Assembly (NCBI GenBank): GCA_964513845.1
Contig: CAZENT010000006.1
Location: 1 to 57,483 of the forward strand
Direction of reading: 5' to 3'
Source: an uncultured Pseudomonadales bacterium
GTDB taxonomy: Bacteria; Patescibacteriota; Microgenomatia; UBA1400; MFAQ01
Length of the DNA: 57,483 bases
The notes under the pieces were generated by a model that searched no databases, had not been told where the DNA came from, and saw only the letters and a program-made list of their open reading frames with translations. Shown piece by piece: positions 1 through 57,483 of this stretch (within the stretch, counting starts at the first letter, position 1; the number at the start of each line of letters is the position of its first letter). Made by a program: the position numbers and the translations under genes.

Positions 1-50
1 ATTCATCCCCGGGTTCGTGGTTCCTCACCCGGGGTTTCCTGTTAGGTACA

Positions 51-81
51 AAAAAACCCCCTGCCATTTCTGACAGGGGGT
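51..81 (-). terminator. Rho-independent terminator of the 93-800 gene
   Basis: ACCCCCTG...CAGGGGGT stem with an A-tract on the + strand (U-tract on -), just past the stop at 93. Confidence 0.65.
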
Positions 82-92
82 CATTGTGCAGG

Positions 93-800
93 CTAGGCCT
101 GCGGTTTAATTGTTTTTTTTGCGGTAGGCTGTCGCACTTCCACCTTTTTTGAATCAACCCGGACAATGTTCACTCCAATCGCCTTCGATTCTCTTGGCGT
201 AACATCGGTTCCGGGAATTTTGACGTTGGAGCGGCGCTCAATGTATGCCTGATGGCATTCGCGGCAGTAACGCCACTGAAAATCTTCCGGAAGCGGAGCG
301 CCACAATTGCGGCACCACGTCCCTTTAAAAAGGAAGTTATTGATCTCAAAGATCATATCTTCGAGCTCTTTTTCCAGATCTTCAGCCTTCTCCTGGCTGG
401 TGATGAATTCATCGATCCGAAAATCGATTTCATTCATCCAATCACCAAAAACGGTCGCAAACAAGGCCCTTCCTTGATGACCATCGCGGGACTCATCCCG
501 GATAAATGTGACCGAAGCATCCACGGCTTCCTGCCACAGTTTCAGAATTTTTGACCCGGTAAGCACATCCTGCCGACGAGCACAGTACTTCGCATCCCGC
601 AAAGCAGCCAATAAATATTGACTGTTCTGAAAGCGCATGCCTTTTTGCATCCGCTCCCAGAGATCATCCTTCAAGCGATCATGATCAGCGATCGAGTTGA
701 TTGCTTCCACGATACAGTTCGAAATGAATTCAAGGGGTGAATAAATATGCTGCACAGGGGCAGCCGTACGGACAACAGCAGAGGTATTGATCTGAGCCAT
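93..800 (-). CDS. Hypothetical protein with C-terminal zinc ribbon (CxxC...CxxC)
   Basis: ORF track gives 93-947; start moved to ATG 800 (or 803) behind SD AGGAG; motif WCRNCGAPLPEDFQWRYCRECH. Confidence 0.7.
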   Translation of the reverse strand: MAQINTSAVVRTAAPVQHIYSPLEFISNCIVEAINSIADHDRLKDDLWERMQKGMRFQNSQYLLAALRDAKYCARRQDVLTGSKILKLWQEAVDASVTFIRDESRDGHQGRALFATVFGDWMNEIDFRIDEFITSQEKAEDLEKELEDMIFEINNFLFKGTWCRNCGAPLPEDFQWRYCRECHQAYIERRSNVKIPGTDVTPRESKAIGVNIVRVDSKKVEVRQPTAKKTIKPQA

Positions 801-1025
801 CATATCTCCTCGCCTCCTTTTGGGAGGCAGAAAACAATAAGTAAAGGGACTTTTCAGCCAAACTCTCAGTTTGGCCATAGCGAACATCAGTTCACGATAC
901 CCGATAATATACACCGTCCACTCACGTTTGTCAAATATATAGGGCAAAATCCCCTTTCCCTCTTTCTCCCCAATTCGAACTCTAAAACCAACACAATCCC
1001 TCCTGTTCGTGTTAAAATATCCCGT

Positions 1026-1211
1026 ATGCTTCGTCCACTTGAATATATACGCTCAGTCAGACTAGAATTAAAGCAGGTAAAATGGCCGTCACATCAGACA
1101 GCCTTAAAGATGACTATCTTAGTCATTATTACCAGTCTAGCCGTTGCGTTTTACTCAGGAGGCCTAGACTACCTATTTACGACCATGCTTCAACAAGCAC
1201 TAAATCGCTAA
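1026..1211 (+). CDS. secE: Preprotein translocase subunit SecE
   Basis: ELKQVKWPS motif plus one TM helix; directly upstream of nusG; TGnTAAAAT 7 nt before ATG 1026. Confidence 0.95.
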   Translation: MLRPLEYIRSVRLELKQVKWPSHQTALKMTILVIITSLAVAFYSGGLDYLFTTMLQQALNR

Positions 1212-1215
1212 TAAA

Positions 1216-1833
1216 ATGAAACTAAAAGAAGACAAGACCAAACAAATTGATGAACTTGTACCCAAAGTACAGGATCCTAATCACGTCGTCATCACCGACA
1301 ACGCCCCCGCTTCAGCCAAGTGGTACGTCGTTCACACTCAGTCTGGCCACGAAAACCGTGTTCTCGTTACCTTAAAAACCAGAGTCATCTCCATGGGCCT
1401 CGAAAACTACGTCTACGAAATCCTCATCCCTACCCAAGAAAAAATCAAAATCAACAAAGGCAAGAAAACCACCATCAAGGAAAAGCTTTTCCCTGGTTAC
1501 ATGCTTGTCCGCATGATCGTTTCCGACGACTCCTGGCTCGCAGTTCGCACCACTCAGGGCGTCACTGGCTTCGTTGGCACTGCCGACCAGCCCACCCCTC
1601 TCCCTGAAAACGAAGTTAAGGCCATCACCGCTTTCGGTGAGCAGGCTGCTCCCAAATTCCAGGCCGCTTTCACCATGGGTGAGGCCGTCAGAATCATCGA
1701 AGGACCATTTACCGATCTATTGGGAACTGTTTCCGCTATAGACGATGCCAAGGGCAAAGTCACCGTCTTGGTTAGTATCTTTGGTCGCGAAACACCGGTC
1801 GAGCTCGACTTCCTCCAGATTTCCAAGATATAA
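1216..1833 (+). CDS. nusG: Transcription termination/antitermination factor NusG
   Basis: KWYVVHTQSGHE, LFPGYMLV, KOW motif and C-terminal SIFGRETPVELDF. Confidence 0.98.
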   Translation: MKLKEDKTKQIDELVPKVQDPNHVVITDNAPASAKWYVVHTQSGHENRVLVTLKTRVISMGLENYVYEILIPTQEKIKINKGKKTTIKEKLFPGYMLVRMIVSDDSWLAVRTTQGVTGFVGTADQPTPLPENEVKAITAFGEQAAPKFQAAFTMGEAVRIIEGPFTDLLGTVSAIDDAKGKVTVLVSIFGRETPVELDFLQISKI

Positions 1834-1886
1834 CTCCCTTTTAAGCCACGAAAAAGGAGGGTGATTAGCCCTCCTTGTTTTTATGT

Positions 1887-2348
1887 TTACTTCAAATACA
1901 CCACCCCTTGCGGGACGTGAATGACAATAGAGTCATATGGGTAATGCGAAATTCCAAAGAACCACTTCCACTCTTGCCCTTTTGGAAAATCGTGCTCTAC
2001 CTTTATGTACTCCACATATGGAGTAACTCCCGTCTCAAACTTTATCTCAGCATCTGCTGAGCTGACAATCGTATCAACATTGTTGATTCGATAAGTAAAC
2101 TTGTGTTTACTTTCGTCACTCAAAAGATAAAACGAACCATCATCACCAGAATAAAAAACCATTTCCTCAATCGGCTGGCTAGCAATCACAGTCGTTTTTG
2201 TCGGAAAGCTGGCTCCAATTACTACAGCCAAAACAACTCCAAGAATCAAGCCAAGAATCAAGCCGATAAAAAACCCATCGACCTTATCCTTCACAATCGC
2301 CTTCGCCAAAAAAATCATCCCCACCCAAACCAAAACAATCGTTATCAT
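1887..2348 (-). CDS. Hypothetical membrane protein, paralog of 2361-2840
   Basis: Two N-terminal TM segments; shares SFPTKT, PKGQxWKxxFG and IVIHxPQG with its neighbour; SD AGGAG. Confidence 0.75.
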   Translation of the reverse strand: MITIVLVWVGMIFLAKAIVKDKVDGFFIGLILGLILGVVLAVVIGASFPTKTTVIASQPIEEMVFYSGDDGSFYLLSDESKHKFTYRINNVDTIVSSADAEIKFETGVTPYVEYIKVEHDFPKGQEWKWFFGISHYPYDSIVIHVPQGVVYLK

Positions 2349-2360
2349 ATTTTCTCCTCC

Positions 2361-2840
2361 TTAGTTCGATTTCTTGTTTGATTGGATTAAATACATTGAT
2401 CCCTGCGGAAGATGTATCACAATATCTTCACGAGGAAGATTTGTGGTTCCAAACCAACGCTTCCACCCTTGCCCTTTTGGCAGAGCCAGTTCGGTACGCG
2501 AATACTCAATGAAGGGCACACCGGACTCATAGACGGGATCTGCTTCATTAAAGTTTAACGTTCGAATCTCGCCTTTCACCATATATGAATACAGATTTTT
2601 ACCCTCATCTTTTTGTAGATAAAAGGCGTATCCTTCTGCTGAAACTACAGGCAGCTGCTCGATTGGCTCACTTACAATATTGATCGTCTTGGTCGGAAAA
2701 CTATTTCCAATCAAAGCGGCCACAACCAACCCCAATAGCAGTCCTGCGAAAAATCCCGGTAAACCGGCCGATGCATCATCGAAAACCAAAATAAACAAGA
2801 CGCAAAAAGTTATCGCGAGCAAAAACACTGTAACCATCAA
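2361..2840 (-). CDS. Hypothetical membrane protein, paralog of 1887-2348
   Basis: Same motifs as its neighbour; SD AGGAGG; upstream promoter. Confidence 0.75.
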   Translation of the reverse strand: MMVTVFLLAITFCVLFILVFDDASAGLPGFFAGLLLGLVVAALIGNSFPTKTINIVSEPIEQLPVVSAEGYAFYLQKDEGKNLYSYMVKGEIRTLNFNEADPVYESGVPFIEYSRTELALPKGQGWKRWFGTTNLPREDIVIHLPQGSMYLIQSNKKSN

Positions 2841-2877
2841 ATCCTCCTAAGTATTTTTAAGGTTCAATATGCCCTAT

Positions 2878-2906
2878 ATTATACTCCTTACTTGACTAGA
2901 TCTCAA
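2878..2906 (-). promoter_or_regulatory. Sigma70-type promoter for the paralog pair
   Basis: TTGAGA-17-TATAAT on the minus strand. Confidence 0.6.
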
Positions 2907-2935
2907 TTTTCTGCCATATTTATCTTAGTTCTGCC

Positions 2936-3280
2936 ATGAAAAACTTAAACAGTGAAGAAACTCTTTGGGTAATCCTCCCCATACTCCTTGTGGTAGGTCT
3001 TCTTATTGCCAGTATCATTATTCTCCCCCAAACCCAAACAGAGGTTCGCAGTAAGGCTTCCGAGCCCACCACCACCCCCACCAAAGTCGTTTTGCCAACC
3101 CCTTCCGTTTCAGAACGTCCTGAAATCATCTGTACCACCCTTTACTCTCCCGTTTGTAGTCAAGCAGGTGTTACCTATTCCAGTGAGTGTGAAGCCAACA
3201 AGGCCGGTGTCACTTCTTTCACCCAAGGTGCCTGCTCTGCGGTTCAAACCAAACCCCAACCCCTCCCCCTCGCCAACTAA
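2936..3280 (+). CDS. Membrane-anchored Kazal-type domain protein
   Basis: N-terminal TM, P/T linker, CTTLYSPVC...TYSSECEA...C Kazal pattern. Confidence 0.8.
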   Translation: MKNLNSEETLWVILPILLVVGLLIASIIILPQTQTEVRSKASEPTTTPTKVVLPTPSVSERPEIICTTLYSPVCSQAGVTYSSECEANKAGVTSFTQGACSAVQTKPQPLPLAN

Positions 3281-3286
3281 CCGAAG

Positions 3287-3625
3287 ATGCGAGTTCAGTA
3301 CTTCATTTCTTCAACAAATGAAAATCCAGTCAGAAATTTTCTTGAATCGCTCGATAAAAAGCAAAAGGCAAAAATATTTCGAATTCTTCAGAACATCGAA
3401 ACATATGGATTAAATTCCGTAATTCCACACATAAAAAAACTATCTGAAACGCCTTTTTGGGAAATCAGAATTCTCGGTAATGACAATCTAAGAATCGTCT
3501 AAATTGTGCCTACAAAAACATCGATACTGTTACTTCATGGTTTTAATAAAAAAACTCAAAAAACTCCATCAAGAGAAATTAGAACCGCATTTCAAAGGTA
3601 CAATCTCTTTTTGCTTGAAAAGTGA
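3287..3625 (+). pseudogene. RelE/HigB (Gp49-like) type II toxin with one in-frame TAA at 3500-3502
   Basis: LWEIR-like FWEIRILGNDNLRIV, then after the stop the same frame continues IVPTKTSILLLHGFNKKTQKTPSREIRTA to TGA 3625 (LLHGFxKKTQKTP hallmark). Confidence 0.8.
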
Positions 3626-3648
3626 TATCATATATAGTATCATTACTT

Positions 3649-3960
3649 ATGAACAAAAATAGAATATATACCTTTCAAGATCATCTAAAAGAAAGCCTCA
3701 AAGACCCCGAGTTTCGCAAAGAATGGGAGGCCACCGAACCAGAGCATAATCTTGCCAGCCAAATCATCGAGGCTAGGCTCAAACAAAATCTTTCTCAGAG
3801 AGATCTCGCCAAACGCATCAACACCTCTCAAGCCATCATCTCTCGCATTGAGTCCGGCTCAGCCAACACATCTATTTCTCTTATGAAACGCTTTGCCAAG
3901 GCTCTAGACATCGAACTCACCATTCACATTCCCAAAAACTCCCTCCCCGTCGCTAACTAA
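3649..3960 (+). CDS. XRE-family HTH antitoxin (HigA-like)
   Basis: ARLKQNLSQRDLAKRINTSQAIISRIESG HTH; follows the toxin; ATG 3649 (alternative GTG 3622). Confidence 0.85.
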   Translation: MNKNRIYTFQDHLKESLKDPEFRKEWEATEPEHNLASQIIEARLKQNLSQRDLAKRINTSQAIISRIESGSANTSISLMKRFAKALDIELTIHIPKNSLPVAN

Positions 3961-3981
3961 CCCACACCTCTTGATTTTTAG

Positions 3982-4003
3982 ATCCCCGCCCTGCGGGGGA
4001 TTT
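3982..4003. terminator. Hairpin between convergent TA modules
   Basis: ATCCCCGC-CCT-GCGGGGGAT followed by a T-run. Confidence 0.55.
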
Positions 4004-4261
4004 TTAATACACCTCTTCGTGGTTACCAATTCGAAGCAAATATATCAACTGCCCATCTATATACAAAATAATTCTGAGTTTCATATCTACTGAAATAGAA
4101 TACTTATTTCCACCAGACAATTTATGTAATCTCAGCGACGGATGTTTGATATCGACCATCAATAACTTCAAACACTTTTTAAGTTTTTCTTCATTGTCTG
4201 GTTTACCCCTGACCAGCTTCTTTAAATCAGCCTCAAATCTCTTCCCAAATATCAATTTCAC
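4004..4261 (-). CDS. RelE/ParE/YafQ-superfamily toxin
   Basis: FEADLKKL...HPSLRLHKLSG...YSISVDMKLRII...LLRIGNHEEVY. Confidence 0.85.
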   Translation of the reverse strand: MKLIFGKRFEADLKKLVRGKPDNEEKLKKCLKLLMVDIKHPSLRLHKLSGGNKYSISVDMKLRIILYIDGQLIYLLRIGNHEEVY

Positions 4262-4262
4262 A

Positions 4263-4499
4263 TTATTTTAGATTTTTAAAATAATTATCAATATCTGTTT
4301 CGTTTGACATCACTGCTAGCTTCTGTTTTGCATGGTCTGCTTTTGCCTCTTCTATTAAATAGTCGTATTTCGATTCCACCAATTTTCGAATGGCCGTGCG
4401 TGTCAAATCACTAAAAGATACAAAGTAACCACCTTCAATTAGTTTTTCCGCCTCCGACTTCAATTGGGTTGGTAAAGAAATATTTATTGTATTAATCAT
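4263..4499 (-). CDS. Ribbon-helix-helix antitoxin (ParD/CopG-like)
   Basis: INISLPTQL...GGYFVSFSDLTRTAIRKL; immediately upstream of the toxin. Confidence 0.8.
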   Translation of the reverse strand: MINTINISLPTQLKSEAEKLIEGGYFVSFSDLTRTAIRKLVESKYDYLIEEAKADHAKQKLAVMSNETDIDNYFKNLK

Positions 4500-4663
4500 G
4501 TATGAATATTACCATTAATCATACAAACGTGCAATTATGAACAACCCAATCCACCAAATCACATTATTTATACGACACTAAGCACGCCTGAATTACTTAG
4601 TGGGTTTCAATTGAACAAAAAATCTCCTTTCTATGCTAAAATATCCCTACCTCGCCAAGTGTG

Positions 4664-4691
4664 AGGGAGCTTACCAATAGTAAAGCGACCT
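4664..4691 (+). promoter_or_regulatory. Possible L1-binding autoregulatory hairpin in the rplK leader
   Basis: AGG-GA-GCTTAC-CAATA-GTAAAGC-GA-CCT stem with opposed GA steps, between an extended -10 (TGCTAAAAT 4634-4642) and rplK. Confidence 0.4.
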
Positions 4692-4771
4692 GTATCATTC
4701 TGCTAACTAATACATCAAATACAGTCAACTTTCTCTTTTTGTGTAGCTAATTAATAACCATATATAAAAAC

Positions 4772-5197
4772 ATGGCAAAAAAAGTCAAAGCCATCCTGAA
4801 GCTCAACCTTCCGGCTGGCGCAGCGAACCCTGCTCCTCCAGTAGGTCCTGCTCTTGGTCAACATGGTGTCAACATCATGGAATTCATTACTCAGTACAAT
4901 GCTAAGACCGCCGAGATGCGTGGTCAGATCATTCCTGCTTTAGTCACTATTTTTGAAGACAGATCTTTCAAGTTTGAGCTCAAAACCCCTCCAGTTACCG
5001 CTCTCGTCAAACAAGCTCTTAACCTCAAACTAGGTTCCGGTACCCCCAACAAAGTCAAAGTTGGTGAAATTACCATGGACCAAATTAAAACCATTGCCGA
5101 GAAAAAACTTGCCGACATGAATACCAACGACCTTACCGCCGCAATCCAGATGGTCAAAGGTACCTGTAAATCAATGGGAATTACTATTAAAGAATAA
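4772..5197 (+). CDS. rplK: 50S ribosomal protein L11
   Basis: [24 protein letters not shown] signature. Confidence 0.99.
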
Positions 5198-5199
5198 CT

Positions 5200-6066
5200 A
5201 TGGCTAAAAAAACAATCTGGGACTCCCTATACAACGACCTGCCTACTCACGTAGCAGTCGCCCTTCGCGCAGCCCGTATCAAACCTGAACAAATCATCGC
5301 CAAAGAAGACGGTGAGCTCATGGCCATTGAAGGCATCAAAGAAGAAGACGTCAACTCCATAAGAGCCATCTACAACGCCGACTCCGTCGCCACCCCCTCC
5401 GAAATCATCGAAGAAGAAGCTAAAGAGGTTGCTGAAGAAGCTAAGAAAATTGCCAAAAAAATTGTGGCTCGCAAACGCTCCAACAAATACAAGGCCATGG
5501 CCAAACAGGTCAAAAAAGATGATCTTTACTCTGTCAAAGAAGCTATCGCTATGCTTTCCAAACTAGCCAAAACCACCAAACTCAAAACCTGCGAACTTCA
5601 CCTAAATACTCGTGAAACAGGCCTCAGAGGCGAGCTCAAACTCCCTCACTCCACAGGTAAAGATGTCAAGATTGCTATCTTTAGTGATGATGTCGCCGCC
5701 AAGATCACAGCTGGCCAAATCGACTTCGACATGCTTCTCTGCACCCCCGCAGACATGCCCAAAGTCGCTCGTTTTGCCAAAGTCTTAGGCCCCAAAGGTT
5801 TGATGCCAAATCCCAAGTCCGGCACCGTTACCGAGCATCCTGAAGACAGAGCCAAACAGCTCGCCTCAGGTGGCACTCTTCCTTACAAGACAGAAGCCAA
5901 GTTCCCCATCATCCATCTCAATCTTGGTTCTATCGCACAGAAAGACGAAGACCTGGTTGACAACATCAACGAAGCTATCAAAAGCATCAACGTTACCAAG
6001 ATCAAGTCAGCTTATATCTCCTGCACCCACACTCCCTCAGTTAAGCTTGCCATAAGCAACATCTAA
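5200..6066 (+). CDS. rplA: 50S ribosomal protein L1 with ~90-aa N-terminal extension
   Basis: LPHSTGK and LGPKGLMPNPKSGTV signatures; canonical L1 start (KRSNKYKA) appears only near residue 91. Confidence 0.95.
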   Translation: MAKKTIWDSLYNDLPTHVAVALRAARIKPEQIIAKEDGELMAIEGIKEEDVNSIRAIYNADSVATPSEIIEEEAKEVAEEAKKIAKKIVARKRSNKYKAMAKQVKKDDLYSVKEAIAMLSKLAKTTKLKTCELHLNTRETGLRGELKLPHSTGKDVKIAIFSDDVAAKITAGQIDFDMLLCTPADMPKVARFAKVLGPKGLMPNPKSGTVTEHPEDRAKQLASGGTLPYKTEAKFPIIHLNLGSIAQKDEDLVDNINEAIKSINVTKIKSAYISCTHTPSVKLAISNI

Positions 6067-6070
6067 TCTC

Positions 6071-6096
6071 GTCATCCCCGACCCAATCGGGGATCC
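6071..6096. repeat. GTCAT-type REP-like palindrome (related copies 13548-13582, 14018-14043, 17084-17109, 18018-18097)
   Basis: GTCATCCCCGACCCAATCGGGGATCC; similar hairpins follow the rplJ, rplL and HTH gene stops. Confidence 0.7.
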
Positions 6097-6111
6097 ACAA
6101 AGATTCCACAT

Positions 6112-6135
6112 ACCCCGCCTTACAGGCGGGGTTTT
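6112..6135 (+). terminator. rplKA terminator
   Basis: ACCCCGCCT-TACA-GGCGGGGT plus T-tract. Confidence 0.75.
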
Positions 6136-6227
6136 GGTATCAACCCCATAATTTGATTTCGGCACGCCTATGAGATAAAATACGGCCAGTACTTTGACAA
6201 ATTCAAAATAAAAAAAGGAGGGATATC

Positions 6228-7697
6228 ATGTCCCAAAACAAACTTCGTTTTTGGAGCATGGTACTTTTCCTGCTCCTTTGTTGTCTTTTTTCATTCACTT
6301 CAACGGTTTTAGCTGATGACGGCACTAACCCCACACAATGTCAGTTTCAGCCTTCCCCTAGTGATCGCAGTTCCACCATGGACTCCATTTTTTTGATTGG
6401 AGCAGGTGGCGAAAATCTAACTTGGGACAATAGCTATCTTGGCCTGCATCGCTGGACGTTCCAACAATGGCCAGGTGTCGACTATACTGTTCCAACCACG
6501 ATTGCGTTCACCTCAGGTGGTACGATTTCTTGGCTTGGAATCGATGGTGCGGGTGGAGGCTACTCCATCATCATCGACGGAGCAAATGAGTGCCAAGGCT
6601 GGCGACAGTTCATTGGCCATCTCGCTTATGATCCCAGTTCTCGCTATGTCATTGGCCAAGAAATTGGACCCAGTGAAATAGTCGGTGAGCCTGGTTGTTC
6701 CGGCTTTGAAGCATACTGCACTCCCAACGGAGGCTCGATTCCTCCACACAATCACACCACCCTAGGTTACCAAAGTAATGTTTTTAGTTTTTCCGATGGT
6801 ACCCAAGCCGTAGGTGTTCGTGGATACTGGTGGATTCATCCGGCCAGAGTCGAAGGGACAGCCGTCAGTTCTCCTGGCACAGAGAAGCAAATTAGCTTCG
6901 ATGCATCCCTGGAGTACTCGGCAGAGTTCACAATTCCCGAAGTCAGTCAAAGCATAAATCCTGATTTTCTGGATAATCTCTTGATTGGCCTCACCCCTTA
7001 CAAAACTCACCTCAAAGTCGCGGCTTCCTTGTTGGGGCTTGCCTTCATTGGCTTGTTCTTCATCTCCAAAGACTTTCGAGGGCTGACCATCGCCGGACTT
7101 GTAATCGCGGTGATCTTGGCTGGAGGTATTTTCTATCTCCGCCAATCTATCGCCAAGTCCCCCGTGTTTTCTCCTCCTCGTGAGGCTATTTTTGTGGCTG
7201 AGGTTCCGGAAAAAACCGTCACTTTTGACATCAGTGAAACCACTTCACTTTCCTCCTCGGCCAACACCGTAGACGCAGACTGTCAGCTTCCAGTTTCGTA
7301 CCCCGATACAGTTTTGCGTTACTGTGATTTGATTGAGAAGTATGCCGCCGAGCAAGGTGTTGATCCTCAATTAATTGCGGCCGTTATGGTTCAGGAGTCC
7401 CATGGTAACCCCGATGCTTACAGCAGCGCGGGTGCCGTTGGTCTTCTGCAAGTAATGCCGCACGATGGTCTTGCTGCCAATTTTATGTGCGCCAATGGCC
7501 CCTGCTTCGCCAATCGCCCCTCTATGGACGAGCTTTACGAAGAGGAGTTTAACGTCAGCTACGGTACTCGTATGCTGGCTGGTTTGATCAACAAGTACGA
7601 CGGCTCGGAACGTGAAGCTTTGTTTCACTATGGTCCGGCCGGGGTTGGCTATTACTATGCCGACATCGTATTGGCCATCAAGGCCAAGAATCAATAA
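6228..7697 (+). CDS. Secreted/membrane protein: M23-like peptidase domain, two TMs, lytic transglycosylase (SLT) domain
   Basis: Signal peptide; H..GVD, GHL and PHNH (HxH) M23-like motifs; C-terminal LIAAVMVQESHGNPDAYSSAGAVGLLQVMP SLT motif; SD AAGGAGG. Confidence 0.75.
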   Translation: MSQNKLRFWSMVLFLLLCCLFSFTSTVLADDGTNPTQCQFQPSPSDRSSTMDSIFLIGAGGENLTWDNSYLGLHRWTFQQWPGVDYTVPTTIAFTSGGTISWLGIDGAGGGYSIIIDGANECQGWRQFIGHLAYDPSSRYVIGQEIGPSEIVGEPGCSGFEAYCTPNGGSIPPHNHTTLGYQSNVFSFSDGTQAVGVRGYWWIHPARVEGTAVSSPGTEKQISFDASLEYSAEFTIPEVSQSINPDFLDNLLIGLTPYKTHLKVAASLLGLAFIGLFFISKDFRGLTIAGLVIAVILAGGIFYLRQSIAKSPVFSPPREAIFVAEVPEKTVTFDISETTSLSSSANTVDADCQLPVSYPDTVLRYCDLIEKYAAEQGVDPQLIAAVMVQESHGNPDAYSSAGAVGLLQVMPHDGLAANFMCANGPCFANRPSMDELYEEEFNVSYGTRMLAGLINKYDGSEREALFHYGPAGVGYYYADIVLAIKAKNQ

Positions 7698-7706
7698 AAA
7701 GGAGTT

Positions 7707-8567
7707 ATGATGAGTAAAATTACCCCTCTACCTCCGGGTATTAGCCCGGAGCTGCAAGCGCAGTACGCCGAGGCCAATGAATTATTAGCCAAATGCAAAG
7801 CCATAAAACGTCGCATGAATACAAAAAAGCTTGTTAAGACTCTTTTAATTCTCTGTGCGTTTGCCGGCCTCTTTATTGGTGCCTATGTAATTTATGGTCA
7901 AAGAACGAGCATCATTGCCCAGGGCAAAGGCTATCTCCAGTCCATCCTCCCCACGCCCAAGCCCACGGCTACTCAGCCCGCCCCTCAAGCCGTCAATACA
8001 GATTGTCAAGATCTAAAGATGACTCTAGACGGCACCAAGCTCAACATCAGCGTTCCCAAGATTGGACAGTGCTACAAGATTGCCCCAGAGTTTCAGAGTG
8101 CCTGGTCGCAGACTTTTGCCAATGCTGACAATCGATCTGCCTTCGCCAAACAAATTGGCGGAGACCAGACCTTCGTAGAAACAGCCATCGCCAACAGTCT
8201 TTCTGCTTGGCAGCTAAATCTACGTGAACCTGAAGCTGCTGAAGTGCCTGTGCCAACGGCCGTTCCAACCGCAACCATGACTCCAGAACCAACCTCAGTT
8301 CCAGTCTACGATAAAAGGGAAATTCCCTTGAGTTTCCCCGATTTGATCAAGGTCATGCGTGAGCTGGGCATTGCGAAAGTGGTTGGCAACGACAACACTC
8401 GTTACAACCAAAACTCTTGGGCACTTTACTACACGGCTGAGGATTATCTAATTCTCAACACGTACAATCTGCCCAAAGAATGTGCTAGTGCTACCTCTCT
8501 CAAAGTCGCTCTTGAACCCGATGAGGGTTACATGAGCCTCGAAGATGGCTGGCTTTACTGCAAATAA
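7707..8567 (+). CDS. Hypothetical single-TM protein with P/T-rich linkers
   Basis: 286-aa ORF, SD AAGGAG, TM near residues 45-63. Confidence 0.75.
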   Translation: MMSKITPLPPGISPELQAQYAEANELLAKCKAIKRRMNTKKLVKTLLILCAFAGLFIGAYVIYGQRTSIIAQGKGYLQSILPTPKPTATQPAPQAVNTDCQDLKMTLDGTKLNISVPKIGQCYKIAPEFQSAWSQTFANADNRSAFAKQIGGDQTFVETAIANSLSAWQLNLREPEAAEVPVPTAVPTATMTPEPTSVPVYDKREIPLSFPDLIKVMRELGIAKVVGNDNTRYNQNSWALYYTAEDYLILNTYNLPKECASATSLKVALEPDEGYMSLEDGWLYCK

Positions 8568-8573
8568 CCAAAG

Positions 8574-8603
8574 AGGGCGGGACTCAAATCCCGCCCTATT
8601 TTC
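8574..8603 (+). terminator. Hairpin/weak terminator
   Basis: AGGGCGGGA-CTCAAA-TCCCGCCCT followed by ATTTT. Confidence 0.5.
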
Positions 8604-8617
8604 AATAAGGAGAGAAA

Positions 8618-9688
8618 ATGAAACAGTTCAAGAATTTGCTGGCAATTATTGTTCTTTTACTGGTCATCGTGGTGATAGTTGGTGGTTTCTTGTATCTCAA
8701 GAACAACCCCAACCTCTTTAGCACTCCCAGCCTCCCCAGCCTCGGCTCTCAGCCGACTCTGGATATTACCAAGGTGTATCAGTTCACCCCAACCTTCGGA
8801 CCCCAAGACGTCGACCATCTGGTTGCTACAGTCATGCCCACGCCTCGCGCTGTGCTGACTGAGCCGGAAGTGGCCGCCATGAACGAAGCCCTAAAAGACA
8901 AAAATCGTCTTCTAGGCACCGATTACGTTGTTGGTTCTCAGTACTCAGCCATGGGTGTGTCCTGGTACTGCACCGACATCAAACTCGGTGAATGGAGCCT
9001 ACCTGGCTCCAACATTGGCGTCGCCAAGCTCATCGAAGGAACCTGGGGTATGGAAGCGAGCCTCAGTGAAGTTAGCTTCACTATGGAAAAAGGCAGCACC
9101 ACAACTCCGGTATACCACAAGGCTGATGCCAACGGTAATCCGTACATCGAAACCAAGTACAATGGCGTCCTTGTTGTCACTATCGAAAGCTTTGGCATCG
9201 ATGGCCCTACGTATCTTGAAGGTAATGAGTGGGTTTTCTCGGTCGGTAAGCCTATCCCCGGCTACGAGCTCTGGCTCATTCCCCGTCAAATCATCACAGG
9301 ACAAAGTCTTCTCGAAGAAAAACGGGTTGAAGTTGTGAACATGGCCGAACGCCGTGTCAAACTGGAAACCATTGCTCCAAATGGATCGAATGATATCCTC
9401 TTGGGGCTGTACGACCAGTTCAAATCAAGCTTCACCAAAGAAGGTGACAAATACATCTACAACACACTAGTCACCCTTCTGGAGCCTCTGGCTCGTGAGA
9501 ATGGCTATGCAGGCATCGAAGCAGTTCGCTTAATCATCCCTGATGCCCCAAAAACCATCTATGGTTGGATGGACATGAACGGCATGCCTTTGATCCCAAG
9601 CGACTATCCTTCTGTGTTTGCAGACAGCACTTGCCCGCAAGCACAGCCATCTCCAGCTGATATTGAAAGGTTTACCAATGAAGACTAA
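8618..9688 (+). CDS. Hypothetical N-anchored membrane protein (possibly DUF4230-like)
   Basis: 356-aa ORF, SD AAGGAG, N-terminal TM; DUF4230 likeness is by eye only. Confidence 0.7.
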   Translation: MKQFKNLLAIIVLLLVIVVIVGGFLYLKNNPNLFSTPSLPSLGSQPTLDITKVYQFTPTFGPQDVDHLVATVMPTPRAVLTEPEVAAMNEALKDKNRLLGTDYVVGSQYSAMGVSWYCTDIKLGEWSLPGSNIGVAKLIEGTWGMEASLSEVSFTMEKGSTTTPVYHKADANGNPYIETKYNGVLVVTIESFGIDGPTYLEGNEWVFSVGKPIPGYELWLIPRQIITGQSLLEEKRVEVVNMAERRVKLETIAPNGSNDILLGLYDQFKSSFTKEGDKYIYNTLVTLLEPLARENGYAGIEAVRLIIPDAPKTIYGWMDMNGMPLIPSDYPSVFADSTCPQAQPSPADIERFTNED

Positions 9689-9830
9689 ATTCCCTCAGAT
9701 TAAGCCCCGCATGGCAGTCCCAGGCAAAATCGGCAATGGCCGAGGATGTTTAAAGATAGCTATTATCTTTTTCATCACCATAACTGCGATTTTCATTCTA
9801 CTAACTTTGTTCAGCTTCCTGTTTAGTTAG
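9678..9830 (+). CDS. Small C-terminally anchored membrane protein (50 aa)
   Basis: ATG 9678 after GAAAGG, overlapping the previous stop region; hydrophobic C-terminus; terminator follows. Confidence 0.45.
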   Translation: MKTKFPQIKPRMAVPGKIGNGRGCLKIAIIFFITITAIFILLTLFSFLFS

Positions 9831-9846
9831 TTGAAACTTTCCCCAC

Positions 9847-9873
9847 GCCCCGACTTCGGTCGGGGCTTTTTTT
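9847..9873 (+). terminator. Terminator of the 6228-9830 cluster
   Basis: GCCCCGAC-TTCG-GTCGGGGC plus T7. Confidence 0.85.
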
Positions 9874-9915
9874 GGCATAAAAAACCGGCTGTATTTCTAC
9901 AACCGGTCCTTAACA

Positions 9916-11163
9916 CTAAACTGTAACATTAAGTTCATCGGGGATGTATTTTGTAACATCCACCTTTTTTGGTGTTCCTGTGTTCGACACACCTTCAACC
10001 TTTTCAGGAAGATACTGCTCGATATCAGCTTTTGTCAACGCATTGACTTCACCCATTAACTCTTCGTAAGAGTTCAGTCCAGCATTTAAAATCTTTTCCA
10101 GTGCTTTTCTGTTGCTGTTGTCAATTACACGCTGAATTGTGGTCACCAACGCTGTAGATGCGTTCTGAATTGTTAGGTGAACAAACGTCATAATTGTTTC
10201 AAAGGCAAATTGTGCCCTTTCAATTAGGGCAAGTAACTCAACAGCCTTTTTGATATGAGCGGTTCTGGTTGCACTCGTCTGGATAAGACGATACTGCAGT
10301 AACGTTTCCTCGGCTTGTTTTTGCTGAGCTTCCAATGTCGAAATACCATTTTCTTCTAATTTCTTGCTCAAAACGGTTGCCGTTTCAACACGCAACGCCA
10401 TTGCCAGGGAACGATCATCGGTGCTCGCAACCAATTCCGTTAAGCTGATGAGTTCTCGTAGTTTTGGAACCAAACTACTTAGCTCTTGCACACTTGAAAC
10501 ACGCATCTGTTCAAAGATCGTGAACTCATCACGGATTTGAACCAATCTAGCAACAATACGGCTGTTATCTACAGCTGAAACATTGTTCAACCAGTCTTTT
10601 TCCTTACTGAACAGTCTTTCCGCCTCAACCGCTACTTGAGCATAGACAGATGCCAACTGCAAAACCTGTTGCAAATATGGTAAATGCTGCAACATAAACT
10701 TCAATTCAGTCAAACCCAGTTTTGCCACGGCACGTTCTTGCGAAGTGCGATGAAAAAACCCAAACACATTTTCTAGACCATTAATTGAATCCTTTTTGTC
10801 AGAGCTGACAATTGCATTCCAATCAATTTTGACAAACTTTTTAAGAGTTACAACCTGTTCGTTCAATGGAAGCAGGGCTAACTCTGTCTGGAACTTGTCG
10901 ATTGCCACTTGCAGCTCTTCATCCAACATCATCCGCAAGATTTCATTGGTTGAGTATTTCTCATCAACGAAAGGCAAGATCACTTCAGTCCCCAAAAGAG
11001 CAGGTGCCTTGTTGGTCATGTAAGAACCCACCGCACCTCCAGGACCATACCAGTTGAACACATCTTTTAAATTCTTAACCATCGCATCAATAATTACTTT
11101 CGCGACGATTTGTTCGTTCTTCCCCAATGTTGGGGCTTTTTTCACAATGGAATTCTTCATCAC
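9916..11163 (-). CDS. Hypothetical alpha-helical/coiled-coil protein
   Basis: 415-aa ORF, SD AAGGAGG, own promoter at 11207-11236. Confidence 0.8.
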   Translation of the reverse strand: MMKNSIVKKAPTLGKNEQIVAKVIIDAMVKNLKDVFNWYGPGGAVGSYMTNKAPALLGTEVILPFVDEKYSTNEILRMMLDEELQVAIDKFQTELALLPLNEQVVTLKKFVKIDWNAIVSSDKKDSINGLENVFGFFHRTSQERAVAKLGLTELKFMLQHLPYLQQVLQLASVYAQVAVEAERLFSKEKDWLNNVSAVDNSRIVARLVQIRDEFTIFEQMRVSSVQELSSLVPKLRELISLTELVASTDDRSLAMALRVETATVLSKKLEENGISTLEAQQKQAEETLLQYRLIQTSATRTAHIKKAVELLALIERAQFAFETIMTFVHLTIQNASTALVTTIQRVIDNSNRKALEKILNAGLNSYEELMGEVNALTKADIEQYLPEKVEGVSNTGTPKKVDVTKYIPDELNVTV

Positions 11164-11206
11164 TTAATCCTCCTTCTATAATTTAAAGTACGATTCCGAT
11201 ACGCGT

Positions 11207-11236
11207 ATTTTAACCCATAGGTTATACCTATGTCAA
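11207..11236 (-). promoter_or_regulatory. Sigma70 promoter with an operator-like palindrome in its spacer
   Basis: TTGACA-18-TAAAAT (minus); CATAGGT-TAT-ACCTATG at 11216-11232. Confidence 0.6.
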
Positions 11237-11291
11237 ATAAACTACAAGATACAGAAAGGGGCGCCCTAAGGCGCCCCATAAAACCAAAAAA

Positions 11292-12776
11292 CTAAAAGTG
11301 TCCCACAATTAACCAAAACGAAACTACCCCCATCAAGAATGCCACGATGGCATCAGTCCGAGGAGTATCTTCGGTGGGAACAAGATTCCCAACCAGCTGT
11401 CCACTTTGAGGCAACATTTTGGCAATTGGAGGAAAAATCGCAGAGGCAACGACATTAGCCAAAGCAAAGCCAATCAGTAATGCCAAAATCGTTGACCACA
11501 GAACTCGACTTCCATATGCCGTTAAAGCGAGCCATCGAACAATTTCCGCTCCAATGTCGCCTGCAATAGGTAATGTTGCGGTTCCAATCAATCCAAACAG
11601 AGCCGCAAACCCAAATCGCAGACCCACAAACAAGGGCAGTCCAACCAATACCATACCCAAGGCACCAGCTGTGCCCTGTTGGGTTCCCAGTTCGAATATA
11701 TGAACTGCAATACCCGCAATAACCATTGCGGTTCCAATGGTTTGTCCTGCTCCAGCTGGATTAAACGCATACAACAACCCACCCATCACGAACAATCCTA
11801 CTGAAACAGGAGTCCAATCGGTCTTACCAGTGATTGAAGCAGCAATAAACGCCACCAAACCAAATCCCAAGAGGACAATTTGAATCCATAAGGGGTCAAA
11901 CACAAAATGAACCCCGATTAAGAAAAAGATTACCTGGTTCAAAAACATCGTTACCAGGCTGGTCAAAACCATCCCCACCAGAACAAAGATGTATCCAATT
12001 CGGATAATACGCCAGTCAGTTTGCTGTTGTTCAGCGAATCGCTCTTGCTTGGTCAGCACAACCAAAACAAACAAGACCAGCATGAAGATAATGAAGTTCC
12101 AATCAGGATTGGAAATCAAATCCGGAATCGAGACTGGCAACCTCACTTGGAAGGAAGACTTTTCTTTTTCTTCTTTGATATTTTTTACGGCCACCGCTTC
12201 TTCCGAAACAGTTTGCTGGCTATCAACATACGAGTCCACTGTGTTTACAATTACAATCGGTGTTTGAGTCGGCACAATCACACCAAATTGGTTTTGCGGT
12301 ACCCCAGGCGCCACATCAAAAGATACTTCTGATGGGGTTTTGAATGCACTCGAGAGCACAAACACCCCGAGCAAAATCGCCAGAAGTACAACCACTCCAG
12401 CGATGATCATCACCTTTTTTGAAGGCTTTTTGAAGATCTGTCCCAAAACCGCTTTAGGTTTGAGGTTGGTCTGTTTCTTGCTGTTCAGCCGATTTTTTAA
12501 CTCATCCAGCAGAGCAGCGTTCTTCACCTTTGCAACGGGAACATCGGGAGTTGCTTCCGGTTCAATCACTTTTTCAGGTGTTGCCACGGATTTTAATCTA
12601 CCCGAGTCAACCAAATTTTTATAACTGTAGTAGTTGCTAATCGCTTCTCTTAAAAGAGAGTCAGGATCGGCAGTATTTTCAATTTCCCGTTTAACGCGTT
12701 CGAATTCAGCATCACTTAAACCAGAGAATCTGTTAAACCAAATCTTAAACCACAACTCATTCATATATTCCTCCAT
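11292..12776 (-). CDS. Hypothetical polytopic membrane protein
   Basis: 494-aa ORF with one N-proximal TM and about 8-9 C-terminal TMs; promoter TTGACC-18-TAAAAT at 12827-12856. Confidence 0.8.
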   Translation of the reverse strand: MEEYMNELWFKIWFNRFSGLSDAEFERVKREIENTADPDSLLREAISNYYSYKNLVDSGRLKSVATPEKVIEPEATPDVPVAKVKNAALLDELKNRLNSKKQTNLKPKAVLGQIFKKPSKKVMIIAGVVVLLAILLGVFVLSSAFKTPSEVSFDVAPGVPQNQFGVIVPTQTPIVIVNTVDSYVDSQQTVSEEAVAVKNIKEEKEKSSFQVRLPVSIPDLISNPDWNFIIFMLVLFVLVVLTKQERFAEQQQTDWRIIRIGYIFVLVGMVLTSLVTMFLNQVIFFLIGVHFVFDPLWIQIVLLGFGLVAFIAASITGKTDWTPVSVGLFVMGGLLYAFNPAGAGQTIGTAMVIAGIAVHIFELGTQQGTAGALGMVLVGLPLFVGLRFGFAALFGLIGTATLPIAGDIGAEIVRWLALTAYGSRVLWSTILALLIGFALANVVASAIFPPIAKMLPQSGQLVGNLVPTEDTPRTDAIVAFLMGVVSFWLIVGHF

Positions 12777-12923
12777 TTGAACTCAACATATTTAAGAACT
12801 TTTTAAAGAACTTGTCGATATCCTGTATTTTATCACCATTTATGTCTATGGGTCAAACAAACCATATCACTCCCCATCACACAATCACTTGCACAAAAAC
12901 AAACCGAGTGTTAAACTACATAA

Positions 12924-12996
12924 GTTCCAAGACCAAGGGCGATCACTAAGCCCCTTGCAGAACCAATAATATGGCTCACTTGGAATGGAGCCATTT
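12924..12996 (+). promoter_or_regulatory. Possible L10-leader-like structured 5' UTR
   Basis: AAGAC followed by the AAGGGC...GCCCCTT hairpin and a second ATGGCTC...GAGCCAT hairpin upstream of rplJ. Confidence 0.35.
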
Positions 12997-13018
12997 CTGT
13001 ACCAAAATATAAAAACAA

Positions 13019-13543
13019 ATGCCAAACCAAAAAAACGTTCATCAGCTAGCCGCGATTACCAAAGCTCTCGCCAGCTCTAAGGCTGTCATTCTTACCGAGT
13101 ACGCCGGTCTTACTGTTGCCGAGCAAAACATTCTTCGTGAAGAAGCCGAGAAGACCAACTCCTCTTTCCTCGTCACCAAAAACAATCTTCTTCGTATCGC
13201 TTTTAAAGAAAAATCCAAAGAACTCGCCGACACCCTCGACTCCTTCCTCAATGGTCCAACCGCCGTTCTCTTTGGTGCCGACGCTGTTTCCGCCGCCAAG
13301 ATCCTCTCCAAGTTCGCCGAAGATCACGAAAAGCTCAAGATCAAAACCGGTATCATGGACGACAAAGTCATCACCATTGCCGACATCTCTGCTCTTTCCA
13401 AGCTTCCCTCCTACGAAGAACTACTTGGCAAGCTCATGGCCCAGCTTCAAGCTCCTGCGCAAGCTCTAGTGAGACAGCTTTCCGCCCCTATGCAAAATCT
13501 TGTTTATGGCTTAAACGCAATCAAAGCCAAAATCTCTGCCTAA
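13019..13543 (+). CDS. rplJ: 50S ribosomal protein L10
   Basis: EYAGLTV, VTKNNLL, GPTAVLF and ALSKLPSYEELLGKL motifs; upstream of rplL. Confidence 0.97.
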   Translation: MPNQKNVHQLAAITKALASSKAVILTEYAGLTVAEQNILREEAEKTNSSFLVTKNNLLRIAFKEKSKELADTLDSFLNGPTAVLFGADAVSAAKILSKFAEDHEKLKIKTGIMDDKVITIADISALSKLPSYEELLGKLMAQLQAPAQALVRQLSAPMQNLVYGLNAIKAKISA

Positions 13544-13635
13544 ACCTGTCATTGCGAGGAGCACTCGACGAAGCAATCCCCGCTAACCAAATACCGACCA
13601 ACCTATTATTAAAAATTATAAAAATATAAAAAAAC

Positions 13636-14013
13636 ATGTCCGAGAAAGTAACCAAACTCGTCGACCAAGTCAGTGAACTTTCCGTTTTGGAAGTCGCTGA
13701 ACTAGTCAAAGCATTAGAAGAAAAATTCGGTGTCACCGCCGCTCCAGTCGCCGTTGCCGGTGCTGCCGCTGCTGTCGCAGCCGCTCCTGAAGAGGAAAAG
13801 ACCGAGTTCAACGTCGTTATCGCCGATGCCGGTGCTAACAAAATTGGTGTTATCAAAGCCGTTCGCGAGATCAAATCCGATTTAGGATTGGTGGAAGCCA
13901 AAAACCTAGTCGAAAAGACCCCCGCCCTCGTCCTTGAAGGTGCCAAGAAAGAAGACGCTGAAGCTGCTAAGAAAAAGCTTGAAGAAGCTGGAGCAAAAGT
14001 TGAATTGAAATAA
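13636..14013 (+). CDS. rplL: 50S ribosomal protein L7/L12
   Basis: [41 protein letters not shown]. Confidence 0.99.
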
Positions 14014-14067
14014 TATTGTCATTCTCGATCTAATCGAGAATCTATAAAAATAAAATTCTATTTTTCA

Positions 14068-14096
14068 AAAAACCCGTCGCAAGGCGGGTTTTTTTG
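14068..14096 (+). terminator. rplJL terminator
   Basis: AAAACCCGTC-GCAA-GGCGGGTTTT plus T-tract. Confidence 0.8.
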
Positions 14097-14109
14097 TACC
14101 CCAACCCAA

Positions 14110-14139
14110 TTGACATATCTTATAACCAAGTCTTATAAT
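14110..14139 (+). promoter_or_regulatory. Consensus sigma70 promoter for the 14198 ORF
   Basis: TTGACA-18-TATAAT. Confidence 0.7.
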
Positions 14140-14197
14140 ACCACCCAACGCCCGCAAGGCGAATCCATCCATCTAGAACGTTAAAAAGGAGTTTAAG

Positions 14198-15046
14198 TTG
14201 AGTGATTTTAAACCGAGTGTTATATCAAATGGAGATCGCGATTGGAAAGGCATTATGCCTCACCGCATTCGAAGCAAGGCCTGGGATGTGTTGTATGGTA
14301 TTCAAGACTACATAGTTGACTTCGAAGCTAATCCCACCGAACTTTTTGTCAGTGTCAATCGTGGTTATGAACCCAGAGAAGGCTTTGTTTTGTTGGCCGT
14401 TTCAATCTATCTGGCCATGAACGATCTTGAAGCATTGCTATCATGCACCAGTATTGAAGAGCATCTTGCCAATATCAACAAACAAATTCAGTTTGAAAGT
14501 GCTCTTAAACCGGGTGAAGACGTATACAAACCGGTTGAAGACACTCTCAAGCCAGGAGAAGTGTCTCCATACATCAAGTCGTATCTGTATAAAACCATTA
14601 AGGTTATGCTTGAAAAGAAAAACTCTTCATACAGCTCAATCATCGAAGACAATATCAAGATTCTTTTGAAGCAAGCCAAAAAGGCAAAAAACCGCCTTAC
14701 ATACTACCCCGCCTCACCTGAAACAATTTCAGTAGCAGAAAAGTCGAGTCGTTTAGCCTACTGCGATTACGCAATTGGACTAATTGAAAATGCCCTGACA
14801 ATAGCCGAAGAAATTAACGATGGAATCAATGCTGAAAAAGAAAAAATAAGCGATGAAATCAAAGATTTTCTCGCAAAAAACAACTCCAAAATCCTTTCGT
14901 GTGGTCAAGGGTTAGAACAAATCCTGAATCACATCGAAAAACTTACAAAAAAAGCAAATACCCAGGTCGACAACTATATCAAAAGTAACAATATCCAGAA
15001 ACTTGTTGAATCTGTTCAAGACATTTGCCCGCCGGAAAAAAAATAA
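14198..15046 (+). CDS. Hypothetical helical protein (ORFan)
   Basis: 282-aa ORF, TTG start after SD AAAGGAG, own terminator 15065-15088. Confidence 0.75.
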   Translation: MSDFKPSVISNGDRDWKGIMPHRIRSKAWDVLYGIQDYIVDFEANPTELFVSVNRGYEPREGFVLLAVSIYLAMNDLEALLSCTSIEEHLANINKQIQFESALKPGEDVYKPVEDTLKPGEVSPYIKSYLYKTIKVMLEKKNSSYSSIIEDNIKILLKQAKKAKNRLTYYPASPETISVAEKSSRLAYCDYAIGLIENALTIAEEINDGINAEKEKISDEIKDFLAKNNSKILSCGQGLEQILNHIEKLTKKANTQVDNYIKSNNIQKLVESVQDICPPEKK

Positions 15047-15179
15047 AACCCCCATACTTCCCAGCCCGCTCGAAAGAGCGGGTTTTTTATACTTATATTT
15101 TATTGCTATATACAGGGTATAATATACGCGACAACCAAAAGACAATCTGTCTTGCACATTAATCTAAAAAGGAGCAACC

Positions 15180-15995
15180 ATGTCCCGTATTTTTTACGTA
15201 AGTCCTCAGTTCGAAACCATACGTCACAACAATGGTGTGGTTACCACCGATCTCATTTCTTCGCTTGCGTTTAATCGAGAATTCGTTCATTGTTTCGAGA
15301 AAATTAACAAACAATTCCACATTTGTACGACAAACAGGATTAGCGACACTCAGGTTAGCTTCATTATGAATCGAGGCATTGAAGAAGAATATTTCTTCTG
15401 CGTTCTTTCTCTCGTCTTCACCATCATCTCAAGTCAAAAGAGCATCGACGAAATCTGGAAAGACGGCCTGGAAAAATTCTTTTCAACCGCAGATCAGTAT
15501 CCAGCACCCGGCGGTGTCAGACTTTTGTACAAGAACGATCAAGAAGTAGTCGATAAGGCTCTTAAGGTTCTTGTAAACGATTTCGTCGAACCATGGAATC
15601 TAACAGAAACACCAAGACTATATACCTGCATCTTTAATCTAGACCAACTCAAAAGCGGTTTGCAGGAATTAGCATCACAGAACAACCTTGTATTTAAGAT
15701 ATTCGGCAAATCAGATGCAAATACAGCCACCTCATTTATATATGAAGTGGCCAAAGTGAAGCAAGAAATAGCCGAACAGCTGAATGCTTTAACCGAACAA
15801 AAAAAGAAAATTTATGATTTCCTTGATTTTGAAACCCTTTCGGGTTGTCCGGCTAGACAAGAAATTCTTGACACCAAAAAAGCGTTTGAGGATGATCGCG
15901 TTAGCAAAGAAATATTTAGAAAAGCTATTGACCTCTTCTTCTCCGGTTCCAAACTTCTCAGAAAATACGACATATATTCCAACTGGTTTAATTAA
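15180..15995 (+). CDS. Hypothetical helical protein (ORFan)
   Basis: 271-aa ORF, SD AAAGGAG, own terminator 16008-16032. Confidence 0.75.
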   Translation: MSRIFYVSPQFETIRHNNGVVTTDLISSLAFNREFVHCFEKINKQFHICTTNRISDTQVSFIMNRGIEEEYFFCVLSLVFTIISSQKSIDEIWKDGLEKFFSTADQYPAPGGVRLLYKNDQEVVDKALKVLVNDFVEPWNLTETPRLYTCIFNLDQLKSGLQELASQNNLVFKIFGKSDANTATSFIYEVAKVKQEIAEQLNALTEQKKKIYDFLDFETLSGCPARQEILDTKKAFEDDRVSKEIFRKAIDLFFSGSKLLRKYDIYSNWFN

Positions 15996-16351
15996 CCCCA
16001 AACCCCAAGCCCGCTCGAAAAAGCGGGTTTTTCATATATACTCGGCATTTTTTCCAAAAAAAATGCCCCCAATTAAGGGGGCTCTGGAATGTGGGGTTTT
16101 ACCCACATCATCAATTCGGGCGAAGAGACGCCCGAAGCAAAAGCAAAAGAAAACTTCGGTCCCAATTCATTGGGCAAATCCTTTCATATTTTCAAGCCGG
16201 TAGGGCTGCATCCTACCCAACTTTCATACATTTTGCTTTTTTTATCTTCTCTCTTGCGCGCCACGCGCATGTGGGACAAAGGAGAAGGACGCTAACGTTC
16301 TACCTTTCTGAACGGTATAGGTAGTATATCAATTCATTATAGGTTTGTCAA

Positions 16352-16669
16352 CTACTGCCAGACCACCCATGTTTTACCGATAAAAATTTTCTTGAATGGC
16401 TGACAGCTATAAAATGTCACTACCATCACCGTTCTCGGTTTCAGTTTCACGATTGTCTGACCAGAAAATATTTGACCCACAACCTCTGGTTCGTGGCCCA
16501 AATATTCCACCCTAGTCTTTCCAAACATAGAATTCGGCACAACAAACAGGCCTTTTTTGGGTCGAAAAAATTTGTTAACAGGTACCGAGTCAACCAAGGC
16601 CATCAAATATTTTTCCAGCGGCATATCACTATCAATTTTGACAATCTCAAAATTTAAGGGTTCTGACAT
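16352..16669 (-). CDS. Small hypothetical protein
   Basis: Start placed at ATG 16669 behind SD GGAGG (track ORF 16352-16720). Confidence 0.6.
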   Translation of the reverse strand: MSEPLNFEIVKIDSDMPLEKYLMALVDSVPVNKFFRPKKGLFVVPNSMFGKTRVEYLGHEPEVVGQIFSGQTIVKLKPRTVMVVTFYSCQPFKKIFIGKTWVVWQ

Positions 16670-16795
16670 CAATCCTCCACCGTCTAAAGATGTCTTACAG
16701 TGCCTGCTATTATCTCCCAACCCCCTCTCAAAGTCAACCTATAACAACCATCCCCTTGACGTTAGTAAAACTTTCTGTTAATTTCTATATCAGAC

Positions 16796-17044
16796 ATGGA
16801 CAACCAAGACCAAACCCCAATTGTAAAATCAACCAAGAAAGATCTTGATCTAAACAATCTCCCTGACCTTTTGACCGTTTCCGAAGTAGCCACGATTCTC
16901 CGTGTTTCCACCCTTACCATCAAGCGTTGGGGCAAACGCGGCAAACTTCCGGCTATTCGTATCAACTCTCGAGGTGATCGCAGATACAAAAAAGAGTCAG
17001 TCCTCTGGATGCTCGGCATCAATCCCACTCAATCCAACTCCTAA
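16796..17044 (+). CDS. Excisionase-like/MerR-like HTH (HTH_17) DNA-binding protein
   Basis: LLTVSEVATILRVSTLTIKRWGKRGKLPAIRINSRGDRRY. Confidence 0.85.
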   Translation: MDNQDQTPIVKSTKKDLDLNNLPDLLTVSEVATILRVSTLTIKRWGKRGKLPAIRINSRGDRRYKKESVLWMLGINPTQSNS

Positions 17045-17177
17045 GGGTACAAAAAAGACCCCGATTCCTCGAAGCCTTTCCTTGTCATCCCCGACCTGAT
17101 CGGGGATCTATATCAATAATACAAATTCGTCATTTCGAGTTTCGTACTCGAACCGTGGCAATCTCACATTTATTTCC

Positions 17178-17241
17178 TTTGATCTGCCCACGCATAGATC
17201 TTACCCTGTCCAAGTAATAAGTTCTATATGGGCAGGTCAAA
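17178..17241. repeat. 64-bp terminal hairpin B (second copy 19593-19656)
   Basis: TTTGATCTGCCCA...TGGGCAGGTCAAA long imperfect hairpin; the two copies are nearly identical and each sits at the distal end of a cassette array. Confidence 0.85.
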
Positions 17242-17329
17242 AGAAATGACCTGTATTCTTTGGATACCCAAAACGGAATGATAAAAGAAATCTTTGGGAG
17301 GGTGTAGACACACCCTCCCAAAACAAGAA

Positions 17330-17890
17330 CTACCGCATCCGACAACTCACTACGGCATCTTCGAAAGATACGAAAGGCTCTTCGTAGTGAGAAGCATGGC
17401 GGCGAAGTGCCGTCTGCGCTTCTTCCCACGATGGTGCTGATCCCTTGCGGACAAAAACATAGGTTTCCCAATCGGGATTTCCATTTGTCCACAGCGCCAT
17501 TACCACAACATTCTCACCTTCGGGGAGATGGTACACTCCATCATCCCCCTGGCAACGGGGTGGATAGGTGAAACTTTCTTCACCTTCCAAATACTTGATT
17601 TTCGTTAATGGCCAGCCCAGCGTTCGGGCAAGCCGCCGAACGGGATTTGTGTCGTTTTCAATTAACGGCATCCGCAACACCTTATTCGGAGTGATGCGAT
17701 AAGCGCGCCCGGCCACAATTGGCCATACCCCCATGACCATTCCCGTGGAGTTGTACTCCACAATGGTGCCCTTGGTTGAAAATTCAGGATCAGGATACAC
17801 TATCATCCTTGTCCCTGATAAGCCCCGACGAATTACTTTTGATCCGTCAGACACCAATTCATCAAAGGTTTTGTCCAAGAAAATAGCCAT
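17330..17890 (-). CDS. Cassette 1 hypothetical protein (186 aa)
   Basis: ORF with SD AAGGAGG inside the leader hairpin; stop abuts the trailer. Confidence 0.75.
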   Translation of the reverse strand: MAIFLDKTFDELVSDGSKVIRRGLSGTRMIVYPDPEFSTKGTIVEYNSTGMVMGVWPIVAGRAYRITPNKVLRMPLIENDTNPVRRLARTLGWPLTKIKYLEGEESFTYPPRCQGDDGVYHLPEGENVVVMALWTNGNPDWETYVFVRKGSAPSWEEAQTALRRHASHYEEPFVSFEDAVVSCRMR

Positions 17891-18190
17891 TTTTGTCCTC
17901 CTTATGGACAGCTCCGCCGTTAAACGACGGAGAAGAAGAAAATAAGATTCTGCTCAAGCTTGCGCCAAAGCAGTTTTGGGCATACCAGCCCGTTTTGAGT
18001 ATCCAAACTCATATATTGTCATTGCGATCCGCCTTTGGTGGAGAAGCAATCCCCGACATGCGGAGGTTACCTCGACCTTTCGGCTTCACAATGGACAAAT
18101 ATATATTTTAAATCTGGATACCCAAAACAGAATGATAAAGAAATGATGTGGGGGGGGGGTAAAAAAACGCCCCCCCCCAAAAAAAATCTC

Positions 18191-18343
18191 TCACAAGTTC
18201 TTTTTTCTCTTGATAACAATCAAGAGAAATGCAAAAAAGAAACCTGCAACGATCAATCCGAGCTTTACGAGCTCGGATTCAACGATAAACGTGCCCAACA
18301 AACAGGCACATCCTACCACAAATACAATTTTAAACCAGATCAT
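18191..18343 (-). CDS. Cassette 2 small two-TM protein (50 aa)
   Basis: MIWFKIVFVVGCACLLGTFIVESELVKLGLIVAGFFFAFLLIVIKRKKNL; ATG 18343 at the same distance from the leader SD as other cassettes. Confidence 0.65.
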   Translation of the reverse strand: MIWFKIVFVVGCACLLGTFIVESELVKLGLIVAGFFFAFLLIVIKRKKNL

Positions 18344-18569
18344 TATTGCCCTCCTTTGGGGCCACTCCGCCGTGAATGCGACGGAGATTAAATCAACACT
18401 CTGCTCCAGCAATTGCCTTTGGCAGTTTGGGGCATATCAGCCCGTTTTGAGTATCCAAATTATTAAATTTCAAAGTTCAAACTTTCTTCGAATCGCACCA
18501 CCGCCAACAAATTTCACCTCACCAAAAAAATCGCCAAACTAGCGACAAAAAATATAGGGAAATGGAAAT

Positions 18570-18699
18570 GAATTACTGTTTGGACAGGTAATTCGGTAAC
18601 ACCTCTTGGAAGTGGTGCGACTCGAATTTGAAAGTTCTTGGCAATCGATTGATTGTCAACTATAGCCGATAGTATATCACAATATTATAGGTTTGTCAA
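18570..18699 (-). promoter_or_regulatory. Array header A: promoter TTGACA-17-TATACT, 53-bp conserved leader and GAATTAC hairpin (second copy 22807-22976)
   Basis: 18607-18659 versus 22884-22936 differ at 4 of 53 positions; hairpin GAATTAC...TTGGACAG-GTAATTC present in both. Confidence 0.75.
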
Positions 18700-18710
18700 C
18701 TTGAGGGATT

Positions 18711-19331
18711 TTATCCAATCTCAACCAACTTGACGTTTTGGACAATGACGCTTTTTACAGTCAACCAGCTTACGTTTTTGTGCATTTTTGGGCTAGGCTG
18801 ATCCTCCGCGTCATCAAAATACACCAACGATTTTAAAACATGAAGCAAATTGTATTCCTGATCACTGTATTTTTTCTTCATAAATCCAAAAATATCAGGC
18901 AAAGAAAACTCCTCCATAATGAAAAAAAGGTCAATGAAGTCTTTCTTAGATCCTCTTGCTGAAATAGTAATTAATTTTGTACAAGCAACATCCTGAATCG
19001 AAGATATTTTTATCCCATCCAGTATCTGTGGTTCTTCAAGCAATCTATACGGGTAATAGAGAAACTGTAATTTCACATTGTCCACAAAACAATTGAGAGT
19101 TCCAGAGTCCATTGACGCTTCTGTCAGATGAAGTTCTTTTTTCAATATTTGTAGTAAGTTTTCCGGTTCAAACTCTTCCTGGGTAAAAAAATCTAAATCT
19201 ACTGATTCACGATGACCCAAATGAAGCGCCAAGGCCGTTCCTCCAGACAAGTAAAAATTTCCAGGCAAACCAATCTTTGTCAGTTTGTCAAATAGAGCTT
19301 TTGTTCCCGGTGCAAGTGTTTCTGTGTGCAT
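18711..19331 (-). CDS. AbiEii/AbiGii-family nucleotidyltransferase toxin
   Basis: FYLSGGTALALHLGHRESVDLDFF and KKDFIDLFFI motifs. Confidence 0.9.
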   Translation of the reverse strand: MHTETLAPGTKALFDKLTKIGLPGNFYLSGGTALALHLGHRESVDLDFFTQEEFEPENLLQILKKELHLTEASMDSGTLNCFVDNVKLQFLYYPYRLLEEPQILDGIKISSIQDVACTKLITISARGSKKDFIDLFFIMEEFSLPDIFGFMKKKYSDQEYNLLHVLKSLVYFDDAEDQPSPKMHKNVSWLTVKSVIVQNVKLVEIG

Positions 19332-19332
19332 A

Positions 19333-19554
19333 TTAAAAGTATAACCGCCAAAAATTACGCGATTTCGGACTCATTTTTTTTGATAAATTTTTTTTCAGTT
19401 CCTGTTTAGATACTTTTCCGGTAAGCCACTTCACAGCCCTTGCATTTCCCTTTTCCAAAATAGTATTGGAAATATAATTTTTATGTTTTGCCATACTCAA
19501 ATCTCTCAAATCATCGCCCCAAAAATACTTAGAGATAAACCTAGGTATTATCAT
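19333..19554 (-). CDS. Small cognate antitoxin (DUF6922-like)
   Basis: YFWGDD...YISNTILEKG...VKWL...SRNFWRLYF; 1 bp upstream of the AbiEii gene. Confidence 0.75.
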   Translation of the reverse strand: MIIPRFISKYFWGDDLRDLSMAKHKNYISNTILEKGNARAVKWLTGKVSKQELKKNLSKKMSPKSRNFWRLYF

Positions 19555-19773
19555 TACCTCTATTTTACCTCAAAACAAGACTAACAGCTTCCTTTGATCT
19601 GCCCACGCATAGACCTTACCCTGTCCAAGTAATAAGTTCTATATGGGCAGGTCAAAAGAAACGACCTGTTTTTTATGGATACCCAAAACGGAATGATAAA
19701 TATGTAGGGAGAGAGGAAGCTAGACAGGCAACCTCTCTCCCACAAGACAATCAGGGGGGGGTGATGGAAAAAT

Positions 19774-20085
19774 CTACCACGAGCCTCTTGATGTGCCGTG
19801 TGCCGGCACCGGCTCGGTGTGAGCCAGCACCGCACAACACTTTTTGCTGGGGACCTCAATGGTCGTCCAGCTCTGACTCTCAATCATTCCTTCCGGAACG
19901 ACCGAGTCCCACGAGTATCGGACGATAACTTGCCCGTCCGATACGGAAACACAGTGGAAATCTCGGGAAACTTCCCATTTCCCGAATTTTCTGGCGAGAT
20001 CAATCTCGCCCATCGCCACCATCTCCGCCATTTTGACGGCGGTGGCACCAAATACGAACTCGATCATTTCAACAAATTCATTCAT
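19774..20085 (-). CDS. Cassette 3 hypothetical protein (103 aa)
   Basis: ATG directly after the leader SD hairpin. Confidence 0.65.
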   Translation of the reverse strand: MNEFVEMIEFVFGATAVKMAEMVAMGEIDLARKFGKWEVSRDFHCVSVSDGQVIVRYSWDSVVPEGMIESQSWTTIEVPSKKCCAVLAHTEPVPAHGTSRGSW

Positions 20086-20308
20086 CTTTGCCCTCCTTTA
20101 GGGCCACTCCGCCGTGAATGCGACGGAGAAATAAATCAAACTTCTGCCTCAGGCAATTGCCTTAGCAGGTAATTAACACGGGTGATAAGTATCAACCCGT
20201 TTTGAGTATCCAAACTCATATATATTGTTAATCTGGATACCCAAAACGGAATGATAAAAAAATGTAGGGAGAGAGGAAGCCAGACAGGCAACCTCTCTCC
20301 CACAAGAC

Positions 20309-20542
20309 TTACTTCCAGGTCCACCCGGGCTCAATGGCCCTGATGGCCTGGATGGCCTCATCTTCAATTTCCTTCTTGGTTTCCCAAGAAGGAGACGCAC
20401 CACGCATTCTCACTATGGTGTGAGTTGTGTCTGGACCATCGTGGATAATTGTGTGAAAATACGATAAGCCCAATTCTTGGGCCTTGTTGACTATTTGTTC
20501 GATGGGGTGATTTTCCCCACACCTTGCTGTAAAAATAATCAC
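20309..20542 (-). CDS. Cassette 4 hypothetical protein (77 aa)
   Basis: GTG 20542 after AAAGGAGG; stop abuts the trailer GTCTTGTG. Confidence 0.65.
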   Translation of the reverse strand: MIIFTARCGENHPIEQIVNKAQELGLSYFHTIIHDGPDTTHTIVRMRGASPSWETKKEIEDEAIQAIRAIEPGWTWK

Positions 20543-20750
20543 TGTGTCCTCCTTTGGACAGCTCCGCCGTGGAACGACGGAGAAAAAAGAAAAAGATTCT
20601 GCCTCGGCAATTGCCAAAGCAGTTTTGGGCATACCAGCCCGTTTTGAGTATCCAAACTCATATATATTTTTAATCTGGATACCCAAAACGGAATGATAAA
20701 AAATGTGAGGAGGGGGAAATGTCAAGACAGCCAATCCCCCTCCCACAAGA

Positions 20751-21227
20751 CTAAGAGTACTTTATTTTTGCCTCTTCCATCCTTCGGAAGAGTTCCCTAA
20801 CCGCATCAGCCTGGTTCGGGTTTAACCCAATAAATACCTGCTCTTTTAATATTTCAAAAAAGAACAAGCTTTCTTTTTTTGTTGGCCATCCATTCTCGCC
20901 GATATCGACGAGTAGTTCCAACACTGAGACAACGGGGATCGTTGTCATGAATGGATTAATTAGGCATCCACGCTCTAGATCAAAGCCGTTGAGCCCTAGA
21001 TATTTCCACCCATCTGCAACTTTCCAAAGTTTTTCGCCCAGAATTTTCTCTGGGTTGTCCCTATGCCAATAAAAAGTTGGCAACTCAGGATCCATTGGGT
21101 CTGTGAAGACCCCAAGAGCATACTCGCCCTTATATTGGGCGATGCGGAACCTAGGAAAAACACTTTCCCTCAGTTCTGGGGGCAAACAATCAAATACACC
21201 CCTTTTCAAAAATTTTATTTTCATCAT
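20751..21227 (-). CDS. Cassette 5 hypothetical protein (158 aa)
   Basis: ATG after the leader SD; stop abuts the trailer. Confidence 0.75.
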   Translation of the reverse strand: MMKIKFLKRGVFDCLPPELRESVFPRFRIAQYKGEYALGVFTDPMDPELPTFYWHRDNPEKILGEKLWKVADGWKYLGLNGFDLERGCLINPFMTTIPVVSVLELLVDIGENGWPTKKESLFFFEILKEQVFIGLNPNQADAVRELFRRMEEAKIKYS

Positions 21228-21553
21228 TGCCCTCCTTTAGGGCCACTCCGCCGTGAAATCGGACGGAGAAAAAGATAAAACTTCTGCCTCAGGCAATTGC
21301 CTTTGGCAGTTTTGGGCATACCAGCCCGTTTTGAGTATCCAAACTCATATATATTTTTAATCTGGATACCCAAAACGGAATGATAAAAAATGTTGGAAGG
21401 GGGAAATGACAAGACTGCCAATCCCCCTTCCACAAGACTGATTGTTATTTTCCACTCATTTGAATGAAAAAATTACAGGTTATCAACCTAACTTTTTTAA
21501 AGAGAAGTCACCTCTCTAGCGCCAATCCTCTTTTTACCCGCCTTGCGGCGAGT

Positions 21554-22294
21554 TTAATCGAAAAGATTGGCTTCCTCCTCAAGCCGTGCTTTCACGGACT
21601 TGAGGTTGGACAAATCATACCGGCATTCACTTTCAGCCGGTAAAGACGACTGGTCAACAATCGACCCGTCCATAATACTCACCTCGGGGGCTTCCGCCTC
21701 CGGGATGACGAACATGTCCTGCCGGTGTTCATCCGGCATGTCGGACGAGTAAACCTCCTCGTCCAAATAGGCCGCCGCTTCCCAGTAGGACAAGCCTACT
21801 TGGAAAGCGCTCAGCCGATCGCTTTGTCCCTCGAGGACATAAGCGAAGTGATTTTTGAACTCCACGAGGAGCTTGTGCCCCTCGCGTGCTGCACTTACGG
21901 CCCCCCAATTCGACCGGCAGCCAACTCGCTGCTTTTCGATGGTCGCTCCCGCCCTGAAGATCAGGACGGACCAGGGGGTCTTGACAGGGCGCAGTGCCCC
22001 GGTTCCTTGCATCCAGGGGAAACCCTGAATGCCGATTATCCAGGTGCGCTCAGCCAAGGACGGGTGCACGCGTTCGTACACCTCGACAAACCCTTCGGAG
22101 GACTGGGCCCGGTAGCCCTTCAGGGGGATGATGATGTCATACCCTCTATTGAACAGCCTTTCACCAAAATGGGCCAGAGGGCCCAGGTCTGCGCCGAAGC
22201 GCAGAACGACACCCTGTCCAGCGACTCTCGTCGCCGAAACAGAGTATACCCGCAGTTCGCGGGTGAATGTGTCGATCAAAAGATGCTTTGCCAT
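21554..22294 (-). CDS. Cassette 6 hypothetical protein (246 aa, visibly GC-rich)
   Basis: ATG after the leader SD; acidic C-terminus; own small terminator hairpin near 21535-21553. Confidence 0.75.
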   Translation of the reverse strand: MAKHLLIDTFTRELRVYSVSATRVAGQGVVLRFGADLGPLAHFGERLFNRGYDIIIPLKGYRAQSSEGFVEVYERVHPSLAERTWIIGIQGFPWMQGTGALRPVKTPWSVLIFRAGATIEKQRVGCRSNWGAVSAAREGHKLLVEFKNHFAYVLEGQSDRLSAFQVGLSYWEAAAYLDEEVYSSDMPDEHRQDMFVIPEAEAPEVSIMDGSIVDQSSLPAESECRYDLSNLKSVKARLEEEANLFD

Positions 22295-22429
22295 TTTAAT
22301 TGCCCTCCTTTAGGGCCACTCCGCCGTGAATGCGACGGAGAGATAGAAATCAAACTCCTGCCTCGAGCAAACGCCTTTGGCAGGGAAACTAACACGGGTG
22401 ATACATATCAACCCGTTTTGAGTATCCAG

Positions 22430-22790
22430 AATAACCTCTTCCTCATAAGCATTCCCGAGTAATCTCGGTCTCCGTTAACAGCAGTAAACCATGTTTACCT
22501 TGCGGATTTTACGAGGAAGATTATTAATGTTAAGGTCCCAGCATTCTTCGGGTCGCGCCACTACCTTCCTCGGAAAACCGAGAAAGCTAGTGTGTCTTGT
22601 AGCTTTTATCCCCGATTTACTCGTCGTATCCCCGTCAACCGAGGGCGATCTATAAAGAAGTAGATAAAAGTACTGGTTCTGCTCATCCTCACTACCGAAG
22701 CTATCTCGGCTAGAAGACTCACAGAGTTAATTAAACGTCTTATGCCGAAGCAGCGTTTAACTCCAGACTGCACACAGGAAACATATGAAA
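22430..22790 (-). ncRNA. Putative large structured non-coding RNA between header A and cassette 6
   Basis: No ORF in the track; many nested hairpins including UUCG- and GCAA-capped stems; lies downstream of the 22948-22976 promoter. Confidence 0.4.
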
Positions 22791-23142
22791 ATTGGACAAG
22801 TTTTGTGAATTACTTTTTGGACAGGTAATTCAAGTACACCTATGGAAATTTTTAACGCATTCGCGTTTGGACAGTTTCCTTATTGGCAGTGGTGCGACTC
22901 GAATTTGAATGTTCTTGGCAATCGTCTGATTGTCAATGATAAGCAACAGTATAACACAATGTTATGGGTTTGTCAAGTAGTGTTTACAACTTGGCTCTGG
23001 GTTCGTGTTACCTAAATGTGCTTATTACAGGTATATATTACCACATCTTATAGTATTTGTCAATCCCTATTAACATCCACAAACACATCGCTATCCGTCA
23101 ACATCCCTTGACACTCCTCTAGTTTCCCTATACCATCTATAT

Positions 23143-23949
23143 ATGCCCACTCCAAACAATTTACAAAACCTCGGTCTTTCCACAGATCAAACCGCCATCT
23201 ACCTCACCCTTCTCAACTCAGGACCACAGTCCGCCATCTCCCTAGCCAAGCTTTCCGGCATCAAACGCACCTACATCTACCATCTCTGTAAAGAGCTCGA
23301 AAAAGAAGGACACATCAAGCTCACCCAGAAAGGTCGCACTACCTACTTCTCCGCTCAATCACCAGATCTTCTCCTTGCCAAAGCCCAAGAGAAAAAAGCT
23401 CAAGCCGAAACCGCTCTGCTCACACTCCAGTCAATTCTCCCAGAGCTCCAGTCCAAGTACCGCCTCACCGACATCAAGCCTGTTGTGAGTTACTTCGAAG
23501 GTCTTGAGGGTATCAAAAAGATGTACCAAGACATCATCAAAACTGGCCAAGATGATCTTCTTTTTCGCTCAATTCACGATGAAAGCAATCCTCTGGCAGC
23601 CACGGTCCTCTACAAACACATGGAGGAGCGCACCAAAGCCGGTATCCGCACCAAGGCCATAACCCCTTTTGTCGAGGTAGGTATTCAAAACTACCTCCAT
23701 CACGATAAAGAGCACCTCTTTGAACGCCATTTCACCCAAAACCCTAAATATTTGTTCCCCTGTCAGATCATTGTTTACGGTACCAAAGTGGCTATTACCG
23801 ATTTCCAAACACTCATTACCACCACACTCGACAACCTACTCATTAGCCAAACATTTAGCCAGCTCTTTGACATTCTCTGGGAAGCCACTCAAAACGAACA
23901 CGACGACCTCATCAGAAAAATTAGCTCAAACCCTCCAAAGACTAATTAA
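23143..23949 (+). CDS. TrmB-family transcriptional regulator
   Basis: N-terminal wHTH (LGLSTDQTAIYLTLL...LAKLSGIKRTYIY), VSYFEGLEGIK, C-terminal PLD-like domain; promoter TTGACA-17-TACCAT 6 nt before ATG. Confidence 0.9.
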   Translation: MPTPNNLQNLGLSTDQTAIYLTLLNSGPQSAISLAKLSGIKRTYIYHLCKELEKEGHIKLTQKGRTTYFSAQSPDLLLAKAQEKKAQAETALLTLQSILPELQSKYRLTDIKPVVSYFEGLEGIKKMYQDIIKTGQDDLLFRSIHDESNPLAATVLYKHMEERTKAGIRTKAITPFVEVGIQNYLHHDKEHLFERHFTQNPKYLFPCQIIVYGTKVAITDFQTLITTTLDNLLISQTFSQLFDILWEATQNEHDDLIRKISSNPPKTN

Positions 23950-26510
23950 AAATAGCCCTCGTATTTTGGATCTTTTGCTTGTCGCTTATGCTTTTTCGTG
24001 CTCATTTTAAACTTCATTAAATACTCTCCAAACTTTTCGGCAATCTGCTCGAAGTTCTCCATTGTTGCTTCACTAAACGAACCCTCATTGTGACCTCCCT
24101 CCGACTTTTCTGCCAAACTTAAGACTCTACCCACCCGAAGGGTTTGATACTCACCAGATACAAAAAACGACTCTCCGGTGCCCAGATCGAGTGATACCTT
24201 AGGTTTTTCCGCCAAACCACGTTCCTTACTGTACGCACTCCTATCAAAAGCCACCCTCACCTCCTGACCACCCCCCAACGGAGGAACAACTTTAAAATTA
24301 ATTCTCGCTTCCGCCGCACTTCCATCTCCGTTTACACAAGCCTTTGGTCGAATAGAAACTACCACTTTTGATTCAGTTTTTTTGTCTTTAAAAATTCTAA
24401 TTACCATCGCCTTTTCGTCTTTGATATTTTCATCTTCAATCATTCCGGCTTGAAAACCGACATCCATTAGCTCAAACTGATCCTCTTCTCGCAAGCCTTC
24501 CAAAACCCCCAAAGCGTATGTTACGGCATCCATAGATTCCAACAACTCATCCAGCTTCACTTCTCCACCAGACCCCTCATCAATCACTATAGCCGCTTTA
24601 AAGTACTCACAACATTTTCTGATTAGCGCCTCATGTGCCTCCGCAAAAAAAGTGTCTCCAGTTCCCAAATCAACACCATCAAACGACTTTCTCCATTCAT
24701 AAGCCTTGTTTGTTATCTGAAAGAAATGTTTTAGCACTTTCTCTTTCTGTTCGCGGGAGGAGTTTGCAGACTCAAAATATTTTAGTATATCTTCTCCTGT
24801 TCCTCCATAATCAGCCGCCAAAAATACTTTCAACCCCAGTTCGCCAAAATTTCTAGCTATCTCTTTCAGTTGTGTTTTTTTGACGTCGTCTCCTTGCTCA
24901 TAACTCAAAACAAACCACCCTTGTTCATATAGTTCCAATGAATTCAGGCTAATATCTGTTTCGGTATAGATCTGATCAAATAGTTTTCCATAGCTCGATA
25001 AAAACACCTCAGTCATTAGCTCTCTCGACTGTCTTTCTTGAGCAGTTTCGTCAGCCTTAGGCAAGAAAATATCTTTCGAAGAAATACTGCGCACTACTGC
25101 CTTAACCCGTTCTTGATCTGTCTCTAAATTCAAATTAAAAGCACCCAACAACTTTCCTCCGTCTCCAAAAACTCCTATTCGTCCATGATTATCAATACGC
25201 TTCACGTATGAGTTACCTGCTCTAAATAGCTTGACCAAAAACTCAGGATCATCCTCTTTTATTAGTTCGTAGATCTTATCAAAATAGCTAACTCCATCTT
25301 CACTTGTGATAGCAATTTTTTCCATCTCCAAATCATATAATATTCCGGCCGACATTCGTCTGGATAGAATGTCTTCACTTTTTAAGTTATTCAGCAATAT
25401 CGGCAAAGAGTTCGCTAGTCCAAGATAGTCAAATAGCTTAACGTATTCCCCCAGTGATCCTTCTGGCCAGGTTTTTAGCTGATCTCCTGCAATGGCCGCG
25501 AGTTCAATTTTCTCACCATCGGTCCAGTCATTTACATGCATGACGGCACCAATCAAAGCATAGTGGACAAATCTAAATGGATTATCATCCCATCTCAAAC
25601 TATTTTCGTCAAAATAGTAATAACTATTTACCTCATCTTCACTTTCCTGTATCTCTTCGTGTGGTTCTTTGTCAATAACTGAATCGTCATCAGTATCAGG
25701 ATCAGCAATCGAACCATCGGGGTTGTATTGAAGATCAAAAAACTTATCATCTTCTTTTCTATAGCGACATACTTCATTCACTTCTTTAATTCGTTCAATT
25801 CTTTCCCGACAAAACCCCTCCATCAGTTCCTTTGCTTTCTTCGCACCCTCGACTCTACCGATACTTATGAGAGAAATTAATATCTCATTGGTGAACGGAT
25901 TTTCTTCAAAATATGAATTATATGTTTCTTCTGCGTATTCAGAAAGGATTTCTATCACCGCGCCTCTTTCCTCCTTTTTGTCCCTGTAATATTTCTCCAT
26001 TCTATTTAGAGTAGGCAATAGCGCTTCGTTTACCATATATTTAAACGAAATATCACCATCATCATCATGATAATAACTATTACTCTTTTCCCTTCTAAGT
26101 TCTTCCTCATCACAAACATGAGTAGCTTCTTTAAGCATATCTATCCATTCACCAGGACTTATGTTGTCACTTGCTTCCAGTGTTTCTGTTTTTTTCAAGA
26201 ATTTATCTACCGCACCACGAGAAGCTTTGTCCCATTTAATATAATCTTCTCTTTGATGGGTTTTATATCCCCCATAAGGATAATCCTCAAAGTCAAACGA
26301 TCTCCATCCATTATCCGCCCTATACAAACTTCTCCATTCAGTATTGACCTGTTCACGCCATTCTTCAGATTTTCTATGCCGCTCATCAATTTCTCTCTGT
26401 ACCTCCACAGAAAGGGCATCTTGTTCTTCATTAGCTTCACCGAAGATATCATCGCCTTTAAAATCAACTGGCATGTATTCATCATAAACTATCCAGGAAT
26501 TTCTAGCCAC
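23946..26510 (-). CDS. Large acidic hypothetical protein (854 aa)
   Basis: Long uninterrupted ORF; no recognisable domain. Confidence 0.8.
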   Translation of the reverse strand: MARNSWIVYDEYMPVDFKGDDIFGEANEEQDALSVEVQREIDERHRKSEEWREQVNTEWRSLYRADNGWRSFDFEDYPYGGYKTHQREDYIKWDKASRGAVDKFLKKTETLEASDNISPGEWIDMLKEATHVCDEEELRREKSNSYYHDDDGDISFKYMVNEALLPTLNRMEKYYRDKKEERGAVIEILSEYAEETYNSYFEENPFTNEILISLISIGRVEGAKKAKELMEGFCRERIERIKEVNEVCRYRKEDDKFFDLQYNPDGSIADPDTDDDSVIDKEPHEEIQESEDEVNSYYYFDENSLRWDDNPFRFVHYALIGAVMHVNDWTDGEKIELAAIAGDQLKTWPEGSLGEYVKLFDYLGLANSLPILLNNLKSEDILSRRMSAGILYDLEMEKIAITSEDGVSYFDKIYELIKEDDPEFLVKLFRAGNSYVKRIDNHGRIGVFGDGGKLLGAFNLNLETDQERVKAVVRSISSKDIFLPKADETAQERQSRELMTEVFLSSYGKLFDQIYTETDISLNSLELYEQGWFVLSYEQGDDVKKTQLKEIARNFGELGLKVFLAADYGGTGEDILKYFESANSSREQKEKVLKHFFQITNKAYEWRKSFDGVDLGTGDTFFAEAHEALIRKCCEYFKAAIVIDEGSGGEVKLDELLESMDAVTYALGVLEGLREEDQFELMDVGFQAGMIEDENIKDEKAMVIRIFKDKKTESKVVVSIRPKACVNGDGSAAEARINFKVVPPLGGGQEVRVAFDRSAYSKERGLAEKPKVSLDLGTGESFFVSGEYQTLRVGRVLSLAEKSEGGHNEGSFSEATMENFEQIAEKFGEYLMKFKMSTKKHKRQAKDPKYEGYF

Positions 26511-26533
26511 AAAAAAGGAGGCATTTCTGCCTC

Positions 26534-27424
26534 CTAAGGATCGAGCGTAAAACCAAGCACCGCTCGGTTAAATAAATAAGATGGAGATCCATCGGCCGCT
26601 TGGTCGCCGAACTCCCCTACACAAAATTTTAGCAACCAGCCATTCTCTGCCATCACCTTTTCAAAGCCAGCTTCAGGAATATTATTTATCAACCACGACT
26701 TAGTTGTCATAGTTGCATTGTCATAATCCTCAACCAGCTCATGTGGCACAATCACGGCCGCCGATATTCGAAGAGTTAACTTCTGTCCCAAACAGCCCTC
26801 AGTTACCTCAAAATCGCTTAACGGCTGCACACTTCCTTCAGGCATCTGGCACAAATACGCTTCACTTCCTACGAGAGTCTGTATCAGTTCTTTCCCCTCT
26901 TCCAAACTCCTTACTCCACCTTGAGGTTTCACTCTCAGATACAGTTCCAAGTTCGTGGCAAAGATTTTTTTACCTCGATAGATACCTGAATGTGCCCAAG
27001 TAGAAGTGATATCTCCCAAGTACGAGTAAACCGTACCATTTCCAGGAAGAAAAACCTCGTCGGGATCAGTTCCCTTGTAGCCTATCGGCTGTGCCCAGTT
27101 ACTGGTAATCACAGATCCGTCAGACAATCGAACAACCAAAGCGATTGGTCCGCCATTTTCCAAATCAATCTTTTCTCCCAGCACATAGTTTTGTACCGGA
27201 AAAGGCGTTGGCGTTGGTGGAACACTGGTTGGTGTTGGTGCTATAGCTGTCGGAGCAACGGGCATAAAGGGGGTTCTCGTTGCTTGAATACTTTGCACCA
27301 CATCAGCAGAAACAATTTCTGGTTGGCTGTATTTAGCCAATAAATCCCAGTAAGCATTAACCCCCAGAAAAATAATCATACTTAAACCGATAATCAACGC
27401 CAAAAACTTACCAACTAGTTTCAT
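26534..27424 (-). CDS. Putative divergent sortase
   Basis: N-terminal TM anchor, PT linker, candidate His-Cys-Arg triad (WAHSG, LLKFC, NRAVL); adjacent to a protein with a sorting-signal-like tail. Confidence 0.55.
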   Translation of the reverse strand: MKLVGKFLALIIGLSMIIFLGVNAYWDLLAKYSQPEIVSADVVQSIQATRTPFMPVAPTAIAPTPTSVPPTPTPFPVQNYVLGEKIDLENGGPIALVVRLSDGSVITSNWAQPIGYKGTDPDEVFLPGNGTVYSYLGDITSTWAHSGIYRGKKIFATNLELYLRVKPQGGVRSLEEGKELIQTLVGSEAYLCQMPEGSVQPLSDFEVTEGCLGQKLTLRISAAVIVPHELVEDYDNATMTTKSWLINNIPEAGFEKVMAENGWLLKFCVGEFGDQAADGSPSYLFNRAVLGFTLDP

Positions 27425-27490
27425 TCTTCCTCCTCTCGATACAAAATTGGGTCGGGGCAGTTGCCCCGACCCAGAAAAGGATAATACTTA

Positions 27491-28336
27491 TCAAGCCTTA
27501 AAAATCAGGCCCAATAAGCCAATAACGGCCATTAAACCACCAATATAGAATCCCAACGGCATCCCTAACCCGCCTCCCGCTCCAGTTTCCTGAGGTTTGG
27601 GCGTGTTGGTCGCTGTTGGCGGCACGACCGTATCGGTCGTAATCGGCGTTCCCGTTGGCGGAACCACTGTATCGGTTGGTGTATTCGTAACCAACGTCGG
27701 CGTTCCCGTCGGTGGCACAACAGTATCAGTCAACGTGGGTGTATTGGTAGGTTGATCGGTAATCGTAAGTGTACCGGTCGGAGTGTTTGTAACCAATGTC
27801 GGTGTCCCGGTTGGCGGGACCACCGTGTCGGTCGCAGTCGGATTTTCCGTCGTAGTTGGTGTATTTGTTGGCGGAACGACAGTGTCGGTCAACGTCGGTG
27901 TCCCGGTTGGCGGGACCACCGTGTCGGTCGCAGTCGGCGGTACATCTGTATCAGTCGCAGTTGGTGTTGGTGTATCGCATGGACCATGGGACAGATTAAA
28001 CTGTCCATCCCACTCTTCGTAAATCATGGCCGTTGCGCCCTGTACAACCAAATCAAGATTTTGAACTGACTTGTAGTGCGCTGTACCTCCCGTAAATTTT
28101 TCCAAGTCAATTACTTCTTGAGTACCATTGGTAAAAGTAACGGTTACATTTGGCGGAACATGATCCAATGTATCGATCTGGGTGATTACAAACACTCTTT
28201 CGGTGTCATCACAACCATGATCATTAATAGCCTTGGCAGAAATTTCTTTCAAGCCTTCCGCTTGAACAGATATGGCGCTGGCAAACATAACTACCAGCCC
28301 AACAATAATTAAAAAGACACTAAAAACTCTGCGCAT
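27491..28336 (-). CDS. Secreted T/P-rich repeat protein with LPxTG-like C-terminal sorting signal
   Basis: Signal peptide, TDTVVPPT repeats, C-terminal PQETG followed by a hydrophobic helix and Lys. Confidence 0.75.
   Translation of the reverse strand: MRRVFSVFLIIVGLVVMFASAISVQAEGLKEISAKAINDHGCDDTERVFVITQIDTLDHVPPNVTVTFTNGTQEVIDLEKFTGGTAHYKSVQNLDLVVQGATAMIYEEWDGQFNLSHGPCDTPTPTATDTDVPPTATDTVVPPTGTPTLTDTVVPPTNTPTTTENPTATDTVVPPTGTPTLVTNTPTGTLTITDQPTNTPTLTDTVVPPTGTPTLVTNTPTDTVVPPTGTPITTDTVVPPTATNTPKPQETGAGGGLGMPLGFYIGGLMAVIGLLGLIFKA
27600..27975. repeat. Intragenic tandem repeats encoding TDTVVPPT(G/N/A)TP units
   Basis: Includes an exact 44-bp direct repeat at 27798-27841 and 27894-27937. Confidence 0.85.
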
Positions 28337-28409
28337 TTAACCCTCCATTTCAAAGAACAAAGATATCTTACTAATGCGCAATATATCAAATCACGTCGTT
28401 AAAGTCAAT

Positions 28410-29222
28410 CTATATCCTCTTTCGGGCATCTCGAAAAACCAGCCAAGGAAACACAAATACCGCTTTCAAAATTCTTCCAATTCGCTTAGGCTCTGTGACC
28501 ACTCTCCACAACCACTTCAACCCCATTCTCTCCATCCATTTAGGTGCTTTCTTCACTTTACCCACATACTCATCAAAGGTTCCTCCCACGCCAATACCAA
28601 CTTTTGCTTTCAAAACATCTTGATGCTTGGCCAACCATTTTTCTTGTTTTATTGGGTTATATGCCACAAACAATATATCTGGGGCAAATTTATTTATTTT
28701 CTCAATCACCCTTTTATTGGTGACCTCATCCGTCCCCACCCTTGTTTCGCCTGAATCGTAGTCCACTTTTAGCTTTGGAAACCGTTTTAAGAGCATTCTG
28801 ACAGTTTTCTCGCTCACATTATCCCATCCACCCAGAAGAAATACCCTCCAACCCTTGTCTGCAGCCATTTCTGTCAGCTTTTCAAAAAGCCAAACTCCTG
28901 TCACCGGTTTGCCGACTTTTCCAGACAGTATCTCTCCCCCAACTTTTAGACCCTCTCCGAATTTTCCAATCACAGACTTCCCTGCAATCTTATCTCTGTA
29001 TTTTGCCGCCGCCAAAACCGATACCCCATCTGGAGTAACCAGATCAGCCGAACGCATTATGTTCATAAAATCCGAGTCACTCTGGGCACGAACAAAAAAC
29101 TCACTGTAAGCCGTCACTACCAGTTTCATCTTCCCCGGTTTGTTTATCCAGCCATCCATTAAGTTCAAAGTTTCTGATCCGGTCAGTATATCTACGGGGG
29201 CTCCCAAAACAATCTTTCGCAT
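28410..29222 (-). CDS. WecB/TagA/CpsF-family glycosyltransferase
   Basis: ADLVTPDGVSV, VFLLGG, PDILFVA, GIGVGGTFD, APKWMERMGLKWLWR. Confidence 0.93.
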   Translation of the reverse strand: MRKIVLGAPVDILTGSETLNLMDGWINKPGKMKLVVTAYSEFFVRAQSDSDFMNIMRSADLVTPDGVSVLAAAKYRDKIAGKSVIGKFGEGLKVGGEILSGKVGKPVTGVWLFEKLTEMAADKGWRVFLLGGWDNVSEKTVRMLLKRFPKLKVDYDSGETRVGTDEVTNKRVIEKINKFAPDILFVAYNPIKQEKWLAKHQDVLKAKVGIGVGGTFDEYVGKVKKAPKWMERMGLKWLWRVVTEPKRIGRILKAVFVFPWLVFRDARKRI

Positions 29223-30859
29223 ATAATGCTATTATATTCGTGCAGCACGATTAAGCAATCCAGACCTCCAATCTTCTCAATCTCGATCAGCATAAAACTA
29301 TCTTCCAAAATCGTGCCTAGACTCCCAAGCCATTATCACTCATCTTTCATCTCTGCCAAGTAGGTATTTTAATGTGTTTGGTGCTTAAGATCAAGCAATT
29401 TTGCCTGTATCAAAGCATAAAAATATCAAAATTTGGCCCAAAAAACCCTCAGTGAAAACTTCAAAGCTAAATTTTTAAGACATTTTTTAAGGTTTTGTTA
29501 AAAAACATCATTTATATAAGATATATATACGTATCCTATATCATCAATCGTCCAATATTTTCGATAAAATAGTTATTTAGACATTCATATCTCATACATA
29601 GTCGAATCAAAAGATAAATTTATGAATACATTATTTAATCAATAATTGTACCCAAATACGGAAATTAGATAAATAGTAAGGAAATAATTGATATGACTTA
29701 TATGTATAGCTATCACTCCTCTTATAACTAATAAATAGACCGTCACATTTATAGCAAAAATATCAATATTTAACCCCATATTACAATTTTGCTTGATCTA
29801 GTTTGTTCAACCGAAAAAATAAAAATACCTGACATTTTTGCATTATCTCTTTAATGTGAATATTTCATAAAATATGCTTCAAATATATTTTTAGGAATAT
29901 TAATATGTTGTCTACACCAAACATGTCAGAAATAGACAATAAACAAAATCAACACACATCAAACAACCAGATAAAAATACTTCGATGCCCTATTGTGACA
30001 ACACCATCTCTATATATAAGAAATCATAATGATGAAAATACTAAAAAAAGCAGTACAAATACAGATATTCAAAAATCGAAGATATATAAGAAACCGGAGT
30101 CAAATATATAGAATATATCTTGTAATATTTCACACACATATATGCCTAAAGAATATATATTTCAACACGGTATATGTCAAACGATCAAAAATTGATAGGC
30201 AAAAATATTTAGAATAATCATAAAATGCTATGTGTACAAGCACCTACTTGTAATATATGTTACATAACAGAAAACAATTACATACAAATTAATGAGTGGG
30301 GCAAAAAATATATCGAGAAATACATAATATTTACATACCCATATAGGTAACTTAAGAATAGACACATACCCCACCCCCGGTATTATCAAAAAAATCTTAA
30401 CAAGAAAATACAGTCTGGGTACCCATACCCCCAGACAAAAAATATAGCGCCGAAAATCGAAATGCAAAATAGTTAGGGGGTATGGGGTGTGTTCGTGAAA
30501 ACTAGAGCTAGCTTTGCATCTCGATAAATATCATATATTGATCTCAACACATATCTTATTCCCCATTCAGCTATCTCATACCAATAATTCACAAACGAGC
30601 AACTCCAATTCTTTTCTTAGAATCCGGAAATTATATTGATCTACGACACCCCAATGAATATATATGAACCAAATATTTCAAATTTATTTTTACAAATTTC
30701 ATCCCCATACTCAATTACTATGTACAACTGTCGATATAACTATCTAACCCATATATCTTTTTGATGTATATGAAATTTATGCCTAATTGCCATTTTAGCA
30801 ATTAAATCATCACACTGACAGGGTAAATAAAAAAGACCGATTCACTAGCTAATTATTAT

Positions 30860-31873
30860 CTAGTGCTTCAGACTACCTCGGTAAACATCCAAGTTCTCAA
30901 TTGCTATCCCTATACCTTTTATTACACACCTCTGTGGATCTTCCGCAACAAACGCTGGAACACCTGTTTCCTGGGTTATCAATCTATCAAATCCTCTCAG
31001 CAAAGACGTTCCCCCACTCATCACGATTCCCTTATCAATAATGTCGCTAGAGAGCTCTGGAGGGACTTCTTCCATTACCGTCTTCAACATGGCAATGATT
31101 TTTCCCAGAGGTTCTCTAAGGGCTTCAAACACATCGTTTGATGAAACAGTCACCTGTCGCGGTAACCCTGCAATACTGTCTCGACCTGTTACTTCCATTG
31201 TTTCTTCACGGCTTACCGGCATAGCCGATCCGATTTTTATCTTTATCTGTTCAGCTGTTTGTTCGCCAATTACCAAGTTGTGTTTTCTTCTGGCCCAACG
31301 AGTAATGGCTTCATCCAGCTTGTTTCCTGCCACCCTGACACTTTTAAAGGTCACCACACCACCCAGAGAGATTACGGCAGCTTCGGCCGCTCCTCCACCC
31401 ATATCCAGTACCATGTTTCCCGATGGCTCAGCAATGGGCACTCCTGCTCCAATGGCTGCGGCCAAAGGCTCTTCAATCAGATATGCGTTTCTGGCACCGG
31501 CTTCAATTGCTGCTCCCAGAACAGCTCTACGCTCAACTTGAGTTACGCCTGCCGGCACACAAATCATCACTTCCGGCTTAAACAAGCCATATGCGCCAAC
31601 TTTTCGCAGAAAATACTTGAGCATCGCCTCTGTTACCGCATAGTCGGCTATCACTCCATCACGCATCGGCTTACTTGCCTTGATGTTTCCGGGAGTTCTG
31701 CCTAGCATGCTTTGAGCGTCTTTCCCGACAGCCAAGACTTTTCCATCTGTGACGGACACGGCCACCACAGTTGGCTCTTCCAAAACCAACCCTTCACCTA
31801 CCACATACACCAAGCTATTGGCAGTTCCAAGGTCGATGGCTACTTTTTTTGAAAACGAGAAAGGCATTTGCAC
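30860..31873 (-). CDS. mreB: Rod shape-determining protein MreB
   Basis: AIDLGTAN, PMRDGVIAD, EEPLAAAIG, DMGGG, GIVMSGG. Confidence 0.97.
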   Translation of the reverse strand: MQMPFSFSKKVAIDLGTANSLVYVVGEGLVLEEPTVVAVSVTDGKVLAVGKDAQSMLGRTPGNIKASKPMRDGVIADYAVTEAMLKYFLRKVGAYGLFKPEVMICVPAGVTQVERRAVLGAAIEAGARNAYLIEEPLAAAIGAGVPIAEPSGNMVLDMGGGAAEAAVISLGGVVTFKSVRVAGNKLDEAITRWARRKHNLVIGEQTAEQIKIKIGSAMPVSREETMEVTGRDSIAGLPRQVTVSSNDVFEALREPLGKIIAMLKTVMEEVPPELSSDIIDKGIVMSGGTSLLRGFDRLITQETGVPAFVAEDPQRCVIKGIGIAIENLDVYRGSLKH

Positions 31874-31960
31874 ACATTCTACCAGGAGTTACATATAAAT
31901 AGTATCCAACCAATTTTTTGTTTCATGAAACAATACTGACCGAAGCCTTACTACTTTTTC

Positions 31961-32069
31961 AAAAATATTGCGCAAAGCCCAAAAGCCTTGTTTCTTGGGT
32001 AATCCCAAGAATTTTGGGCTGCGAGTAATGGATGGCTTTCGTGCAGGGCGAAAGAGCATCCGGTTTTTG
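31961..32069 (+). repeat. Structured dispersed repeat E1 (family: 35045-35360, 39335-39591, 55504-55630, 55646-55904, 57068-57267)
   Basis: Shared modules CCGCAGTACTTCGTCCTTATGAGGAAGTTACGCAAAGCC and AATATTGCGCAAAGCC...GGCTG; compensatory changes between copies. Confidence 0.85.
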
Positions 32070-32189
32070 AAAAGGTATAAGGCGGTAGGTCGGGTGATGA
32101 GGGAAATAAAATTTAGGAAGAGAAAATGGGAAAAATGATCAAAGCACCAGGTCAGGTTGAGGTAAACCATATACTTGATATAATGATAG

Positions 32190-33509
32190 TTGATGACAAA
32201 AAATCCTAAAGGCAAACGCATTATCATCAACATCCTGATTCTCATGTTCCTCATTGGAGGCACAGCTATGGCTATCCTGTACGCCAAAGGCTATCGCCCA
32301 AATATCAAAGAGGGCTCGCTTCAGGGCTCAGGGCTTCTCAATGTTACGTCTTACCCCAAATCAGCCAGAGTTATCATCAACGACAAGCTCACCACAGTCA
32401 CCGACGACAAGCTCTATCTTTACCCAGGAACATACAACATCAAGATCGAAAAGGATGGCTTTCACCCTTGGACCAAGTCTGTTCCTCTCAAGTCCGAGTT
32501 GGTTTCCAACGCCGACGCTCGCCTCTTCCCAATAATCAACGCCACTTCACCCCTCACTTTCTACCAAGCCAGCAACGCTTCTTTAAACCCAGACGGCACC
32601 AAAATCGCCTACGTTCTCACCAAATCCCCGGTTGAAACCGCCAATGGCCTCTATATTCACTCTCTTTCCGGCAACTTCCTAGGCTCACAGTATGTCCAAA
32701 TCACCGACAACACCACCAAAGACTTTACCAAAGCTCTTCTCATCTGGTCACCGGACAGCACTCAAATACTTGCTGTTTTCTCGGAAAAAACCAAAACCGC
32801 CGAAAGGATTACTTCTGCCGTACTTCTTTCCACCAAAGGCATGAATAACATCAAAACCATCTCCGATGCCACCCTTCGTCTTCCTCTAATCATTTCTCAA
32901 TGGCAAGGCGAGTACGCCAAAATCAATCTCCCCAACATCGCGCTCTATCCAAAATATCTAGCTGACATTCTTTCCAACAAGGCTGTCAACGTCTTTTTCT
33001 CTCCCGACAAAGAAAAGGTTTTCTACACTGCCACTTCAGATACGAATCTTCCGGAAAATGAAATCGGCAAATCCCTCCCCAACATCAACGCCACTCCGGA
33101 AACCAGAAATCTTCTCAAGGACAAATCCTATGTTTTTGACCTCAAAGAAGGCACCAACTACGCCCTTCCCGCCGCCTCAGCCTCAGCCACAACCAAGAAA
33201 ATCATCATTACAGCCGCCGATGCCACTCCTTCTGCTAGTATTGCCACACTCAAACAGCTCAAAGCTCAAACAGAAAGCTACACCGTTGGCAATCTCTCTT
33301 GGTACTCCAACTCTCGCCAGCTAGTTGTTACCGGTTCCGAAGGTGTAAACATCGTTGACTACGATGGCCTAAACATGACCAACATTACTTCTGTTCAACC
33401 CTTGAATGGCTTTGCAGTCAGCAACTCGGACAGCAGTCGCTTAATTCTTCTGACGAACATCAATCAAAAAGCCGACACTTACAATCTCATCTCTTTTGAT
33501 TTAAAGTAG
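32190..33509 (+). CDS. PEGA-domain membrane-anchored protein with TolB-like repeats
   Basis: N-terminal TM, GLLNVTSYPKSARVIIN...LYPGTYNIKIEKDGF PEGA pattern; WSPDS and FSPDK repeats. Confidence 0.85.
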   Translation: MMTKNPKGKRIIINILILMFLIGGTAMAILYAKGYRPNIKEGSLQGSGLLNVTSYPKSARVIINDKLTTVTDDKLYLYPGTYNIKIEKDGFHPWTKSVPLKSELVSNADARLFPIINATSPLTFYQASNASLNPDGTKIAYVLTKSPVETANGLYIHSLSGNFLGSQYVQITDNTTKDFTKALLIWSPDSTQILAVFSEKTKTAERITSAVLLSTKGMNNIKTISDATLRLPLIISQWQGEYAKINLPNIALYPKYLADILSNKAVNVFFSPDKEKVFYTATSDTNLPENEIGKSLPNINATPETRNLLKDKSYVFDLKEGTNYALPAASASATTKKIIITAADATPSASIATLKQLKAQTESYTVGNLSWYSNSRQLVVTGSEGVNIVDYDGLNMTNITSVQPLNGFAVSNSDSSRLILLTNINQKADTYNLISFDLK

Positions 33510-34149
33510 CCTTCATTTTTGTCCAAACGGTAATCGCTTGCGCATAGTCATCGATATAGTAGATGGTGATCTGTCCTCGCTTCCAGCCACACTCATGATC
33601 GAAGTCGGATTTATGGCAAATCAGCCGATGGTCATTAGTATAATAGTCGGCTACAGCCATCCTTTGTTTACCCATCAATTTTGAATCCTCCACCATCGAT
33701 AGTTCAGAAAATGTCGGCTCTTCATAGCTGTCAACAATCTCCTTTTCCGCCTTTGATTTTCCATTGTCCGGCGGTTTGGATCCATAATACTCTGGCATCA
33801 ACATCATTATTTGATATCTCCCCTTGCACAGCACCAGGTTATACTCCCATTTATTTAACGACTTGTATTTGCCATCATACTCACAAATTTCATCCAAAAA
33901 AAATGCCGAAGAATATACCTCTTTCTTTTGTTTAATAATCTCCACCAAATCACTAGCCTGTGCTTCGATTCTATAAAAGGAATCACTGTCAAAAGGCACC
34001 TTCAGCATACTCTCAGCCAACATTGTTCCCATCATGGTTAACTCTGCATCGCGAAAAAACCAGCCCAAAATCACCGCCTCTCCGGCAGTCATATCCATCC
34101 AGTTTTTTGGACCAAGATCGTCGACCAAATCATAACTCTCTTTACTCAT
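33487..34149 (-). CDS. Hypothetical protein (220 aa)
   Basis: Long ORF; no recognised domain. Confidence 0.65.
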   Translation of the reverse strand: MSKESYDLVDDLGPKNWMDMTAGEAVILGWFFRDAELTMMGTMLAESMLKVPFDSDSFYRIEAQASDLVEIIKQKKEVYSSAFFLDEICEYDGKYKSLNKWEYNLVLCKGRYQIMMLMPEYYGSKPPDNGKSKAEKEIVDSYEEPTFSELSMVEDSKLMGKQRMAVADYYTNDHRLICHKSDFDHECGWKRGQITIYYIDDYAQAITVWTKMKATLNQKR

Positions 34150-34192
34150 TGAACAGATATTATCATGGGCCAGGATGTAAAATATATTGATT

Positions 34193-34266
34193 GCTGATGT
34201 AGCTCAGTTGGATAGAGCATCTCACTCCTAACGAGAAGGTCCCCAGTTCGACTCTGGGCATCAGCA
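34193..34266 (+). tRNA. tRNA-Arg(CCT)
   Basis: Full cloverleaf GCTGATG...CATCAGCA, anticodon loop CT-CCT-AA, TTCGACT T-loop. Confidence 0.92.
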
Positions 34267-34283
34267 CAAAACACTAAAACCAT

Positions 34284-34358
34284 TGGTCGGGGTGCGGAGA
34301 ATTGAACTCCGTGTCTCTTCGTCCCGAACGAAGCGTGATACCGATTCACTACACCCCG
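34284..34358 (-). tRNA. tRNA-Pro(CGG)
   Basis: CGGGGTG...CACCCCGACCA cloverleaf, loop TT-CGG-GA. Confidence 0.95.
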
Positions 34359-34397
34359 GATTGCTTACAAATGTATTTTACAGTGAAGAGTAGTTTT

Positions 34398-35003
34398 TTA
34401 CTTCTTACCCTGCCACTCCATGGAATACAAGATTTTGTCGATTGCCATGTCGTAGTCCACGATTTCCTCTTTTTTAAACCAGATTTCTATCTCAGTTTCC
34501 GCTTCTTCAACTGAACCGGAGGCGTGAACTAAGTTTCTGATTGCTCTTTCATCTGCGTCTGCCACAAAATACGAGTCGATAGTATAGTCACCCGTAATGG
34601 TGCCTATATCAGCCCCCAAAGGATTTGTTGCTCCACGAATTTTTCTGACATGAGCAATTGCATGAGCACCTTCGATCACCATTGCGATAACTGGGCCTAC
34701 CACCAAATACTCAAAAAGTCGAGTTTGAATGTCACGAGCAATATCCATTGGATCAGAAAATTTGTGTTTCAAACCCTTTTCAGCATAACTAGCCAAGGTT
34801 CTATTTCCCAAAAGCAACATGGCATCTTTTGGCTGATCGTAGTGTTTCTTTGCCATTTCTCTGGTTGGCCAGATCATCTTCATTGCGGTAATCTTTAGAC
34901 CTTTTTTCTCAAATCGGGAAATTATTTCTCCCACTAAACCTCTCTGAACACCATCAGGCTTAATAAGCACAAGAGATCTTTCGTGAACAGTTGTTTTAAT
35001 CAT
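34398..35003 (-). CDS. ndk: Nucleoside diphosphate kinase
   Basis: ERSLVLIKPDGVQRGL and RNLVHASGS (catalytic His). Confidence 0.97.
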   Translation of the reverse strand: MIKTTVHERSLVLIKPDGVQRGLVGEIISRFEKKGLKITAMKMIWPTREMAKKHYDQPKDAMLLLGNRTLASYAEKGLKHKFSDPMDIARDIQTRLFEYLVVGPVIAMVIEGAHAIAHVRKIRGATNPLGADIGTITGDYTIDSYFVADADERAIRNLVHASGSVEEAETEIEIWFKKEEIVDYDMAIDKILYSMEWQGKK

Positions 35004-35044
35004 ATGCCTCCCATTTTACCCCACTCCAGTCAAAATTGGTCATC

Positions 35045-35360
35045 AATTTTCCCTTAATTTCCGCAGTACTTTGTCCTTATGAGGAAGTTACGCAAAGCCA
35101 TAAACTCAAATCTTGAATTTATTTTGTTTCTCGAAACATAAAGTCCGTAGTCTATTCCCTTTTTGGCAGGATTACGTAAAGTGCGTATGGCATGGTGTCA
35201 CTACTGTGACCATACGCACTGCGTATCAAGAAATTTCTACGCAGGAGAAATATTCTGGCTGCCCTGAAAAGGCGTGTAGACGGCAGGACTTCATAAAGAG
35301 AAACAAAACATGTGAGAAAAGAATTGGAATAATGGATGGCGGGTCTTAATTGGGGAAATT
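35045..35360 (+). repeat. Structured repeat E2
   Basis: Module CCGCAG...ACGCAAAGCC plus nested stems TTTGTTTCTC/GAGAAACAAA, AAGTCC/GGACTT, GTCTA/TAGAC. Confidence 0.75.
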
Positions 35361-35371
35361 AAATTTTTTGT

Positions 35372-35731
35372 TTAATAAACCGCCTGATAATGTTCCATCC
35401 TCTCAACCTCCCCTTTAGTATTTAACACAATCGCCACCACATCCACTCGACAACCAACAACAATCCCCTTGTCCTGCAAATACACCTCCCCCATTCTTTT
35501 TATTTTCCCAATTTTACTTTTATTTACCATTTCTTCCGGTTCCCCAAAATCATGACCTATTTTTGTTTTCACTTCCACAAAAACCAAAATTGGCCCGTCA
35601 TAACAAATAATATCAATTTCACCAAAACGAGTACGAAAATTACGCTCAACAATCAAAAATCTTTTGTTTACCAGATACTCCGCCGCCAACTCTTCCCCCT
35701 TGTTTCCGGTAATTTTATTATTACTTTTCAT
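35372..35731 (-). CDS. yraN: YraN (UPF0102) PD-(D/E)xK nuclease
   Basis: GNKGEELAAEYL, RNFRTRFGEIDII, LVFVEVK, CRVDVVAI. Confidence 0.93.
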   Translation of the reverse strand: MKSNNKITGNKGEELAAEYLVNKRFLIVERNFRTRFGEIDIICYDGPILVFVEVKTKIGHDFGEPEEMVNKSKIGKIKRMGEVYLQDKGIVVGCRVDVVAIVLNTKGEVERMEHYQAVY

Positions 35732-35795
35732 TATTTTTATATCCTGCTCATCAATTTAACCATAAAAACGGCGCCCCTTTCGGGGCGCCAAAAAC

Positions 35796-36137
35796 CTATC
35801 TCTTTGCCCATCCGAGCAATGTGTTGATCATAAATATCGCCAACTGCATTCGCTCGGAATCACGCAGATTGTCGATATTGCACATCAGAAACCCATCGTA
35901 ATGAAAAACATGAGTTTCTTCACCTTTTTCATTCAAATAAATGTCAAGTTCGCTATGGGGATTTGGTCCCCCAAAATCTGCAATACCCTTTGCCCCAACC
36001 AAATTACCGGTTGTTACGATCCGGAACTTATCATACTTTAGTTCACCCGCATCGCAACTAGCTATGAAGAGCAAAACGATTTTGTGAAACGGAACTTCAA
36101 CACTCTTCTTTCCACTATCATTTGATATTTTCACCAT
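35796..36137 (-). CDS. ORFan hypothetical protein (113 aa)
   Basis: SD GAGGAGG, promoter TTGACT-17-TATAAT, GGCGCCCC hairpin terminator. Confidence 0.7.
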   Translation of the reverse strand: MVKISNDSGKKSVEVPFHKIVLLFIASCDAGELKYDKFRIVTTGNLVGAKGIADFGGPNPHSELDIYLNEKGEETHVFHYDGFLMCNIDNLRDSERMQLAIFMINTLLGWAKR

Positions 36138-36222
36138 GCCTCCTCAAATTGAAAAAATTTTTAGCGTACTGTTATCGTCCACTATTATATATCTATATAG
36201 GATAAAAGTCAAACCTAGAAAC

Positions 36223-37743
36223 TCAAAACACTCTCTCGCGATACTGCAGTGCCTCCGCCAAATGTACCGACAGAATATCAGCACTCCCCTCCAAATCAGC
36301 GATTGTTCTAGCTACTTTTAACACTCGAAAATACGCCCTGGCCGACAAATCGAACTTCTCCATCGACAGTCGCAGAATCCTTACCCCGCCCAAATCCAGA
36401 CGACAAAACTCTTTCACCTGTTTGTTTTTCATTTGAGCATTACAAAAAATCCCAGTTTTTACAAATCTTTCACTTTGGATATTTCTCGCCTTCATTACTC
36501 TTTCACGGATAGAAAATGAGCTTTCTCCTTTTTCTACAGACCCAATTATTTTTTCCGCATCAACCGACGGAACATTTATATGTAAATCAATCCTATCCAA
36601 AATTGGCCCACTTATTCTTCTTTTATACCTCTCAACATCTCTTACTGTGCATTTACACTCATGAGTTGGATGATCCAAATAGCCACAAGGGCAAGGGTTC
36701 ACCGCCGCAACCAGCTGAAACGATGCCGGATAGGTTACTCTTCCTGCCGCCCTACTTATCTCCACTTTTCCATCCTCCATTGGCTGCCTCATAGCCTCCA
36801 AAACCAGTCTAGGAAACTCTGCCATCTCGTCCAAAAACAAAACTCCCAGATGTGAAAGGCTTACCTCTCCCGGTAATGGATGACTCCCTCCGCCCACAAG
36901 GCCAGCCAAACTTGTCGAATGATGAGGAGATCGAAATGGTCTGCGACGAATTACTGCCTCCCCTGGTTGCATCAGTCCTGCCGCCGAGTAAATTCTGGTA
37001 ACTTCCATCGTTTCTTCCTCGGTTAGCATTGGCATTATGCCGGGCAAAGCTCTTGAGAGCATTGTTTTACCTGAACCTGGAGGGCCGGACATTAGAATAT
37101 TGTGTCCTCCTGCCGCCGCAATCGATAGCGCTCTCTTGGCAGTTTCTTGTCCCACAATTTCAGCCATATCAAAATCCGGGGGCGCAGCCTCAATCAAGCT
37201 CTTTATCGCAATTGTTTTCAAAGATTTGATTAGCTTTATTCCTCGTAAATGTTCCACCAAGTCTTTTAAGCCTCTCACCGGAAACACTTCCACCCCAGAA
37301 ACCACCGCCGCTTCATTAGCCGACATAATCGGCACAAATATTCGGCTCACGCCCACTCTTTTGGCAAAAATGGCCAAAAGCAAAGCGCCTTTTGTGTGAC
37401 GCAAGCTACCATCCAGGGATAGCTCACCAAAAAATATTCCCGATTCTTTCAGTTCGATATCTCCATTGGCCACCAAAATTCCAATAGCAATCGGCAAATC
37501 ATAAGCCGAGCCTTCCTTTGGCAAATCTGCTGGAGCTAAATTTACCGTAATTTTCTTTTGAGGAAAAGCAAAACCGCAATTTACCAGAGCCGTTCTCACT
37601 CGTTCTCTCGCCTCACCCACAGCTTTGTCCGGCAAACCAACGATATTGAAACCGGGGAATCCTTTTTCGGCCACATCAACCTCAACATCAACCGGAAAAC
37701 TTTCCAAACCAACACAAGCTACGCTCTTTATGCAGGCAAGCAT
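36223..37743 (-). CDS. comM: ComM/YifB Mg-chelatase-like AAA+ ATPase
   Basis: VGLPDKAVGEARERV, NLAPADLPKEG, GPPGSGKT, RPFRSPHH, LFLDE; start at ATG 37743 six nt after TGnCATACT. Confidence 0.95.
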   Translation of the reverse strand: MLACIKSVACVGLESFPVDVEVDVAEKGFPGFNIVGLPDKAVGEARERVRTALVNCGFAFPQKKITVNLAPADLPKEGSAYDLPIAIGILVANGDIELKESGIFFGELSLDGSLRHTKGALLLAIFAKRVGVSRIFVPIMSANEAAVVSGVEVFPVRGLKDLVEHLRGIKLIKSLKTIAIKSLIEAAPPDFDMAEIVGQETAKRALSIAAAGGHNILMSGPPGSGKTMLSRALPGIMPMLTEEETMEVTRIYSAAGLMQPGEAVIRRRPFRSPHHSTSLAGLVGGGSHPLPGEVSLSHLGVLFLDEMAEFPRLVLEAMRQPMEDGKVEISRAAGRVTYPASFQLVAAVNPCPCGYLDHPTHECKCTVRDVERYKRRISGPILDRIDLHINVPSVDAEKIIGSVEKGESSFSIRERVMKARNIQSERFVKTGIFCNAQMKNKQVKEFCRLDLGGVRILRLSMEKFDLSARAYFRVLKVARTIADLEGSADILSVHLAEALQYRERVF

Positions 37744-37815
37744 ACTCTCAGTATGCCACAAATCTTGCCACAAAAAACCCGCCTTATTTCTAAGACGGGT
37801 GATTTCAAAACAAAA

Positions 37816-38355
37816 TTATTTTTTAATATTATCCTTTGAAGAGCCCCCCATTTGACTCAACAGTTCATTAATTGCCCCCAAATCTACCTGCGTGAAATTT
37901 TTATCCCAAAAGCCAGGATAGGCTTTTTTCACCGTAGTCAGAATTTCGGTTCCAACCGCCAGCCAATTGACTTTGTCAAACAAAAAGGTCATCAGCTTGC
38001 CGATCTCGCCGCCATCGGGTAACGCAACCAGAACTCGATTGATCTCAGCTTTTGCTTTTTCCGTCAGTTTTTGGACATCGGGATCCGCGAGAATTGCCTG
38101 CTGGAGACCCGGTTCATTTTTTTCGAGCGGACGAACAAGAACATAACCTTCGTTGCGCTCAATGCAAATTCGAACACTATTTGAAATCATGAGCTGTCGC
38201 CCTTCACGAGCAACACCAAGCTTCTTCAGTATCGGAATCATAACCACCGGTTCATTTCCAGCGGGTAACTCCAGAACATATGGGCCGCCAAAAAAAGCAG
38301 CTACAATATATTTTCCAAACTCCAAAACCATCTTCCCTTCATACTGAGCTTTCAC
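37816..38355 (-). CDS. ORFan hypothetical protein (179 aa)
   Basis: GTG 38355 after GAGGAGG; extended -10 upstream; terminator near 37774-37800. Confidence 0.7.
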   Translation of the reverse strand: MKAQYEGKMVLEFGKYIVAAFFGGPYVLELPAGNEPVVMIPILKKLGVAREGRQLMISNSVRICIERNEGYVLVRPLEKNEPGLQQAILADPDVQKLTEKAKAEINRVLVALPDGGEIGKLMTFLFDKVNWLAVGTEILTTVKKAYPGFWDKNFTQVDLGAINELLSQMGGSSKDNIKK

Positions 38356-38432
38356 TTGAGCCTCCTCAAAAAGAATTTTATTGTACGGGCATATAATACC
38401 ACATTTTGAGCCAAAAATCACTAAATATAGGC

Positions 38433-39278
38433 CTAAGATACTTTATAAAACTTTCCCGATTTTTCCTCAACCAAACCATCCAGCTCCATCGCCAATATCT
38501 GCTCCATTAGCTTCGAAACAGGCATTTTCAAAACTCTTGTCAGCTCATCAACACTCTTTTCTCCGCTCACTAGAGCCTCAAGAATCGGATTGGAGGAAAA
38601 ATCATTTTTAAAGCTAATTCTCATCTGCCCAGCTTTCAATCCCATTTCAAACAAGATATCCTCCGCCGAAGTCACCATCACAGCCTTTCCTTTCTTAATC
38701 AAATTATTTGTTCCCTCAGCCACTCTGTTTGTCACCAAACCGGGAACCGCAAACAATAGTTTCCCAAACTGGTTTGCCAGCCGTGCCGTGATCAAACTTC
38801 CGGACCTCTCCGCGGCTTCAATTACCAATACAGCATCGGCAATTCCAGCTACCACTCGATTCCTTTGCGGAAAAGTCCACTTGTCTGCCGGGTACTCACC
38901 CTCATACTCAGACACTATCAAACTATCAAGTTCTGGTATTTGCTGGTACAGTTTTTCATCATCAGCACTTACTTTTCGATCAATTCCCCACCCCAAAACC
39001 GCAATTGTCTTTCCCCCGTTATCCAAACAAGCCTTGTGTGCCGCTTGGTCTACTCCATACATAAATCCGGACACAATAGTAACCCCCTTTTGCACTAAGC
39101 TTGGCATCCACTTCTCGATTATTTTCTTTCCATAATCCGTCATTCGCCTACTTCCCACAATCGCGAGCTTCGGCGCATCATCCAGAAGCAAATCAACATT
39201 CCCCTTGTACAAAACTCTCTCCACACTTGGCTTTATCCTTTTCAAATTCTCACTCCACCTTTTCTTTGGCAGGTTCAT
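38433..39278 (-). CDS. dprA: DNA-processing protein DprA
   Basis: LAIVGSRRMT, IVSGFMYGVDQAAH, FPQRNRVVAG, EAAERSGSLITA, C-terminal wHTH. Confidence 0.96.
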   Translation of the reverse strand: MNLPKKRWSENLKRIKPSVERVLYKGNVDLLLDDAPKLAIVGSRRMTDYGKKIIEKWMPSLVQKGVTIVSGFMYGVDQAAHKACLDNGGKTIAVLGWGIDRKVSADDEKLYQQIPELDSLIVSEYEGEYPADKWTFPQRNRVVAGIADAVLVIEAAERSGSLITARLANQFGKLLFAVPGLVTNRVAEGTNNLIKKGKAVMVTSAEDILFEMGLKAGQMRISFKNDFSSNPILEALVSGEKSVDELTRVLKMPVSKLMEQILAMELDGLVEEKSGKFYKVS

Positions 39279-39334
39279 AATTCATTTTACTGTTGTTTCT
39301 ATAAACAAAAAAGCCCGCATTCCACTCAAACACC

Positions 39335-39591
39335 ATGTCGAAGTTAAATATTTCTCTTTCCGTTTGGCATTTAGTTCTTTTGACAATGAGTTGCATGTCC
39401 TAAATATAAAAACAATATTTTCCTTAAATTCCCCGCAGTACTTCGTCCTTATGAGGAAGTTACGCAAAGCCAAAAAAGCCTGGTCTTTTTGTAATCAAAA
39501 AGTTTTTGGCTGTGTAATAGGCTGCGATTTGCGCAGGCAAATCGACATGGCCGGTCCTCAGAAGGATAAGTACGAGAGGAATTAGGAAAAT
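39335..39591 (+). repeat. Structured repeat E3 (near-duplicate of E5, 55646-55904)
   Basis: Long imperfect terminal stem TTTCCT/AGGAAA, AATTCC/GGAATT, GTACTT/AAGTAC, TGAGGA/TCCTCA. Confidence 0.85.
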
Positions 39592-39695
39592 CACCCAAGC
39601 GGCAGGTCTAGTAATGGGGGAAATGAAAAATCAAGCACTAAGAAATATATAGAAAAATACGGAAAAAATAATTAAAATGGAATATACTATAAATA

Positions 39696-40202
39696 GTGAT
39701 TATCGAGTTCCAAAACACCATCGAACCCAAAAACCATTCCGCCATGGCGATGGCTATTGTGATCACCGCTTGTGCCCTCTTTTTTATCCCTACAACTCTT
39801 ATTGTCCTAGGCTATTACTCTTCCCAGCCGACAGGCACTCTCATTTCTCCACTTCCCCAAGGAGTGCTTAGTGAAACTCCAGCCGTAACTCCCGCAATAG
39901 TTCCCGAAAACCAGCCCATTATCGCCGCCGACAACACTGCCACGACAGCCGCCGACACCGAGGTTGCTCCTGTTTCCGGCAGTAACATCGTCGACAAAGT
40001 CGCCACAATTGATCCAGAAAAAACCGAGGTTGTTGTAAAAGACAAGGAAGTATCCGAATCCTCTCAGATTTATCTCTCACCTCGTCCCGGAGACAAAGCT
40101 GTTTATTCCTTAAAATCCAAAGCTGCTGGCGAGTTTACTATCGCGGTTGCCGAAGCAAGTGATACCCTTCGTTATATTGACTACTCCATCGTAAATCCCT
40201 AG
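39696..40202 (+). CDS. Single-TM hypothetical protein with small beta-rich C-terminal domain
   Basis: 168-aa ORF, TM near residues 19-39, P/A/T linker. Confidence 0.7.
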   Translation: MIIEFQNTIEPKNHSAMAMAIVITACALFFIPTTLIVLGYYSSQPTGTLISPLPQGVLSETPAVTPAIVPENQPIIAADNTATTAADTEVAPVSGSNIVDKVATIDPEKTEVVVKDKEVSESSQIYLSPRPGDKAVYSLKSKAAGEFTIAVAEASDTLRYIDYSIVNP

Positions 40203-40211
40203 AATGTCCAT

Positions 40212-42176
40212 ATGCAACAAGCGCTAGACAAAATCTCCACCAAAATTTTGAGAGTGATTCCTTTTGTTTTGAGCTTTTTTGTTCCACTTTTATTTCTTCC
40301 CATTACCGCCGATTACTTCGCTTTTAACAAATATTATTTTATTGCCGTCATCGGTTCAATTTCCCTAATTGCCTGGTGTGTCCGAAACATCACTCGTGGC
40401 AAGCTTCACTTCACCACCTCGCCCGCCCTTTTACCCCTCATTCTTCTTGTGCTTGCCAATATCATCTCTTCTGTCTTCATCAGTCCAACTCAACATGTTA
40501 GTCTTTTTGGCCAAACTTCTCTCTTTTTCTTCCTCGCTATCATTTTCATTACCGTTACTTCTTCACAAAAAAATCGCTTTACCATCAACTCCAGTATTTA
40601 CGGACTGATTTCAGCTGCATCCATCCTGAGTATTTTTACTGTTCTTCATCATTTTGGGATGATCACCAAGCTTACTTCTTCCGAAATTTTTACCAATCGC
40701 TATTTTAATCCTACCGGCAGTATTCTCCCGGCTATTACTTTCACCATTCCCGTCCTAATCGCCACCACAGTCTTTACCACAGGCATCAAAAACTGGACGT
40801 TAAAATCAGTTCTTTTTGCTTCAGTCTTACTCATGATTGTTGGCACTATTATCAACATTAGCCTCATTCTTCCTCAAAATGGTCAGCCTTTGGTTTCCAT
40901 TCTCCCTCTAAATGCTGGCTGGTACATCGCCATTGATACCCTCAAAACCTGGCAAACAGCCCTTTTTGGCACCGGACCGGAAACATTTTTTACCGCTTTT
41001 ACCCGCCTTCGCCCTGCATTCCTAAATTTAAACAAATATCTTTGGAACATCCGTTTCTCGGAGTCCAGCAACTACATTTTTTCTCTCCTCACCACCACGG
41101 GCATTATTGGATCACTAACTTTTTTACTCGCTTTTCTCAGACCACTAACCGTCTCTCTTAAAAACAGACACAGTGTCGAAGAAAAAAATGCTTTCAACTT
41201 TCTCGTTTTCGCTCTTATCTCGGTCATTATCACTTTCTTCGTCGTTCCGACCGGTATCGTCTCATTAACCTTGGGTTTCGTGCTTCTAATTGGCTTGACC
41301 ATCGAACAAAAACTCCAAAGCCAAAAATCCGTCAAGGATATTACTTATAGTCTTTCGGCTGATACTCTTGCTTCTCCAGCCTACCATGATCTTCCGGAAA
41401 CCCTTAAATCGTCTGCCGTTTCCTCTTTTCTTCCCTGGTTAACAGCTTTCATCGCCGTAGCAATTCTTTCGTCATACTGGTTCTTCGCCGGTAAGATGTA
41501 TCTTGCTTCTGTTTCCTTCAAACAAGCAGTCGAAACCATTCAAGCAGATCCGTATAGCTCTTACCTCAAGTTCCAGAAATCGGCACAGCAGGATATCTAC
41601 AATCCTTATTATCCCCAAAAGCTTTCTCAGATCTACCTCTCAATCTCCAGTGCCTATCTTTCCAAAGAAAATGCCACCGAGGAAGAGAAAAAGAGTGGTG
41701 CTGAGTTTGCCCAACGCGCCATCGATGCCGGCAAAATTTCCGCCAAGCTCGATCCTTTCAATGTCACCGTTTGGGAAAACCTCTTCAACGTCTATCGCAC
41801 TCTTATCCCTTACTCTCAAGGATCAGCCGATATGGCTATCTCACACGCCCTTCAGGCTGCCTCGGTCGACCCCACCAATCCCGCCATTTATCTTCAGCTG
41901 GGCACCTTAATCTACAATCTCGGCGACGCGGATCAAGCTATCAAATTTATCGATCGTTCCAGTGAGCTTAAACAAGACTGGGATCTTCCTTACTTCAATC
42001 TTTCCAGTATCTACAAGGCCAAAAAAGACTACGCCAAGGCTCTACAGTATGCCAAAGCCGGTCTTCAATACACTGACCCCAAAGGAGACAATATCTCTGT
42101 AGTTCAAGAGGAAATAAAAGAGCTAGAAAAGCTCGTTCCCGCTCCTTCCGCCACTCCATCAGCCACGACAAAATAG
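40212..42176 (+). CDS. Polytopic membrane protein, O-antigen-ligase-like, with C-terminal TPR repeats
   Basis: About 12 TMs, ALFGTGPETF motif, TPR-like C-terminus. Confidence 0.8.
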   Translation: MQQALDKISTKILRVIPFVLSFFVPLLFLPITADYFAFNKYYFIAVIGSISLIAWCVRNITRGKLHFTTSPALLPLILLVLANIISSVFISPTQHVSLFGQTSLFFFLAIIFITVTSSQKNRFTINSSIYGLISAASILSIFTVLHHFGMITKLTSSEIFTNRYFNPTGSILPAITFTIPVLIATTVFTTGIKNWTLKSVLFASVLLMIVGTIINISLILPQNGQPLVSILPLNAGWYIAIDTLKTWQTALFGTGPETFFTAFTRLRPAFLNLNKYLWNIRFSESSNYIFSLLTTTGIIGSLTFLLAFLRPLTVSLKNRHSVEEKNAFNFLVFALISVIITFFVVPTGIVSLTLGFVLLIGLTIEQKLQSQKSVKDITYSLSADTLASPAYHDLPETLKSSAVSSFLPWLTAFIAVAILSSYWFFAGKMYLASVSFKQAVETIQADPYSSYLKFQKSAQQDIYNPYYPQKLSQIYLSISSAYLSKENATEEEKKSGAEFAQRAIDAGKISAKLDPFNVTVWENLFNVYRTLIPYSQGSADMAISHALQAASVDPTNPAIYLQLGTLIYNLGDADQAIKFIDRSSELKQDWDLPYFNLSSIYKAKKDYAKALQYAKAGLQYTDPKGDNISVVQEEIKELEKLVPAPSATPSATTK

Positions 42177-42194
42177 AAACTAAAATTAGCTATA

Positions 42195-42225
42195 AAAATA
42201 CCCCGCACAGGCGGGGTATTTTTTT
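42195..42225. terminator. Bidirectional terminator between the TPR gene and tRNA-Ala
   Basis: AAAAATACCCCGC-ACAG-GCGGGGTATTTTTTT. Confidence 0.8.
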
Positions 42226-42230
42226 ATTTG

Positions 42231-42301
42231 TGGACCTGGAGGGAATTGAACCCTCTTCTCGCCCATGCCATGGGCACATTCTACCGGTGAACTACAGGCC
42301 C
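42231..42301 (-). tRNA. tRNA-Ala(GGC)
   Basis: GGGCCTG/CAGGTCC acceptor with G3:U70; loop AT-GGC-AT. Confidence 0.92.
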
Positions 42302-42399
42302 TCGAAGTTATAAAAAATCTTCAACAAAGCTGATTATAAATCATACTAGCCAGAGATTCCAGCTCCGAATGATCATATTATTGCTAAAATATATCTACT

Positions 42400-42470
42400 G
42401 GGCTTATAGGTAAGTGGTATACCGCTTCATTCGCATTGAAGAGTCGCCGGTTCGATTCCGGCTAAGTCCA
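42400..42470 (+). tRNA. tRNA-Ala(CGC)
   Basis: GGGCTTA/TAAGTCC acceptor with G3:U70; loop TT-CGC-AT; TTCGATT T-loop. Confidence 0.92.
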
Positions 42471-42556
42471 CATTTCTTGTGATATACTATAGGCAAACTT
42501 AACCGGCTACTCAAAGTGCCGAGCACATTCCCAAAAAAAAAGGAAGGAATCGATCA

Positions 42557-43153
42557 ATGATTGTTTACGAACCTCCGATTGGTATCCACATATCTTCTGC
42601 TGCGATTGAAATGGTTCAACTTGCAAACAAACATCAGACCAAAGTCACGGCCGTGTTTAACGGAATTGAGTTAAGCACAGACCCCGATTTCGACGTATTA
42701 AGAGCTGCGCAAGAAATTGTTGAGGATTATAAGCTCAAAAACAAGCTTCGAATTGAAGAATACGACAACTCTCCAGAGGGAAAAGCGAAAATTATCGAAT
42801 TAGAGATTCAAAAACAACAAAACCAAAAAACAGTCAATGCAGCGGTCGCAGAACTGGAGACTCTCGACTTTTCCGATATTGCTGCCGTAGTCGACTGGTT
42901 CGACAAAGTCACCGATCCGATGGATTTTCGTGGGGTGAAAGTCCCCTCCGCAAAAATTGTCCGCATCTTTAAAATAAATGGCTATCTTCCGTGTGTAAAT
43001 ACCGGAAATAATTATAACGACGAAGATAAAGAAAACTTCGCCCGTTACATCATTGGGCAAGCACTTCTCGGCCTGAAATCCCCCATTGGGCGAATTCATC
43101 CAGTTTTCAAAAGTTTCGCCAAGAAATGGCGGGAAAAATTTATTCCCAACTAA
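42557..43153 (+). CDS. ORFan hypothetical protein (198 aa)
   Basis: SD AAGGAAGGA, extended -10 upstream, terminator 43160-43187. Confidence 0.75.
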   Translation: MIVYEPPIGIHISSAAIEMVQLANKHQTKVTAVFNGIELSTDPDFDVLRAAQEIVEDYKLKNKLRIEEYDNSPEGKAKIIELEIQKQQNQKTVNAAVAELETLDFSDIAAVVDWFDKVTDPMDFRGVKVPSAKIVRIFKINGYLPCVNTGNNYNDEDKENFARYIIGQALLGLKSPIGRIHPVFKSFAKKWREKFIPN

Positions 43154-43203
43154 CCTACAAAGCCCTCCACCAGGAGGGCTTTTTTTGTATAATAATCGCT
43201 ATC

Positions 43204-43383
43204 ATGCCCGACAAAATTCAAATCTGCCAAAACTGTAAAAATCCTTTCGTCTATTCCGAATACGAACAGGTTCAAAATGCCAAACAAAACAAACCGGAAC
43301 CTCTCTACTGTCCCATCTGTAGCAGCCTCAAATCTCAAGAACAGAAACGGCCAAAGAAACCAAGTACCCCGACAATGGTATAA
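43204..43383 (+). CDS. Small zinc-ribbon protein (zf-trcl-like)
   Basis: MPDKIQICQNCKNPFVYSEYEQ...PEPLYCPIC. Confidence 0.75.
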   Translation: MPDKIQICQNCKNPFVYSEYEQVQNAKQNKPEPLYCPICSSLKSQEQKRPKKPSTPTMV

Positions 43384-43415
43384 TTTCTAAAAATATACGC
43401 ACCGAGGAGGGTTCT

Positions 43416-43706
43416 TTGAAAGATAACGATTTGGTTTCCATTTGCTTTACATACAATAAAGCGAAATACATTGCCATGGTGTTCAAACACTCGCCAACTG
43501 CAATTGTTCTTCCAGACGGAACAATACTAAAAACAACCTGTATTGTTCTTACAAACACCAAGGGCCGAAATGCCGACAAGAAACACACACGAAGCATCTT
43601 CGACGGTGAAGGCAATCTACTAGAACTCCAGCTATATCACCGACCCGGAAACTCAACCTTACCTACTTACTGCAGATTTCCACTCGTCTTTGCAAATTAC
43701 GCTTAG
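43416..43706 (+). CDS. ORFan hypothetical protein (96 aa)
   Basis: TTG start after GAGGAGG. Confidence 0.5.
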   Translation: MKDNDLVSICFTYNKAKYIAMVFKHSPTAIVLPDGTILKTTCIVLTNTKGRNADKKHTRSIFDGEGNLLELQLYHRPGNSTLPTYCRFPLVFANYA

Positions 43707-43750
43707 TGTCCCAAACATAAATCCTCGCCTTACCGCGAGGATTTTTTTCA

Positions 43751-45952
43751 CTACTCGTAACGCAAGGCGTCCAATGCAGAAATCTTTGTCGCTCTTCTGG
43801 CCGGATATATTCCCGTAGAAACTCCAACGACAAATGACAATACTAAGATAAAGACTACAAAAGGAACCGGAATATAGCTCACACTTACCCACCCGATTCC
43901 GTTTGCCAATGAAAACACTGATAGAGTCAATCCAATGATCTGTCCAACCAAGTATCCAATAGTCACCCCAAGAACTCCACCCAGAATACCCATTACCATT
44001 GCTTCGGCAATAAATAACTCTTTTACTTCTGAGGACAACATTCCCATGGCCTTCATCACACCCACCTCGTGAGTTCTTTCCATCAAAGAAACTGTCATTG
44101 TATTAAACATGCCCAAACTAGCAACAGCCAAGGCCACAAAACCAAAGGACGCCAAGATCAATCTAACAGTGACAAACATTTTATCAATCTGGGCCACTGT
44201 ATCGGCCACAGATGACGTCTGATATCCATATCCGTCCACTTGCAAGCGCACCTTTGATAAGTCGTCATTTTTCTTCACTACAAGTTTTGCTTGAGAAAAA
44301 TTATCAACCCCCATGCCAATGACATCACCCAAGGGAATATACATCATTGGACTATTTCCACCCTCAAACACTCCACCAATTTTATACTCAGCCGACTCCG
44401 ACCGAACTGATTTTTCCAGATCACTCTTAATTGCCTTAGAAATCAATAAACTAACCTTAAATACTTCGCCAATCGCCTTGCTCGAATCAATTCCCGTAGC
44501 TTCTAAAAAAGCTTTATTCACAATCGCCACTTTCTGTGCTGTCGAAGCAAAAGGGATTGCCACATCAACTGCCGTTTCCGCGTTATCTCCCTCAATTTCT
44601 ACCCATTCCAGTCCGGCATTATCTACCCCAACCACCTTGGCACTAATCGAAGCAATCAAATCTTCCGCAGTTGCCGCCAATACCTCCTCGTCTTTTACCT
44701 CCGCGATTGTTCCACTTTCAGTTGAGTTTCCCAAAACACTTCCACTCACTCGAAATTTTTCCTCACCAGAAAGAGATACATAATCAGTTAATTCGGCTAC
44801 ATATCCTTCTCTCCAGTCCGGAAGATTGTCGTCAACCATCGCCACATAATCATCCCCCTTCTTTTCATATAGCAAGAAAGGAGCCTTCACCCATTTGCCC
44901 ATATACTCTCCCGCCTTATTTCTCGCCGCCTTACCTTCTGGACCCTTACTGGCAAAAGTACCGCCCCAGTACTCCTCTCCATCATAGCCCCCCTCATATC
45001 TTTTGATATACCCAAGAATTTTTCCTTCAATACTCGGCTCTTCACGAACTTTAAGCCACTCCCCTTCCAAAATATTAATATTAACCTTACGAATCATGGT
45101 TCCTTTTTCTGTTTCCACAAACTTCCAGTCGGTTGATGCTCCGGCTACTTTGGGTTTTACAGTCGAAGCATCCCCAACTTTATAATCCGCATTTGCGAAT
45201 ATTTCACCCTTTTCTATACTCAGATTGGCTGCTTTTAGGTAGTCGCTGGTTACGGCATAAGAAACCACCTCGCTTGTTGAACCTTTGTAATCCACACTAC
45301 CCACAAGAGATACAACAGGAAGAACCTTATCAACATTCTCGATCTTACTGATTGTGTTGATTGCTTCATCGTTTAATCTTAAAAGGCTTGACTTGCCCAA
45401 AAGAATATCGGCCATTTTCAAATCATTTAGCTTGGCCACTCTTCCGACCACCAATCTTTGAACTCCATATCCCAAAGAAACTAAAAACACGATTGCCCCA
45501 ATTCCCAGAGCCACTCCTCCAACCGTCACCACAGATCTCATTTTTTTTACTCTCATGTTTCGAAAAGCCAAACCAATAAGAAATGTTCTTTTTACCCCAT
45601 CTTTTGACTCAAGCACTTCAACTATTTTTTCGGTTATCTCTCCCCATTTTGTCTCCCAAAATTTTGTTTTTCCGGATAGAATGTGTCGAAAATTTATAAT
45701 CGAAAACACAAATCGAAACAAAGACTCTAATAAAAATATTAGAACCAAACCTAAAAAACTAAGCAGCGACATGAGTACCTTCCCGTCCTTTTGTAGGGAA
45801 ACAACCGTGTTCTTTGAAAAAAATCTTTTTATTCCAGTTTTCCAGTCATATTTCAGCAGGCGTTTGTACCAAGGCTCTTTCTTTTTTTCCAAGCTTGCAT
45901 TTACAACTTGAGTACTTCTTCTTGCTTCTGGTTCGATTAGTGTCTGAATCAT
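43751..45952 (-). CDS. MacB/FtsX-family ABC transporter permease with large extracytoplasmic insert
   Basis: RSVVTVGGVALGIGAIV; C-terminal ERTHEVGVMKAMG and YPARRATKISALDALRYE. Confidence 0.92.
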   Translation of the reverse strand: MIQTLIEPEARRSTQVVNASLEKKKEPWYKRLLKYDWKTGIKRFFSKNTVVSLQKDGKVLMSLLSFLGLVLIFLLESLFRFVFSIINFRHILSGKTKFWETKWGEITEKIVEVLESKDGVKRTFLIGLAFRNMRVKKMRSVVTVGGVALGIGAIVFLVSLGYGVQRLVVGRVAKLNDLKMADILLGKSSLLRLNDEAINTISKIENVDKVLPVVSLVGSVDYKGSTSEVVSYAVTSDYLKAANLSIEKGEIFANADYKVGDASTVKPKVAGASTDWKFVETEKGTMIRKVNINILEGEWLKVREEPSIEGKILGYIKRYEGGYDGEEYWGGTFASKGPEGKAARNKAGEYMGKWVKAPFLLYEKKGDDYVAMVDDNLPDWREGYVAELTDYVSLSGEEKFRVSGSVLGNSTESGTIAEVKDEEVLAATAEDLIASISAKVVGVDNAGLEWVEIEGDNAETAVDVAIPFASTAQKVAIVNKAFLEATGIDSSKAIGEVFKVSLLISKAIKSDLEKSVRSESAEYKIGGVFEGGNSPMMYIPLGDVIGMGVDNFSQAKLVVKKNDDLSKVRLQVDGYGYQTSSVADTVAQIDKMFVTVRLILASFGFVALAVASLGMFNTMTVSLMERTHEVGVMKAMGMLSSEVKELFIAEAMVMGILGGVLGVTIGYLVGQIIGLTLSVFSLANGIGWVSVSYIPVPFVVFILVLSFVVGVSTGIYPARRATKISALDALRYE

Positions 45953-46764
45953 TTTTCTACTTTATTTGTTTTTTTCAAATAATCAGCGTCTTCTTCGTGA
46001 ACACCCTTAGCAGCCGCCCCTCTCTTACTAACCATATACTTCGACAGCTTGCGTTTGCTGGTGGCATCAAACTCTTCCACTATCTTTCCATCGATGATAT
46101 GGATCACTCGATTGGCATATTTCATGTACTCCAAATCATGCGTCACCATAATAATCGTCTTACCGTTTTCTTCATTCAATTTCTTTAATAAGTTCATCAG
46201 CTCTTCTCCCGAAGTTGAGTCCAGATTTCCCGTTGGTTCATCAGCAATAATCACCTCCGGGTCAACCACCAAAGATCGAGCCAAACCCACCTTTTGCTGC
46301 TGTCCTGAAGACAGCTCACTTGGGGAGTAATCAGCCCAATCAGCCATGCCCATCAAGCTCAACTTTTCTTTGGCAATAACAGCAGCAGACGCCGGCATCA
46401 TGCCTTTAAGAAACAGGGGAAAAGCCACATTTTCAATTACCGAAAGAGATTTAACCCAGTATGAAGCTTGGAAAACAAGACCCACTTTGTTTTTTCTGAA
46501 AGTAGATATTTCATCATCGTTCATTTTGTTAAAATCATTCCCCAAAAAAGTCACCCTTCCAATCGATGGCTTTTCTAATCCCAGCACTGCATGTAACAGA
46601 GTACTCTTTCCACAGCCAGAAGGTCCAAAAATGATAAAGAAGTCACCTCTATTGATGGTTATGGAAATCCCCTTAAGAATCTTCACCATTTGTCCACCAA
46701 CCATGTAGTCTTTGTTGACATCTTCAACGACAACCAATGGTCCTTTTTCTGTATTGTTTTTCAT
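45949..46764 (-). CDS. ABC transporter ATP-binding protein (LolD/MacB type)
   Basis: GPSGCGKST, LSSGQQQKV, IIADEPTGNLD, VTHD; ATGA overlap with the permease. Confidence 0.96.
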   Translation of the reverse strand: MKNNTEKGPLVVVEDVNKDYMVGGQMVKILKGISITINRGDFFIIFGPSGCGKSTLLHAVLGLEKPSIGRVTFLGNDFNKMNDDEISTFRKNKVGLVFQASYWVKSLSVIENVAFPLFLKGMMPASAAVIAKEKLSLMGMADWADYSPSELSSGQQQKVGLARSLVVDPEVIIADEPTGNLDSTSGEELMNLLKKLNEENGKTIIMVTHDLEYMKYANRVIHIIDGKIVEEFDATSKRKLSKYMVSKRGAAAKGVHEEDADYLKKTNKVEK

Positions 46765-46786
46765 GACGCTTTTATTATCATACCCG

Positions 46787-49700
46787 TTACTGACCTCCAG
46801 CTAAACCCCCTAAAAATCCGAAGGCTTGAGAAAGATTGCCCACAACCAGGTTCAAAGCGCTTTGTGTTGCTTTTGGTGTGATTACAACCGTATCGATCGA
46901 CTCGGCCACATTTGCGCCAAGATCGGCCGAAACAGCTTTCAAGCGATACACTTTTGAGGGAACTAAATTCTGGATAACCACAAGATGGGTATATACCGGC
47001 GCAGAATCAACCTGAGTTTTGTTGGCTAACGCTCCAGTTGAGCCCTCTCCGTATACCACCTGAGAGCTTGCCAACTCATCTGTTTCCCAAGACACAATTA
47101 GCTGTGCCCTTGCCTCCTCACCAGTGCCCTGAATTGACATCTCAGTGTTCATATTACTAATCTGAGGAGGTCTGGTATCAGAAGCCGTTGTGAAAATTTG
47201 CGACTCAGAAATAGCCTCGTTTCCGCCCTTATCTCTACCCTTAACGATCAAAGTGTAAGGAGCGTTGGCGATCAAACCTTTGATGATCATCTTGTGAGCC
47301 TTGGTCATCTTGATATCCACACTATCCTTAACCATCGAAGGGCTAGCGGAAGGATAATAAGTTACGATAGAAGATACTTCTGTGTTTGAAGACCAGGTAA
47401 TGAGCATGGTACTGGTCGCGGCACCCTTTACTTGTTGCAACTTTACGTTTGTCACTTTTGGTCTAGGTAAAGTTTCAAAAGAATAAATATCACCCGGATA
47501 CACTGCTCCATCAACATCAAACAAATCAACACGATAGTAGTATTTAGTTCCATCTTCAAGTCCTTCAAGATACACACCATAAGTGGCTTCTGTGGGTGAT
47601 ATTGCCAGCTCAGCAGTGCCACCAAAAGATGTCGATTTCCCATACAATACCGAAACCTTTTCAGCACCAGATGAAGTGAAGTTGATTGTTGCTTTATCTA
47701 GGCCCACGCTTGTTGCTTTGACCTCTTTTGCAGAAGGTGCAGGACTGGTACTAAAACTATTCTCATCACTAATGCCCAGATTACCATCCTCATCAGTCCA
47801 TTTTGCCACATAATAATACGTAGTTCCTGGAGCCAAGTTGGTAATCGTCAACACATGGCTAATCGCTTGGTCAGAGTTTCCCACTTCAGTGTCGATGTAT
47901 TTTCCGGGCTCTGTGCCGTAAGCAATCTTAGAATCGGAGGTTCTATTGGTTGTCCAGCTAATGGTTGCTTTTTTTGTTGTTACATTTGAAGCCATAGGTT
48001 CATCCACAAGGTCGGCCGGCAAAATAAATTTGCCGTCCGGGTACTGCTCCACAATCGAGCCAAAAGCTCCGCAGTTGTTGGCGCTGTCGCAAGCCTTCAC
48101 CTTGTACTGATATGTAAGCTGTGACAAGCCTGTGTCTACATACGATATACCAGCCGTTGAAGCCACTTTGGTAAATGTCGCTCCAGCATCACTGGATCTC
48201 CAAATCTGATAACTCGCCACGTTATCCCCGCCCTCACTTGGCTGTTGCCAGGTAATGGCAATCTTCCAAGCCTTGGTGGCTTTAACCGACACATCTGCAA
48301 TATCCATGTTCTCTGGCATACCTGGGGCTGGTGTATTGGCATAAAAAGTTGCTGTCGCATACTGTTTGAAATCAATATTACCCGCTTCATCTTTGGCCAC
48401 AACATAGAAAGTATTTTCACCCGGTAAAGTTGCATAAGGTCCTGGTATTAAGTGAGTTAGCGCAGTTTCTTGAACATTTGCAATCGAAGGAAGAGCGTTC
48501 ACGCTATAGAAATATCGAAGATTGCTGATATTGCCATAGTAAACCTCAGGCGCAGACCAAGAAAATTCGAAGGAGTTGGTTGCTGAAGTTTCCGGAGACA
48601 CAGACAAGCTCTTCGGAGGCGACGGTGAATCATCATTGAAATAATATGACACTGTTGAGGTCGGACTAAAATTACCCGCATTGTCTTTGGCGCGAAGATA
48701 GAATGTGTTAGCGCCTTTTTTGTATGAAGGCACATCTGTAATTGTTAACTCTGTTGTACATCTTTCTGTCGCGAAATCTCCAGTTGACGCGCCTGTCTTG
48801 TAACAATAACCCGCGATGCCTGAAGCACTGTCTGTCGCAATACCCCATGAGAAAGAAAATCGATCAACAGCAGAGTAGCCAGAAGGGTCTGCCGAAAGAT
48901 CATCGGGCTGTGTTGGCGCTCTGTTATCAAATTTATAGACAAATGGTCTCCAAATATTTTCATTGACATTCCCTGCTTCATCTTTTGTGGTCAGGGCAAA
49001 ATAGTATGTCTCTCCGGAAACAAGACCGGATGTCACCATATTATTTTCTTCTTGGAAATAACTTTCAACTACAGGATTACCGCTATCTGTTGCAAACATG
49101 GCTGCGTAATACCCTAAAACACCTGAGCCGGTTGCTGTGTCTGTAGCTCCACTCTCAGATCCTTCCTCCGGCCATGTAATATCTATAGCGGGATATGGAT
49201 ACCAATTATTTGACTGGATTTGAGCCGAGTTTGTGGCTGTACTATATACTTTCAAACCCTCGTCGGATGGGTTTTCTGGCGCGGTTGTGTCTTGAATATA
49301 GTTAATTGTGTAGTCAGAAACAACTCCCGATCCAATACCTCTCAACGAAGTTAAACCTATCTTAATCTGAATATAAGGATTTACTGGTGATGATATCTTG
49401 TACTCATATGTCGTGTTGTTCAATATTTTGAGAGAATTTGCACTTACCCAAGAAGACCATGTTTCCGCATCAGCAGACGAACGGGTATAAACCGAAATAC
49501 TTGAGTCGTTAGCACTAGAATACGTTAATCTCAAATTACTCCATTTATAAACGTCACCAACAAAATGTGCCCCTGAAATGAACTCTCCGCTTTCTTCAAA
49601 ACTAGCCGTTGTGGATGGTATTACATAGGTATAAACACCGTCTCCAAAAGTAGCCGTTCCGTTCCCGGCTAACAAATACAGTCTTCCATCTCCACCGTTA

Positions 49701-52700
49701 ACCATTCCACCACCTGATGTCACGTTAGCCGGTAATCGTGGCATAACCTCCCAAGTATTATTTGCAATTGAGTATCTTAAGAAATGATATGAGTTTTCAC
49801 CTTTTACAAAATATAAATATCCATCGCGACCGTCTGCCAAAGCAGCACCGTAATACGCTCGATATGTTGTTGAAGGTAAATCGGCCACAAGAGGGTCTGA
49901 CCAAGTATTAGCAGCCACATCATATCGATAAAAACTCAAAGTGGCATCTCCTCTGGTCGCGTAGATATATCCATCTTTATAGACCAATGACGCACTATTC
50001 CCCGCATAGGGGATGTTTGCCATTGTGCTCCAACGTGATCCTGAATTCGCTAAGTAGTCGTAACGATAAAAAGATGATCCACCTCCTCTCGTCCAATAAA
50101 GGTACCTACTTCCGTCAAAAGTCAAGGTTGATCCGTACTGGTTAGGTAAAGCCGGTGGATTATCATCCTCAGACCACGTATTGGTTGCGATATCGTATAC
50201 AAATAATTTTTGCCAATAACTTGATACAAAATATATTTTATTGTTTACACTGTTGTACTCAATATTTTGACCAAACATCGAACCGCTTGGAAGTGGAGAT
50301 AAATTGATAATCTCTCCTGTTACCTTGTTGTAACGAACAAAATTATTTGAATAATTACCTTTTGTCAGATATAAATAATCTCCGTCACCTCTTATGATTG
50401 AACCACCATAACTTGGCATATCATAAGAAGAACCATAAAAGTTCTTTCCAAACAAACCACTCGTTGGAATCTGCCAATAATCTGTGGCAATATCATATTT
50501 CCAAACCAGCTGTGAATTGCCACCCGCGGTTACCATTAAACTTCCACCAATATTTCTAATATCTGAACCGTAACTAATTCCTGCTGGAGCATCGCTTAGA
50601 GCAATCCATGTTTGCGTGTTTATATCAAACTTAAAAAAGTCAGGCGTACCAACCCCAGAAGTGTAATAAACAGCGTTGCTATCTTGATCAAAGTAGATTG
50701 AACTACCAGATCCTGCAATTGTGGGAAGGTCAGTTAATACTGTCCATTGATCGTTTGTTATTGAGTATGAAGAGAAACTTGGCTGTGAGTATCCTTGAAT
50801 TGAGTAGATTGTGTCATTCCCATCATAAGTTAAATCACCACCATCATAGACTAAGTTATTTGATGCTTGATCAGGAGCTCCGTAATCTGTGTTATCTAGT
50901 GTCGCCCAAGTATCTGTTGTGGTGTCGTAAGACCAAAAAGTATCATCAGCGTTACCTCGAGTCACATAAATATATCGACTGCCGTCATATATCATACTAC
51001 TTCCGTAATGTATTGTATTTGGAGCGTCAGCCATATCTTCCCAAGTATTATTGACAATTGAATAGCGCATAAAACCAGCCGTATTATTTCCTCTTAAGGC
51101 GAAAAGAAATCCTTCTGGTCCTTCAATTACTCCTCCGCCCATGTAAACACTACCTCCAGAACCAGCCAGTTGAGTCCAAGTATCACTTCCAAAATCATAT
51201 TCGTAAAAGTTTGTACTATTGTTCCCTTGGAAAGTATAAAGTTTATTTGTGCTGGCGATATATGCCATAGTTCGAGCACCGTAAGAAATTCCGACGGGTG
51301 AAATCGAAAGTCTATCTTGAAGCCATATTCCATTTGATTTACCCGCCAGCTTAATTTCATCACCATCAACATTAATATTTGTTGCACTTCCCGTAGCAAA
51401 TTCTGTCGTCAAACTTGCCGTAGAAGTTTTCTCGGCCGGAATTCCACTGTAAATATAGTTAAAGGCATTTAAACTACTAGATACATTTCCAGAAGTGTCT
51501 TTTGTCTTAATTAACAAATAGTAACTTCCAGCACTAAGAGGCTCGGTCACTGTGTAGTTTGAAGTCGTCTGCCAAGTACCTGAATCAACCGGGTTGGCGC
51601 TACTCGAGTTACCAAAATACACATAATACCCCGCTACTTCAGTATCTGAATCAGAAGCTCCAGTCCAAGAAAAATACGGACTTGTAAACGAATATGTTTG
51701 GCCACTAACTAAATTCACGCCAGCCACTTCTGTCGACTTTGCCGTAAGATTCGTAGGATTTGAAGGGGCTATTGTATCCCCAGCATAATTAATTGCTATA
51801 GATTCAACAATTGGAGTATCTGTGTTGTCAGTGGTTGAGTTTATACCTACTTTTACCTGAATATATCTTGCGACCGGTGACTGAATACTATCTCCTGACG
51901 TTAATTGCCAACTGGACCAAACCAACTTGTCAGAACTTGTTCTTGTCGAGTATGTGACCATACTATCTCCTGGTGTAGACTCAACGGTATCAAGGCTACT
52001 CCAAGCTGTAACATATCCAAGATCAATTACCCCACTTGTCCATATTCCGGCATCAACATAATTGTCTGAACTTTGTGAATATTTTAAAACGTACTGAGTA
52101 CTTCCTCCTCTGATGATATATATTCCTCCATTACCATCAGATTTTACCGAACCACCCTCATGGGTTCCCCATCCAGCTGAACCCATTGTTGGCATATCTG
52201 TCAACCTTCTCCAGGAATCCGAGGTAATTGTGTATTCGAACAGTTCTTTATCGTAATTTCCAGGAATAGCGATAAATTTTCCATGACCATCATAAACCAT
52301 ATCCGACCCTGACATTGGTGCAAATGGCAACCTAGAAAGAGTACTCCAAGTGTTTGTTGCTATAGTATATTTTTGAAAATTTGATACACCCAGTCCTGGA
52401 ACTAAATATAGATCCGTTCCGTCAGAGACAAAAGCAGTTCCACTGCCAGCATATACTTCAGACTGTAAATCTGCGACGGCAGCGTCATCCCAAGAATTAC
52501 CACTAATACTATATCTCCAAGTTGTTGCTGTTCCACTTCCACGAACAGAGTAAATAAAATCACCACTTCCTGGATATGCTAATGCACCATCACTGACAGT
52601 TGCGGGAGTAACTGTCAAAGTAGTCCAGGTATTCGAACTAATCGTGTATTTTTGAAACTGAGTCGTCGCTGCCGAACCGCCCATCATATAAATCTCGCCA

Positions 52701-54064
52701 TTGGCAAGTACACCGTGAGTATATTGATTAAAAGTCTGATTTCCCGAAGGTGAATCTGCTAGCTGTGACCAAACACCAGAAGCAATATCATAGACATACA
52801 AGTTCCTCGTATTTACACCTCGAATTGTATATATTTTCCCTTGATAATAAAAACTATCTCCTCCTCTGCCCACCGTCACCGTTGAACCGTTGACAACTAA
52901 ATCTGAAGCTCCCAAGAAACTGTTTGAATCAATATCATATCTCCAAATATCTGTCGTACCACTTCCTCGGAAAACATAAATTAAATCATCACTAGCGTTG
53001 TACACCACACCTCCGTTCGACACCCGTATCGGCGTATCCTCTAAAGTTGTCCAAGTATTACCTTCAAGGTCATATCGATAAAAATTTCTTGTACTGCCGT
53101 TTCGAGTGAGATATAAATAATTTCCTTTTATCGTCCAGTTTGGATTGTATTCCGTCATTGTTCCTGGAACATTAGCCATTCTCGTCATCACCCCGTCACT
53201 TATTCGATAACGATACCAAGTAGTTATTGATCCTGACGTGTTGTACAAGTGGAATAAATAACCATTATGGTAAATCAAACCACCATAGTTATTTGCATAA
53301 GTAAATGGCTTCATGGCAGACCAAATGTTCGTCGCAATAGAATATTTGTAAAGCTCAGTATTTCCACGGGTTGCATATATGTACTCCCCATCGGTCGCCA
53401 TATGTGCTGAACTGACTAACTCTGGAAGATTATTCAGCCGGGTCCAAGAGTCTGTTGAAATTGTGTATTTATAAAAAACATCTTGATTGGCTCCAAAAAG
53501 AACATAAATATTCCCGTTGACATAAATCATGTTTCCTCCAGAAACTGAATATGGAGCAGGAGTTAAGTTTCTCCATTCATCGTTTTGAGGTAGATATCGA
53601 TAAAATTCATTATCTCCAGAACCCCTAAGTACATAAACATATTGACCATCAGATACATATGTGCCAGGCGAACCCAAACCCCATTCAGGCGCCTCAATCA
53701 CTCGAGGTTCCCAAGTACCATCTGCAGTCAATCGAAGGTTGTCGAAGCTTGAATTAGACTCGACAAGGTTATACTCACCTGCCTGCCAATCAACTGAGGT
53801 GCTTAGCGTCCTACTGCTAGCCTTTGCTTGAAAAAACTCACCCCACAAATCTTCAGTAAAACCATAGGGTACTAGTAAATTTAGAACGATTCCAAAGATA
53901 AATATTTTCTTGACAGCGACCCTGCAACCACGCCCAAAAACACTCTTCCTGAAATTCTTTCTGTCCGCTAGTGTTTTCAATTTATGTGCAGGCATAAACG
54001 CAATCATTAAGCTGGCAAAAACCAACCGTGATTTCAGTTTATACTTATATAATAAGGAAAACAA
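46787..54064 (-). CDS. Giant surface protein with Kelch propellers and Fn3/Ig-like domains
   Basis: 2425-aa ORF; many YxxxGG...YDxxxxxW Kelch repeats in two blocks; PSNPT, PTQP and PSPP-initiated Fn3 modules; exact start uncertain. Confidence 0.88.
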   Translation of the reverse strand: MFSLLYKYKLKSRLVFASLMIAFMPAHKLKTLADRKNFRKSVFGRGCRVAVKKIFIFGIVLNLLVPYGFTEDLWGEFFQAKASSRTLSTSVDWQAGEYNLVESNSSFDNLRLTADGTWEPRVIEAPEWGLGSPGTYVSDGQYVYVLRGSGDNEFYRYLPQNDEWRNLTPAPYSVSGGNMIYVNGNIYVLFGANQDVFYKYTISTDSWTRLNNLPELVSSAHMATDGEYIYATRGNTELYKYSIATNIWSAMKPFTYANNYGGLIYHNGYLFHLYNTSGSITTWYRYRISDGVMTRMANVPGTMTEYNPNWTIKGNYLYLTRNGSTRNFYRYDLEGNTWTTLEDTPIRVSNGGVVYNASDDLIYVFRGSGTTDIWRYDIDSNSFLGASDLVVNGSTVTVGRGGDSFYYQGKIYTIRGVNTRNLYVYDIASGVWSQLADSPSGNQTFNQYTHGVLANGEIYMMGGSAATTQFQKYTISSNTWTTLTVTPATVSDGALAYPGSGDFIYSVRGSGTATTWRYSISGNSWDDAAVADLQSEVYAGSGTAFVSDGTDLYLVPGLGVSNFQKYTIATNTWSTLSRLPFAPMSGSDMVYDGHGKFIAIPGNYDKELFEYTITSDSWRRLTDMPTMGSAGWGTHEGGSVKSDGNGGIYIIRGGSTQYVLKYSQSSDNYVDAGIWTSGVIDLGYVTAWSSLDTVESTPGDSMVTYSTRTSSDKLVWSSWQLTSGDSIQSPVARYIQVKVGINSTTDNTDTPIVESIAINYAGDTIAPSNPTNLTAKSTEVAGVNLVSGQTYSFTSPYFSWTGASDSDTEVAGYYVYFGNSSSANPVDSGTWQTTSNYTVTEPLSAGSYYLLIKTKDTSGNVSSSLNAFNYIYSGIPAEKTSTASLTTEFATGSATNINVDGDEIKLAGKSNGIWLQDRLSISPVGISYGARTMAYIASTNKLYTFQGNNSTNFYEYDFGSDTWTQLAGSGGSVYMGGGVIEGPEGFLFALRGNNTAGFMRYSIVNNTWEDMADAPNTIHYGSSMIYDGSRYIYVTRGNADDTFWSYDTTTDTWATLDNTDYGAPDQASNNLVYDGGDLTYDGNDTIYSIQGYSQPSFSSYSITNDQWTVLTDLPTIAGSGSSIYFDQDSNAVYYTSGVGTPDFFKFDINTQTWIALSDAPAGISYGSDIRNIGGSLMVTAGGNSQLVWKYDIATDYWQIPTSGLFGKNFYGSSYDMPSYGGSIIRGDGDYLYLTKGNYSNNFVRYNKVTGEIINLSPLPSGSMFGQNIEYNSVNNKIYFVSSYWQKLFVYDIATNTWSEDDNPPALPNQYGSTLTFDGSRYLYWTRGGGSSFYRYDYLANSGSRWSTMANIPYAGNSASLVYKDGYIYATRGDATLSFYRYDVAANTWSDPLVADLPSTTYRAYYGAALADGRDGYLYFVKGENSYHFLRYSIANNTWEVMPRLPANVTSGGGMVNGGDGRLYLLAGNGTATFGDGVYTYVIPSTTASFEESGEFISGAHFVGDVYKWSNLRLTYSSANDSSISVYTRSSADAETWSSWVSANSLKILNNTTYEYKISSPVNPYIQIKIGLTSLRGIGSGVVSDYTINYIQDTTAPENPSDEGLKVYSTATNSAQIQSNNWYPYPAIDITWPEEGSESGATDTATGSGVLGYYAAMFATDSGNPVVESYFQEENNMVTSGLVSGETYYFALTTKDEAGNVNENIWRPFVYKFDNRAPTQPDDLSADPSGYSAVDRFSFSWGIATDSASGIAGYCYKTGASTGDFATERCTTELTITDVPSYKKGANTFYLRAKDNAGNFSPTSTVSYYFNDDSPSPPKSLSVSPETSATNSFEFSWSAPEVYYGNISNLRYFYSVNALPSIANVQETALTHLIPGPYATLPGENTFYVVAKDEAGNIDFKQYATATFYANTPAPGMPENMDIADVSVKATKAWKIAITWQQPSEGGDNVASYQIWRSSDAGATFTKVASTAGISYVDTGLSQLTYQYKVKACDSANNCGAFGSIVEQYPDGKFILPADLVDEPMASNVTTKKATISWTTNRTSDSKIAYGTEPGKYIDTEVGNSDQAISHVLTITNLAPGTTYYYVAKWTDEDGNLGISDENSFSTSPAPSAKEVKATSVGLDKATINFTSSGAEKVSVLYGKSTSFGGTAELAISPTEATYGVYLEGLEDGTKYYYRVDLFDVDGAVYPGDIYSFETLPRPKVTNVKLQQVKGAATSTMLITWSSNTEVSSIVTYYPSASPSMVKDSVDIKMTKAHKMIIKGLIANAPYTLIVKGRDKGGNEAISESQIFTTASDTRPPQISNMNTEMSIQGTGEEARAQLIVSWETDELASSQVVYGEGSTGALANKTQVDSAPVYTHLVVIQNLVPSKVYRLKAVSADLGANVAESIDTVVITPKATQSALNLVVGNLSQAFGFLGGLAGGQ

Positions 54065-54118
54065 TACTCAGTTCGTGCCCAAATCTGTAACTTTTTTGAT
54101 AATAAAATACTGGGTAAC

Positions 54119-55393
54119 TTATAAGGAAAAATTCAGCTTCTTATAGTCCCCAACTACCGCTATTGAAAGATTTCCCTTTTTGAATATCTCTGAAGCTAAC
54201 GACCTTATATCATCCATTGTCACCTTTTCGATTCTATCCATAATTTCCTCAGGACTAAATATTTTTTTTCGAAAAAGTGTATCTTCCAGAGCATTTCCAA
54301 GCACTTCCTCTGGCTTGTCAAAAGCTAAAGCCAGTCTGCCTCGAAAACAGTCTTTTGCCACTTTTAGCTCTTCATCTTTAATTGCCCAAACGTTGCCACC
54401 TGCCAATCCAAGACTAATTTCTGTGATTAGTTCCACCGCTTCATTTAGTTTATTTTTTGGCAGACCAGCTCCAACCATCACGCTTCCGGCATCTGTAAAT
54501 TGATCAATTCCCGAACCAATGGCATATGCCCAACCTCTTTCCTCACGGACTTCTCTCATCAAACGAGACATCCAACCATCTCCATAAATTATATTTAACA
54601 ATTCCAAAGTAAACCTACGTTCATCTGTCATCTTAATGCCTCTAAATGCCATGTAAACAGCTGCCTGCTCCACTTTACGGCTCACTAACTTAACTTTTGG
54701 CTTCTCTTGTTTGTCCCAAGAAAATCTATCTTTCTTTGGTAAGGCTCTCTTGTCATCAATAAGAGGAGTAAATTCTTTTTTTATCAAATCCAACATTTCG
54801 GCGTCAGTTCCGTATTTCCCCACGACACCCACGACAATATTTTCTCCTGTAAACCATTTTTCAAAATACTTGCGTAAGCTTTCTACTGTCATCGCCTTCA
54901 AACTTTTCACTGTGCCGATAATTGGTCTGCCCATGTTTGTATTTCCGTATAACAGCTTCTCACACTCCTCGGCTGCTTTACTATTTGGTCGGTCCTCATA
55001 CATGTAGAGCTCTTCTAAAATTGTGCCTCTTTCCTTACCAAAATGCTCTTTGGGAAGAACAGGCTCTGTTACCACCTGGCCCACAATCTCAGTCGCCAAA
55101 GCCACATGCCCCTTGTCCATCTTTACCCAAAAACCCATCTCGTTCTGACCAGTATAGGCATTAAAGGCCCCGCCAACCTTTTCTACAGCCTCATTGATAT
55201 CAAACACCTTGGGAAATTTTCTGGTTCCTTTAAACACGAAATGTTCCAAAAAATGAGCCGAACCGGCCTCTTTATCAGTTTCCTCTCGCGAACCCGTGCC
55301 TATCATCACCCGTACTGTGACCGACTCTCTTTCTTCAGGAACCAGTACCACTCTTAATTTACCCAACTTATATGTTTTTGGTGAAAATCTCAT
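54119..55393 (-). CDS. M16 (pitrilysin/insulinase) family peptidase
   Basis: GSAHFLEH (HxxEH), NAYT, SRLMREVREERGWAY. Confidence 0.94.
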   Translation of the reverse strand: MRFSPKTYKLGKLRVVLVPEERESVTVRVMIGTGSREETDKEAGSAHFLEHFVFKGTRKFPKVFDINEAVEKVGGAFNAYTGQNEMGFWVKMDKGHVALATEIVGQVVTEPVLPKEHFGKERGTILEELYMYEDRPNSKAAEECEKLLYGNTNMGRPIIGTVKSLKAMTVESLRKYFEKWFTGENIVVGVVGKYGTDAEMLDLIKKEFTPLIDDKRALPKKDRFSWDKQEKPKVKLVSRKVEQAAVYMAFRGIKMTDERRFTLELLNIIYGDGWMSRLMREVREERGWAYAIGSGIDQFTDAGSVMVGAGLPKNKLNEAVELITEISLGLAGGNVWAIKDEELKVAKDCFRGRLALAFDKPEEVLGNALEDTLFRKKIFSPEEIMDRIEKVTMDDIRSLASEIFKKGNLSIAVVGDYKKLNFSL

Positions 55394-55503
55394 GCCTCAA
55401 TTGTACTGCCTACCATATCCCTTTGCGAAGTTAAATTTTTCTACAGTCTATTCCCTTTTCGAAATTCATCTCGTTCATTTTTCCCAAAATTCCATAGTGC
55501 TTG

Positions 55504-55904
55504 TCCAATTTAAAAAATATTGCGCAATATACAAAATTCCGCAGTACTTCGTCCTTACGAGGAAGTTACGCAAAGCCAAAAAGCTCAAATAAAAAAATTT
55601 TGTTTCTCAATAACACAAGTCCGTAGTCTAAATTCAAGCATTGTTATGTTGAAGTAAAGCAAATCTCCTTCCATTTGGCATTTAGTATTTTTGACAATGA
55701 GCCGCATGTCCGTAATTTTCTCCATTATTCATTTTCCCTTAAATTCCGCAGGACTTCGTCCTTATGAGGAAGTTACGCAAAGCCAAAAAAGCCTGGTCTT
55801 TTTGTAATCAAAAAGTTTTTGGCTGTGTAATAGGCTGCAGTTCGCGCTGGCGAACTGACATGGCCGGTCCTCAGAAGGACAAGTACGAGAGGAATCAGGA
55901 AAAT
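55504..55904 (+). repeat. Tandem structured repeats E4 and E5
   Basis: Two consecutive copies of the CCGCAG...ACGCAAAGCC module; E4 tail matches E2 and E5 matches E3. Confidence 0.85.
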
Positions 55905-55991
55905 GATCACAGGCAACAAATCTAATAAGAGAAAAACTTTTTGAGAACAAAGAAAAGGGGCTTGGTTCATCACCTCGCCCCTTGTCTCTTT

Positions 55992-56040
55992 ACGAAACGA
56001 ACACGAACAACTAACACGAACGGACCACGAACACGAACAC
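55992..56040. repeat. Degenerate (ACGAAC)n short-unit tract
   Basis: ACGAAACGAACACGAACAACTAACACGAACGGACCACGAACACGAACAC. Confidence 0.7.
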
Positions 56041-56208
56041 TTGCAATGTGCAAACAAACTTATTTAGTCGTTGCAACCTGATCAGGGCTATTGAGAGTAA
56101 ACTCTTGAACGTCTTCAAGTCACTTTTCAATCAAGGCAACCAACTAACAAGGATGTTCTTAGCATCCTCATCCATAGTAATAGATATTTTTCTAAACTTC
56201 AAGCCCCC

Positions 56209-56985
56209 TCACTTCTCTGTAAAAACTTTGATCTCACCGGCATCAAAAAACACCTCAACACTTCCAGAGTAATCAGTTCTCAACACTTTCGCTTTAACTC
56301 TATCTAACCGTATCAAAGTATCACTGTTAGGGTGGCCAAAGGTGTTTTTTGCTCCAACAGATACAATGGCTATTTTTGGGCTCAGCTTCTCCAAAAACGG
56401 ATTAGTCGAACTGTATTTAGACCCGTGATGAGGCACTTTTAAAACAGTCGTCTTTTTTAGCACTCCCTCATTAAATAGTGCCAACTCCGTCTTCTCGCCT
56501 ATGTCTGCCGTAAATAAAGCCGAAAAATCAAAATACTTCACCAGCAATACCATCGAGTCTTCATTTTCCTCTTTTGAGCTACTTGAGGCCAATTGTTCTT
56601 TCTGTTCGTTTCCCATTAATATATCAAAATACAAATCTTTATATCGATACGCATCATTCTTTCTCGCAAACTCCACTACCTTATCGATTTTGTACCGAAA
56701 GGCCAGCCCTTTCAAGGCTCCGTTGTGATCCGCCTGTGGATGGCTGATAAATACCAGATTAATGCGTCGATCCCAAAAGGGCATCTCCTTGCTCAAACAG
56801 GTAAACAGTTTCGACTCACTCGGGCCAGTGTCGATCAGGGCTTGAAATGAACCCAAGACAACCAACGCTGCATCCCCCTGCCCCACATCGCAAAATACTA
56901 CTCGAAGCTTCCCGTCCGGCCACTGTTGCCACACCCAAACCAGGCTCAGTAAAACAATAACTACCATCCATCTTTTCCAGTTCAC
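56209..56985 (-). CDS. ComEC/Rec2 metallo-beta-lactamase domain protein
   Basis: FCDVGQGDA, LIDTG, SHPQADH, LFTADIG, LKVPHHGS, FGHP. Confidence 0.92.
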   Translation of the reverse strand: MNWKRWMVVIVLLSLVWVWQQWPDGKLRVVFCDVGQGDAALVVLGSFQALIDTGPSESKLFTCLSKEMPFWDRRINLVFISHPQADHNGALKGLAFRYKIDKVVEFARKNDAYRYKDLYFDILMGNEQKEQLASSSSKEENEDSMVLLVKYFDFSALFTADIGEKTELALFNEGVLKKTTVLKVPHHGSKYSSTNPFLEKLSPKIAIVSVGAKNTFGHPNSDTLIRLDRVKAKVLRTDYSGSVEVFFDAGEIKVFTEK

Positions 56986-57067
56986 AATCCATCTTACAGC
57001 TCTCCACCAATAGGTTCTTTTTGTATTTCTAAAAAGGCAAATCCGAAAGCTATTATCTTCTCAAATA

Positions 57068-57267
57068 TTTTCCATTACATTCCGCAACGCTTTGTCCTTA
57101 TGAGGAAGTTATGAAATATGTAAATATATTTATAGTTTCGAAGTGCGTATCCAATTTAAAAAATATTGCGCAAAGCCAAAAAGCCCGGTTTCTTGAGTAG
57201 TCTCAAGAATTTTTGGCTGCAAGTAATGGATGGCTTTTGCGCAGGGCAAAAGAGCATCCGGTTTTTT
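57068..57267 (+). repeat. Structured repeat E6
   Basis: 57159-57267 aligns with E1 without gaps; 5' part carries the GTCCTTATGAGGAAGTT module. Confidence 0.85.
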
Positions 57268-57310
57268 AAATGGATATGCACAGCAGAAACTTAGAAATAT
57301 TTATCCTTTC

Positions 57311-57481
57311 TCAACTCCCAAAGAACCTAATCACCCCCACCATCCAATGCGCAATAACATACGTTGGCCAAGAAAATACTTGTGGCAGCACTTGCATCAG
57401 CACTCCAGTAATCATTAAAATCGGTACCAATGGCAATATCAAAATATTACTTAATACACCAATCCAGCTCATTCTTCCAAA
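57311..57481 (-). CDS. comEC: 3' end of ComEC membrane (Competence) domain gene, truncated by the window edge
   Basis: My translation: FGRMSWIGVLSNILILPLVPILMITG...RFFGS*, typical ComEC C-terminal FG..S...N...P pattern; upstream of the MBL gene. Confidence 0.7.
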   Translation of the reverse strand, partial: FGRMSWIGVLSNILILPLVPILMITGVLMQVLPQVFSWPTYVIAHWMVGVIRFFGS

Positions 57482-57483
57482 AT

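Follow-up and report, generated by a model that had tools for sequence, protein, structure and literature searches.

A predicted helix-hairpin-helix domain of the RpoA/NusA C-terminal type precedes the L1 body of ribosomal protein uL1 in Collierbacteria-type Patescibacteria

In an uncultured bacterium of the class Microgenomatia, the ribosomal protein uL1 is predicted to bear, ahead of its L1 body, a compact domain with two helix-hairpin-helix motifs, (HhH)2, which modeling and profile comparisons relate to the C-terminal domains of the RNA polymerase subunit RpoA (alpha-CTD) and of NusA. uL1 is a universal ribosomal protein that lies on a mobile stalk and handles the exit of deacylated tRNA. 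The gene was analyzed in a stretch of 57,483 nucleotides, hereafter the window (contig CAZENT010000006.1 of assembly GCA_964513845.1), where rplA occupies 5200..6066 of the forward strand, stop included, and encodes a product of 288 residues, as delimited by the ORF, Pfam, TIGR01169 and alignment to solved L1 chains. Three parts can be distinguished in it, all on the same strand: the (HhH)2 domain of the alpha-CTD/NusA-CTD type (residues 7-58; 5218..5373), defined by AlphaFold, fold matches, hhalign, conservation and pN/pS; a flexible linker (residues 59-91; 5374..5472), recognized from its pLDDT, its length variation in relatives and its pN/pS; and a shortened uL1 body of 197 residues (residues 92-288; 5473..6063), established from solved L1 chains, Pfam and TIGR01169.

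Directly upstream lies rplK, coding for uL11 (141 residues; 4772..5197, forward strand; ORF coordinates, with Pfam Ribosomal_L11_N and Ribosomal_L11 matched at E=1e-25 each). Its TAA stop at 5195-5197 is followed by the dinucleotide CT and then by the rplA ATG at 5200, in agreement with an earlier sequence-only reading of this locus, according to which the rplA frame opens 2 nt past the rplK stop. That reading had also placed the beginning of L1 proper near residue 91, and indeed solved bacterial L1 chains align from residue 92: query residues 92-282 match residues 2-224 of these chains with E-values down to 4e-25. The region 5200-5475 corresponds exactly to residues 1-92 of the product, ahead of the L1 N-terminal helix, and the peptide that had been quoted from this extension is present as written. 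The body itself opens with the bacterial N-terminal helix (KRSNKYK...). Membership in the uL1 family is indicated by the Pfam model Ribosomal_L1 (PF00687), which scores 85.4 bits against a cut-off of 32.2, by the directly upstream rplK, and by an alignment to solved bacterial L1 that runs from this helix to the C-terminus. The stricter equivalog model TIGR01169 scores 127.9 bits, which is under its cut-off of 216.3, and the uL1 of the window is therefore a divergent L1; both models cover only the C-terminal two thirds of the product. Near the C-terminus, at the rRNA-contacting T-M-G/S motif (6022-6042; residues 275-281), the window's family has C-T-H-T-P-S where sister lineages retain S-T-M-S-P. 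Two GC-rich hairpins lie 3' of the rplA stop at 6071-6140 (ccccgacccaatcgggg, then ccccgcc-ttaca-ggcgggg followed by TTTT), the second of which looks like an intrinsic terminator.

Scans of residues 1-95 with Pfam and NCBIfam returned nothing meaningful. A protein cluster search with these residues alone, in contrast, matched 107 clusters (90% identity), all but one of which are 274-315 residues long with a Pfam L1 match, the exception being a 184-residue entry lacking such a match; the named sources of these clusters are Candidatus Collierbacteria or the Patescibacteria group. When 33 of the clusters are aligned, residues 7-58 prove nearly invariant, whereas residues 59-91 vary in both sequence and length. 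Comparison of the codons of rplA with those of a same-genus genome, for which synonymous sites are saturated (pS 0.72), yielded pN values of 0.069 for the domain, 0.119 for the L1 body and 0.173 for the linker, corresponding to pN/pS ratios of 0.10, 0.19 and 0.27, respectively. This ranking is unchanged relative to a second genus of the same family (0.27 for the domain, 0.33 for the body and 0.74 for the linker), and with the sister family as the reference both domain and body stand at 0.48, with the linker at 1.1. At the level of codon substitution, these comparisons show that purifying selection on the predicted domain is at least as strong as that on the L1 body, that the whole rplA ORF is translated as one protein, and that the extension is not a chance lengthening of the frame. 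As the ranking places the domain under strong selection at the amino acid level, an internal start near KRSNKYK can be excluded as the sole start of rplA. The notion of an annotation artefact, with the true start internal and the upstream frame untranslated, is effectively refuted already: no obvious Shine-Dalgarno sequence precedes the ATG at 5200 and Tsurumaki 2022 warns that for CPR ribosomal proteins with N-terminal extensions the start sites are predictions only, but rplK likewise lacks such a sequence, and the domain combines a pN/pS of 0.10 at saturated synonymous sites with retention in the 107 clusters at identities down to about 40% and a confidently predicted fold.

AlphaFold2 models the N-terminal domain with a pLDDT of about 80 in the context of the full alignment and of 83 when the domain is modeled alone, and predicts a short turn at 7-9 ahead of a four-helix (HhH)2 arrangement (helices at 16-24, 29-34, 37-41 and 48-57). 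The pattern of the alpha-CTD and of HhH domains, which had been suspected in the extension from its sequence, is thereby matched by the predicted fold, and it finds further support in fold comparisons and profile homology. In Foldseek searches against the PDB the top matches are all (HhH)2 domains, namely the N-terminal domains of RAD51/RadA, the E. coli alpha-CTD, XPF and UvrC; the alpha-CTD chain 3n4m_B superimposes on the model with an rmsd of 1.1 Å over 45 columns (probability 0.98), with the E-values for the domain being around 0.3, as is expected at a length of 60 residues. A shape search of the ESM Atlas returned NusA, the alpha-CTD of RpoA or UvrC in 9 of 10 rows (TM 0.63-0.69), and a feature search of the same resource gave low scores only (0.75), with one cluster bearing HHH_5. 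The linker is acidic at first and then rich in Lys/Arg, and its spacing, measured from Y58 to R93, ranges from 28 to 58 residues among relatives. It had been described as an acidic/Lys helical linker, of which the charged character stands; the helical character holds only in part, since residues 63-88 are predicted to be mostly disordered (pLDDT below 50), with a sole short helix at 77-84.

PF03118, the Pfam family of the alpha-CTD (gathering score 23.8 bits), has no match in the window's L1 at E-values up to 1, and recovers just 3 of 22 members of the L1-domain family (best E=0.017); the canonical HhH model PF00633, with the motif h-x-x-h-x-G-h-G-x-x-x-A-x-x-h, recovers one of the 22 (E=0.027) and HHH_5 four (best E=2.7e-4). 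G45, the first Gly of the second hairpin (LMAIEGIKEEDVNSI), is invariant, and the second Gly of the G-h-G element is replaced by Lys or is variable. Likewise, profile searches against PDB sequences with both narrow and broad domain alignments gave only non-significant matches (the HhH2 of Hef, E=0.62; NusA 6j9e_F, E=0.19; a SARAH domain, E=0.05 over 22 residues), and a narrow profile compared by hhalign with single RpoA or NusA CTD sequences scored weakly (23% and 1.4%); alignments were needed on both sides. When a broadened alignment of the L1 domain (22 sequences, identity down to 37%) was compared with 30 RpoA CTDs, which had been chosen by PF03118 and independently of the L1 profile, hhalign gave a probability of 95.8% (E=8e-9) and a score of 43.5 over 47 columns, as against 9.6 for the reversed control and 14.7 for the best of 30 column shuffles. 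Comparison with six CPR NusA C-terminal domains gave 93.5% and a score of 37.2. As subsamples of six alpha-CTDs score 31-40, overlapping with the NusA-CTD value, neither RpoA nor NusA can be named as the donor. In the converse direction, the L1-domain profile was run by HMMER exhaustively against 1.84 billion representatives and retrieved 25 clusters in all; nearly all of these are L1 or L1 fragments, but the set includes two tandem PF03118 proteins (E=1.7e-5 and 8e-4). In 401 genomes of the phylum, the matches of the profile outside L1 are RpoA alpha-CTDs, from two genomes (E=1e-5 and 2e-4). Taken with the modeled fold, the profile comparisons confirm residues 7-58 as a predicted homologue of the PF03118 family, which comprises the alpha-CTD of RpoA and the C-terminal/acidic-repeat domain of NusA.

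The L1 version has nevertheless diverged considerably from both. Its family signature consists of W7, Y11, L14, L22-R23, A25-R26-x-K28-P29-E30-Q31, D37-G38, G45, I54-R55 and Y58, among which W7, Y11, R23, A25-R26, K28-P29-E30-Q31, D37-G38, R55 and Y58 are invariant. The alpha-CTD shares with it the (HhH)2 fold, the homology across those 47 columns, and a flexible linker by which each is attached to a large machine. However, the alpha-CTD lies at the C-terminus of RpoA after the dimerisation domains, whereas the L1 domain lies at the N-terminus of uL1, has a first hairpin shorter by one residue and a signature of its own (AR-x-KPEQ), and eludes the Pfam model. In E. coli, R265, N268, G296, K298 and S299 constitute the determinant by which the alpha-CTD binds UP-element DNA, and the equivalents of the first four are invariant in 15 CPR alpha-CTDs. 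The L1 domain lacks all five: at the corresponding positions (17, 20, 47, 49 and 50) it carries H, V/E, K, E and D, with variation across the family (H/N/G, E/T/V, K/T/N, E/N and D/G). Furthermore, the net charge of its core is -2 to -6 (median -4), as opposed to a median of 0 in alpha-CTDs. Because the five determinant positions are replaced and the domain is net acidic, binding of nucleic acids in the manner of the alpha-CTD appears unlikely, and the nucleic-acid-binding role that had been envisaged for the extension is not borne out. The C-terminal HhH domains of NusA (AR1 and AR2 in E. coli, a single domain in CPR NusA) differ in their host protein but share with the L1 domain both profile homology and acidic character, with its second hairpin, I-E-G-I-K-E-E-D, resembling the NusA acidic repeats. 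Judged from these residues, the L1 domain is best described as a repurposed homologue of the alpha-CTD and NusA-CTD rather than a member in the functional sense.

The window's genome also encodes a separate, complete RpoA with its own CTD, in which the basic DNA-binding determinant is retained, and a NusA of 402 residues with a single C-terminal PF03118-type HhH domain (27 bits), which lies directly upstream of infB (locus L002, G000:C1:129085-132237, ORF 1486-2694, minus strand). In three other genomes (G020, G023 and G017; loci L068, L070 and L071) we encountered three proteins of 390-451 residues with a C-terminal PF03118-type HhH domain that are not detectably similar to this NusA in BLASTP comparisons.

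N-terminal extensions of L1 in these organisms have been reported before: Tsurumaki 2022 (bioRxiv 10.1101/2022.01.07.475337) described 40-130 extra N-terminal residues, of uncharacterised fold and unmatched in Pfam, on L1 proteins of Microgenomates and further CPR groups, together with internal deletions in the L1 body. The extension in the window is the same phenomenon; however, where that study described one uncharacterised feature, we distinguish two kinds, namely a class-wide peptide with a low-complexity tract and the folded alpha-CTD-like domain. This split, along with the assignment of a fold and a family, is what the present analysis adds to it, and our survey of the literature found no CPR ribosome structure and no HhH assignment of the L1 N-terminal region. 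Most L1 proteins of the class Microgenomatia begin with a short peptide, MGK-I/K-R, followed by three residues, I/V, G and acidic residues, and then by a K/E-rich low-complexity tract, and 20 further L1 loci have an extension of this peptide and low-complexity type. The class-wide start peptide, with acidic residues and then Q (seen in L039-L058, P0113, P0125, P0128 and P0134), has the look of an independent short linear motif.

The folded domain is far more restricted. Across the 401 genomes of the phylum, a tally that includes one unpublished genome (G154) on which none of the specific claims depends, the full-length profile finds L1 in 360 but is matched from the N-terminus in only four (families f1 and f3): the window's genome, two others belonging to its family, and a single genome from a second family in the order. 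The domain is absent from the L1 of two other families of that order. In the sister family and several metagenomic relatives, L1 bears both the peptide and the domain, with the latter lying between the peptide and the tract, and the window's family has lost the MGK-type start peptide. The joint presence of the two in the sister family indicates that the domain was inserted into an existing flexible extension. This phyletic pattern shows the predicted domain to be a lineage-specific addition confined to Collierbacteria-type families. We also considered whether it occurs as a stand-alone protein; the short matches of 77-149 residues from the exhaustive search prove to be fragments or chimeras, encoded by contigs no longer than 1.1 kb. 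In one of these sequences (P0124) the domain is joined to an L11 C-terminus and in another (P0119) to an Fe-S assembly-like C-terminus, and both are probably assembly chimeras on very short contigs. One contig of 1.1 kb has a domain ORF, a gap of 25 nt and a separate ORF of 144 residues, an arrangement that might be a split form.

Regarding function, we infer that the domain serves as a tethered docking module on the ribosome, and we give this reading a probability of roughly 55%. Here, uL1 comprises an (HhH)2 domain of about 52 residues, a disordered charged tether of about 30 residues and a slightly shortened L1 body. The tether leaves the body at the N-terminal helix of L1, where the mobile stalk has its tip, and could give the domain a reach of up to roughly 100 Å, within which it might catch a partner, or keep it in place, on the E-site side of the ribosome; such a partner would more probably be a protein than a nucleic acid. 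An acidic HhH2 domain that is devoid of the DNA-binding determinant and hangs from a tether whose length varies is more readily understood as a docking module than as a fixed patch on the ribosome surface. A functional analogy is offered by the C-terminal domain of bL12, likewise a small globular domain joined by a flexible hinge to a mobile ribosomal stalk; yet its fold is unrelated and it belongs to the opposite stalk, and factor recruitment, which has been demonstrated for bL12, is a conjecture for the L1 domain.

A possible, if somewhat unlikely, alternative is that the domain and the linker bind the remodelled rRNA of the L1 stalk or a neighbouring ribosome surface, and thereby make up for a shortened helix H78, a missing bL9 and a missing Der. 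The genome of the window (921 kb, 98.6% complete) has no detected bL9 and no Der above the cut-off, and in its 23S rRNA, H78 has neither the basal 3 bp nor the internal loop and is 13 nt shorter than the Rfam consensus. This short H78 agrees with the loss of H78 and der in Microgenomatia reported in PMC12641178, a study that also describes a contact between the uL1 N-terminus and H78, and Tsurumaki 2022 noted the loss of L9 and the L1 extensions in overlapping lineages. Moreover, HhH2 domains often bind nucleic acid backbones, and R23, R26, K28 and R55 are invariant in the L1 family. Against such a compensatory role, the losses of L9, Der and H78 are class-wide, whereas the folded domain occurs in only two sampled families; the domain is net acidic; and its place at the distal end of a disordered tether, whose length varies from 28 to 58 residues, is ill-suited to a fixed patch. 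We also asked if the domain tracks the shortening of the stalk rRNA within the order, which it does not, as equally short stalks are found in genomes with the domain (G245 and G148) and without it (G083 and G367). With the published losses being class-wide and the short stalk occurring both with and without the domain, these losses do not explain the folded domain, though they may explain the generic L1 extension. In the same genome, the 23S rRNA is split over two contigs (C7 and C9 of G000; L059-L063), with model positions 1690-2035 spanning 1065 nt and 2045-2912 spanning 1155 nt, suggesting that the gene contains insertions or introns.

A further reading, which we regard as doubtful, is that Collierbacteria ribosomes have acquired, on their L1 stalk, a tethered arm for recruitment, whose acidic alpha-CTD/NusA-AR-like domain would catch a trans-acting partner and bring it to the exit side of the ribosome. 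The partner might be a translation factor acting at the E site, or the alpha-CTD of RNA polymerase or NusA. If this were true, it would constitute a second factor-recruiting stalk in a bacterial ribosome.

The sequence-only reading had suggested a possible effect on transcription-translation coupling, whereby the alpha-CTD-like domain would tie the L1 stalk to transcription by binding NusA, RNA polymerase or DNA. The homology of the domain to the alpha-CTD and NusA-CTD is consistent with this, as is the fact that the genome encodes both an alpha-CTD whose basic DNA-binding determinant is retained and a NusA that ends in a single domain of this type, and in E. coli the acidic NusA AR2 binds the alpha-CTD (PDB 2jzb). 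However, the DNA-binding determinant is missing from the L1 domain, we found no evidence from co-occurrence or genomic context, and no result favors the binding of NusA or RNA polymerase; a complex prediction for the domain with the genome's own alpha-CTD gave no support and is not evidence either way. The geometry is also awkward: in published expressome structures RNA polymerase is bound where mRNA enters the 30S subunit, far from the L1 stalk, and a tether of 30 residues would probably not reach this opposite site. We consider coupling improbable.

We think no better of an off-ribosome role, in which the domain modulates free L1, for instance in autoregulatory binding of the rplKA mRNA leader or as L1 is delivered to the assembling 50S subunit of a lineage that lacks Der. 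In bacteria, L1 is known to repress translation of the L11 operon and its N-terminal helix contributes to RNA binding, and the lack of a Der above the cut-off in the window's genome would fit a function in assembly; but the loss of Der is tracked by the generic extension and not by the folded domain, leaving this role, too, a slender prospect.

The CPR ribosomes have been known as pared-down versions of the bacterial ribosome, and the N-terminal region of their L1 had been published as uncharacterised; one form of this region, which is heterogeneous across the class, can now be given a fold and a family. What was a vague extension of L1 has become a testable domain of 52 residues. Folded domain additions to uL1 are unusual, and a lineage-specific domain on a universal ribosomal protein provides a new context for the PF03118 fold. 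Should the domain recruit a factor, it would represent a functional element new to bacterial ribosomes; if, on the other hand, it only stabilises the stalk, it would be another case of protein replacing lost rRNA or protein in reduced ribosomes.

Follow-up and report, generated by a model that had tools for sequence, protein, structure and literature searches.

The locus described here raises the question of whether a series of single-gene units bounded by short inverted repeats constitutes a gene-cassette system and, if so, by what route the genes within those units are exchanged. The initial annotation had proposed an integron-analogous platform for gene capture and shuffling, driven by a recombinase encoded elsewhere. 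Having analyzed the locus within the window—the whole 57-kb stretch of DNA—and on contigs from two related strains, we conclude that it is a genuine cassette locus fitting no known cassette system.

Results

Six units in two arrays

The units are delimited by a 16-nt arm, TGGATACYCAAAACRG, of which 12 exact copies occur in the window, all of them inside 17261–22428, as against the 0.16 copies expected from shuffled sequence, in which no shuffle attained 12. Six C-type arms lie on the plus strand at 17261, 18115, 19676, 20234, 20676, and 21363, and six T-type arms on the minus strand at 17990, 18442, 20197, 20639, 21326, and 22413. Each pair encloses one minus-strand ORF, which arrangement bears out the earlier description of six inverted-repeat-bounded single-ORF units, here distributed in arrays of two and four cassettes:

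17261–18005, minus strand: cassette C1, with the 3′ arm (17261–17276), a trailer hairpin, an ORF of 186 aa (17330–17890), a four-hairpin leader, and the 5′ arm (17990–18005)
18115–18457, minus strand: cassette C2, with the 3′ arm (18115–18130), a poly-G/poly-C hairpin, an ORF (18191–18343), a leader, and the 5′ arm (18442–18457)
19676–20212, minus strand: cassette C3, with an ORF of 103 aa (19774–20085) and a subtype-b leader
20234–20654, minus strand: cassette C4, with an ORF of 77 aa (20309–20542, GTG start) and a subtype-a leader
20676–21341, minus strand: cassette C5, with an ORF of 158 aa (20751–21227), an orphan gene
21363–22428, minus strand: cassette C6, the first unit of array 2, with an ORF of 246 aa (21554–22294, GC 0.57) and a subtype-b leader

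Read on the minus strand, every unit passes from the 16-nt arm TGGATACTCAAAACGG through a 5′UTR of about 95 nt to the ORF, the trailer, and the inverted arm; the leaders measure 109–134 nt, the ORFs 50–246 aa, and the trailers—in which CTTGT, a G/C-rich hairpin, and a T-run precede the inverted arm—69–191 nt. The repeat module measures about 230 bp, exact repeats between units reach 88 nt at most, and C6 has a private 116-nt 3′UTR. In the inverted (3′) arm a C replaces the T at position 8, which difference is strictly end-specific. The arms terminate in 5′-TG...CA-3′, and the inverted repeat comprises 16 perfect bp with an imperfect extension to about 23 bp. Of 18 arm copies, 17 are invariant. 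The 3′ arm of C2 carries an A instead of a G at position 15.

Every unit has both arms of its own, the array ends being half-sites, and at all four of those ends the homology stops, as had been stated, at the outer edge of the arm (TGGATAC/GTATCCA). The break at the arm ends is sharp in five contexts: the spacer and the flanking elements B1, B2, A1, and A2. The nine units have one orientation relative to the asymmetric spacer, to A, and to B. None of the units shows a target-site duplication, the bases outside the arms reading ..GAGTT and GATTA.., ..AATAATT and GATTT.., and ..GAGTT and AAGAA...

Spacers and junctions

The units within an array are separated as follows:

20213–20233, minus strand: spacer of 21 nt, sense strand GATTAACAATATATATGAGTT
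20655–20675, minus strand: spacer of 21 nt, sense strand GATTAAAAATATATATGAGTT
21342–21362, minus strand: spacer of 21 nt
18006–18114, minus strand: junction C2/C1, with the 21-nt spacer broken by a MITE-like element of about 84 nt (about 18016–18099) and a TATAT duplication

The three spacers already reported were thus recovered; the spacer is AT-rich, unstructured, and nearly invariant. The insert noticed in the fourth junction is also present; it is MITE-like, with short terminal inverted repeats, and is absent from the uninterrupted junction of strain L129 to which this junction was aligned. The element is single-copy in the window, and a related copy occupies the same spacer position in strain L134.

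The junction, a 53-bp palindrome, folds as a 16-bp hairpin, at −13.3 kcal/mol on the sense strand (G.T) versus −11.2 kcal/mol on the antisense (C.A), and reads GTT...AAC, not AAC...GTT. A regular-expression search of both strands of 17101–23050 for attC cores (RYYYAAC...GTTRRRY) retrieved none at the junctions, the sole match lying inside the C6 ORF, in agreement with the earlier claim of non-attC sites.

Array ends and promoters

The arrays are flanked by two kinds of elements:

17174–17260, minus strand: A1, a long hairpin of about 75 nt that closes array 1 on its 3′ side (fold z −6.2 on one strand and −7.0 on the other)
18458–18699, minus strand: B1, with a promoter (18699→18671), an operator-like palindrome TTGACAATCAATCGATTGCCAA, a long closed hairpin domain (z −5.9), and a terminator-like site (18546→18530)
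19589–19675, minus strand: A2, the 3′ hairpin of array 2, 96% identical to A1
22429–22976, minus strand: B2 plus X, with a promoter (22976→22948), an operator-like palindrome, and a B1-type closing stem around about 380 nt of structured noncoding sequence (z −4.9)

As had been claimed, both A and B are common to the two arrays, the B elements being 81–86% identical (18567–18699 versus 22804–22976). B1 and B2 each contain, on the ORF strand, a predicted sigma-70 promoter (TTGACA-17-TATACT with a TG extension, 11/12 consensus). We found no promoter in A, and no site with at least 9/12 sigma-70 matches in any junction, nor one there by eye. Because the ORFs lie on the minus strand, B and not A is the upstream end, so that the view of A as a promoter-bearing header has to be reversed: the promoter sits in B, and A is a 3′ hairpin. 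The loop of the A1 hairpin, which hairpin was also found in L129, holds a TGTCCAA motif on the plus strand; B2 plus X had no Rfam match.

Leaders and trailers

The leader folds as four hairpins in all six units (z −2.4 to −4.3), with a U-run after the second hairpin and the Shine–Dalgarno (SD) sequence inside the last, where a linked double change (GUCC..GGAC versus GCCC..GGGC) was observed. The trailer stems occur in four sequence versions, all fully compensated. Leader and trailer subtypes form a mosaic among the units, which confirms the shuffling of subtypes initially noted; so does the second, degenerate arm copy described for four leaders recur here, in C1, C2, C4, and C5. The arms and the spacer, alone in the module, show no compensated variants, and so they probably form a site recognized by a sequence-specific protein.

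Cassette proteins

The six proteins show no mutual relationship, as the initial annotation had it for most of the ORFs, and the GC content of their ORFs spans 0.37–0.57. None gave a significant Pfam match or any match in NCBIfam, PADLOC, or PHROG, C2 having one sub-threshold Pfam match. The C1 protein has 8 homologues, and its AF2 model (pLDDT 89.6) returned no fold match. The C2 product is a 50-aa peptide with two TM segments, to which a small TM ORF in the same slot of L129 is homologous. The C5 protein matched only itself among 1.84 billion representative proteins, whereas for C6 the sole homologue is in L134, likewise inside the frame.

Related strains

Two short independent contigs from other samples, L129 and L134, carry the same frame, an observation that speaks against chance as well as misassembly; the between-strain statements made here cover three strains. 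The frames are 89–97% identical between strains; the ORFs, at 51–64% protein identity, are saturated or nearly so at synonymous sites. Thus, C1 and its L129 counterpart have 51% amino-acid identity and a third-position identity of 0.29, with dS not computable, in a frame in which the leader matches at 103/116 positions (the first 67 nt at 100%) and the trailer, arm, and A at 110/113; and C6 and its L134 counterpart differ with a dS of 1.15 beside a leader matching at 121/134 positions, the first 20 codons being 100% identical. The ORFs of the different strains are ancient, highly divergent alleles. Frames of such identity beside saturated synonymous sites require recent recombination.

In array 1 the gene families and their order are kept in L129, the one relative comparable—a conservation that had been counted beforehand against shuffling. 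The C6 homologue in L134, by contrast, has another unit upstream, while in the window it is C6 that heads its array; this change of context and the divergent ORFs in near-identical frames speak for the modular, cassette-like architecture that had been described. Every ORF family retains a private frame variant between strains, with the P1, P3, and P4 patches swapped.

Neighborhood

The following genes adjoin the arrays:

16796–17044, plus strand: DNA-binding protein of the HTH_17/MerR/excisionase type, 82 aa (Pfam HTH_17 6.9e-10; TIGR01764 excisionase family 2.5e-07)
18711–19331, minus strand: AbiEii nucleotidyltransferase toxin (Pfam AbiEii 1.3e-14)
19333–19554, minus strand: DUF6922 partner of AbiEii (Pfam 1.6e-05, below the curated cut-off)

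The HTH_17 gene is convergent with array 1, and its product is a candidate binder of the locus motifs. The AbiEii–DUF6922 pair stands between the two arrays, as context and not as a cassette. The host is a bacterium with a small (reduced) genome. A dprA gene lies at 38433–39278 within the window. When about 50 of the non-nested ORFs of 110 aa or more in the 57-kb window, together with the small ORFs of the locus, were searched against Pfam, no integrase, recombinase, or transposase domain was detected.

Discussion

Comparison with known systems

The locus has in common with integrons—sedentary chromosomal ones and CALINs—co-oriented, promoterless, mostly orphan single-gene cassettes of varied GC content behind one strong promoter (here a predicted one, upstream of all the cassettes) and a highly similar imperfect-palindrome repeat between cassettes that folds better on one strand. 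It differs in having no attC of 57–141 bp with R″/R′ cores of the RYYYAAC...GTTRRRY kind, the GTT/AAC order being the opposite; in that neither an IntI gene nor a recognizable attI was found at the locus (57-kb window); in a repeat module that supplies an SD and a structured 5′UTR; and in the two arms per unit, the half-site array ends, and the array-1 order kept between strains. The pdif modules of Acinetobacter plasmids are also arrayed gene modules between inversely oriented short sites, but those 28-bp XerC-6-XerD sites are common to neighboring modules, which are moved by XerC/D encoded elsewhere, whereas in our locus every unit brings 16-nt arms of its own, 21 nt away from those of the next, with no dif-like core evident.

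In the promoter/stem-loop regulatory cassettes (PeSLs) of T4-type phages, which flank orphan genes, a stop codon is followed by a G/C-tract stem-loop, an AT-rich stretch, and the SD and start; the differences between relatives map to modules, and module recombination has been proposed, with mini-circles as a by-product (PMC2839356, PMC4122927). Our locus resembles these in having a repeated intergenic module beside orphan genes, a G/C-tract stem-loop after the stop codon, an AT-rich stretch, and a repeat that finishes on its 3′ side with the SD and start codon; but the PeSL is short, holds a consensus sigma-70 promoter of a kind that the present junctions do not (at least 9/12), and has no 16-bp inverted-repeat pair with a fixed spacer, and our locus belongs to a bacterial chromosome and not to a phage. 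The recombinase-associated orphan-immunity (rAID-1) loci of Bacteroidales are long arrays in which small genes unrelated to each other are separated by repetitive sequence and the GC is skewed, which has been read as active gene acquisition (bioRxiv 10.1101/471110). Those traits recur here, but not the XerD-family recombinase heading rAID-1 or its recognizable immunity families, neither of which was found.

Possible routes of exchange

The explanation we tentatively prefer, while giving it slightly less than an even chance, is that of a hypervariable locus, made of standard expression slots, in which recombination within conserved frames exchanges what the slots contain. Each array would start at B, which combines a strong sigma-70-type promoter with an operator-like palindrome and a leader that is long and structured, and end at the long hairpin A; transcription of the cassettes would proceed from the B promoter, passing leaky hairpins. 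The ORF content would be swapped within the frames, for which the simplest route may be general homologous recombination with incoming DNA or sister DNA, DprA being encoded in the window. Three outcomes could follow: replacement of an allele over the stretch between the SD and the stop codon, gene conversion from frame to frame, and the gain or loss of a unit plus spacer via looped-out circles. The private frame variants are accounted for by allele replacement through homologous recombination, within a scaffold that is itself stable, no less well than by site-specific capture.

Rather unlikely, by comparison, is a dedicated integron-like platform, in which a recombinase from elsewhere would act on the arms or the folded junction, excise circles of unit plus spacer, and reinsert these in one orientation behind the B promoter. 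The modular, cassette-like architecture described in the initial annotation stood, the ORFs being co-oriented, unrelated, promoterless, mostly orphan, and of varied GC behind one predicted strong promoter, and this reading also agrees with the arms and spacer being the most conserved part of the module, the sharp homology breaks in the five contexts, the lack of target duplications, the better sense-strand fold of the junction hairpin, the second arm copy in four leaders, and the different context of the C6 homologue. The driving enzyme is where the claim was not supported: we found no recombinase or transposase in 57 kb. Nor were there attC cores at the junctions or—site copies elsewhere having been looked for—any arm in the other 51 kb of the window. 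Array 1 keeps its gene families and their order in L129, two strains tolerate a MITE inside the spacer, and divergence in the ORFs greatly exceeds that in the private frame of each, the reverse of what whole-unit movement predicts.

That the locus is a static product of old tandem duplication, with a purely regulatory module kept by selection and gene conversion and no exchange, we consider improbable. The conserved order of array 1, the leader behaving as a structured 5′UTR, and the duplication of A and B together with the arrays would suit it; the six dissimilar ORFs of such varied length and GC, the recent recombination that the frames require, and the varying context of C6 would not.

Mobile insertion cassettes (MIC231; the MICs of TnXax1) carry passenger genes between terminal inverted repeats of the IS type and have no transposase inside (PMC4337579). 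Were our units such cassettes, with IS-type ends TGGATACYCAAAACGG, a cognate IS elsewhere in the genome would supply the transposase that moves them in trans, and the arrays would have arisen by repeated targeted insertion. The TG...CA termini, the 16-bp perfect and 23-bp imperfect repeat around one ORF, the subterminal repeat at one end, and the lack of a transposase inside the units are of that type. Nevertheless, MICs have target-site duplications and the repeats of known ISs, whereas here no unit is so duplicated, insertion fails to explain the constant 21-nt spacer, the nine units all point one way and are confined to the A/B frames, and neither dispersed copies nor a transposase or cognate IS was found in the window, all of which renders this origin quite improbable.

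Very improbable is a further possibility, that the arms are inversion sites at which a trans-acting invertase flips single cassettes relative to the B promoter into phase-variable on and off states. An ORF with its leader between inverted repeats of 16–23 bp has the geometry typical of invertible segments, and for Bacteroides it is established that invertases act in trans at many sites; but the nine assembled units of the three strains all face the same way, and no invertase was found nearby. Finally, although contigs assembled from short reads of the same strain are broken at A and B, a repeat-induced assembly artefact is scarcely credible, since L129 and L134 span the junctions with the same architecture and the longest exact repeat is only 88 nt, each ORF moreover being unique.

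Regarding our preferred explanation, the exchange of ORFs within conserved frames, homologous recombination alone leaves unexplained the precise end of homology at the arms' outer edge in each of five flanking contexts, the invariance of 17 of 18 arms together with a near-invariant unstructured spacer, the strictly end-specific T/C difference, and the first entry of a new ORF into a frame. It is possible, if on the unlikely side, that the arms or the arm–spacer–arm hairpin are the sites of a novel recombinase encoded elsewhere, and the locus a second, attC-independent capture system. If that were true, a captured ORF would be set precisely between a ready-made structured 5′UTR with its SD and a terminator, and the locus would in effect be a naturally occurring array of expression vectors in a bacterium whose genome is reduced.

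Organization of the Cassette Arrays

The 16-mer TGGATACYCAAAACRG, which we refer to as the arm, is present in 12 copies in the window against an expectation of 0.16, all of them located between positions 17261 and 22428. Position 8 of the arm is a C in the six plus-strand copies and a T in the six minus-strand copies, and each C/T pair encloses a single minus-strand ORF, so that the six single-ORF units bounded by inverted repeats that the initial annotation had proposed were borne out. Those units form two arrays: C1 and C2 in array 1, C3 to C6 in array 2.

Cassette ORFs of the two arrays
17330-17890, minus strand, C1 ORF, 186 aa
18191-18343, minus strand, C2 ORF, 50 aa
19774-20085, minus strand, C3 ORF, 103 aa
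20309-20542, minus strand, C4 ORF, 77 aa, GTG start
20751-21227, minus strand, C5 ORF, 158 aa
21554-22294, minus strand, C6 ORF, 246 aa

Read on the ORF strand, all six units are built alike. The 5' arm (TGGATACTCAAAACGG) is followed by a leader, 109-134 nt long, whose last bases before the start codon are AAGGAGG(G/A)C. After the ORF comes a trailer, in which (T)CTTGT precedes a G/C-rich hairpin that leads through a T-run to ATCATT, and the 3' arm (CCGTTTTGGGTATCCA) closes the unit. The inverted repeat of the arms extends imperfectly to about 23 bp and ends in 5'-TG...CA-3', and a second, degenerate arm copy, likewise anticipated, was confirmed in four leaders, 18 nt further inward. Three of the junctions carry the 21-nt spacer exactly where it had been placed, and the arm-spacer-arm junction is predicted to form a 16-bp hairpin, whose sense fold (-13.3 kcal/mol, with G.T) is better than the antisense one (-11.2, with C.A). 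The array ends are indeed half-sites: there is no degenerate partner arm at a distance of 21 nt outside the terminal arms, for which reason the idea of hybrid full sites at those ends was discarded. Across three strains, 17 of 18 arm copies are invariant, and the spacer, though unstructured, is nearly so. Both arrays are flanked by the same two segments, A, at 96% identity, and B, at 81-86%.

At the fourth junction (18006-18114) the reported insert is real, and corresponds to a spacer split by a MITE-like element of about 84 nt with a TATAT duplication. That element, whose ends are TTGTC(C)ATTG...CAATGACAA, is a single copy within the window (~18016-18099) and also occurs in L134, a contig from another sample (~38-121), in both instances inserted at the TATAT position of the spacer. 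The identical position is thus occupied in two strains before different cassettes—C1 in the window and a C6 homologue in L134—with the two copies being several substitutions apart. The B2 homology (..ATTAATAATC) is set apart from the first 5' arm by some 105 nt (22429-22535, minus strand) that fold into a hairpin domain of their own, with AATAATCTTCCTCGTAA / TTATGAGGAAGAGGTTATT as its inverted ends. This stretch has no counterpart in B1 and may be a second small insertion exactly at an arm boundary.

No exact repeat between units exceeds 88 nt, and the same structure recurs in two contigs from other samples; therefore, chance and the repeat-induced misassembly considered initially are ruled out for practical purposes. 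The same-strain contigs L135 and L136 end at A1 and B2, respectively the 3' hairpin of array 1 and the upstream segment of array 2.

Promoters and Predicted RNA Structures

Since the ORFs lie on the minus strand, B is the upstream and A the downstream segment, so that the earlier designation of A as a promoter or header was mistaken. The promoter sits in B: TTGACA-17-TATACT with a TG extension, at 11 of 12 matches, was found in both B1 (18699->18671) and B2 (22976->22948), and neither A nor any of the junctions has a comparable one. Downstream of it come, in this order, a 22-bp near-palindrome (TTGACAATCAATCGATTGCCAA) and a long closing stem. The sequence inside the stem amounts to about 100 nt in B1 (z -5.9) and to about 380 nt in B2 together with its extra structured part, X (z -4.9). 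The non-coding region directly 3' of the near-consensus promoter of B2 (22429-22945, minus strand) is some 500 nt long, highly structured, and contains several UUCG/GCAA-type loops; its B1 counterpart (18458-18668), closed by the same long stem, measures about 200 nt. Segment A, for its part, is a hairpin of about 75 nt with a fold z of -5 to -7. A search of Rfam, both at gathering thresholds and at E<=5, gave no credible match for the leaders, the junctions, A, B, or X; and on the basis of these folds we propose B/X as a candidate new structured RNA heading each array.

The heptamer TGTCCAA is enriched about 12-fold at the locus, where 10 of the 17 window copies fall within 5.95 kb, including those in both A-hairpin loops, in B, and beside the Shine-Dalgarno sequence of a type-a leader.

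Seven of the TGTCCAA positions
17207 and 19622, plus strand
18580, 20554, 22792, 22817, and 22867, minus strand

The sense RNA of the A loop, UUGGACAG, is complementary to CUGUCCAA of B and the leaders, and that distribution and complementarity suggest a shared DNA-binding protein or, alternatively, contact between RNAs.

The six leaders share one four-hairpin fold (z -2.4 to -4.3): P1 exists in two subtypes; P2 is followed by a U-run and is predicted to be terminator-like; P3, formed by CUCCGUCG..CGGCGGAG, is restricted within the window to these leaders; and P4 contains the Shine-Dalgarno sequence. The two versions of P4, GUCC..GGAC and GCCC..GGGC, differ by a linked double change that preserves the pair. 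Of the trailer stem there are four sequence versions, all fully compensated, and a G-C to A-T change separates C5 from C6. These parts of the leaders and trailers, in contrast to the arms, therefore behave like structured RNA, as a 5'UTR, a terminator, or a stabiliser. The possibility that the leader contains a conserved upstream ORF was also considered, and rejected because such a frame ends after 19 codons in C5 but continues for 40 codons in C4.

Cassette Proteins and Homologous Units in Other Strains

None of the six cassette proteins is related to another, as the initial annotation had stated for most of them, and the GC content of their ORFs ranges from 0.37 to 0.57. They gave no significant match in Pfam, with one sub-threshold match for C2, and none in NCBIfam, PADLOC, or PHROGs; C3 to C6 had no match below E 0.07 among the PDB sequences, and a search of 1.84 billion representative proteins returned no relative of C5. 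Relatives were found for C6 (one) and for C1 (eight). The predicted model of C1 is confident (pLDDT 89.6), and Foldseek retrieved no solved or viral fold for it below E 1e-3, while that of C6 was too poor for a structure search. Seven of the eight C1 homologues are stand-alone genes devoid of the repeats (contigs L121-L128, L130-L133), and some of the C1 relatives are on groundwater contigs, which, along with the gene content, tentatively suggests a CPR affiliation. In other organisms, stand-alone genes of this family (L131 1-486; L133 1-493; L122 1-353) lie 3' of a consensus promoter and a 5' untranslated region of about 300-400 nt, which length is unusual; in L122/L123 the gene adjoins the 3' end of a tRNA gene.

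The comparison between strains comprised the window and two short contigs, L129 and L134. The eighth C1 homologue, on L129 (Logan SRR29243430), is inside the frame—that is, the arms, leader, and trailer around an ORF—in the order leader, small two-TM ORF, trailer, 3' arm, intact spacer, and 5' arm, then leader, C1 homologue, trailer, 3' arm, and A. This is the gene-family order of array 1. C1 and its L129 homologue have 51% amino-acid identity and 29% identity at third codon positions, with dS not computable, whereas their leaders are identical at 103 of 116 positions, with the first 67 nt at 100%, and trailer, arm, and A at 110 of 113. The upstream unit of L129 has a leader and trailer subtype other than that of C2.

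The sole C6 homologue, on L134 (SRR29243437), is likewise in the frame (64% amino-acid identity, dS 1.15). It shares with C6 the first 20 codons, a private P2 variant, and a private 3'UTR of 116 nt, while its P4 is of the other subtype; moreover, another unit lies upstream of it across the MITE-carrying spacer, whereas in the window it is C6 that opens array 2. The shuffling of leader and trailer subtypes was thus upheld by patchwork frames both within the window and in comparison with L129 and L134.

Genomic Context and Searches Outside the Window

Judging from its genes (secE, nusG, those of L11, L1, and L10, mreB, ndk, dprA, and four tRNAs), the window is chromosomal. No integrase, recombinase, or transposase domain was found by Pfam among some 50 window ORFs, which set included most non-nested ORFs of at least 110 aa plus the small ORFs of the locus. 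An 82-aa HTH_17/excisionase-type protein is encoded just past A1, and a predicted toxin-antitoxin/abortive-infection pair is embedded between both arrays.

Other features of the window
2936-3280, plus strand, small ORF with a Kazal-type serine-protease-inhibitor domain (E 6e-07)
18711-19554, minus strand, AbiEii-type nucleotidyltransferase toxin gene and small DUF6922 partner, between A2 and B1
34193-34358, opposite strands, tRNA Arg-CCT and Pro-CGG, convergent, 16 nt apart
42230-42471, opposite strands, tRNA Ala-GGC and Ala-CGC, divergent, ~100 nt apart
46787-54064, minus strand, 2425-aa protein with many Kelch repeats, fibronectin type III, Ig-like, and purple-acid-phosphatase N-terminal domains

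The Kazal-type inhibitor domain is unusual in bacteria, and the 2425-aa product is probably a giant surface protein. In all its 1-kb bins except 27001-28000, the window shows a strongly negative GC skew (about -0.1 to -0.4), independently of gene strand.

A scan of genome contigs with the bare 16-mer gave only chance single matches in unrelated taxa, none of them with the flanking AATGATAAA or a partner arm; the 25-mer of arm plus AATGATAAA and the gapped junction pattern had 0 matches in JGI metagenomes and IMG/VR; and the 17-mer and 19-mer arm patterns matched in IMG/VR only coding sequences of unrelated viruses. The whole locus had no blastn match in phage and plasmid collections, and no comparable system emerged from a full-text literature search on gene cassettes or integrons of Patescibacteria/CPR.

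Discussion

A standard frame is reused here for unrelated genes; the frames are much younger than their ORFs, or homogenised; and they are patchworks, which three observations together require recombination within the frames. Furthermore, each ORF family keeps its private frame variant between strains while the coding sequence is saturated with changes, so that allele replacement or gene conversion is the simplest process. We therefore tentatively favor, at somewhat less than even confidence, a frame-based recombination within a stable scaffold: homologous recombination would use the frames as homology arms, leading to allele replacement and gene conversion, and the gain or loss of a unit plus spacer would be a by-product. 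The same recombination logic has been described for the PeSL modules of T4-type phages (PMC2839356).

Frame recombination leaves unexplained the invariance of arms and spacer, the homology breaks located exactly at the arm ends in five contexts, and the strict T/C asymmetry, all of which point to recognition of specific sequences and leave a dedicated recombinase under consideration. A dedicated site-specific platform, whose enzyme would be integron-like or of another chemistry, nevertheless seems to us rather unlikely, because the window contains no recombinase gene, no attC cores, and no dispersed arm copies, target duplications are absent, the order of array 1 is kept in L129, and the spacer tolerates a MITE. 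Of the integron analogue initially proposed, the cassette-array behavior and the non-attC sites stand; the absence of IntI from the window and the conserved order of array 1 speak against the remainder. We assign smaller shares to readings of the MIC type (after the mobile insertion cassettes), to inversion, to a static locus, and to an artefact.

Certain other identities were rejected: a classical attC, for want of attC cores; a DNA-uptake sequence, as the remaining 51 kb of the window contain no copy of the motif; a CRISPR-like repeat, the likeness being limited to the GTTTTG...CAAAAC ends and the "spacers" being genes of 340-1066 bp; and a dif-like core in the spacer, which is not palindromic and is too short for two 11-bp Xer arms.

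Among systems that store and shuffle standard single-gene cassettes, only integrons are, to our knowledge, well understood. Phage PeSLs and the rAID-1 arrays of Bacteroidales show that cassette logic can also be reached by other routes. The present locus works as a cassette array like those three, yet, where tested, fails the defining features of each known family: in contrast to integrons, it has no IntI in the window and no attC; unlike in PeSLs, its repeat carries no promoter; unlike rAID-1, it has neither an XerD-family gene nor immunity families; and the target duplications of MICs are absent. To the reading that this is a categorically new capture system we give a minority share.

The locus would add a further cassette route, apparently in a small-genome, groundwater-type bacterium, with a frame that is unusually complete—inverted repeat, predicted regulated 5'UTR, Shine-Dalgarno sequence, and predicted terminator—and whose contents are ancient, very divergent alleles along with genes having no relatives. 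It yields two testable non-coding elements (the invariant arm plus spacer, and the B/X RNA) as well as six proteins to study, one of them with a confident predicted fold for which no structural match was retrieved. A dedicated recombinase, should there be one, would amount to a new tool-like site-specific system; and whatever the enzyme, this is a defined locus for studying the upkeep of a variable accessory gene pool in such organisms.

Follow-up and report, generated by a model that had tools for sequence, protein, structure and literature searches.

This locus raises the question of what the hairpins at the two outer ends of each of its cassette arrays are for: are they DNA sites through which a whole array is moved, or signals in the RNA that is made from it? 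We analysed a stretch of 57,483 nt (hereafter the window). The host of the arrays is an uncultured Microgenomates (candidate phyla radiation) bacterium. The arrays, the two kinds of hairpin (hairpin B and header A) and the neighboring regulator gene are arranged as follows.

17259..18459, minus strand: array 1, with two cassettes, each carrying a pair of inverted 25-nt arms (core CCGTTTTGRGTATCC).
19674..22435, minus strand: array 2, with four cassettes, bounded by the same arms as array 1.
17178..17241, minus strand: hairpin B copy 1 (-30.7 kcal/mol, z -6.4), the final conserved element of array 1 in the transcript sense.
19593..19656, minus strand: hairpin B copy 2, closing array 2 on its 3′ side and sharing 96% identity with copy 1.
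18570..18594, minus strand: header A of array 1, GAAUUAC-CUGUCCAAACA-GUAAUUC in a shortened mini-leader (z -4.1).
22807..22831, minus strand: header A of array 2, also counted as box 2 of its leader; the loop reads CUGUCCAAAAA, and the hairpin is found in both the MFE and the centroid structures.
23143..23949, plus strand: trmB-like gene, divergent from the array promoter (TrmBL2 fold, E 8e-14).

The coordinates that the initial annotation had given for hairpin B, for header A (DNA pattern GAATTAC..TTGGACAG GTAATTC at 18570-18594 and 22807-22831) and for the extra TTGGACA boxes (22792-22798 and 22867-22873) were all verified in the sequence. The motif that they share is commoner than chance in the window. 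CCTGTCCAA was found in exactly 4 copies in 57.5 kb versus 0.56 expected, and TGTCCAA in 17 copies versus 9.3 expected, 10 of the 17 lying within 17207-22873. Two of the CCTGTCCAA copies are on the plus strand, at the apices of hairpin B, and two on the minus strand, at the apices of header A; each array has one of each, confirming that inverted copies of the motif, displayed in loops, stand on both sides of it. Both hairpins folded much more stably than shuffled sequence, with z = -6.4 for hairpin B and z = -2.1 and -4.1 for header A. At the sequence level, complementarity within an RNA and an inverted repeat in DNA are indistinguishable.

The initial annotation had the apex motif of hairpin B displayed on the plus strand. 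Folding energies and conserved U.G pairs ruled this out, and the minus strand is the folding strand for both hairpins. The energy of hairpin B on the minus versus the plus strand was -30.7 versus -28.5 kcal/mol in the window, -31.0 versus -20.3 kcal/mol in the homologous locus L147 and -32.3 versus -20.3 kcal/mol in L142. The alignment of hairpin B showed 26 pairs with 100% of cells paired, four compensatory pairs and three invariant U.G pairs in the minus-strand sense. Because both hairpins fold on the transcribed minus strand, their loops are complementary and not identical on one transcript: header A shows CCUGUCCAA, and hairpin B copy 1 shows UUGGACAGG, the anti-box.

Both hairpins lie inside one promoter-to-terminator unit and fold on its transcribed strand. 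The remaining parts of the unit are listed here.

22948..22976, minus strand: promoter of array 2, TTGACA-17-TATACT (score 11/12).
18671-18699, minus strand: twin promoter of array 1 (score 11/12).
22413..22941, minus strand: leader RNA of array 2, which begins at the predicted transcription start and reaches the arm of the first cassette (z -5.05).
18442..18664, minus strand: mini-leader of array 1, with operator-like hairpin P0, helix P1, header A and a terminator-like hairpin (18524-18546).
22865..22876, minus strand: box 1, AACUGUCCAAAC, unpaired between helix P2 and a variable hairpin.
22789..22800, minus strand: box 3, CUUGUCCAAUUU (CCUGUCCA in relatives), single-stranded, 3′ of header A.
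17051..17079, minus strand: intrinsic terminator, a stem plus U6, which ends the unit after hairpin B1.

The structured leader is 540-800 nt long and lies downstream of a strong promoter, in which a palindrome ATAACA-N2-3-TGTTAT is placed between the -35 and -10 boxes (ATAACA-N3-TGTTAT in the promoter of array 2). Its long-range helix P1 pairs 22885-22903 with 22547-22565 in array 2 and 18608-18626 with 18487-18505 in the mini-leader. RNAalifold of seven leaders gave 106 pairs, 30 with compensatory changes, and many G.U pairs in the minus sense. The header A hairpin folded in 8/8 leaders, via four different 3′ strands. On the sense strand, three TGTCC boxes were present in 7/7 full-length leaders and one in the mini-leader of array 1, and GGACAG was absent from 8/8 leaders. 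Only four tRNAs of the window reached the Rfam gathering score, and a search of 16000-24000 with E up to 5 returned nothing credible, leaving the leader without an Rfam family. Metatranscriptome contigs within 16000-24000 covered the leader only (four metatranscriptomes), and contigs of two RNA-type libraries ran across 17065-17249, from hairpin B to the terminator, all of these being unstranded Logan contigs of low depth that may contain DNA.

A terminator stem with a U run also followed hairpin B in L147 and L142, the distance from hairpin B to the intrinsic terminator being 20-110 nt. No terminator follows hairpin B2; a toxin-antitoxin pair comes next, and the ribosome-binding site of the DUF6922/AbiEii pair directly adjoins the hairpin downstream. 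Hairpin B itself was rejected as an intrinsic terminator: its stem is followed by GGAAAUAAAUG, with no U run, and a separate terminator lies downstream. We regard the anatomy of the arrays, their conservation, the folding strand and their transcription as demonstrated. The assignment of header A and hairpin B as RNA elements at the 5′ and 3′ ends of the array transcript is well supported.

The signal is conserved, the same two positions being reused in homologous arrays of other lineages, in agreement with the earlier suggestion of a second-level signal. In related genomes reached via the neighboring trmB-like gene, the promoter end has three CTGTCC boxes, spaced by 46-85 nt (boxes 1-2) and 18-28 nt (boxes 2-3) across lineages. 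At the far end, two complete arrays (L142 and L147) and a groundwater variant carry hairpin B with compensatory stem changes and an unchanged loop; in the groundwater variant the apical stem is CTTGAT/ATCAAG and the loop is still CCTGTCCA. Thus, of the TTAC/GTAA hairpin motif described at first, the loop core CCTGTCCA is conserved and the stem is replaceable. Hairpin B sits in a 112-nt repeat whose two window copies are 96% identical, and it occurs twice in the window, once in L142, once in L147 and in none of 17 array-less loci. The motif was neither distributed at random nor missing from the ends of homologous arrays. A dispersed REP-like palindrome was rejected for hairpin B, its copies being confined to array ends, and a pattern scan of viral contigs for the hairpin gave 0 matches.

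We infer that header A and hairpin B probably base-pair with each other. Our preferred reading, to which we give a probability of about 45%, is that they are the paired 5′ and 3′ RNA elements of the array operon and tie the array's end to its beginning. In such an operon, the strong sigma-70-type promoter beside the divergent trmB-like regulator gene would drive the long structured leader, which is predicted to show CUGUCC(A) three times unpaired, with box 2 as the header A loop, and the cassettes would come after it. After the last cassette the transcript would form hairpin B (26 bp), whose predicted loop UUGGACAGG is the exact complement of box 2. The most likely mechanism would be loop-loop (kissing) or antisense-type pairing of the 3′ hairpin with the leader box or boxes, either within one full-length transcript (in cis) or between a stable leader and a stable 3′ fragment (in trans). 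By coupling the array end to its head, such pairing may affect stability, processing or read-through.

The complementary stretches CCUGUCCAA (header A) and UUGGACAGG (hairpin B) are on the minus strand between promoter and terminator. Box and anti-box both lie in predicted hairpin loops and are in that sense accessible; in L147, weak U.G pairs take up some of the anti-box. When the apex of hairpin B was compared with the whole leader by RNAduplex, header A was the best site in window arrays 1 and 2 and in L147, with an energy of about -17 kcal/mol that 0.6-1% of shuffled apices equaled or bettered. Against the pairing, the best site in L142 was elsewhere in the leader, and the partners are 1.4-3.4 kb apart in cis; the missing terminator after hairpin B2 and the unstranded, low-depth RNA data also count against this reading. 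The cores of box and anti-box are invariant in every lineage seen, so that covariation neither supports nor contradicts the pairing.

Related pairings are known. RNAI/RNAII and CopA/CopT are kissing antisense hairpins of plasmid copy-number control, and the fold-back inhibition of hok mRNA is of the 5′-3′ pairing type. The icaR mRNA of Staphylococcus aureus provides a precedent for base pairing between the 5′ and 3′ UTRs of one bacterial mRNA (PMC3868564). Like icaR and hok, the array transcript has exposed complementary sequences at both ends. However, the unit here is a multi-gene cassette array of 1.4-3.4 kb, and the box that would serve as 5′ partner is repeated three times in a structured leader of 540-800 nt. 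Nor is the first gene's Shine-Dalgarno sequence the target here, and the pairing is a prediction from sequence. As in RNAI/RNAII and CopA/CopT, the hairpins here have complementary loops and partly complementary stems, with a duplex energy predicted for the array hairpins of about -17 kcal/mol, whereas the two partners here are encoded kilobases apart on the same strand and not as overlapping sense and antisense RNAs.

Of the alternatives, the one that survives best, though we hold it unlikely, is that header A and hairpin B both belong to the array transcript as RNA elements but form no pairing between them. Boxes in the leader could then bind a protein or aid folding of the leader, hairpin B could be a 3′ stabilizer or an RNase III-type processing site, and the likeness of header A could be a relic of an ancient inverted duplication. 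The support for the RNA nature of both elements serves this explanation as well. A duplex of 26 bp, as in hairpin B, is a classic substrate of double-strand RNases such as RNase III, and duplexes of similar length recur in leader helix P1 and in the arms at the cassette junctions. Moreover, the 3′ hairpins of the cassettes show a related (U/A)GUCU motif in their loops, suggesting a loop-reading protein. However, the loop core stays CCTGTCCA/UGGACAGG in four lineages while every stem segment changes, a constancy that a mere stabilizer or RNase III site does not need, and a protein that binds one motif would not bind the complementary sequence.

An extension of the pairing idea, which we consider improbable, is that the leader RNA acts as start signal, and hairpin B as stop signal, of a device based on RNA that provides read-through of the whole array. 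The nascent leader with its three CUGUCC boxes would make RNA polymerase ignore the terminator-like hairpins at the cassette ends, and the anti-box of hairpin B would pair with the leader, stopping read-through just before the final terminator. The put RNA of HK022 and the EAR element of Bacillus are RNA-based processive antitermination systems, and the arrays resemble them in having a structured leader RNA right after the promoter of a long operon with terminator-like hairpins. Unlike them, the leader here has no sequence or Rfam match and is several times larger, and we know of no dedicated stop hairpin in put or EAR antitermination. If such a device were true, it would let each array be expressed as a single unit whatever its length and content, as part of an integrase-less cassette system in candidate-phyla-radiation bacteria.

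The initial annotation had taken the hairpins for inverted DNA sites, in single-stranded or cruciform form, at which an HUH enzyme, a transposase or a recombinase would excise, move or replicate the whole array. This now appears very improbable. The geometry of the motif does resemble an inverted repeat, like that of transposons with multi-site ends such as Tn7 and Mu, whose ends carry several binding sites; the window holds two array modules, the homology of the second ending exactly at the base of hairpin B, and the position of the module relative to backbone genes differs among lineages. However, no HUH, Y1, integrase or transposase gene was found by Pfam scans of all larger ORFs of the window or in precomputed Pfam lists of the homologous loci L142-L151 (~100 kb), and the hairpins look like matching RNA signals instead. 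The trmB-like gene is the sole protein gene that always accompanies the arrays, and its product was rejected as a recombinase, having a TrmBL2 fold without a conserved HKD motif.

The extent of the variable unit also argues against DNA sites. Header A lies about 120 nt inside the unit, with the promoter, P1 and trmB outside it, yet these are duplicated or lost along with the array, and the duplicated module of the window reaches to the -35 box. The empty-site comparison proposed at the outset gave 17 syntenic loci in which trmB, promoter, leader, arms, hairpin B and terminator are all missing at once, a block exceeding the interval bounded by the hairpins. The large, covarying leader RNA contains header A as one of its internal hairpins, and the shared motif stands on opposite strands, yet both hairpins fold on one strand. 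In addition, contigs of eight DNA runs showed no strand-changing or array-excision joint. Hairpins near both ends of a DNA segment are shared with IS200/IS605 and other HUH elements, but in IS200/IS605 the end hairpins are on the same strand, tnpA (Y1/HUH transposase) is absent from the window and L142-L151, and here the block that is variable among genomes does not end at the hairpins.

Just as improbable is that the boxes are double-stranded DNA operators at which a regulator such as the TrmB-like or the HTH_17 protein, bound at both ends, loops or insulates the array. In its favor, a divergent trmB-like gene is present in every array locus and, in the window, hairpin B has a conserved HTH_17 gene beside it. 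Against it, the distances among the three boxes differ from lineage to lineage, the boxes are placed in covarying hairpins or loops that double-stranded DNA binding does not need, the site in hairpin B has an extra C inside it, the promoter palindrome is a much better operator candidate, and HTH_17 is equally conserved in the 17 array-less loci and was rejected as an array-specific factor.

If the pairing of header A with hairpin B is true, it would be a conserved case of mutual recognition between the ends of a long operon transcript in bacteria, and in Microgenomates, a lineage with almost no knowledge of gene regulation. The leader is a large, abundant and previously undescribed structured RNA that heads a strain-variable array without integrase or attC, and the hairpin pair offers a simple handle to find and delimit such arrays and to test their expression and renewal.

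The organization of the arrays recalls integrons: a fixed platform and promoter head unrelated, mostly promoterless genes in one orientation, cassette content behind the fixed promoter varies between strains, and a toxin-antitoxin pair occurs in the array. Unlike in integrons, no intI or other tyrosine recombinase gene was found in the window or homologous loci, each cassette has its own inverted pair of 25-nt arms, and the platform holds a large RNA and a TrmB-like regulator. A scan for the attC core pattern RYYYAAC...GTTRRRY was negative at all four cassette junctions. Among genome contigs, the 15-nt arm core had only isolated chance matches, in unrelated phyla, and the arm pattern gave 0 matches in viral contigs. 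A gapped version of it in metagenomes led to an unrelated repeat family (GGGTATCCC units with CACAGTG ends) and not to these arrays. Exact look-ups of two cassette proteins returned no match, and a literature search on cassette arrays and large RNAs in candidate-phyla-radiation bacteria found nothing pertinent. The cassette proteins were unrelated between loci, and contigs of runs X4, X5, X8, X11 and X13 showed loss or exchange of cassettes between strains.

Two gene arrays lie on the minus strand, and the initial annotation had described each as flanked by inverted copies of a motif displayed in a hairpin loop. All of these hairpins and motifs are present at the coordinates given, and so are the two extra boxes (22792 and 22867). 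CCTGTCCAA occurs exactly four times in the window, against 0.56 expected:

17205 and 19620, plus strand, apices of hairpin B, at the 3′ end of each array
18580 and 22817, minus strand, apices of header A, inside the leader RNA of each array

The fold of hairpin B has a z of -6.4. On the favoured reading, these hairpins are RNA elements that bound the array operon, header A at its 5′ end and hairpin B at its 3′ end, and selection has kept their loops complementary. That both are RNA elements is well supported; the pairing of header A with hairpin B, and its consequences, are inference.

Relatives were collected through homologues of the divergent trmB-like gene (23143-23949); ten contigs were fetched and all were inspected (family protein identity 35-100%). 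Upstream of trmB, nine of the ten have the promoter seen in the window, followed by a long conserved stretch and the first cassette arm; in the tenth (L150) the contig extends for only 200 bases there. In every full-length leader the sense strand carries three TGTCC boxes; the complement of the box was found on the sense strand of no leader. Two contigs hold complete arrays, L142 and L147, the latter syntenic with the window (rplJ, rplL, HTH_17, ..., trmB). Hairpin B follows the last arm in both, at a distance of 58 nt in L147 and, with REP-like elements in between, of ~270 nt in L142. In these two versus the window, compensatory changes of CTGCCCA/TGGGCAG to CTACCCA/TGGGTAG and of TTTGA/TCAAA to TCTGA/TCAGA leave the loop unchanged. 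A groundwater metagenome variant has the apical stem CTTGAT/ATCAAG, not TTAC/GTAA, and its loop is still CCTGTCCA. The motif is thus not lost at the ends of homologous arrays, boxes and hairpin B both recurring in relatives; of the core first described, the loop is conserved and the TTAC...GTAA frame is not.

On the minus strand hairpin B has 26 pairs, and all cells of a four-sequence alignment are paired; four pairs show compensatory changes, three are invariant U.G and one goes from A-U to G.U. The energies on the minus versus the plus strand were -31.0 vs -20.3 kcal/mol in L147, -32.3 vs -20.3 in L142 and -30.7 vs -28.5 in the window. A stem with a U run lies 20-110 nt beyond hairpin B, in minus sense, in three of three lineages, and contigs from two RNA-type libraries cover 17065-17249 and none of the cassette ORFs. 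The unit therefore consists of promoter, leader, cassettes, hairpin B and terminator. Small palindromic elements (GTCATT-stem-loop-stem-AATC) are inserted close to hairpin B and within a cassette junction (17076-17125, 17128-17168, 18020-18098; L142 5630-5860). Many contigs break at them, indicating dispersed repeats, and the 48-nt copy at 17076-17125 is missing from sequencing runs X4, X5 and X8.

A large conserved structured RNA of 540-800 nt stands at the head of every array:

22413-22941, minus strand, leader RNA in the window
L142 8431-9203, L143 2339-2977, L147 9106-9807, L149 8-692, L151 1699-2465, all minus strand, leader RNA in relatives
22885-22903 with 22547-22565, helix P1, 19-bp and long-range, with A-U to G-C exchanges (RNAalifold)

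Seven leaders of this length could be aligned as conserved blocks with hairpins of unrelated sequence in between, giving 106 predicted pairs, 30 with compensatory changes (RNAalifold). Read in minus sense, many of the pairs are G.U, which would be A.C mismatches on the opposite strand. For the window leader the fold has z = -5.05, and header A is present in its MFE structure as well as its centroid structure; header A is formed in all eight of eight leaders despite four different 3′ strand sequences. Box 1 (22865-22876) is predicted to be unpaired, flanked on one side by a short helix and on the other by a variable hairpin, and box 3 (22789-22800) to be single-stranded after header A. The array 1 header is a shortened leader retaining promoter, P1 and header A. 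No Rfam family matched the leader. In four metatranscriptomes from two studies, contigs within 16000-24000 were confined to the leader (22399-22905), except for repeat-element fragments and one 102-nt piece inside a cassette ORF. Between the -35 and -10 elements, the array promoter contains a palindrome, ATAACA-N2-3-TGTTAT (22951-22965, 18674-18688), which all related promoters have at the same place; a second, TTGACAATC-N4-GATTGCCAA, is located where the transcript is predicted to start. These two palindromes are likely operators and may be bound by the TrmB-like protein.

The loops of header A (CCUGUCCAA) and hairpin B (UUGGACAGG) are complementary on the minus-strand transcript. When the whole leader was searched with RNAduplex, header A was the best site for the hairpin B apex in both window arrays and in L147, with a duplex of about -17 kcal/mol that 0.6-1% of shuffled apices matched; in L142 the top-scoring site lies elsewhere. 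Both cores are invariant in the sample, so there is no covariation between them to score, and independent RNA functions of the two hairpins remain as an alternative.

That the hairpins serve DNA recombination or transposition is weakly supported. Relative to a backbone gene, the array block is on one side in the window and on the other in L147, and in L142, L143 and L149 it is found near fusA; it has moved or been rearranged, always with trmB. Duplication of the second module in the window runs from the -35 box as far as the hairpin B base; in run X8, a related strain, the same flanks enclose a single array. In eight DNA runs, contigs showed cassettes lost and exchanged, and neither inversion nor array-length excision. 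For HUH-driven mobility of the whole array, as initially proposed, no HUH, integrase or transposase gene was found in the window or related loci. The model of the TrmB-like protein (pLDDT 86) gives a full-length match to TrmBL2 (E 8e-14), and its PLD-like domain lacks a conserved HKD. In 17 loci of related genomes with the same synteny (rplJ, rplL, HTH_17, ..., wecG, mreB), trmB, leader, arms and hairpin B are absent altogether, so the variable block is larger than the interval between hairpins. A role of hairpins or boxes as double-stranded DNA operators is also weakly supported.

The 15-nt arm core CCGTTTTGRGTATCC has 12 copies in the window against 0.13 expected, all confined to the arrays, one per orientation in each of six cassettes.

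17259-18459 and 19674-22435, cassettes of the two arrays, each bounded by its own inverted pair of 25-nt arms, TTTGGATACTCAAAACGGG... and ...CCGTTTTGGGTATCCA
17292-17323, 19707-19741, 20267-20301, 20710-20745 and 21397-21433, G+C-rich hairpins 3′ of cassette ORFs, window
6190-6230, 6775-6800 and 8030-8065, the same hairpins, L147

In transcript sense, each cassette runs from arm through a 5′ untranslated region with hairpins, ribosome-binding site, ORF and G+C-rich hairpin to a U-rich arm. Arms are kept across lineages; untranslated regions and ORFs are not. The six ORFs (G+C up to 60%) gave no Pfam or PADLOC match and no kinship to one another or to cassette ORFs at other loci. Content varies by strain, 21341-22432 for example being cleanly lost. 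Integron-type junctions were rejected, attC cores being absent from the cassette junctions, and no integrase was found. AGUCUU(G/A)U precedes the G+C-rich hairpin, whose loop shows (U/A)GUCU, close to the leader box UGUCC, in 8/9 cases; since the U run begins 4-8 nt past the stem, these are not canonical terminators. The arm tip GTATCCAAA is similar to the box CTGTCCAAA. Directly upstream of the Shine-Dalgarno, two of the six cassettes carry the box (20548-20562 and 17897-17912, minus strand; GCUGUCCAAAGGAGG, GCUGUCCAUAAGGAGG) and the other four GUGGCCCUAAAGGAGG. One cassette of a related strain (L145 94-1038, minus strand) codes for a Csx3-AAA protein in split form (PADLOC E 2e-26 and 4e-68), which shows that genes associated with defence can reside in cassettes. 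The surrounding system looks undescribed: its promoter is TrmB-linked, its large leader RNA matches no Rfam family, and its cassettes are bounded by arms, vary between strains and come without an integrase.

The window (G+C 43%) carries nusG, rplK, rplA, rplJ, rplL, mreB, ndk, dprA and four tRNAs; it is therefore chromosomal. Its sequence was found in runs that are wastewater metagenomes.

16796-17044, HTH_17 protein, left flank of the arrays
18711-19554, minus strand, DUF6922/AbiEii toxin-antitoxin pair, between the two arrays
16060-16351, minus strand, third copy of the strong promoter (TTGACA-17-TATACT), heading ~260 nt without a convincing ORF

The HTH_17 protein has thousands of close relatives, and as the source-named ones are Candidatus Collierbacteria, Shapirobacteria or Woesebacteria, the host is placed by sequence in the Microgenomates, candidate phyla radiation. 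The ribosome-binding site of the DUF6922/AbiEii pair comes directly after the second hairpin B, with no intervening terminator; run X8 has neither the pair nor the array 1 header. The stretch behind the third promoter stops at a terminator (16082-16065) and gave no Rfam match and no homologue among the fetched loci. The wecG-mreB gap of the window is 1.6 kb, and ~540 nt within it (29294-29824) are 67% identical to the equivalent gap of the related loci L152-L157, a gap with no called gene; the segment could be a further non-coding element or a missed gene.

Follow-up and report, generated by a model that had tools for sequence, protein, structure and literature searches.

What are the six structured leaders that precede unrelated genes on the minus strand of this DNA, and do they control those genes? 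An initial annotation of the window (the whole stretch of 57,483 nucleotides analysed here) had described them as probable translational switches whose covarying hairpins sequester the Shine-Dalgarno sequence (SD). Our analysis shows that this reading missed a larger object. The leader is one piece of a cassette-boundary module, and the leaders belong to a repeated frame that packs unrelated orphan genes as swappable cassettes, in an array that is integron-like, yet without an integrase or integron-type sites.

A repeated frame around orphan genes

Six leader copies of ∼110 to 130 nt lie on the minus strand, as the initial annotation had placed them. Each forms the 3′ part (the downstream third) of an inter-cassette module of ∼230 to 260 nt, which runs from a trailer (GUCUUGU, a terminator-like hairpin, and a U-tract) through an inverted-repeat junction of 16 to 26 bp to the hairpins H1, H2, sometimes H3, and H4 with the SD. 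In order, a cassette comprises a 5′ arm (UGGAUACUCAAAACGG), H1, H2, an optional H3, H4 with the SD, the ORF, the trailer, and a 3′ arm repeating the 5′ arm in inverted form. Cassettes A to D (array 1) and E and F (array 2) are arranged head to tail, with the minus strand as coding strand, and both arrays have their own strong promoter, structured 5′ RNA domain, and terminal element; strong promoters occur at the array heads only, and the junctions have none. Every cassette, first and last included, carries a full 5′/3′ arm pair, the arrays open with a lone 5′ arm and close with a lone 3′ arm, and cassettes start with TG and finish with CA. All cargo ORFs are mutually unrelated and without known families; the cassette A protein has one homolog in 5.8 × 10^9 proteins. 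The features are as follows (L numbers denote related loci).

23143-23949, plus strand: divergent TrmB-like winged-helix regulator adjoining the array head
23035-23063, minus: second promoter, upstream of the array-1 promoter
22948-22976, minus: array-1 promoter TTGACA-17-TATACT with TG (11/12 match; conserved in L124, L125, and L127-L135)
22915-22936, minus: operator-like palindrome TTGACAATC-AGAC-GATTGCCAA, directly 3′ of the promoter, read from the sequence
22547-22903, minus: structured 5′ RNA domain (conserved in 10 loci; no Rfam match at E ≤ 5)
22437-22520, minus: M2, three-way-junction RNA motif abutting the first cassette upstream (alifold, 7 loci)
22295-22428, minus: cassette A 5′ arm (22413-22428), leader H1-H4, and SD
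21554-22294, minus: cassette A ORF, 246 aa, ORFan of no family
21363-21438, minus: cassette A trailer (GUCUUGU, terminator-like hairpin, U-tract) and 3′ arm (21363-21378)
21342-21362, minus: A/B spacer, 21 nt, AT-rich, loop of the junction hairpin
21228-21341, minus: cassette B 5′ arm and leader
20676-21227, minus: cassette B ORF (20751-21227, 158 aa), trailer, and 3′ arm (20676-20691)
20543-20654, minus: cassette C 5′ arm and leader, H4 allele UGUCC/GGACA
20234-20542, minus: cassette C ORF (20309-20542, 77 aa, GTG start), trailer, and 3′ arm (20234-20249)
20086-20212, minus: cassette D 5′ arm and leader, alternate H1
19676-20085, minus: cassette D ORF (19774-20085, 103 aa), trailer, and 3′ arm (19676-19691)
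19589-19675, minus: array-1 terminal element (repeat D6), long hairpin, conserved 3′ of the last cassette in L124, L125, L127, and L131
18711-19554, minus: AbiEii toxin/DUF6922 antitoxin-like pair, between both arrays
18458-18699, minus: array-2 promoter (18671-18699) and shortened 5′ domain (repeats D7, D13, and I5)
18115-18457, minus: cassette E (leader 18344-18457, ORF 18191-18343, 3′ arm 18115-18130)
18016-18099, minus: MITE-like insert of ∼84 nt with its own terminal inverted repeats, in the E/F spacer
17261-18005, minus: cassette F (leader 17891-18005, ORF 17330-17890 of 186 aa, trailer, 3′ arm 17261-17276)
17174-17260, minus: array-2 terminal element, second D6 copy
16796-17044, plus: small HTH_17/MerR-like protein at the distal array flank (syntenic in L124/L126 and L131)

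The operator-like palindrome is kept in all related loci as TTGACAA(T/C)-N4-6-(A/G)TTG(C/T)CAA. The array-1 5′ domain has a 19-bp long-range closing helix (UUCGAGUCGCACCACUGCC/GGUAGUGGCGCGACCCGAA) and three CUGUCC hairpin loops, and the D6 apical loop UUGGACAGGGUAA is complementary to the CCUGUCCAA loops of the 5′ domain; the array-2 domain shares this closing helix, has a single CUGUCC loop, and lacks M2. M2 has no Rfam match, and 10 positions of its 12-bp closing helix vary with all cells paired (alifold, 7 loci). Contigs from metatranscriptome RNA runs cover 22399-22554 and 22617-22835. The A/B spacer sequence is repeated at 20655-20675 and 20213-20233, and cassette E encodes a hydrophobic protein of 50 aa followed by a G9/C10 trailer hairpin. 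The ∼84-nt MITE-like insert also occurs in L136, with compensated changes, and loose ends show further genomic copies of it. TrmB homologs adjoin arrays in L123/125, L127-L135, and L137. The coding strand is the G-rich one throughout the window.

Leader hairpins and the Shine-Dalgarno sequence

Each leader folds independently into H1 to H4 as described, with minimum free energies of −40 to −50 kcal/mol (z of −2.2 to −4.3) that were equalled by 0/200 shuffles for five of the six copies. The hairpin sequences given for them are also correct: H1 pairs GGGC/GCCC or, in A and D, ACGGGU.GAUA/UAUCACCCGU; H2 pairs CUGCC/GGCAG around GGCAAUUGCC; H3 pairs CUCCGUCG/CGGCGGAG with variable loops; and H4 is GCCCU-AAAGG-AGGGC or UGUCC-AAAGGA-GGACA. 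H2 and H4 do contain compensated pairs, the fifth H2 pair forming a series of C-G, U.G (copy C), and U-A (copy F). As for covariation, pairing is retained, but the signal is thin inside the window, where none of the eight H3 pairs varies and a single H4 pair is changed on both sides (CG in four, UA in three; score reached by 13/500 column shuffles). The two H4 alleles move as blocks, the L136 leader being an A/C-type mosaic.

The recurrence of H1, H2, and H4 in a wider leader set supports the view that the hairpins are selected structures. H1 is found in 20 of 21 distinct leaders from at least six genomes (shuffles, mean 5.5 and maximum 10), with compensated changes among GGGC/GCCC, GGGUU/AACCC, and GAGU/ACUC; nearly every leader has a hairpin at the H2 position, unrelated in sequence from one to the next; and an H4-type hairpin occurs in 10/10 leader variants of the window's clade, on at least five different stems (GCCCU/AGGGC, GUCCU/AGGAC, UGUCC/GGACA, UUUUCCU/AGGAAAA, and CCCU/AGGG). 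H4 is absent from the more distant sister clade (7/7 leaders), and H3 is optional across the family. The strand asymmetry of the leaders does not exceed the ORF background (−4.0 versus −4.4 kcal per 100 nt); either DNA strand could form these folds just as well.

That H4 sequesters the SD and keeps the cargo silent was, in turn, overstated. H4 pairs only the 3′ half of the SD, that is, AGG plus 2 to 4 nt, and leaves AAAGG in the loop of a weak stem (−3.9 to −8.3 kcal/mol), and the SD-core pairing probability of the cassettes matches that of 18 other SD-bearing genes in the window (0.37 versus 0.385; Mann-Whitney P = 0.55). The leaders match no Rfam family, riboswitches included, and contain neither an alternative conformer nor a ligand-binding fold. 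Because the SD is half paired, its pairing is ordinary, and H4 is missing in the distant clade, a silencing switch is only partly supported.

Invariant arms and cassette turnover

The arm motif CCGTTTTGAGTATCCA is present in 12 copies within 17.2 to 22.5 kb and elsewhere in the 57 kb as one weak match with three mismatches (13 matches versus 0.63 expected; ≥13 in 0/100 shuffles). The arms are found in the arrays only, in a single orientation relative to the ORFs, and these 16 nt are near-invariant across genomes whose neighbouring proteins share 50 to 60% identity. Such invariance exceeds the need of a purely structural RNA role and hints at either a protein with sequence specificity or a recent horizontal spread. 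Facing arms are separated by 21 to 116 nt, in spacers that also hold other small MITE-like inserts, and their pairing is specific to the coding strand: non-Watson-Crick positions of the junction stems comprise 38 G.U and 1 A.C, indicating stems built for coding-strand pairing, probably as RNA, and the junctions fold at −32 to −68 kcal/mol as coding-strand RNA versus −21 to −51 for the opposite strand. The junction order is GTTTT...AAAAC, not RYYYAAC...GTTRRRY, and no attC R″/R′ cores were found in the junctions. Trailer hairpins (10 to 17 bp, some flagged as terminator-like) differ in sequence and always lie 3′ of (A)GUCUU(A/G)U and 5′ of the U-tract.

The platform is syntenic in at least six related metagenomic genomes, with different ORFan cargo in each; its hosts are several uncultivated wastewater and groundwater bacteria, which carry it at the same chromosomal spot. 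L122-L137 have it beside TrmB homologs only 50 to 60% identical, with syntenic flanks. Cassettes differ even between strains that are 94 to 98% identical: behind one same 5′ region, the window has cassette A, L137 a P-loop/Csx3 cassette, and X4 cassette B. All inter-strain rearrangement joints map to the invariant arms, and the cassette A deletion joint requires a crossover inside ∼17 to 20 nt of identity, more in keeping with site-specific recombination than with RecA-type exchange. Homologous exchange within frames is indicated by mosaic leaders and trailers, with L123 and L125 sharing an ORF behind different leader halves, X7 combining a D-like ORF with a B-type trailer, and L136 an A-like leader with a C/F-type H4. 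No integrase, transposase, or HUH Pfam domain was found in ORFs of ≥100 aa in the 57 kb, nor such a domain among the called genes of related loci; no match to Rfam, phage, or plasmid was obtained; no target-site duplications were seen; and the window contains no RNase III gene.

Alternative explanations

We regard it as possible, if doubtful, that the arms and junction palindrome are attC-analogous recombination sites, perhaps folded as coding-strand single-stranded DNA on the lagging-strand template, that serve a recombinase or transposase whose gene lies elsewhere in the genome; leader and trailer would then be conserved mainly as travellers with the sites, and an additional RNA role would be compatible. 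Such sites would agree with the rearrangement joints at the arms, the invariance of the arms across genomes, the TG...CA ends, the full arm pairs of first and last cassettes, and a TA pair in the array, as in chromosomal integrons (PMC8876359). G.T being the least destabilising DNA mismatch, the 38:1 asymmetry also fits single-stranded DNA of the coding strand, whose G-richness extends over the whole window. They agree less well with the lack of recombinase domains in the 57 kb and in the called genes of related loci, with junctions that have variable spacers, no attC cores, and no target-site duplications, and with mosaic frames that indicate homologous exchange. An ordinary operon with repeated intergenic insertions of a Correia/ERIC-like MITE, that is, two 26-bp terminal inverted repeats flanking an AT-rich core, with the hairpins as by-products, seems to us very improbable. 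It would explain a pair of inverted repeats of 16 to 26 bp flanking 21 nt of AT-rich core, their folding into a long RNA hairpin as in RNase III-binding Correia elements (PMC2649163), and the further small MITE-like inserts in spacers, but not the restriction of the arms to arrays in one orientation, the lone arms at array ends, a conserved block of ∼250 nt that extends beyond the palindrome to the SD and a terminator-like hairpin, or unrelated ORFans that vary between strains.

It is also unlikely that the leader is a translational switch (riboswitch, thermosensor, or protein-operated) whose H4 hides the SD, leaving the cargo genes unexpressed until a signal arrives. The H4 design is retained with different stems in the window's clade, one pair is compensated between orthologous leaders, the anti-SD-like CUCC and SD-like GGAG of H3 could compete with the real SD, and the GGA in or beside a short hairpin loop presumably resembles CsrA/RsmA-type sites. 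Yet the paired part is short (a stem of −4 to −8 kcal/mol), the SD is as accessible as in other genes, predictions give no alternative fold, any CUCC:SD pairing would be much less stable than H3, no Rfam family matches, and the sister clade lacks H4; H3, moreover, is optional.

Relation to known systems

Compared to sedentary chromosomal integrons and CALINs (attC clusters lacking an integrase), the platform has the same single strong promoter heading the array, the same co-oriented promoterless cassettes, mostly single ORFans, the same imperfect palindromes, near-identical within a genome, the same cassette differences among close strains, and a TA module in the array. Integron junction hairpins also occur in mRNA and can affect downstream translation (PMC8876359, PMC2727003), a trait that the platform would share. 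In contrast, there is no IntI gene in the 57 kb or related loci and no RYYYAAC...GTTRRRY core; stems are near-perfect, whereas attC has an unpaired central spacer and extrahelical bases; the conserved unit is far larger (∼250 nt), with a terminator-like hairpin and structured SD leader; and terminal cassettes have full arm pairs in an array with a structured 5′ RNA domain and terminal element.

PeSLs, composite promoter/terminator stem-loop cassettes flanking ORFs in hyperplastic regions of T4-like phages (PMC2839356, PMC4122927), likewise place short conserved regulatory sequences around unrelated novel ORFs and appear, as here, to drive single-ORF insertion, deletion, or replacement between close relatives through inter-repeat recombination. 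They combine phage early promoters with a stem-loop, whereas the cassettes described here have no promoter of their own, and have inverted-repeat arms, multi-hairpin leaders, and an array-level platform on a bacterial chromosome. Correia elements of Neisseria and ERIC-type MITEs share 26-bp-class inverted repeats around a short core, a position between cotranscribed genes, and long RNA hairpins; when they are transcribed within operons, RNase III can bind or cleave the hairpins, altering the stability of flanking messages (PMC2649163). Correia and ERIC-type elements, however, are scattered as hundreds of copies that face either way and have TA duplications, whereas the repeats here stay within arrays, keep one orientation, and belong to a larger frame. 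With SD-occluding leader hairpins and translational attenuators, the leaders share a local hairpin over the ribosome-binding site and covariation that preserves pairing; they differ in pairing only the 3′ half of the SD, in low stability, and in having no leader peptide, alternative structure, or aptamer.

A proposed standardised mRNA expression frame

The explanation we favour, with about as much confidence as reserve, is that the module serves as a standard frame for mRNA expression, processing, and insulation in a new integron-like cassette platform. The frame would work in the mRNA around unrelated promoterless ORFs. One strong operator-bearing promoter would drive each array, with transcription running through the large structured 5′ RNA domain and, in array 1, the three-way-junction motif to the terminal hairpin. 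The trailer hairpin may end or stabilise the upstream message, and the 3′ arm and the 5′ arm of the next cassette would form a double-stranded RNA hairpin of 16 to 26 bp, in which we see, conjecturally, a likely RNase III-type processing site or an insulating site. H1 and the outer junction stem would be mutually exclusive; once the stem is opened, the GGG(Y) at its foot could refold as H1 at the new 5′ end. H2 and H3 would make the leader self-contained, and H4, a weak local hairpin that takes up the 3′ half of the SD (a perfect AAGGAGG), may damp translation and make it independent of the inserted ORF. Cassette gain, loss, and reshuffling, finally, may rely on the same conserved frames, either as stretches of homology or as sites.

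RESULTS

Architecture of the cassette arrays

All genes between 17.2 and 22.5 kb lie on the minus strand, on which the region contains six identically built units, cassettes A to F, grouped into array 1 (A to D) and array 2 (E and F). Every unit has the same five components.

Components of a cassette, in 5' to 3' order
5' arm, minus strand: 16 nt, TGGATACTCAAAACGG
Leader, minus strand: 95-120 nt, with a perfect AAGGAGG Shine-Dalgarno (SD) sequence at its end
ORF, minus strand: one per unit, downstream of the leader
Trailer, minus strand: GTCTTGT, a GC-rich hairpin, and a T-run (TTTTTTATCATT)
3' arm, minus strand: CCGTTTTGGGTATCCA, the inverted repeat of the 5' arm

Twelve copies of the arm motif lie in the arrays, and one weak match lies elsewhere in the 57 kb; these 13 matches compare with 0.63 expected, and no shuffle reached 13. 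Between neighboring units lies an AT-rich spacer of 21 nt, and the E|F spacer holds an additional MITE-like element of ∼84 nt. A near-consensus promoter (TTGACA-17-TATACT with TG) stands at the head of each array, and these two were the top promoter-like sites in the 6.2-kb region scanned. Promoter scans of this region and of relatives found no promoter-like site at the junctions (3' arm, spacer, and next 5' arm) and so gave no support to promoters of their own in the junction spacers. Downstream of each promoter come an operator-like palindrome and then a conserved 5' region; an 87-nt conserved element (the terminal element, repeat D6) closes each array, and an AbiEii/DUF6922 toxin-antitoxin pair separates array 1 from array 2. 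As in an integron, promoterless co-oriented cassettes of strain-variable content stand behind one promoter. The SD is perfect in all cassettes, and many housekeeping genes of the window have none.

Some cassettes have long 3' untranslated regions (window 21450-21553, minus strand; trailers of the related loci L128 and L131) with extra modules common to several genomes, namely, ACUCGCC-GNNN-GGCGAG and AGGYUGAUAACCU. The trailer hairpin of cassette E (18140-18190, minus strand) is a G9...C10 homopolymer stem, possibly a slippage-prone tract. GC skew on the plus strand is negative throughout the window, 1-57483 (-0.1 to -0.4), whatever the gene orientation.

Related loci and cargo

The same platform was found in six metagenome contigs by searching with a 23-nt pattern that joins the arm to H1, the first of the leader hairpins (H1 to H4, 5' to 3'), and ten further contigs were reached through homologs of the divergent TrmB-like neighbor. 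Common to these relatives are the promoter, the operator palindrome, a 5' domain, arm-bounded cassettes, the terminal element, and a terminator, the shared 5' domain being closed by a 19-bp long-range helix and bearing three CUGUCC hairpin loops. L131 (rplJ-rplL, array, TrmB, WecG, MreB, PEGA) is syntenic with the window, and the flanks of L124 correspond to window 16.8-17.0 kb and 26.5-26.9 kb. The arms are nearly invariant, while the TrmB proteins share only 50-60% identity. An assembly artifact is excluded by the recurrence of this architecture in independent assemblies from several studies.

The cargo ORFs, none of which is related to another, have no Pfam family; 10 cargo proteins had no PHROGs or PADLOC match, the cassette A protein has a single homolog among 5.8 billion proteins, and look-up found no exact-sequence record of the A and F proteins. 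The first cassette of a sister strain (L137 94-1038, minus strand) contains two genes, whose products are a P-loop-like protein of 189 aa and a Csx3-domain protein of 103 aa, and this Csx3 cassette hints that some cargo is defense related. No viral contig matched arm plus H3, BLAST of the inter-cassette module gave no match in phage and plasmid collections, and a full-text search of the literature found no description of such arrays.

Conservation of the leader hairpins

The initial annotation had delimited the leaders and their hairpins correctly: its interval, 17891-22428, has the last base of leader F and the first base of leader A as its exact end points, and H1 to H4 are formed by every leader folded singly (MFE -40 to -50 kcal/mol, z -2.2 to -4.3), at about -36 kcal per 100 nt compared with -24 ± 9.5 in same-strand 115-nt ORF windows. 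These structures come from folding each sequence by itself and from a structure specified by hand, as alignment-based folding (RNAalifold, MAFFT) mis-paired H1 because of a 13-nt indel. The further claim that pairing is kept while sequence varies holds at compensated positions of H2 and H4, but the closeness of the copies leaves little covariation within the window. All 8 pairs of H3 are invariant among the window copies; H4 shows one pair with both bases changed (C-G in four sequences, U-A in three) plus a one-register shift, with a covariation score matched by 13 of 500 column shuffles, and the fifth pair of H2 forms the series C-G, U.G, U-A. The two H4 alleles move as blocks, as seen in L136, where the A-like orthologous leader is of A type but carries the C/F-type H4, and they therefore do not represent independent compensatory events.

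Across the family, H1 begins at the GGG that closes the arm and is found in 20 of 21 distinct leaders, whereas 200 shuffles gave 5.5 on average and never more than 10; its compensated variants are GGGC/GCCC, GGGUU/AACCC, GGGUUG/CAACUC, and GAGU/ACUC. H2 lies a few nucleotides 3' of H1 and has a wholly different sequence in each cassette, and H3, a CUCC...GGAG hairpin, is common yet optional. An H4-type hairpin, whose 5' strand complements AGG and the next 2-4 nt, is present in 10/10 leader variants of the window's clade (window, L124, L127, L136, L137, and one RNA-run contig) at -3.9 to -8.3 kcal/mol, with stems that include GCCCU/AGGGC, GUCCU/AGGAC, UGUCC/GGACA, UUUUCCU/AGGAAAA, and CCCU/AGGG. 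None of the seven leaders of the other clade has it, and the SD lies there in an unstructured A-rich stretch. The leader hairpins are thus under selection; H1 and H2 are family-wide, and H4 is an addition specific to the window's clade.

The proposal that H4 sequesters the SD, as a translational switch that keeps cargo genes silent, is only partly supported. H4 does pair AGG plus a few bases, but AAAGG stays in the loop, and cassette SDs are paired no more than controls: the partition function assigns the SD core a pairing probability of 0.37 in the six cassettes, and the other SD-bearing genes of the window (18 genes) have 0.385 (p=0.55). At a ribosome-binding site, a stem with a stability of -6 to -8 kcal/mol is expected to damp initiation rather than abolish it. 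Two exclusive conformers, one of them occluding the SD and start codon, as a switch would have, did not emerge from folding, since MFE and centroid structures agree on H1 to H4 and no alternative conformer is predicted; an Rfam scan matched no riboswitch or other model to the leader.

Junction stems and trailers

At each junction, the 3' arm and the next cassette's 5' arm form a hairpin with a 16-bp core and the spacer as its loop; with its extensions (UAUCAUU... / ...GGCUGGUA), the stem reaches ∼26 bp. Over 12 junctions from 7 loci, the non-Watson-Crick positions of the stem, read on the coding strand, are 38 G.U versus 1 A.C, and folding energies are -32 to -68 kcal/mol for the coding strand and -21 to -51 kcal/mol for its complement. 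The G.U positions differ among lineages and therefore record several independent events. This pattern shows that selection has favored pairing within the coding strand, either in RNA form or as single-stranded DNA of that strand. The coding strand is the G-rich strand across the whole window, which could contribute some mutational bias, but not one of 38:1.

H1 and the outer junction stem are mutually exclusive because both use the same GGG(Y). The junction double-stranded RNA is a predicted stem of 16-26 bp with G.U pairs, to be read against an RNase III criterion of ∼20 bp or more together with observed cleavage. Trailer stems measure 10-17 bp, with a U-run that starts 0-8 nt past the stem; some were flagged as terminator-like and others not.

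Turnover of cassettes and frames

Logan contigs from related wastewater and bioreactor strains carry differing cassettes behind the same 5' region. The first cassette is A in the window, B in the sequencing run X4, and the P-loop/Csx3 unit in L137, which is 95.6% identical to the window over 22406-23502. In X4, A has been lost through the joint 21341->22432, which falls precisely at the arm; the joint 17249->20674 is among those that place a B or D-like cassette last, before the terminal element, and the joint 22408->17986, confirmed in L136, sets an A-like cassette behind an E|F-type spacer. All rearrangement joints fall within arms. L133 is 94-98% identical to the window over >9 kb of flanks, and its contig ends at the first arm. 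The frames are mosaic as well, with one ORF carrying unlike leader halves in L123 and L125, a D-like ORF with a B-type trailer in run X7, and a hybrid leader in L136, so that exchange occurs within frames too. Adjoining the array, window 23520-26500 is a second variable spot, where the C-terminal part of the TrmB-like gene and an 854-aa ORF are swapped for a methyltransferase gene in L133 and L137, between flanks of 94-98% identity.

Additional RNA modules and repeats

The array heads and ends, and some leaders and spacers, hold further elements.

RNA modules and small repeats in the window and its relatives
Window 22437-22520, minus strand: M2, an ∼85-nt three-way-junction RNA directly upstream of the first cassette of array 1
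Window 22547-22903, minus strand: 5' domain, a structured RNA whose 19-bp closing helix contains G.U pairs
Window 18487-18626: shortened copy of the 5' domain
Window 19589-19675 and 17174-17260: terminal elements, apical loop UUGGACAGGGUAA
Window near 22860, 22815, and 22795: 5'-domain hairpin loops CCUGUCCAA
L123 ∼1790-1850; L125 ∼3010-3075; L128; L129; L131 ∼7690-7750: leader motif beginning GGCCCGUAGUGGCCACUGCGCUCCUGUCCUG
Window 18016-18099 and 17100-17170; L125 4800-5010; L131 7905-7985: small MITE- or REP-like hairpin repeats
L131 4798-4882, minus strand: c-di-GMP-II riboswitch

M2 is kept in 7 loci, where 10 of its 12 closing-helix pairs vary with pairing retained and the junction nucleotides AAAAUCCGC, GUUAACGGAGAC, and GGGUAUGCUU are invariant; it has no Rfam match and is a candidate for a new riboswitch or protein-binding motif. 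The 5' domain, 330-650 nt long in relatives, matches no known RNA family, and the few low-depth metatranscriptome contigs that match it do not match the cassettes. Read by eye, the apical loop of the terminal element complements the 5'-domain hairpin loops, and the trailer motif GUCUU(A/G)U complements a conserved AUAAGAC of the 5' domain; these complementarities could be due to RNA pairing at long range or to protein sites in common.

A conserved motif, GGCCCGUAGUGGCCACUGCGCUCCUGUCCUG-AAAU-GCGGGGGCGAAGUGGYC, recurs in some 200-nt leaders of relatives and has no Rfam match. The small hairpin repeats, which end in ...CGCAATGAC(A/G), sit in junction spacers and downstream of arrays, and Logan loose ends indicate more genomic copies. 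At gathering thresholds, Rfam 15 matched tRNAs alone in the window; at E<=5, only sub-threshold matches to miRNA and sRNA models appeared, none relevant to the leader, junction, trailer, 5' domain, or M2, and in the relatives nothing was matched at these five elements. With 55.8 bits, the riboswitch of L131 exceeds the gathering threshold; it precedes a 310-aa gene, just past the array's terminal element.

DISCUSSION

The best-supported account of the leaders, which we hold with moderate confidence, is that they belong to an expression frame of standard design, into which ORFs are plugged. In such a frame, the trailer hairpin and U-tract would terminate or stabilize the upstream message, and the junction double-stranded RNA would serve as a processing or insulating site, for which there are precedents in Correia elements, which bind RNase III (PMC2649163), and in the attC hairpins of integron mRNAs, which impede ribosomes (PMC8876359). 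Once the junction stem is opened, H1 could refold at the 5' end, H2 and H3 would keep the leader self-contained, and H4 would set a damped, cargo-independent rate of initiation. The conserved frames may also act as a substrate for cassette gain, loss, and shuffling, as the PeSL motifs of T4-like phages do (PMC2839356, PMC4122927).

The main rival, compatible with an expression frame, holds that the invariant arms are DNA sites of an unlinked recombinase. Arm invariance speaks for it, as do the joints, which require crossover within ∼17-20 nt; no integrase, transposase, or HUH domain was detected by Pfam in window ORFs of at least 100 aa, nor a recombinase among the called genes of L128 to L137, and we consider this reading possible but not probable. 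Whereas attC sites contain extrahelical bases and leave their central spacer unpaired, the stems at the junctions are near-perfect, and a regular-expression search for RYYYAAC...GTTRRRY core pairs gave a single chance-level match, off the junctions and at the background density of the window. MITEs of the Correia/ERIC type are dispersed in both orientations with target-site duplications, whereas the arms occur in arrays only and in one orientation over the 57 kb and ∼100 kb of relatives covered, and no target-site duplications flank them. An invertible element is rejected because all ∼25 cassettes seen have one orientation and the 21-nt spacer is too short. In PeSL cassettes, a promoter and stem-loop flank each variable ORF; the junctions here lack a promoter, so the likeness is functional only.

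We tentatively raise a broader reading, which is more speculative than the frame itself: that the arrays represent an undescribed class of chromosomal gene-cassette platform. It would not depend on integron integrase or attC, and it would belong to uncultivated bacteria that, by their gene content, are probably CPR-like. In it, arbitrary ORFs would be packaged between invariant inverted arms and RNA modules (a 5' platform RNA with CUGUCC loops, a complementary terminal loop, GUCUU motifs, and junction double-stranded RNA). Dedicated machinery might then recognize the arms for capture and exchange, perhaps in single strands that have folded, or perhaps with the help of an RNA component.

To our knowledge, integrons are the sole well-understood system for stockpiling and shuffling gene cassettes that lack promoters, and we know of no explanation for the birth of their cassettes. 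The array described here does the job of an integron, with a fixed chromosomal site, one promoter, ORFan cargo, and strain turnover, without the two defining integron parts. Each of its ORFs sits in a complete standard frame, from 5' untranslated region and SD to terminator, and this frame has visibly recombined separately from the cargo. If confirmed, the platform would offer a natural example of insulated expression parts and make the 5' domain, M2, and the terminal element available for study as new structured RNA motifs. It would also show that poorly known bacteria have a second, convergent way to achieve genome plasticity through cassettes.

Follow-up and report, generated by a model that had tools for sequence, protein, structure and literature searches.

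The window, by which the whole 57,483-nt stretch of DNA analysed here is meant, carries a larger and a smaller array of gene cassettes on its minus strand. At the head of the larger array, an 850-nt stretch with no conserved ORF (23142-22295, minus strand) separates a divergent TrmB-family gene from the first cassette gene, whose start codon is at 22294. Within this stretch, two strong promoters in tandem are followed by a leader, and the leader by the first unit of the integron-like array. The element is single-copy in the genome (0.92 Mb, 98.6% complete), whose nearest named relative is a Candidatus Collierbacteria MAG. An earlier note, made by reading the letters, had flagged about 360 nt of it (22430-22790) as a probable structured non-coding RNA.

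Thirteen distinct homologous heads were recovered from MAGs and metagenomes, nearly all adjoining a TrmB-like regulator gene of the same kind. When related genomes were searched at the DNA level, this architecture turned up in two species representatives, G021 and G005, the latter running off its contig end; a conserved 31-mer pattern found three metagenome contigs, and a pattern scan of genome contigs two loci. The regulator yielded 22 protein homologues, and exact look-ups of twelve of these gave the contigs from which most heads derive. The heads are grouped into clade I (the window, L023, L024, L015, L026, L031 and L005) and clade II (L002, L013, L018, L020, L021, L022 and L032). All contigs that reach far enough upstream show a leader of 600-950 nt without a conserved ORF, extending from tandem promoters to the first TGGATACTCAAAACGG repeat. 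The features of the locus are the following.

23143..23949, plus strand: TrmB-family winged-helix regulator gene (Pfam PF01978, E 3.9e-10), divergent and a conserved neighbour of the heads
23063-23035, minus strand: promoter P1 (TTGACA-17-TAATAT), a sequence match kept in all full heads and followed by the conserved AAGCACRTTTAGRTAACAC
22976-22948, minus strand: promoter P2 (TTGACA-17-TGTTATACT, TATACT, with an extended -10 TG), an 11/12 match
22937-22915, minus strand: hairpin H1 (UUGACAAUC-AGAC-GAUUGCCAA) with a conserved A.C mismatch, from the minimum free energy (MFE) fold
22911-22885, minus strand: 5′ strand of the long-range helix (CAUUCAAAUUCGAGUCGCACCACUGCC), from the MFE and the clade II consensus fold
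22776..22880, minus strand: 5′ domain, closed by GGAAAC/GUUUCC (helices 5-8)
22590..22775, minus strand: central multibranch domain, closed by GUCU/AGAC (helices 9-14), 14 pairs with compensatory changes
22585-22566, minus strand: hairpin UUUCUCGG-UUUU-CCGAGGAA inside the long-range helix (helix 15), 4 compensatory pairs, 100% paired
22565-22542, minus strand: 3′ strand of the long-range helix (GGUAGUGGCGCGACCCGAAGAAUG), from the MFE and the clade II consensus fold
22520..22536, minus strand: conserved motif ACCUUAACAUUAAUAAU (ACUUUGACAAUUUAAUA in most heads), at a conserved position after the long-range helix
22522-22434, minus strand: three-way junction of 89 nt, 96.8% paired, abutting the first cassette
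22412..22428, minus strand: first cassette's right boundary repeat (UGGAUACUCAAAACGGG), where the head ends on its 3′ side; identity to L024 stops just after it
18700-18457, minus strand: minimal head of the small array, with a P2-type promoter, H1, the long-range helix and the CUGUCCAA hairpin

The tandem promoters that had been placed upstream by eye are indeed found, as two consensus sigma-70 sites on the minus strand. Both P1 and P2 are kept across all homologous heads, and transcription from P2 is predicted to start at about 22941. The leader region holds six promoter-like sites, compared with 1.4 expected from shuffled sequences. Promoters of the P2 type also stand at 18699-18671, where one heads the small array, and at 16351-16323, ahead of an orphan tract. 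The latter promoter, the third of its type (TTGACA-17-TATACT), reads into 262 nt without a credible ORF (16055-16355, minus strand), folded with a z-score of -4.15 and ending in a terminator, GCCCCCUUAAUUGGGGGC followed by eight U. With no Rfam match and almost no homologues in the family, this tract is a candidate stand-alone small RNA or emptied array head.

The cassettes themselves have no promoter-like sites on the coding strand within the arrays besides those of the heads. Downstream of each cassette ORF come GUCUUGU and then a GC-rich hairpin, with folding energies of -25 to -34 kcal/mol (17276-21440 in the window). Three internal cassette ends of the larger array carry a tract of six to seven U, and the other three ends, namely the terminal cassette of each array and the internal cassette of the small array, have interrupted U tracts. 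In clade II cassettes, GUCUUAU takes the place of GUCUUGU. The 16-bp inverted repeat at the cassette boundaries (for example 21320-21395) contains a single G.U (G.T) on the transcribed strand in all clade I copies, equivalent to A.C on the other strand; the clade II repeat is perfect, with spacers of 60-120 nt that often hold an inserted hairpin element.

The cargo does not consist of orphan genes alone. A cassette product of L024 (94-405) bears a Cas_csx3 domain, and inspection by eye suggests a DHH-type phosphoesterase (NFDHH motif) in the first cassette of both L002 and L013, a hint that some cargo serves nucleotide signalling or defence. The interval that separates the large array's tail from the small array's head (18711-19554) holds an AbiEii-type toxin gene (PF08843, E 1.3e-14) and, upstream of it, one for a small DUF6922 protein.

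This organization resembles that of integrons, in that head promoters read into promoter-less cassettes, repeated sites bound the array, and cassette content differs exactly at the head junction, as seen in L024. The head of L024, which comes from another sample, matches that of the window at 100% identity along about 600 nt. Just past TGGATACTCAAAACGGGTTGATA the two sequences part, L024 continuing with an unrelated cassette. The leader thus ends at a cassette-exchange point. Three differences set the locus apart from integrons. No intI lies beside the array head, where the divergent gene is of the TrmB type, and tyrosine recombinases are found elsewhere. The junctions have the form CCGTTTTGGGTATCCA-21 nt-TGGATACTCAAAACGG and, by inspection, contain no attC-type GTTRRRY/RYYYAAC boxes. 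Finally, about 510 nt of structured RNA separate promoter and first cassette, an arrangement that integrons do not have. No recombinase gene occurs near the locus; tyrosine recombinase domains (PF00589) are encoded on other contigs, at C3:77974 and C2:39793-41580. At the latter site the domain is split in two pieces within one open frame of 733 aa, which may reflect an intein or a large insertion. The neighbours of the leader are the TrmB-like regulator and orphan cassette genes without a Pfam match.

The region had been described as free of ORFs, and no conserved ORF is present; the longest span 54-55 aa. A hidden small protein was considered and rejected, as ORFs of 55-72 aa shift their start codon and frame among homologues and are broken by indels. 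Folding is more stable than in shuffled controls. The flagged region (381 nt) has an MFE of -122.8 kcal/mol and a z-score of -4.03 (0 of 100 shuffles as good), and the full 531 nt, beginning where P2 is predicted to start transcription and ending at the first cassette repeat, reach -163.6 kcal/mol with a z-score of -4.96. Scanned with Rfam 15 at gathering thresholds, the whole window gives only four tRNAs, and a permissive scan of 22200-23200 gives only two matches, at chance level with E above 5. The reader of the letters had recognized none of the hallmarks of tmRNA, RNase P, 6S or group I/II introns, and the covariance-model scan against Rfam likewise yields no credible match in the region. 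OLE, GOLLD, ROOL, HEARO, EAR and riboswitches were also considered as known families, and none reaches its Rfam threshold. The RNase P RNA of the genome is found on another contig (C1:63130-63438). The search for literature on Collierbacteria or Patescibacteria cassette arrays, or on this leader RNA, found no relevant prior description.

All heads share a scaffold composed of H1, the long-range helix, a 5′ domain with three CUGUCC(A) motifs, and the motif that follows the helix. Between clades, H1 changes from CAAUC/GAUUG to CAACU/AGUUG, which amounts to two compensatory pairs, and its A.C mismatch is replaced by A-U in L031 and L032. The long-range helix comprises 19-21 bp formed by strands 100-400 nt apart and is present in the single-sequence MFE; in the consensus fold of clade II it is predicted with 21 bp. 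Over 10 distinct heads, including that of the small array, 90.5% of cells are paired in this helix, with compensatory changes at three pairs. In the 5′ domain, the CUGUCC(A) motifs occur at 22874-22867, 22824-22817 and 22799-22792 and are found in every head; the loop of hairpin GAAUUAC-CUGUCCAAAAA-GUAAUUC (22832-22806) displays one of them. The motif after the helix has the general form ACUUURACAAUUUAAUA. Judged from its sequence, it may be boxA-like, or it may supply the -35 box for a weak internal promoter (TTAACA-16-TAAAAT).

Two lineage-variable accessory domains are borne on this scaffold, a central domain of about 300 nt inside the long-range helix and the 89-nt three-way junction. The central domain is built from two hairpins (22762-22729 and 22725-22678) and a long arm (22673-22599). 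Its sequence is specific to clade I; in clade II the corresponding position holds a different domain, which shares little sequence with it. The three-way junction consists of a 12-bp P1, a P2 made of UCCG/CGGA and hairpin GGUAAAC-AUG-GUUUACU, and a P3 of CCGAG/CUCGG, with AAAAUCCGC and AACGGAGAC as invariant junction bases. It is missing from L015, L026, L031 and the small array, and L026 also lacks the first of the central hairpins. Other modules (TCGCCTT...CACGGCTCGA) substitute at the place of the three-way junction or hairpin in L026, L031 and L002.

Most stems picked out by eye in the flagged region are supported by compensatory changes: TTAAACG...CGTTTAA (22762-22729), CTCGG-TTTT-CCGAG (22585-22566) and the domain closed by TCTTCCTCGTAA/TTATGAGGAAGA (22520-22437), which corresponds to the three-way junction. 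A stem proposed as AGC-TTCG-GT exists, but is better drawn as GCCGAG/TTCGGT (22710-22694, the co-varying helix 11). Pairing of AAAGCTA with TAGCTTT is possible, but the consensus fold, backed by compensatory changes, chooses a competing arrangement in which AAAAGC pairs with the upstream GTACTTTT and CACTAGCTTTCTCGG with a downstream partner (helices 12 and 15). Consensus fold and single-sequence MFE disagree on the partners of CCACUGCC and GGUAGUG. The structure had also been said to be absent from the smaller array, which is true of the central domain and the three-way junction but not of the scaffold; the long-range helix of the small array pairs 18626-18612 with 18501-18487.

Covariation was assessed in alignments of only five to nine distinct, related sequences each, so that the comparisons with shuffles given here overstate significance and are not probabilities. 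The clade I alignment (five sequences, window positions 22517-22937) contains 128 pairs with 95.5% of cells paired. Compensatory changes affect 23 of these pairs, compared with 6.9 ± 2.1 in shuffles (none of the 500 reaches 23), and sliding the 3′ partners by one to three columns leaves 0-5 such pairs. For the three-way junction, nine sequences from both clades show compensatory changes at 17 of 31 pairs (9.2 ± 1.6 in shuffles, 2-5 when slid), as in the replacement of CCG/CGG by CCA/UGG in L021, and 30 columns are invariant. The clade II consensus has 83 pairs, 14 of them compensatory. Many conserved G.U pairs lie on the promoter-sense strand and would be A.C mismatches on the other, which indicates that the structure belongs to the transcript or to the same strand as single-stranded DNA.

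The distribution of the leader is narrow. It is restricted to a few genomes of the Collierbacteria family, and model R1, a covariance model of the three-way junction, has one match in the genome and, among 286 genomes of the order, matches only G000 and G021, in both cases at array heads alone. A phage or plasmid origin was rejected: blastn found no match in phage or plasmid collections, and the head pattern is absent from viral contigs. The sole viral-contig match to the boundary repeat falls inside a coding start and was discarded as chance. The leaders of L023 and L024 are 95-100% identical to that of the window, although their regulator proteins are only about 60% identical overall; the N-terminal part of the L024 regulator gene is still 82-97% identical. 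This pattern suggests a recombination breakpoint within or beyond the regulator gene, and with it an exchange of head plus array between lineages.

Together, the fold, the compensatory changes and the broken ORFs bear out a non-coding, structured and conserved element on the promoter-sense strand, and there is high confidence that the array head carries a real RNA element under selection. The tie to the cassette system proposed in the earlier note also holds, since every homologue is located at an array head. The element does not correspond to a self-contained RNA of 360 nt. The flagged region is real, but the structure reaches about 140 nt further 5′, to about 22941, and the flagged part comprises two accessory domains of a leader that measures about 510 nt and has part of its conserved core outside the flagged coordinates. 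These 360 nt are accessory expansions of a conserved head rather than its core, because the small array has a minimal head that looks functional without them, and the heads of L015, L026 and L031 also do without some of these domains; the core function cannot depend on sequences that are dispensable there. The leader RNA is most likely a cis-encoded structured 5′ leader on the minus strand, its predicted transcript running from about 22941 to 22429. Lacking an Rfam match, it is a candidate for a new family of large structured RNAs. It resembles OLE, GOLLD, ROOL and raiA in its length of hundreds of nucleotides, multibranch co-varying fold and accessory distribution, but differs in that it matches no covariance model and does not form an independent gene ending in a terminator of its own.

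The closest parallel for its action is found in the leaders of rRNA operons. In both cases, tandem P1/P2 promoters are followed by a helix of about 20 bp that joins segments 100-400 nt apart and brackets a structured RNA, with a U-rich CUUURACAA-like motif just past the helix. The host also encodes RNase III (rnc) and NusB, whose genes adjoin each other at C2:18187-18898. By analogy, the tandem promoters would transcribe the leader and continue into the promoter-less array, and the leader would act on its own transcript. The long-range helix would be a processing stem, probably for RNase III, and a cut there would set the central domain free or trim it. Together with the elements downstream of it, the scaffold would set how much transcription or stable mRNA reaches the cassettes, and the most plausible route is that polymerase is helped through the cassette terminators or that expression of the array is gated. 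Modulation specific to each lineage would fall to the central domain and the three-way junction, which may be modules that sense a signal or bind a protein. The reading as a processed leader that acts in cis, like those of rrn operons, is favoured on account of the missing cassette promoters and the terminator-like hairpins at the cassette ends. Taken whole, this mechanism is considered somewhat more probable than its negation.

The parallel has its limits. Unlike rRNA leaders, the helix brackets an accessory non-coding domain instead of rRNA, protein-coding cassettes follow, and the boxA-like motif deviates. The rrn leader of the genome has a canonical boxA (GCUCUUUAACAA / GCTCTTTAACAAG), which the head motif (ACCTTAACATTAAT in the window, ACTTTRACAATTTAAT in most homologues) matches only partially; the boxA-like motif is weak in the window (ACCUUAACA) and variable among heads. 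The resemblance to a canonical boxA is kept as a weak lead. RNAs for processive antitermination, such as put of HK022 and EAR of Bacillus eps operons, are similar in being structured cis leaders placed before a long unit with internal terminator-like hairpins. They differ from the present leader in sequence and structure (EAR is in Rfam and gives no match), and the leader is several times larger.

A more specific proposal is that the three-way junction, perhaps along with the central domain, acts as a riboswitch-like aptamer or protein-binding sensor that switches array expression, its junction bases forming the pocket. The 89-nt junction has the co-varying helices and invariant unpaired bases (AAAAUCCGC, AACGGAGAC) typical of riboswitches, and, where present, it always lies directly upstream of the first cassette. 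By inspection, the 3′ strand of P1 in clade II can alternatively pair with a downstream AUCC or UUUUGGAUA. Against this, neither an expression platform, be it a terminator or sequestration of an SD sequence, nor a coherent set of regulated genes is evident downstream: the orphan cassettes that follow identical heads are unrelated, unlike riboswitch regulons. The junction is also confined to this type of locus and absent from several heads. A widespread riboswitch was rejected on the matches of model R1, and the sensor reading is regarded as unlikely.

Action in trans is a further option. The leader, or a piece excised from it, might serve as a guide or scaffold for the capture, excision or organization of cassettes, in the manner of bridge and omega RNAs, or pair with the cassette trailers and the array tail. 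It is located exactly at the cassette-exchange junction, near which no recombinase gene is encoded. The head loop CUGUCCAA is complementary to loop UUGGACAG of the hairpin that closes both arrays (19593-19656 and 17178-17241), where UUGGACAG(G) is its exact complement in both clades. The match is likewise kept in L013, whose tail hairpin lies about 3900 nt beyond the start of the regulator gene, and in L015 (about 1094 nt beyond the same point), whose loop UUGGAUAG still pairs through a G.U. Two AYAAGAC motifs (22743-22737 and 22600-22594) are complementary to the GUCUU(G/A)U trailer found after every cassette ORF. On sequence grounds, these head, tail and trailer matches of 7-9 nt could be RNA-RNA contacts or protein-binding sites.

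Several observations weigh against a trans-acting RNA. The suggestion in the earlier note of a guide RNA finds no support: the leader has no complement of at least 8 nt to the boundary repeats or the 21-nt spacer, and its short complementary matches total 10, a count close to the 6.0 of shuffles. No partner protein was identified, matches of 7-8 nt could equally be protein sites, and most of the complementary motifs, being part of the scaffold, fall outside the flagged 360 nt. The IS110 bridge RNA and the omega RNAs of IscB/TnpB (HEARO) are comparable as structured non-coding RNAs at the end of a DNA-exchanging unit; however, they come with an adjacent recombinase or nuclease gene (IS110 DEDD, IscB, TnpB), which is absent here along with any Rfam match. 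The complementarity search covered guide-target pairing of at least 8 nt, and shorter bipartite guides would escape it. Action in trans is accordingly rated as distinctly unlikely. The same low standing is given to the stronger form in which the head RNA is the RNA component of an integrase-less cassette system and, once excised, pairs through its CUGUCCAA loops and AYAAGAC motifs with the tail loop and trailers to organize, license or guide capture and excision, or to regulate cassettes in trans.

It is improbable that the head works at the level of DNA, as an attI-like platform for recombination or regulation in which TTGACAA and CTGTCCAA boxes are protein sites or single-stranded DNA hairpins and the RNA fold is a by-product. 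TTGACAA-type boxes do recur, in P1, P2, H1 and the motif after the long-range helix, and a TGTCAA-N6-TTGACA palindrome overlaps the promoter of the regulator gene. Head and tail also bear inverted copies of TTACC(C)TGTCCAA, like terminal inverted repeats, and paired half-sites would co-vary too. However, more than 100 pairs co-vary in over a dozen unrelated local hairpins, including loops of the UUCG and GAAA types and strand-specific G.U pairs. Protein half-sites fail to explain such covariation; folded single-stranded DNA of the same strand could.

The least probable reading, that only the scaffold matters and the accessory domains are decaying, functionless remnants of inserted non-coding modules or dead cassettes, would account for their modular presence and absence, the replacement modules of L026, L031 and L002 and the little sequence shared by the central domains of clades I and II, but compensatory substitutions maintain the helices across lineages whose regulators are only 44-64% identical, and such upkeep speaks for selection on structure.

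The covariation is unusually clear for so few sequences. It is found in an array that is integron-like yet has neither an integrase nor attC sites, and in a host belonging to the ultra-small CPR bacteria, for which very little regulatory RNA has been recorded. The elements described offer targets for mutation: the long-range helix, the three-way junction, and the complementary head and tail loops of each array. If the cis-encoded leader controls read-through or processing of an array studded with terminators, it would show how one head can drive the expression of a whole library of orphan genes. A role in cassette exchange, if it has one, would instead amount to a new, RNA-dependent route of gene capture. 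Should the head RNA act in trans as a component of the cassette system, it would be an RNA-based counterpart of the attI/IntI platform of integrons.
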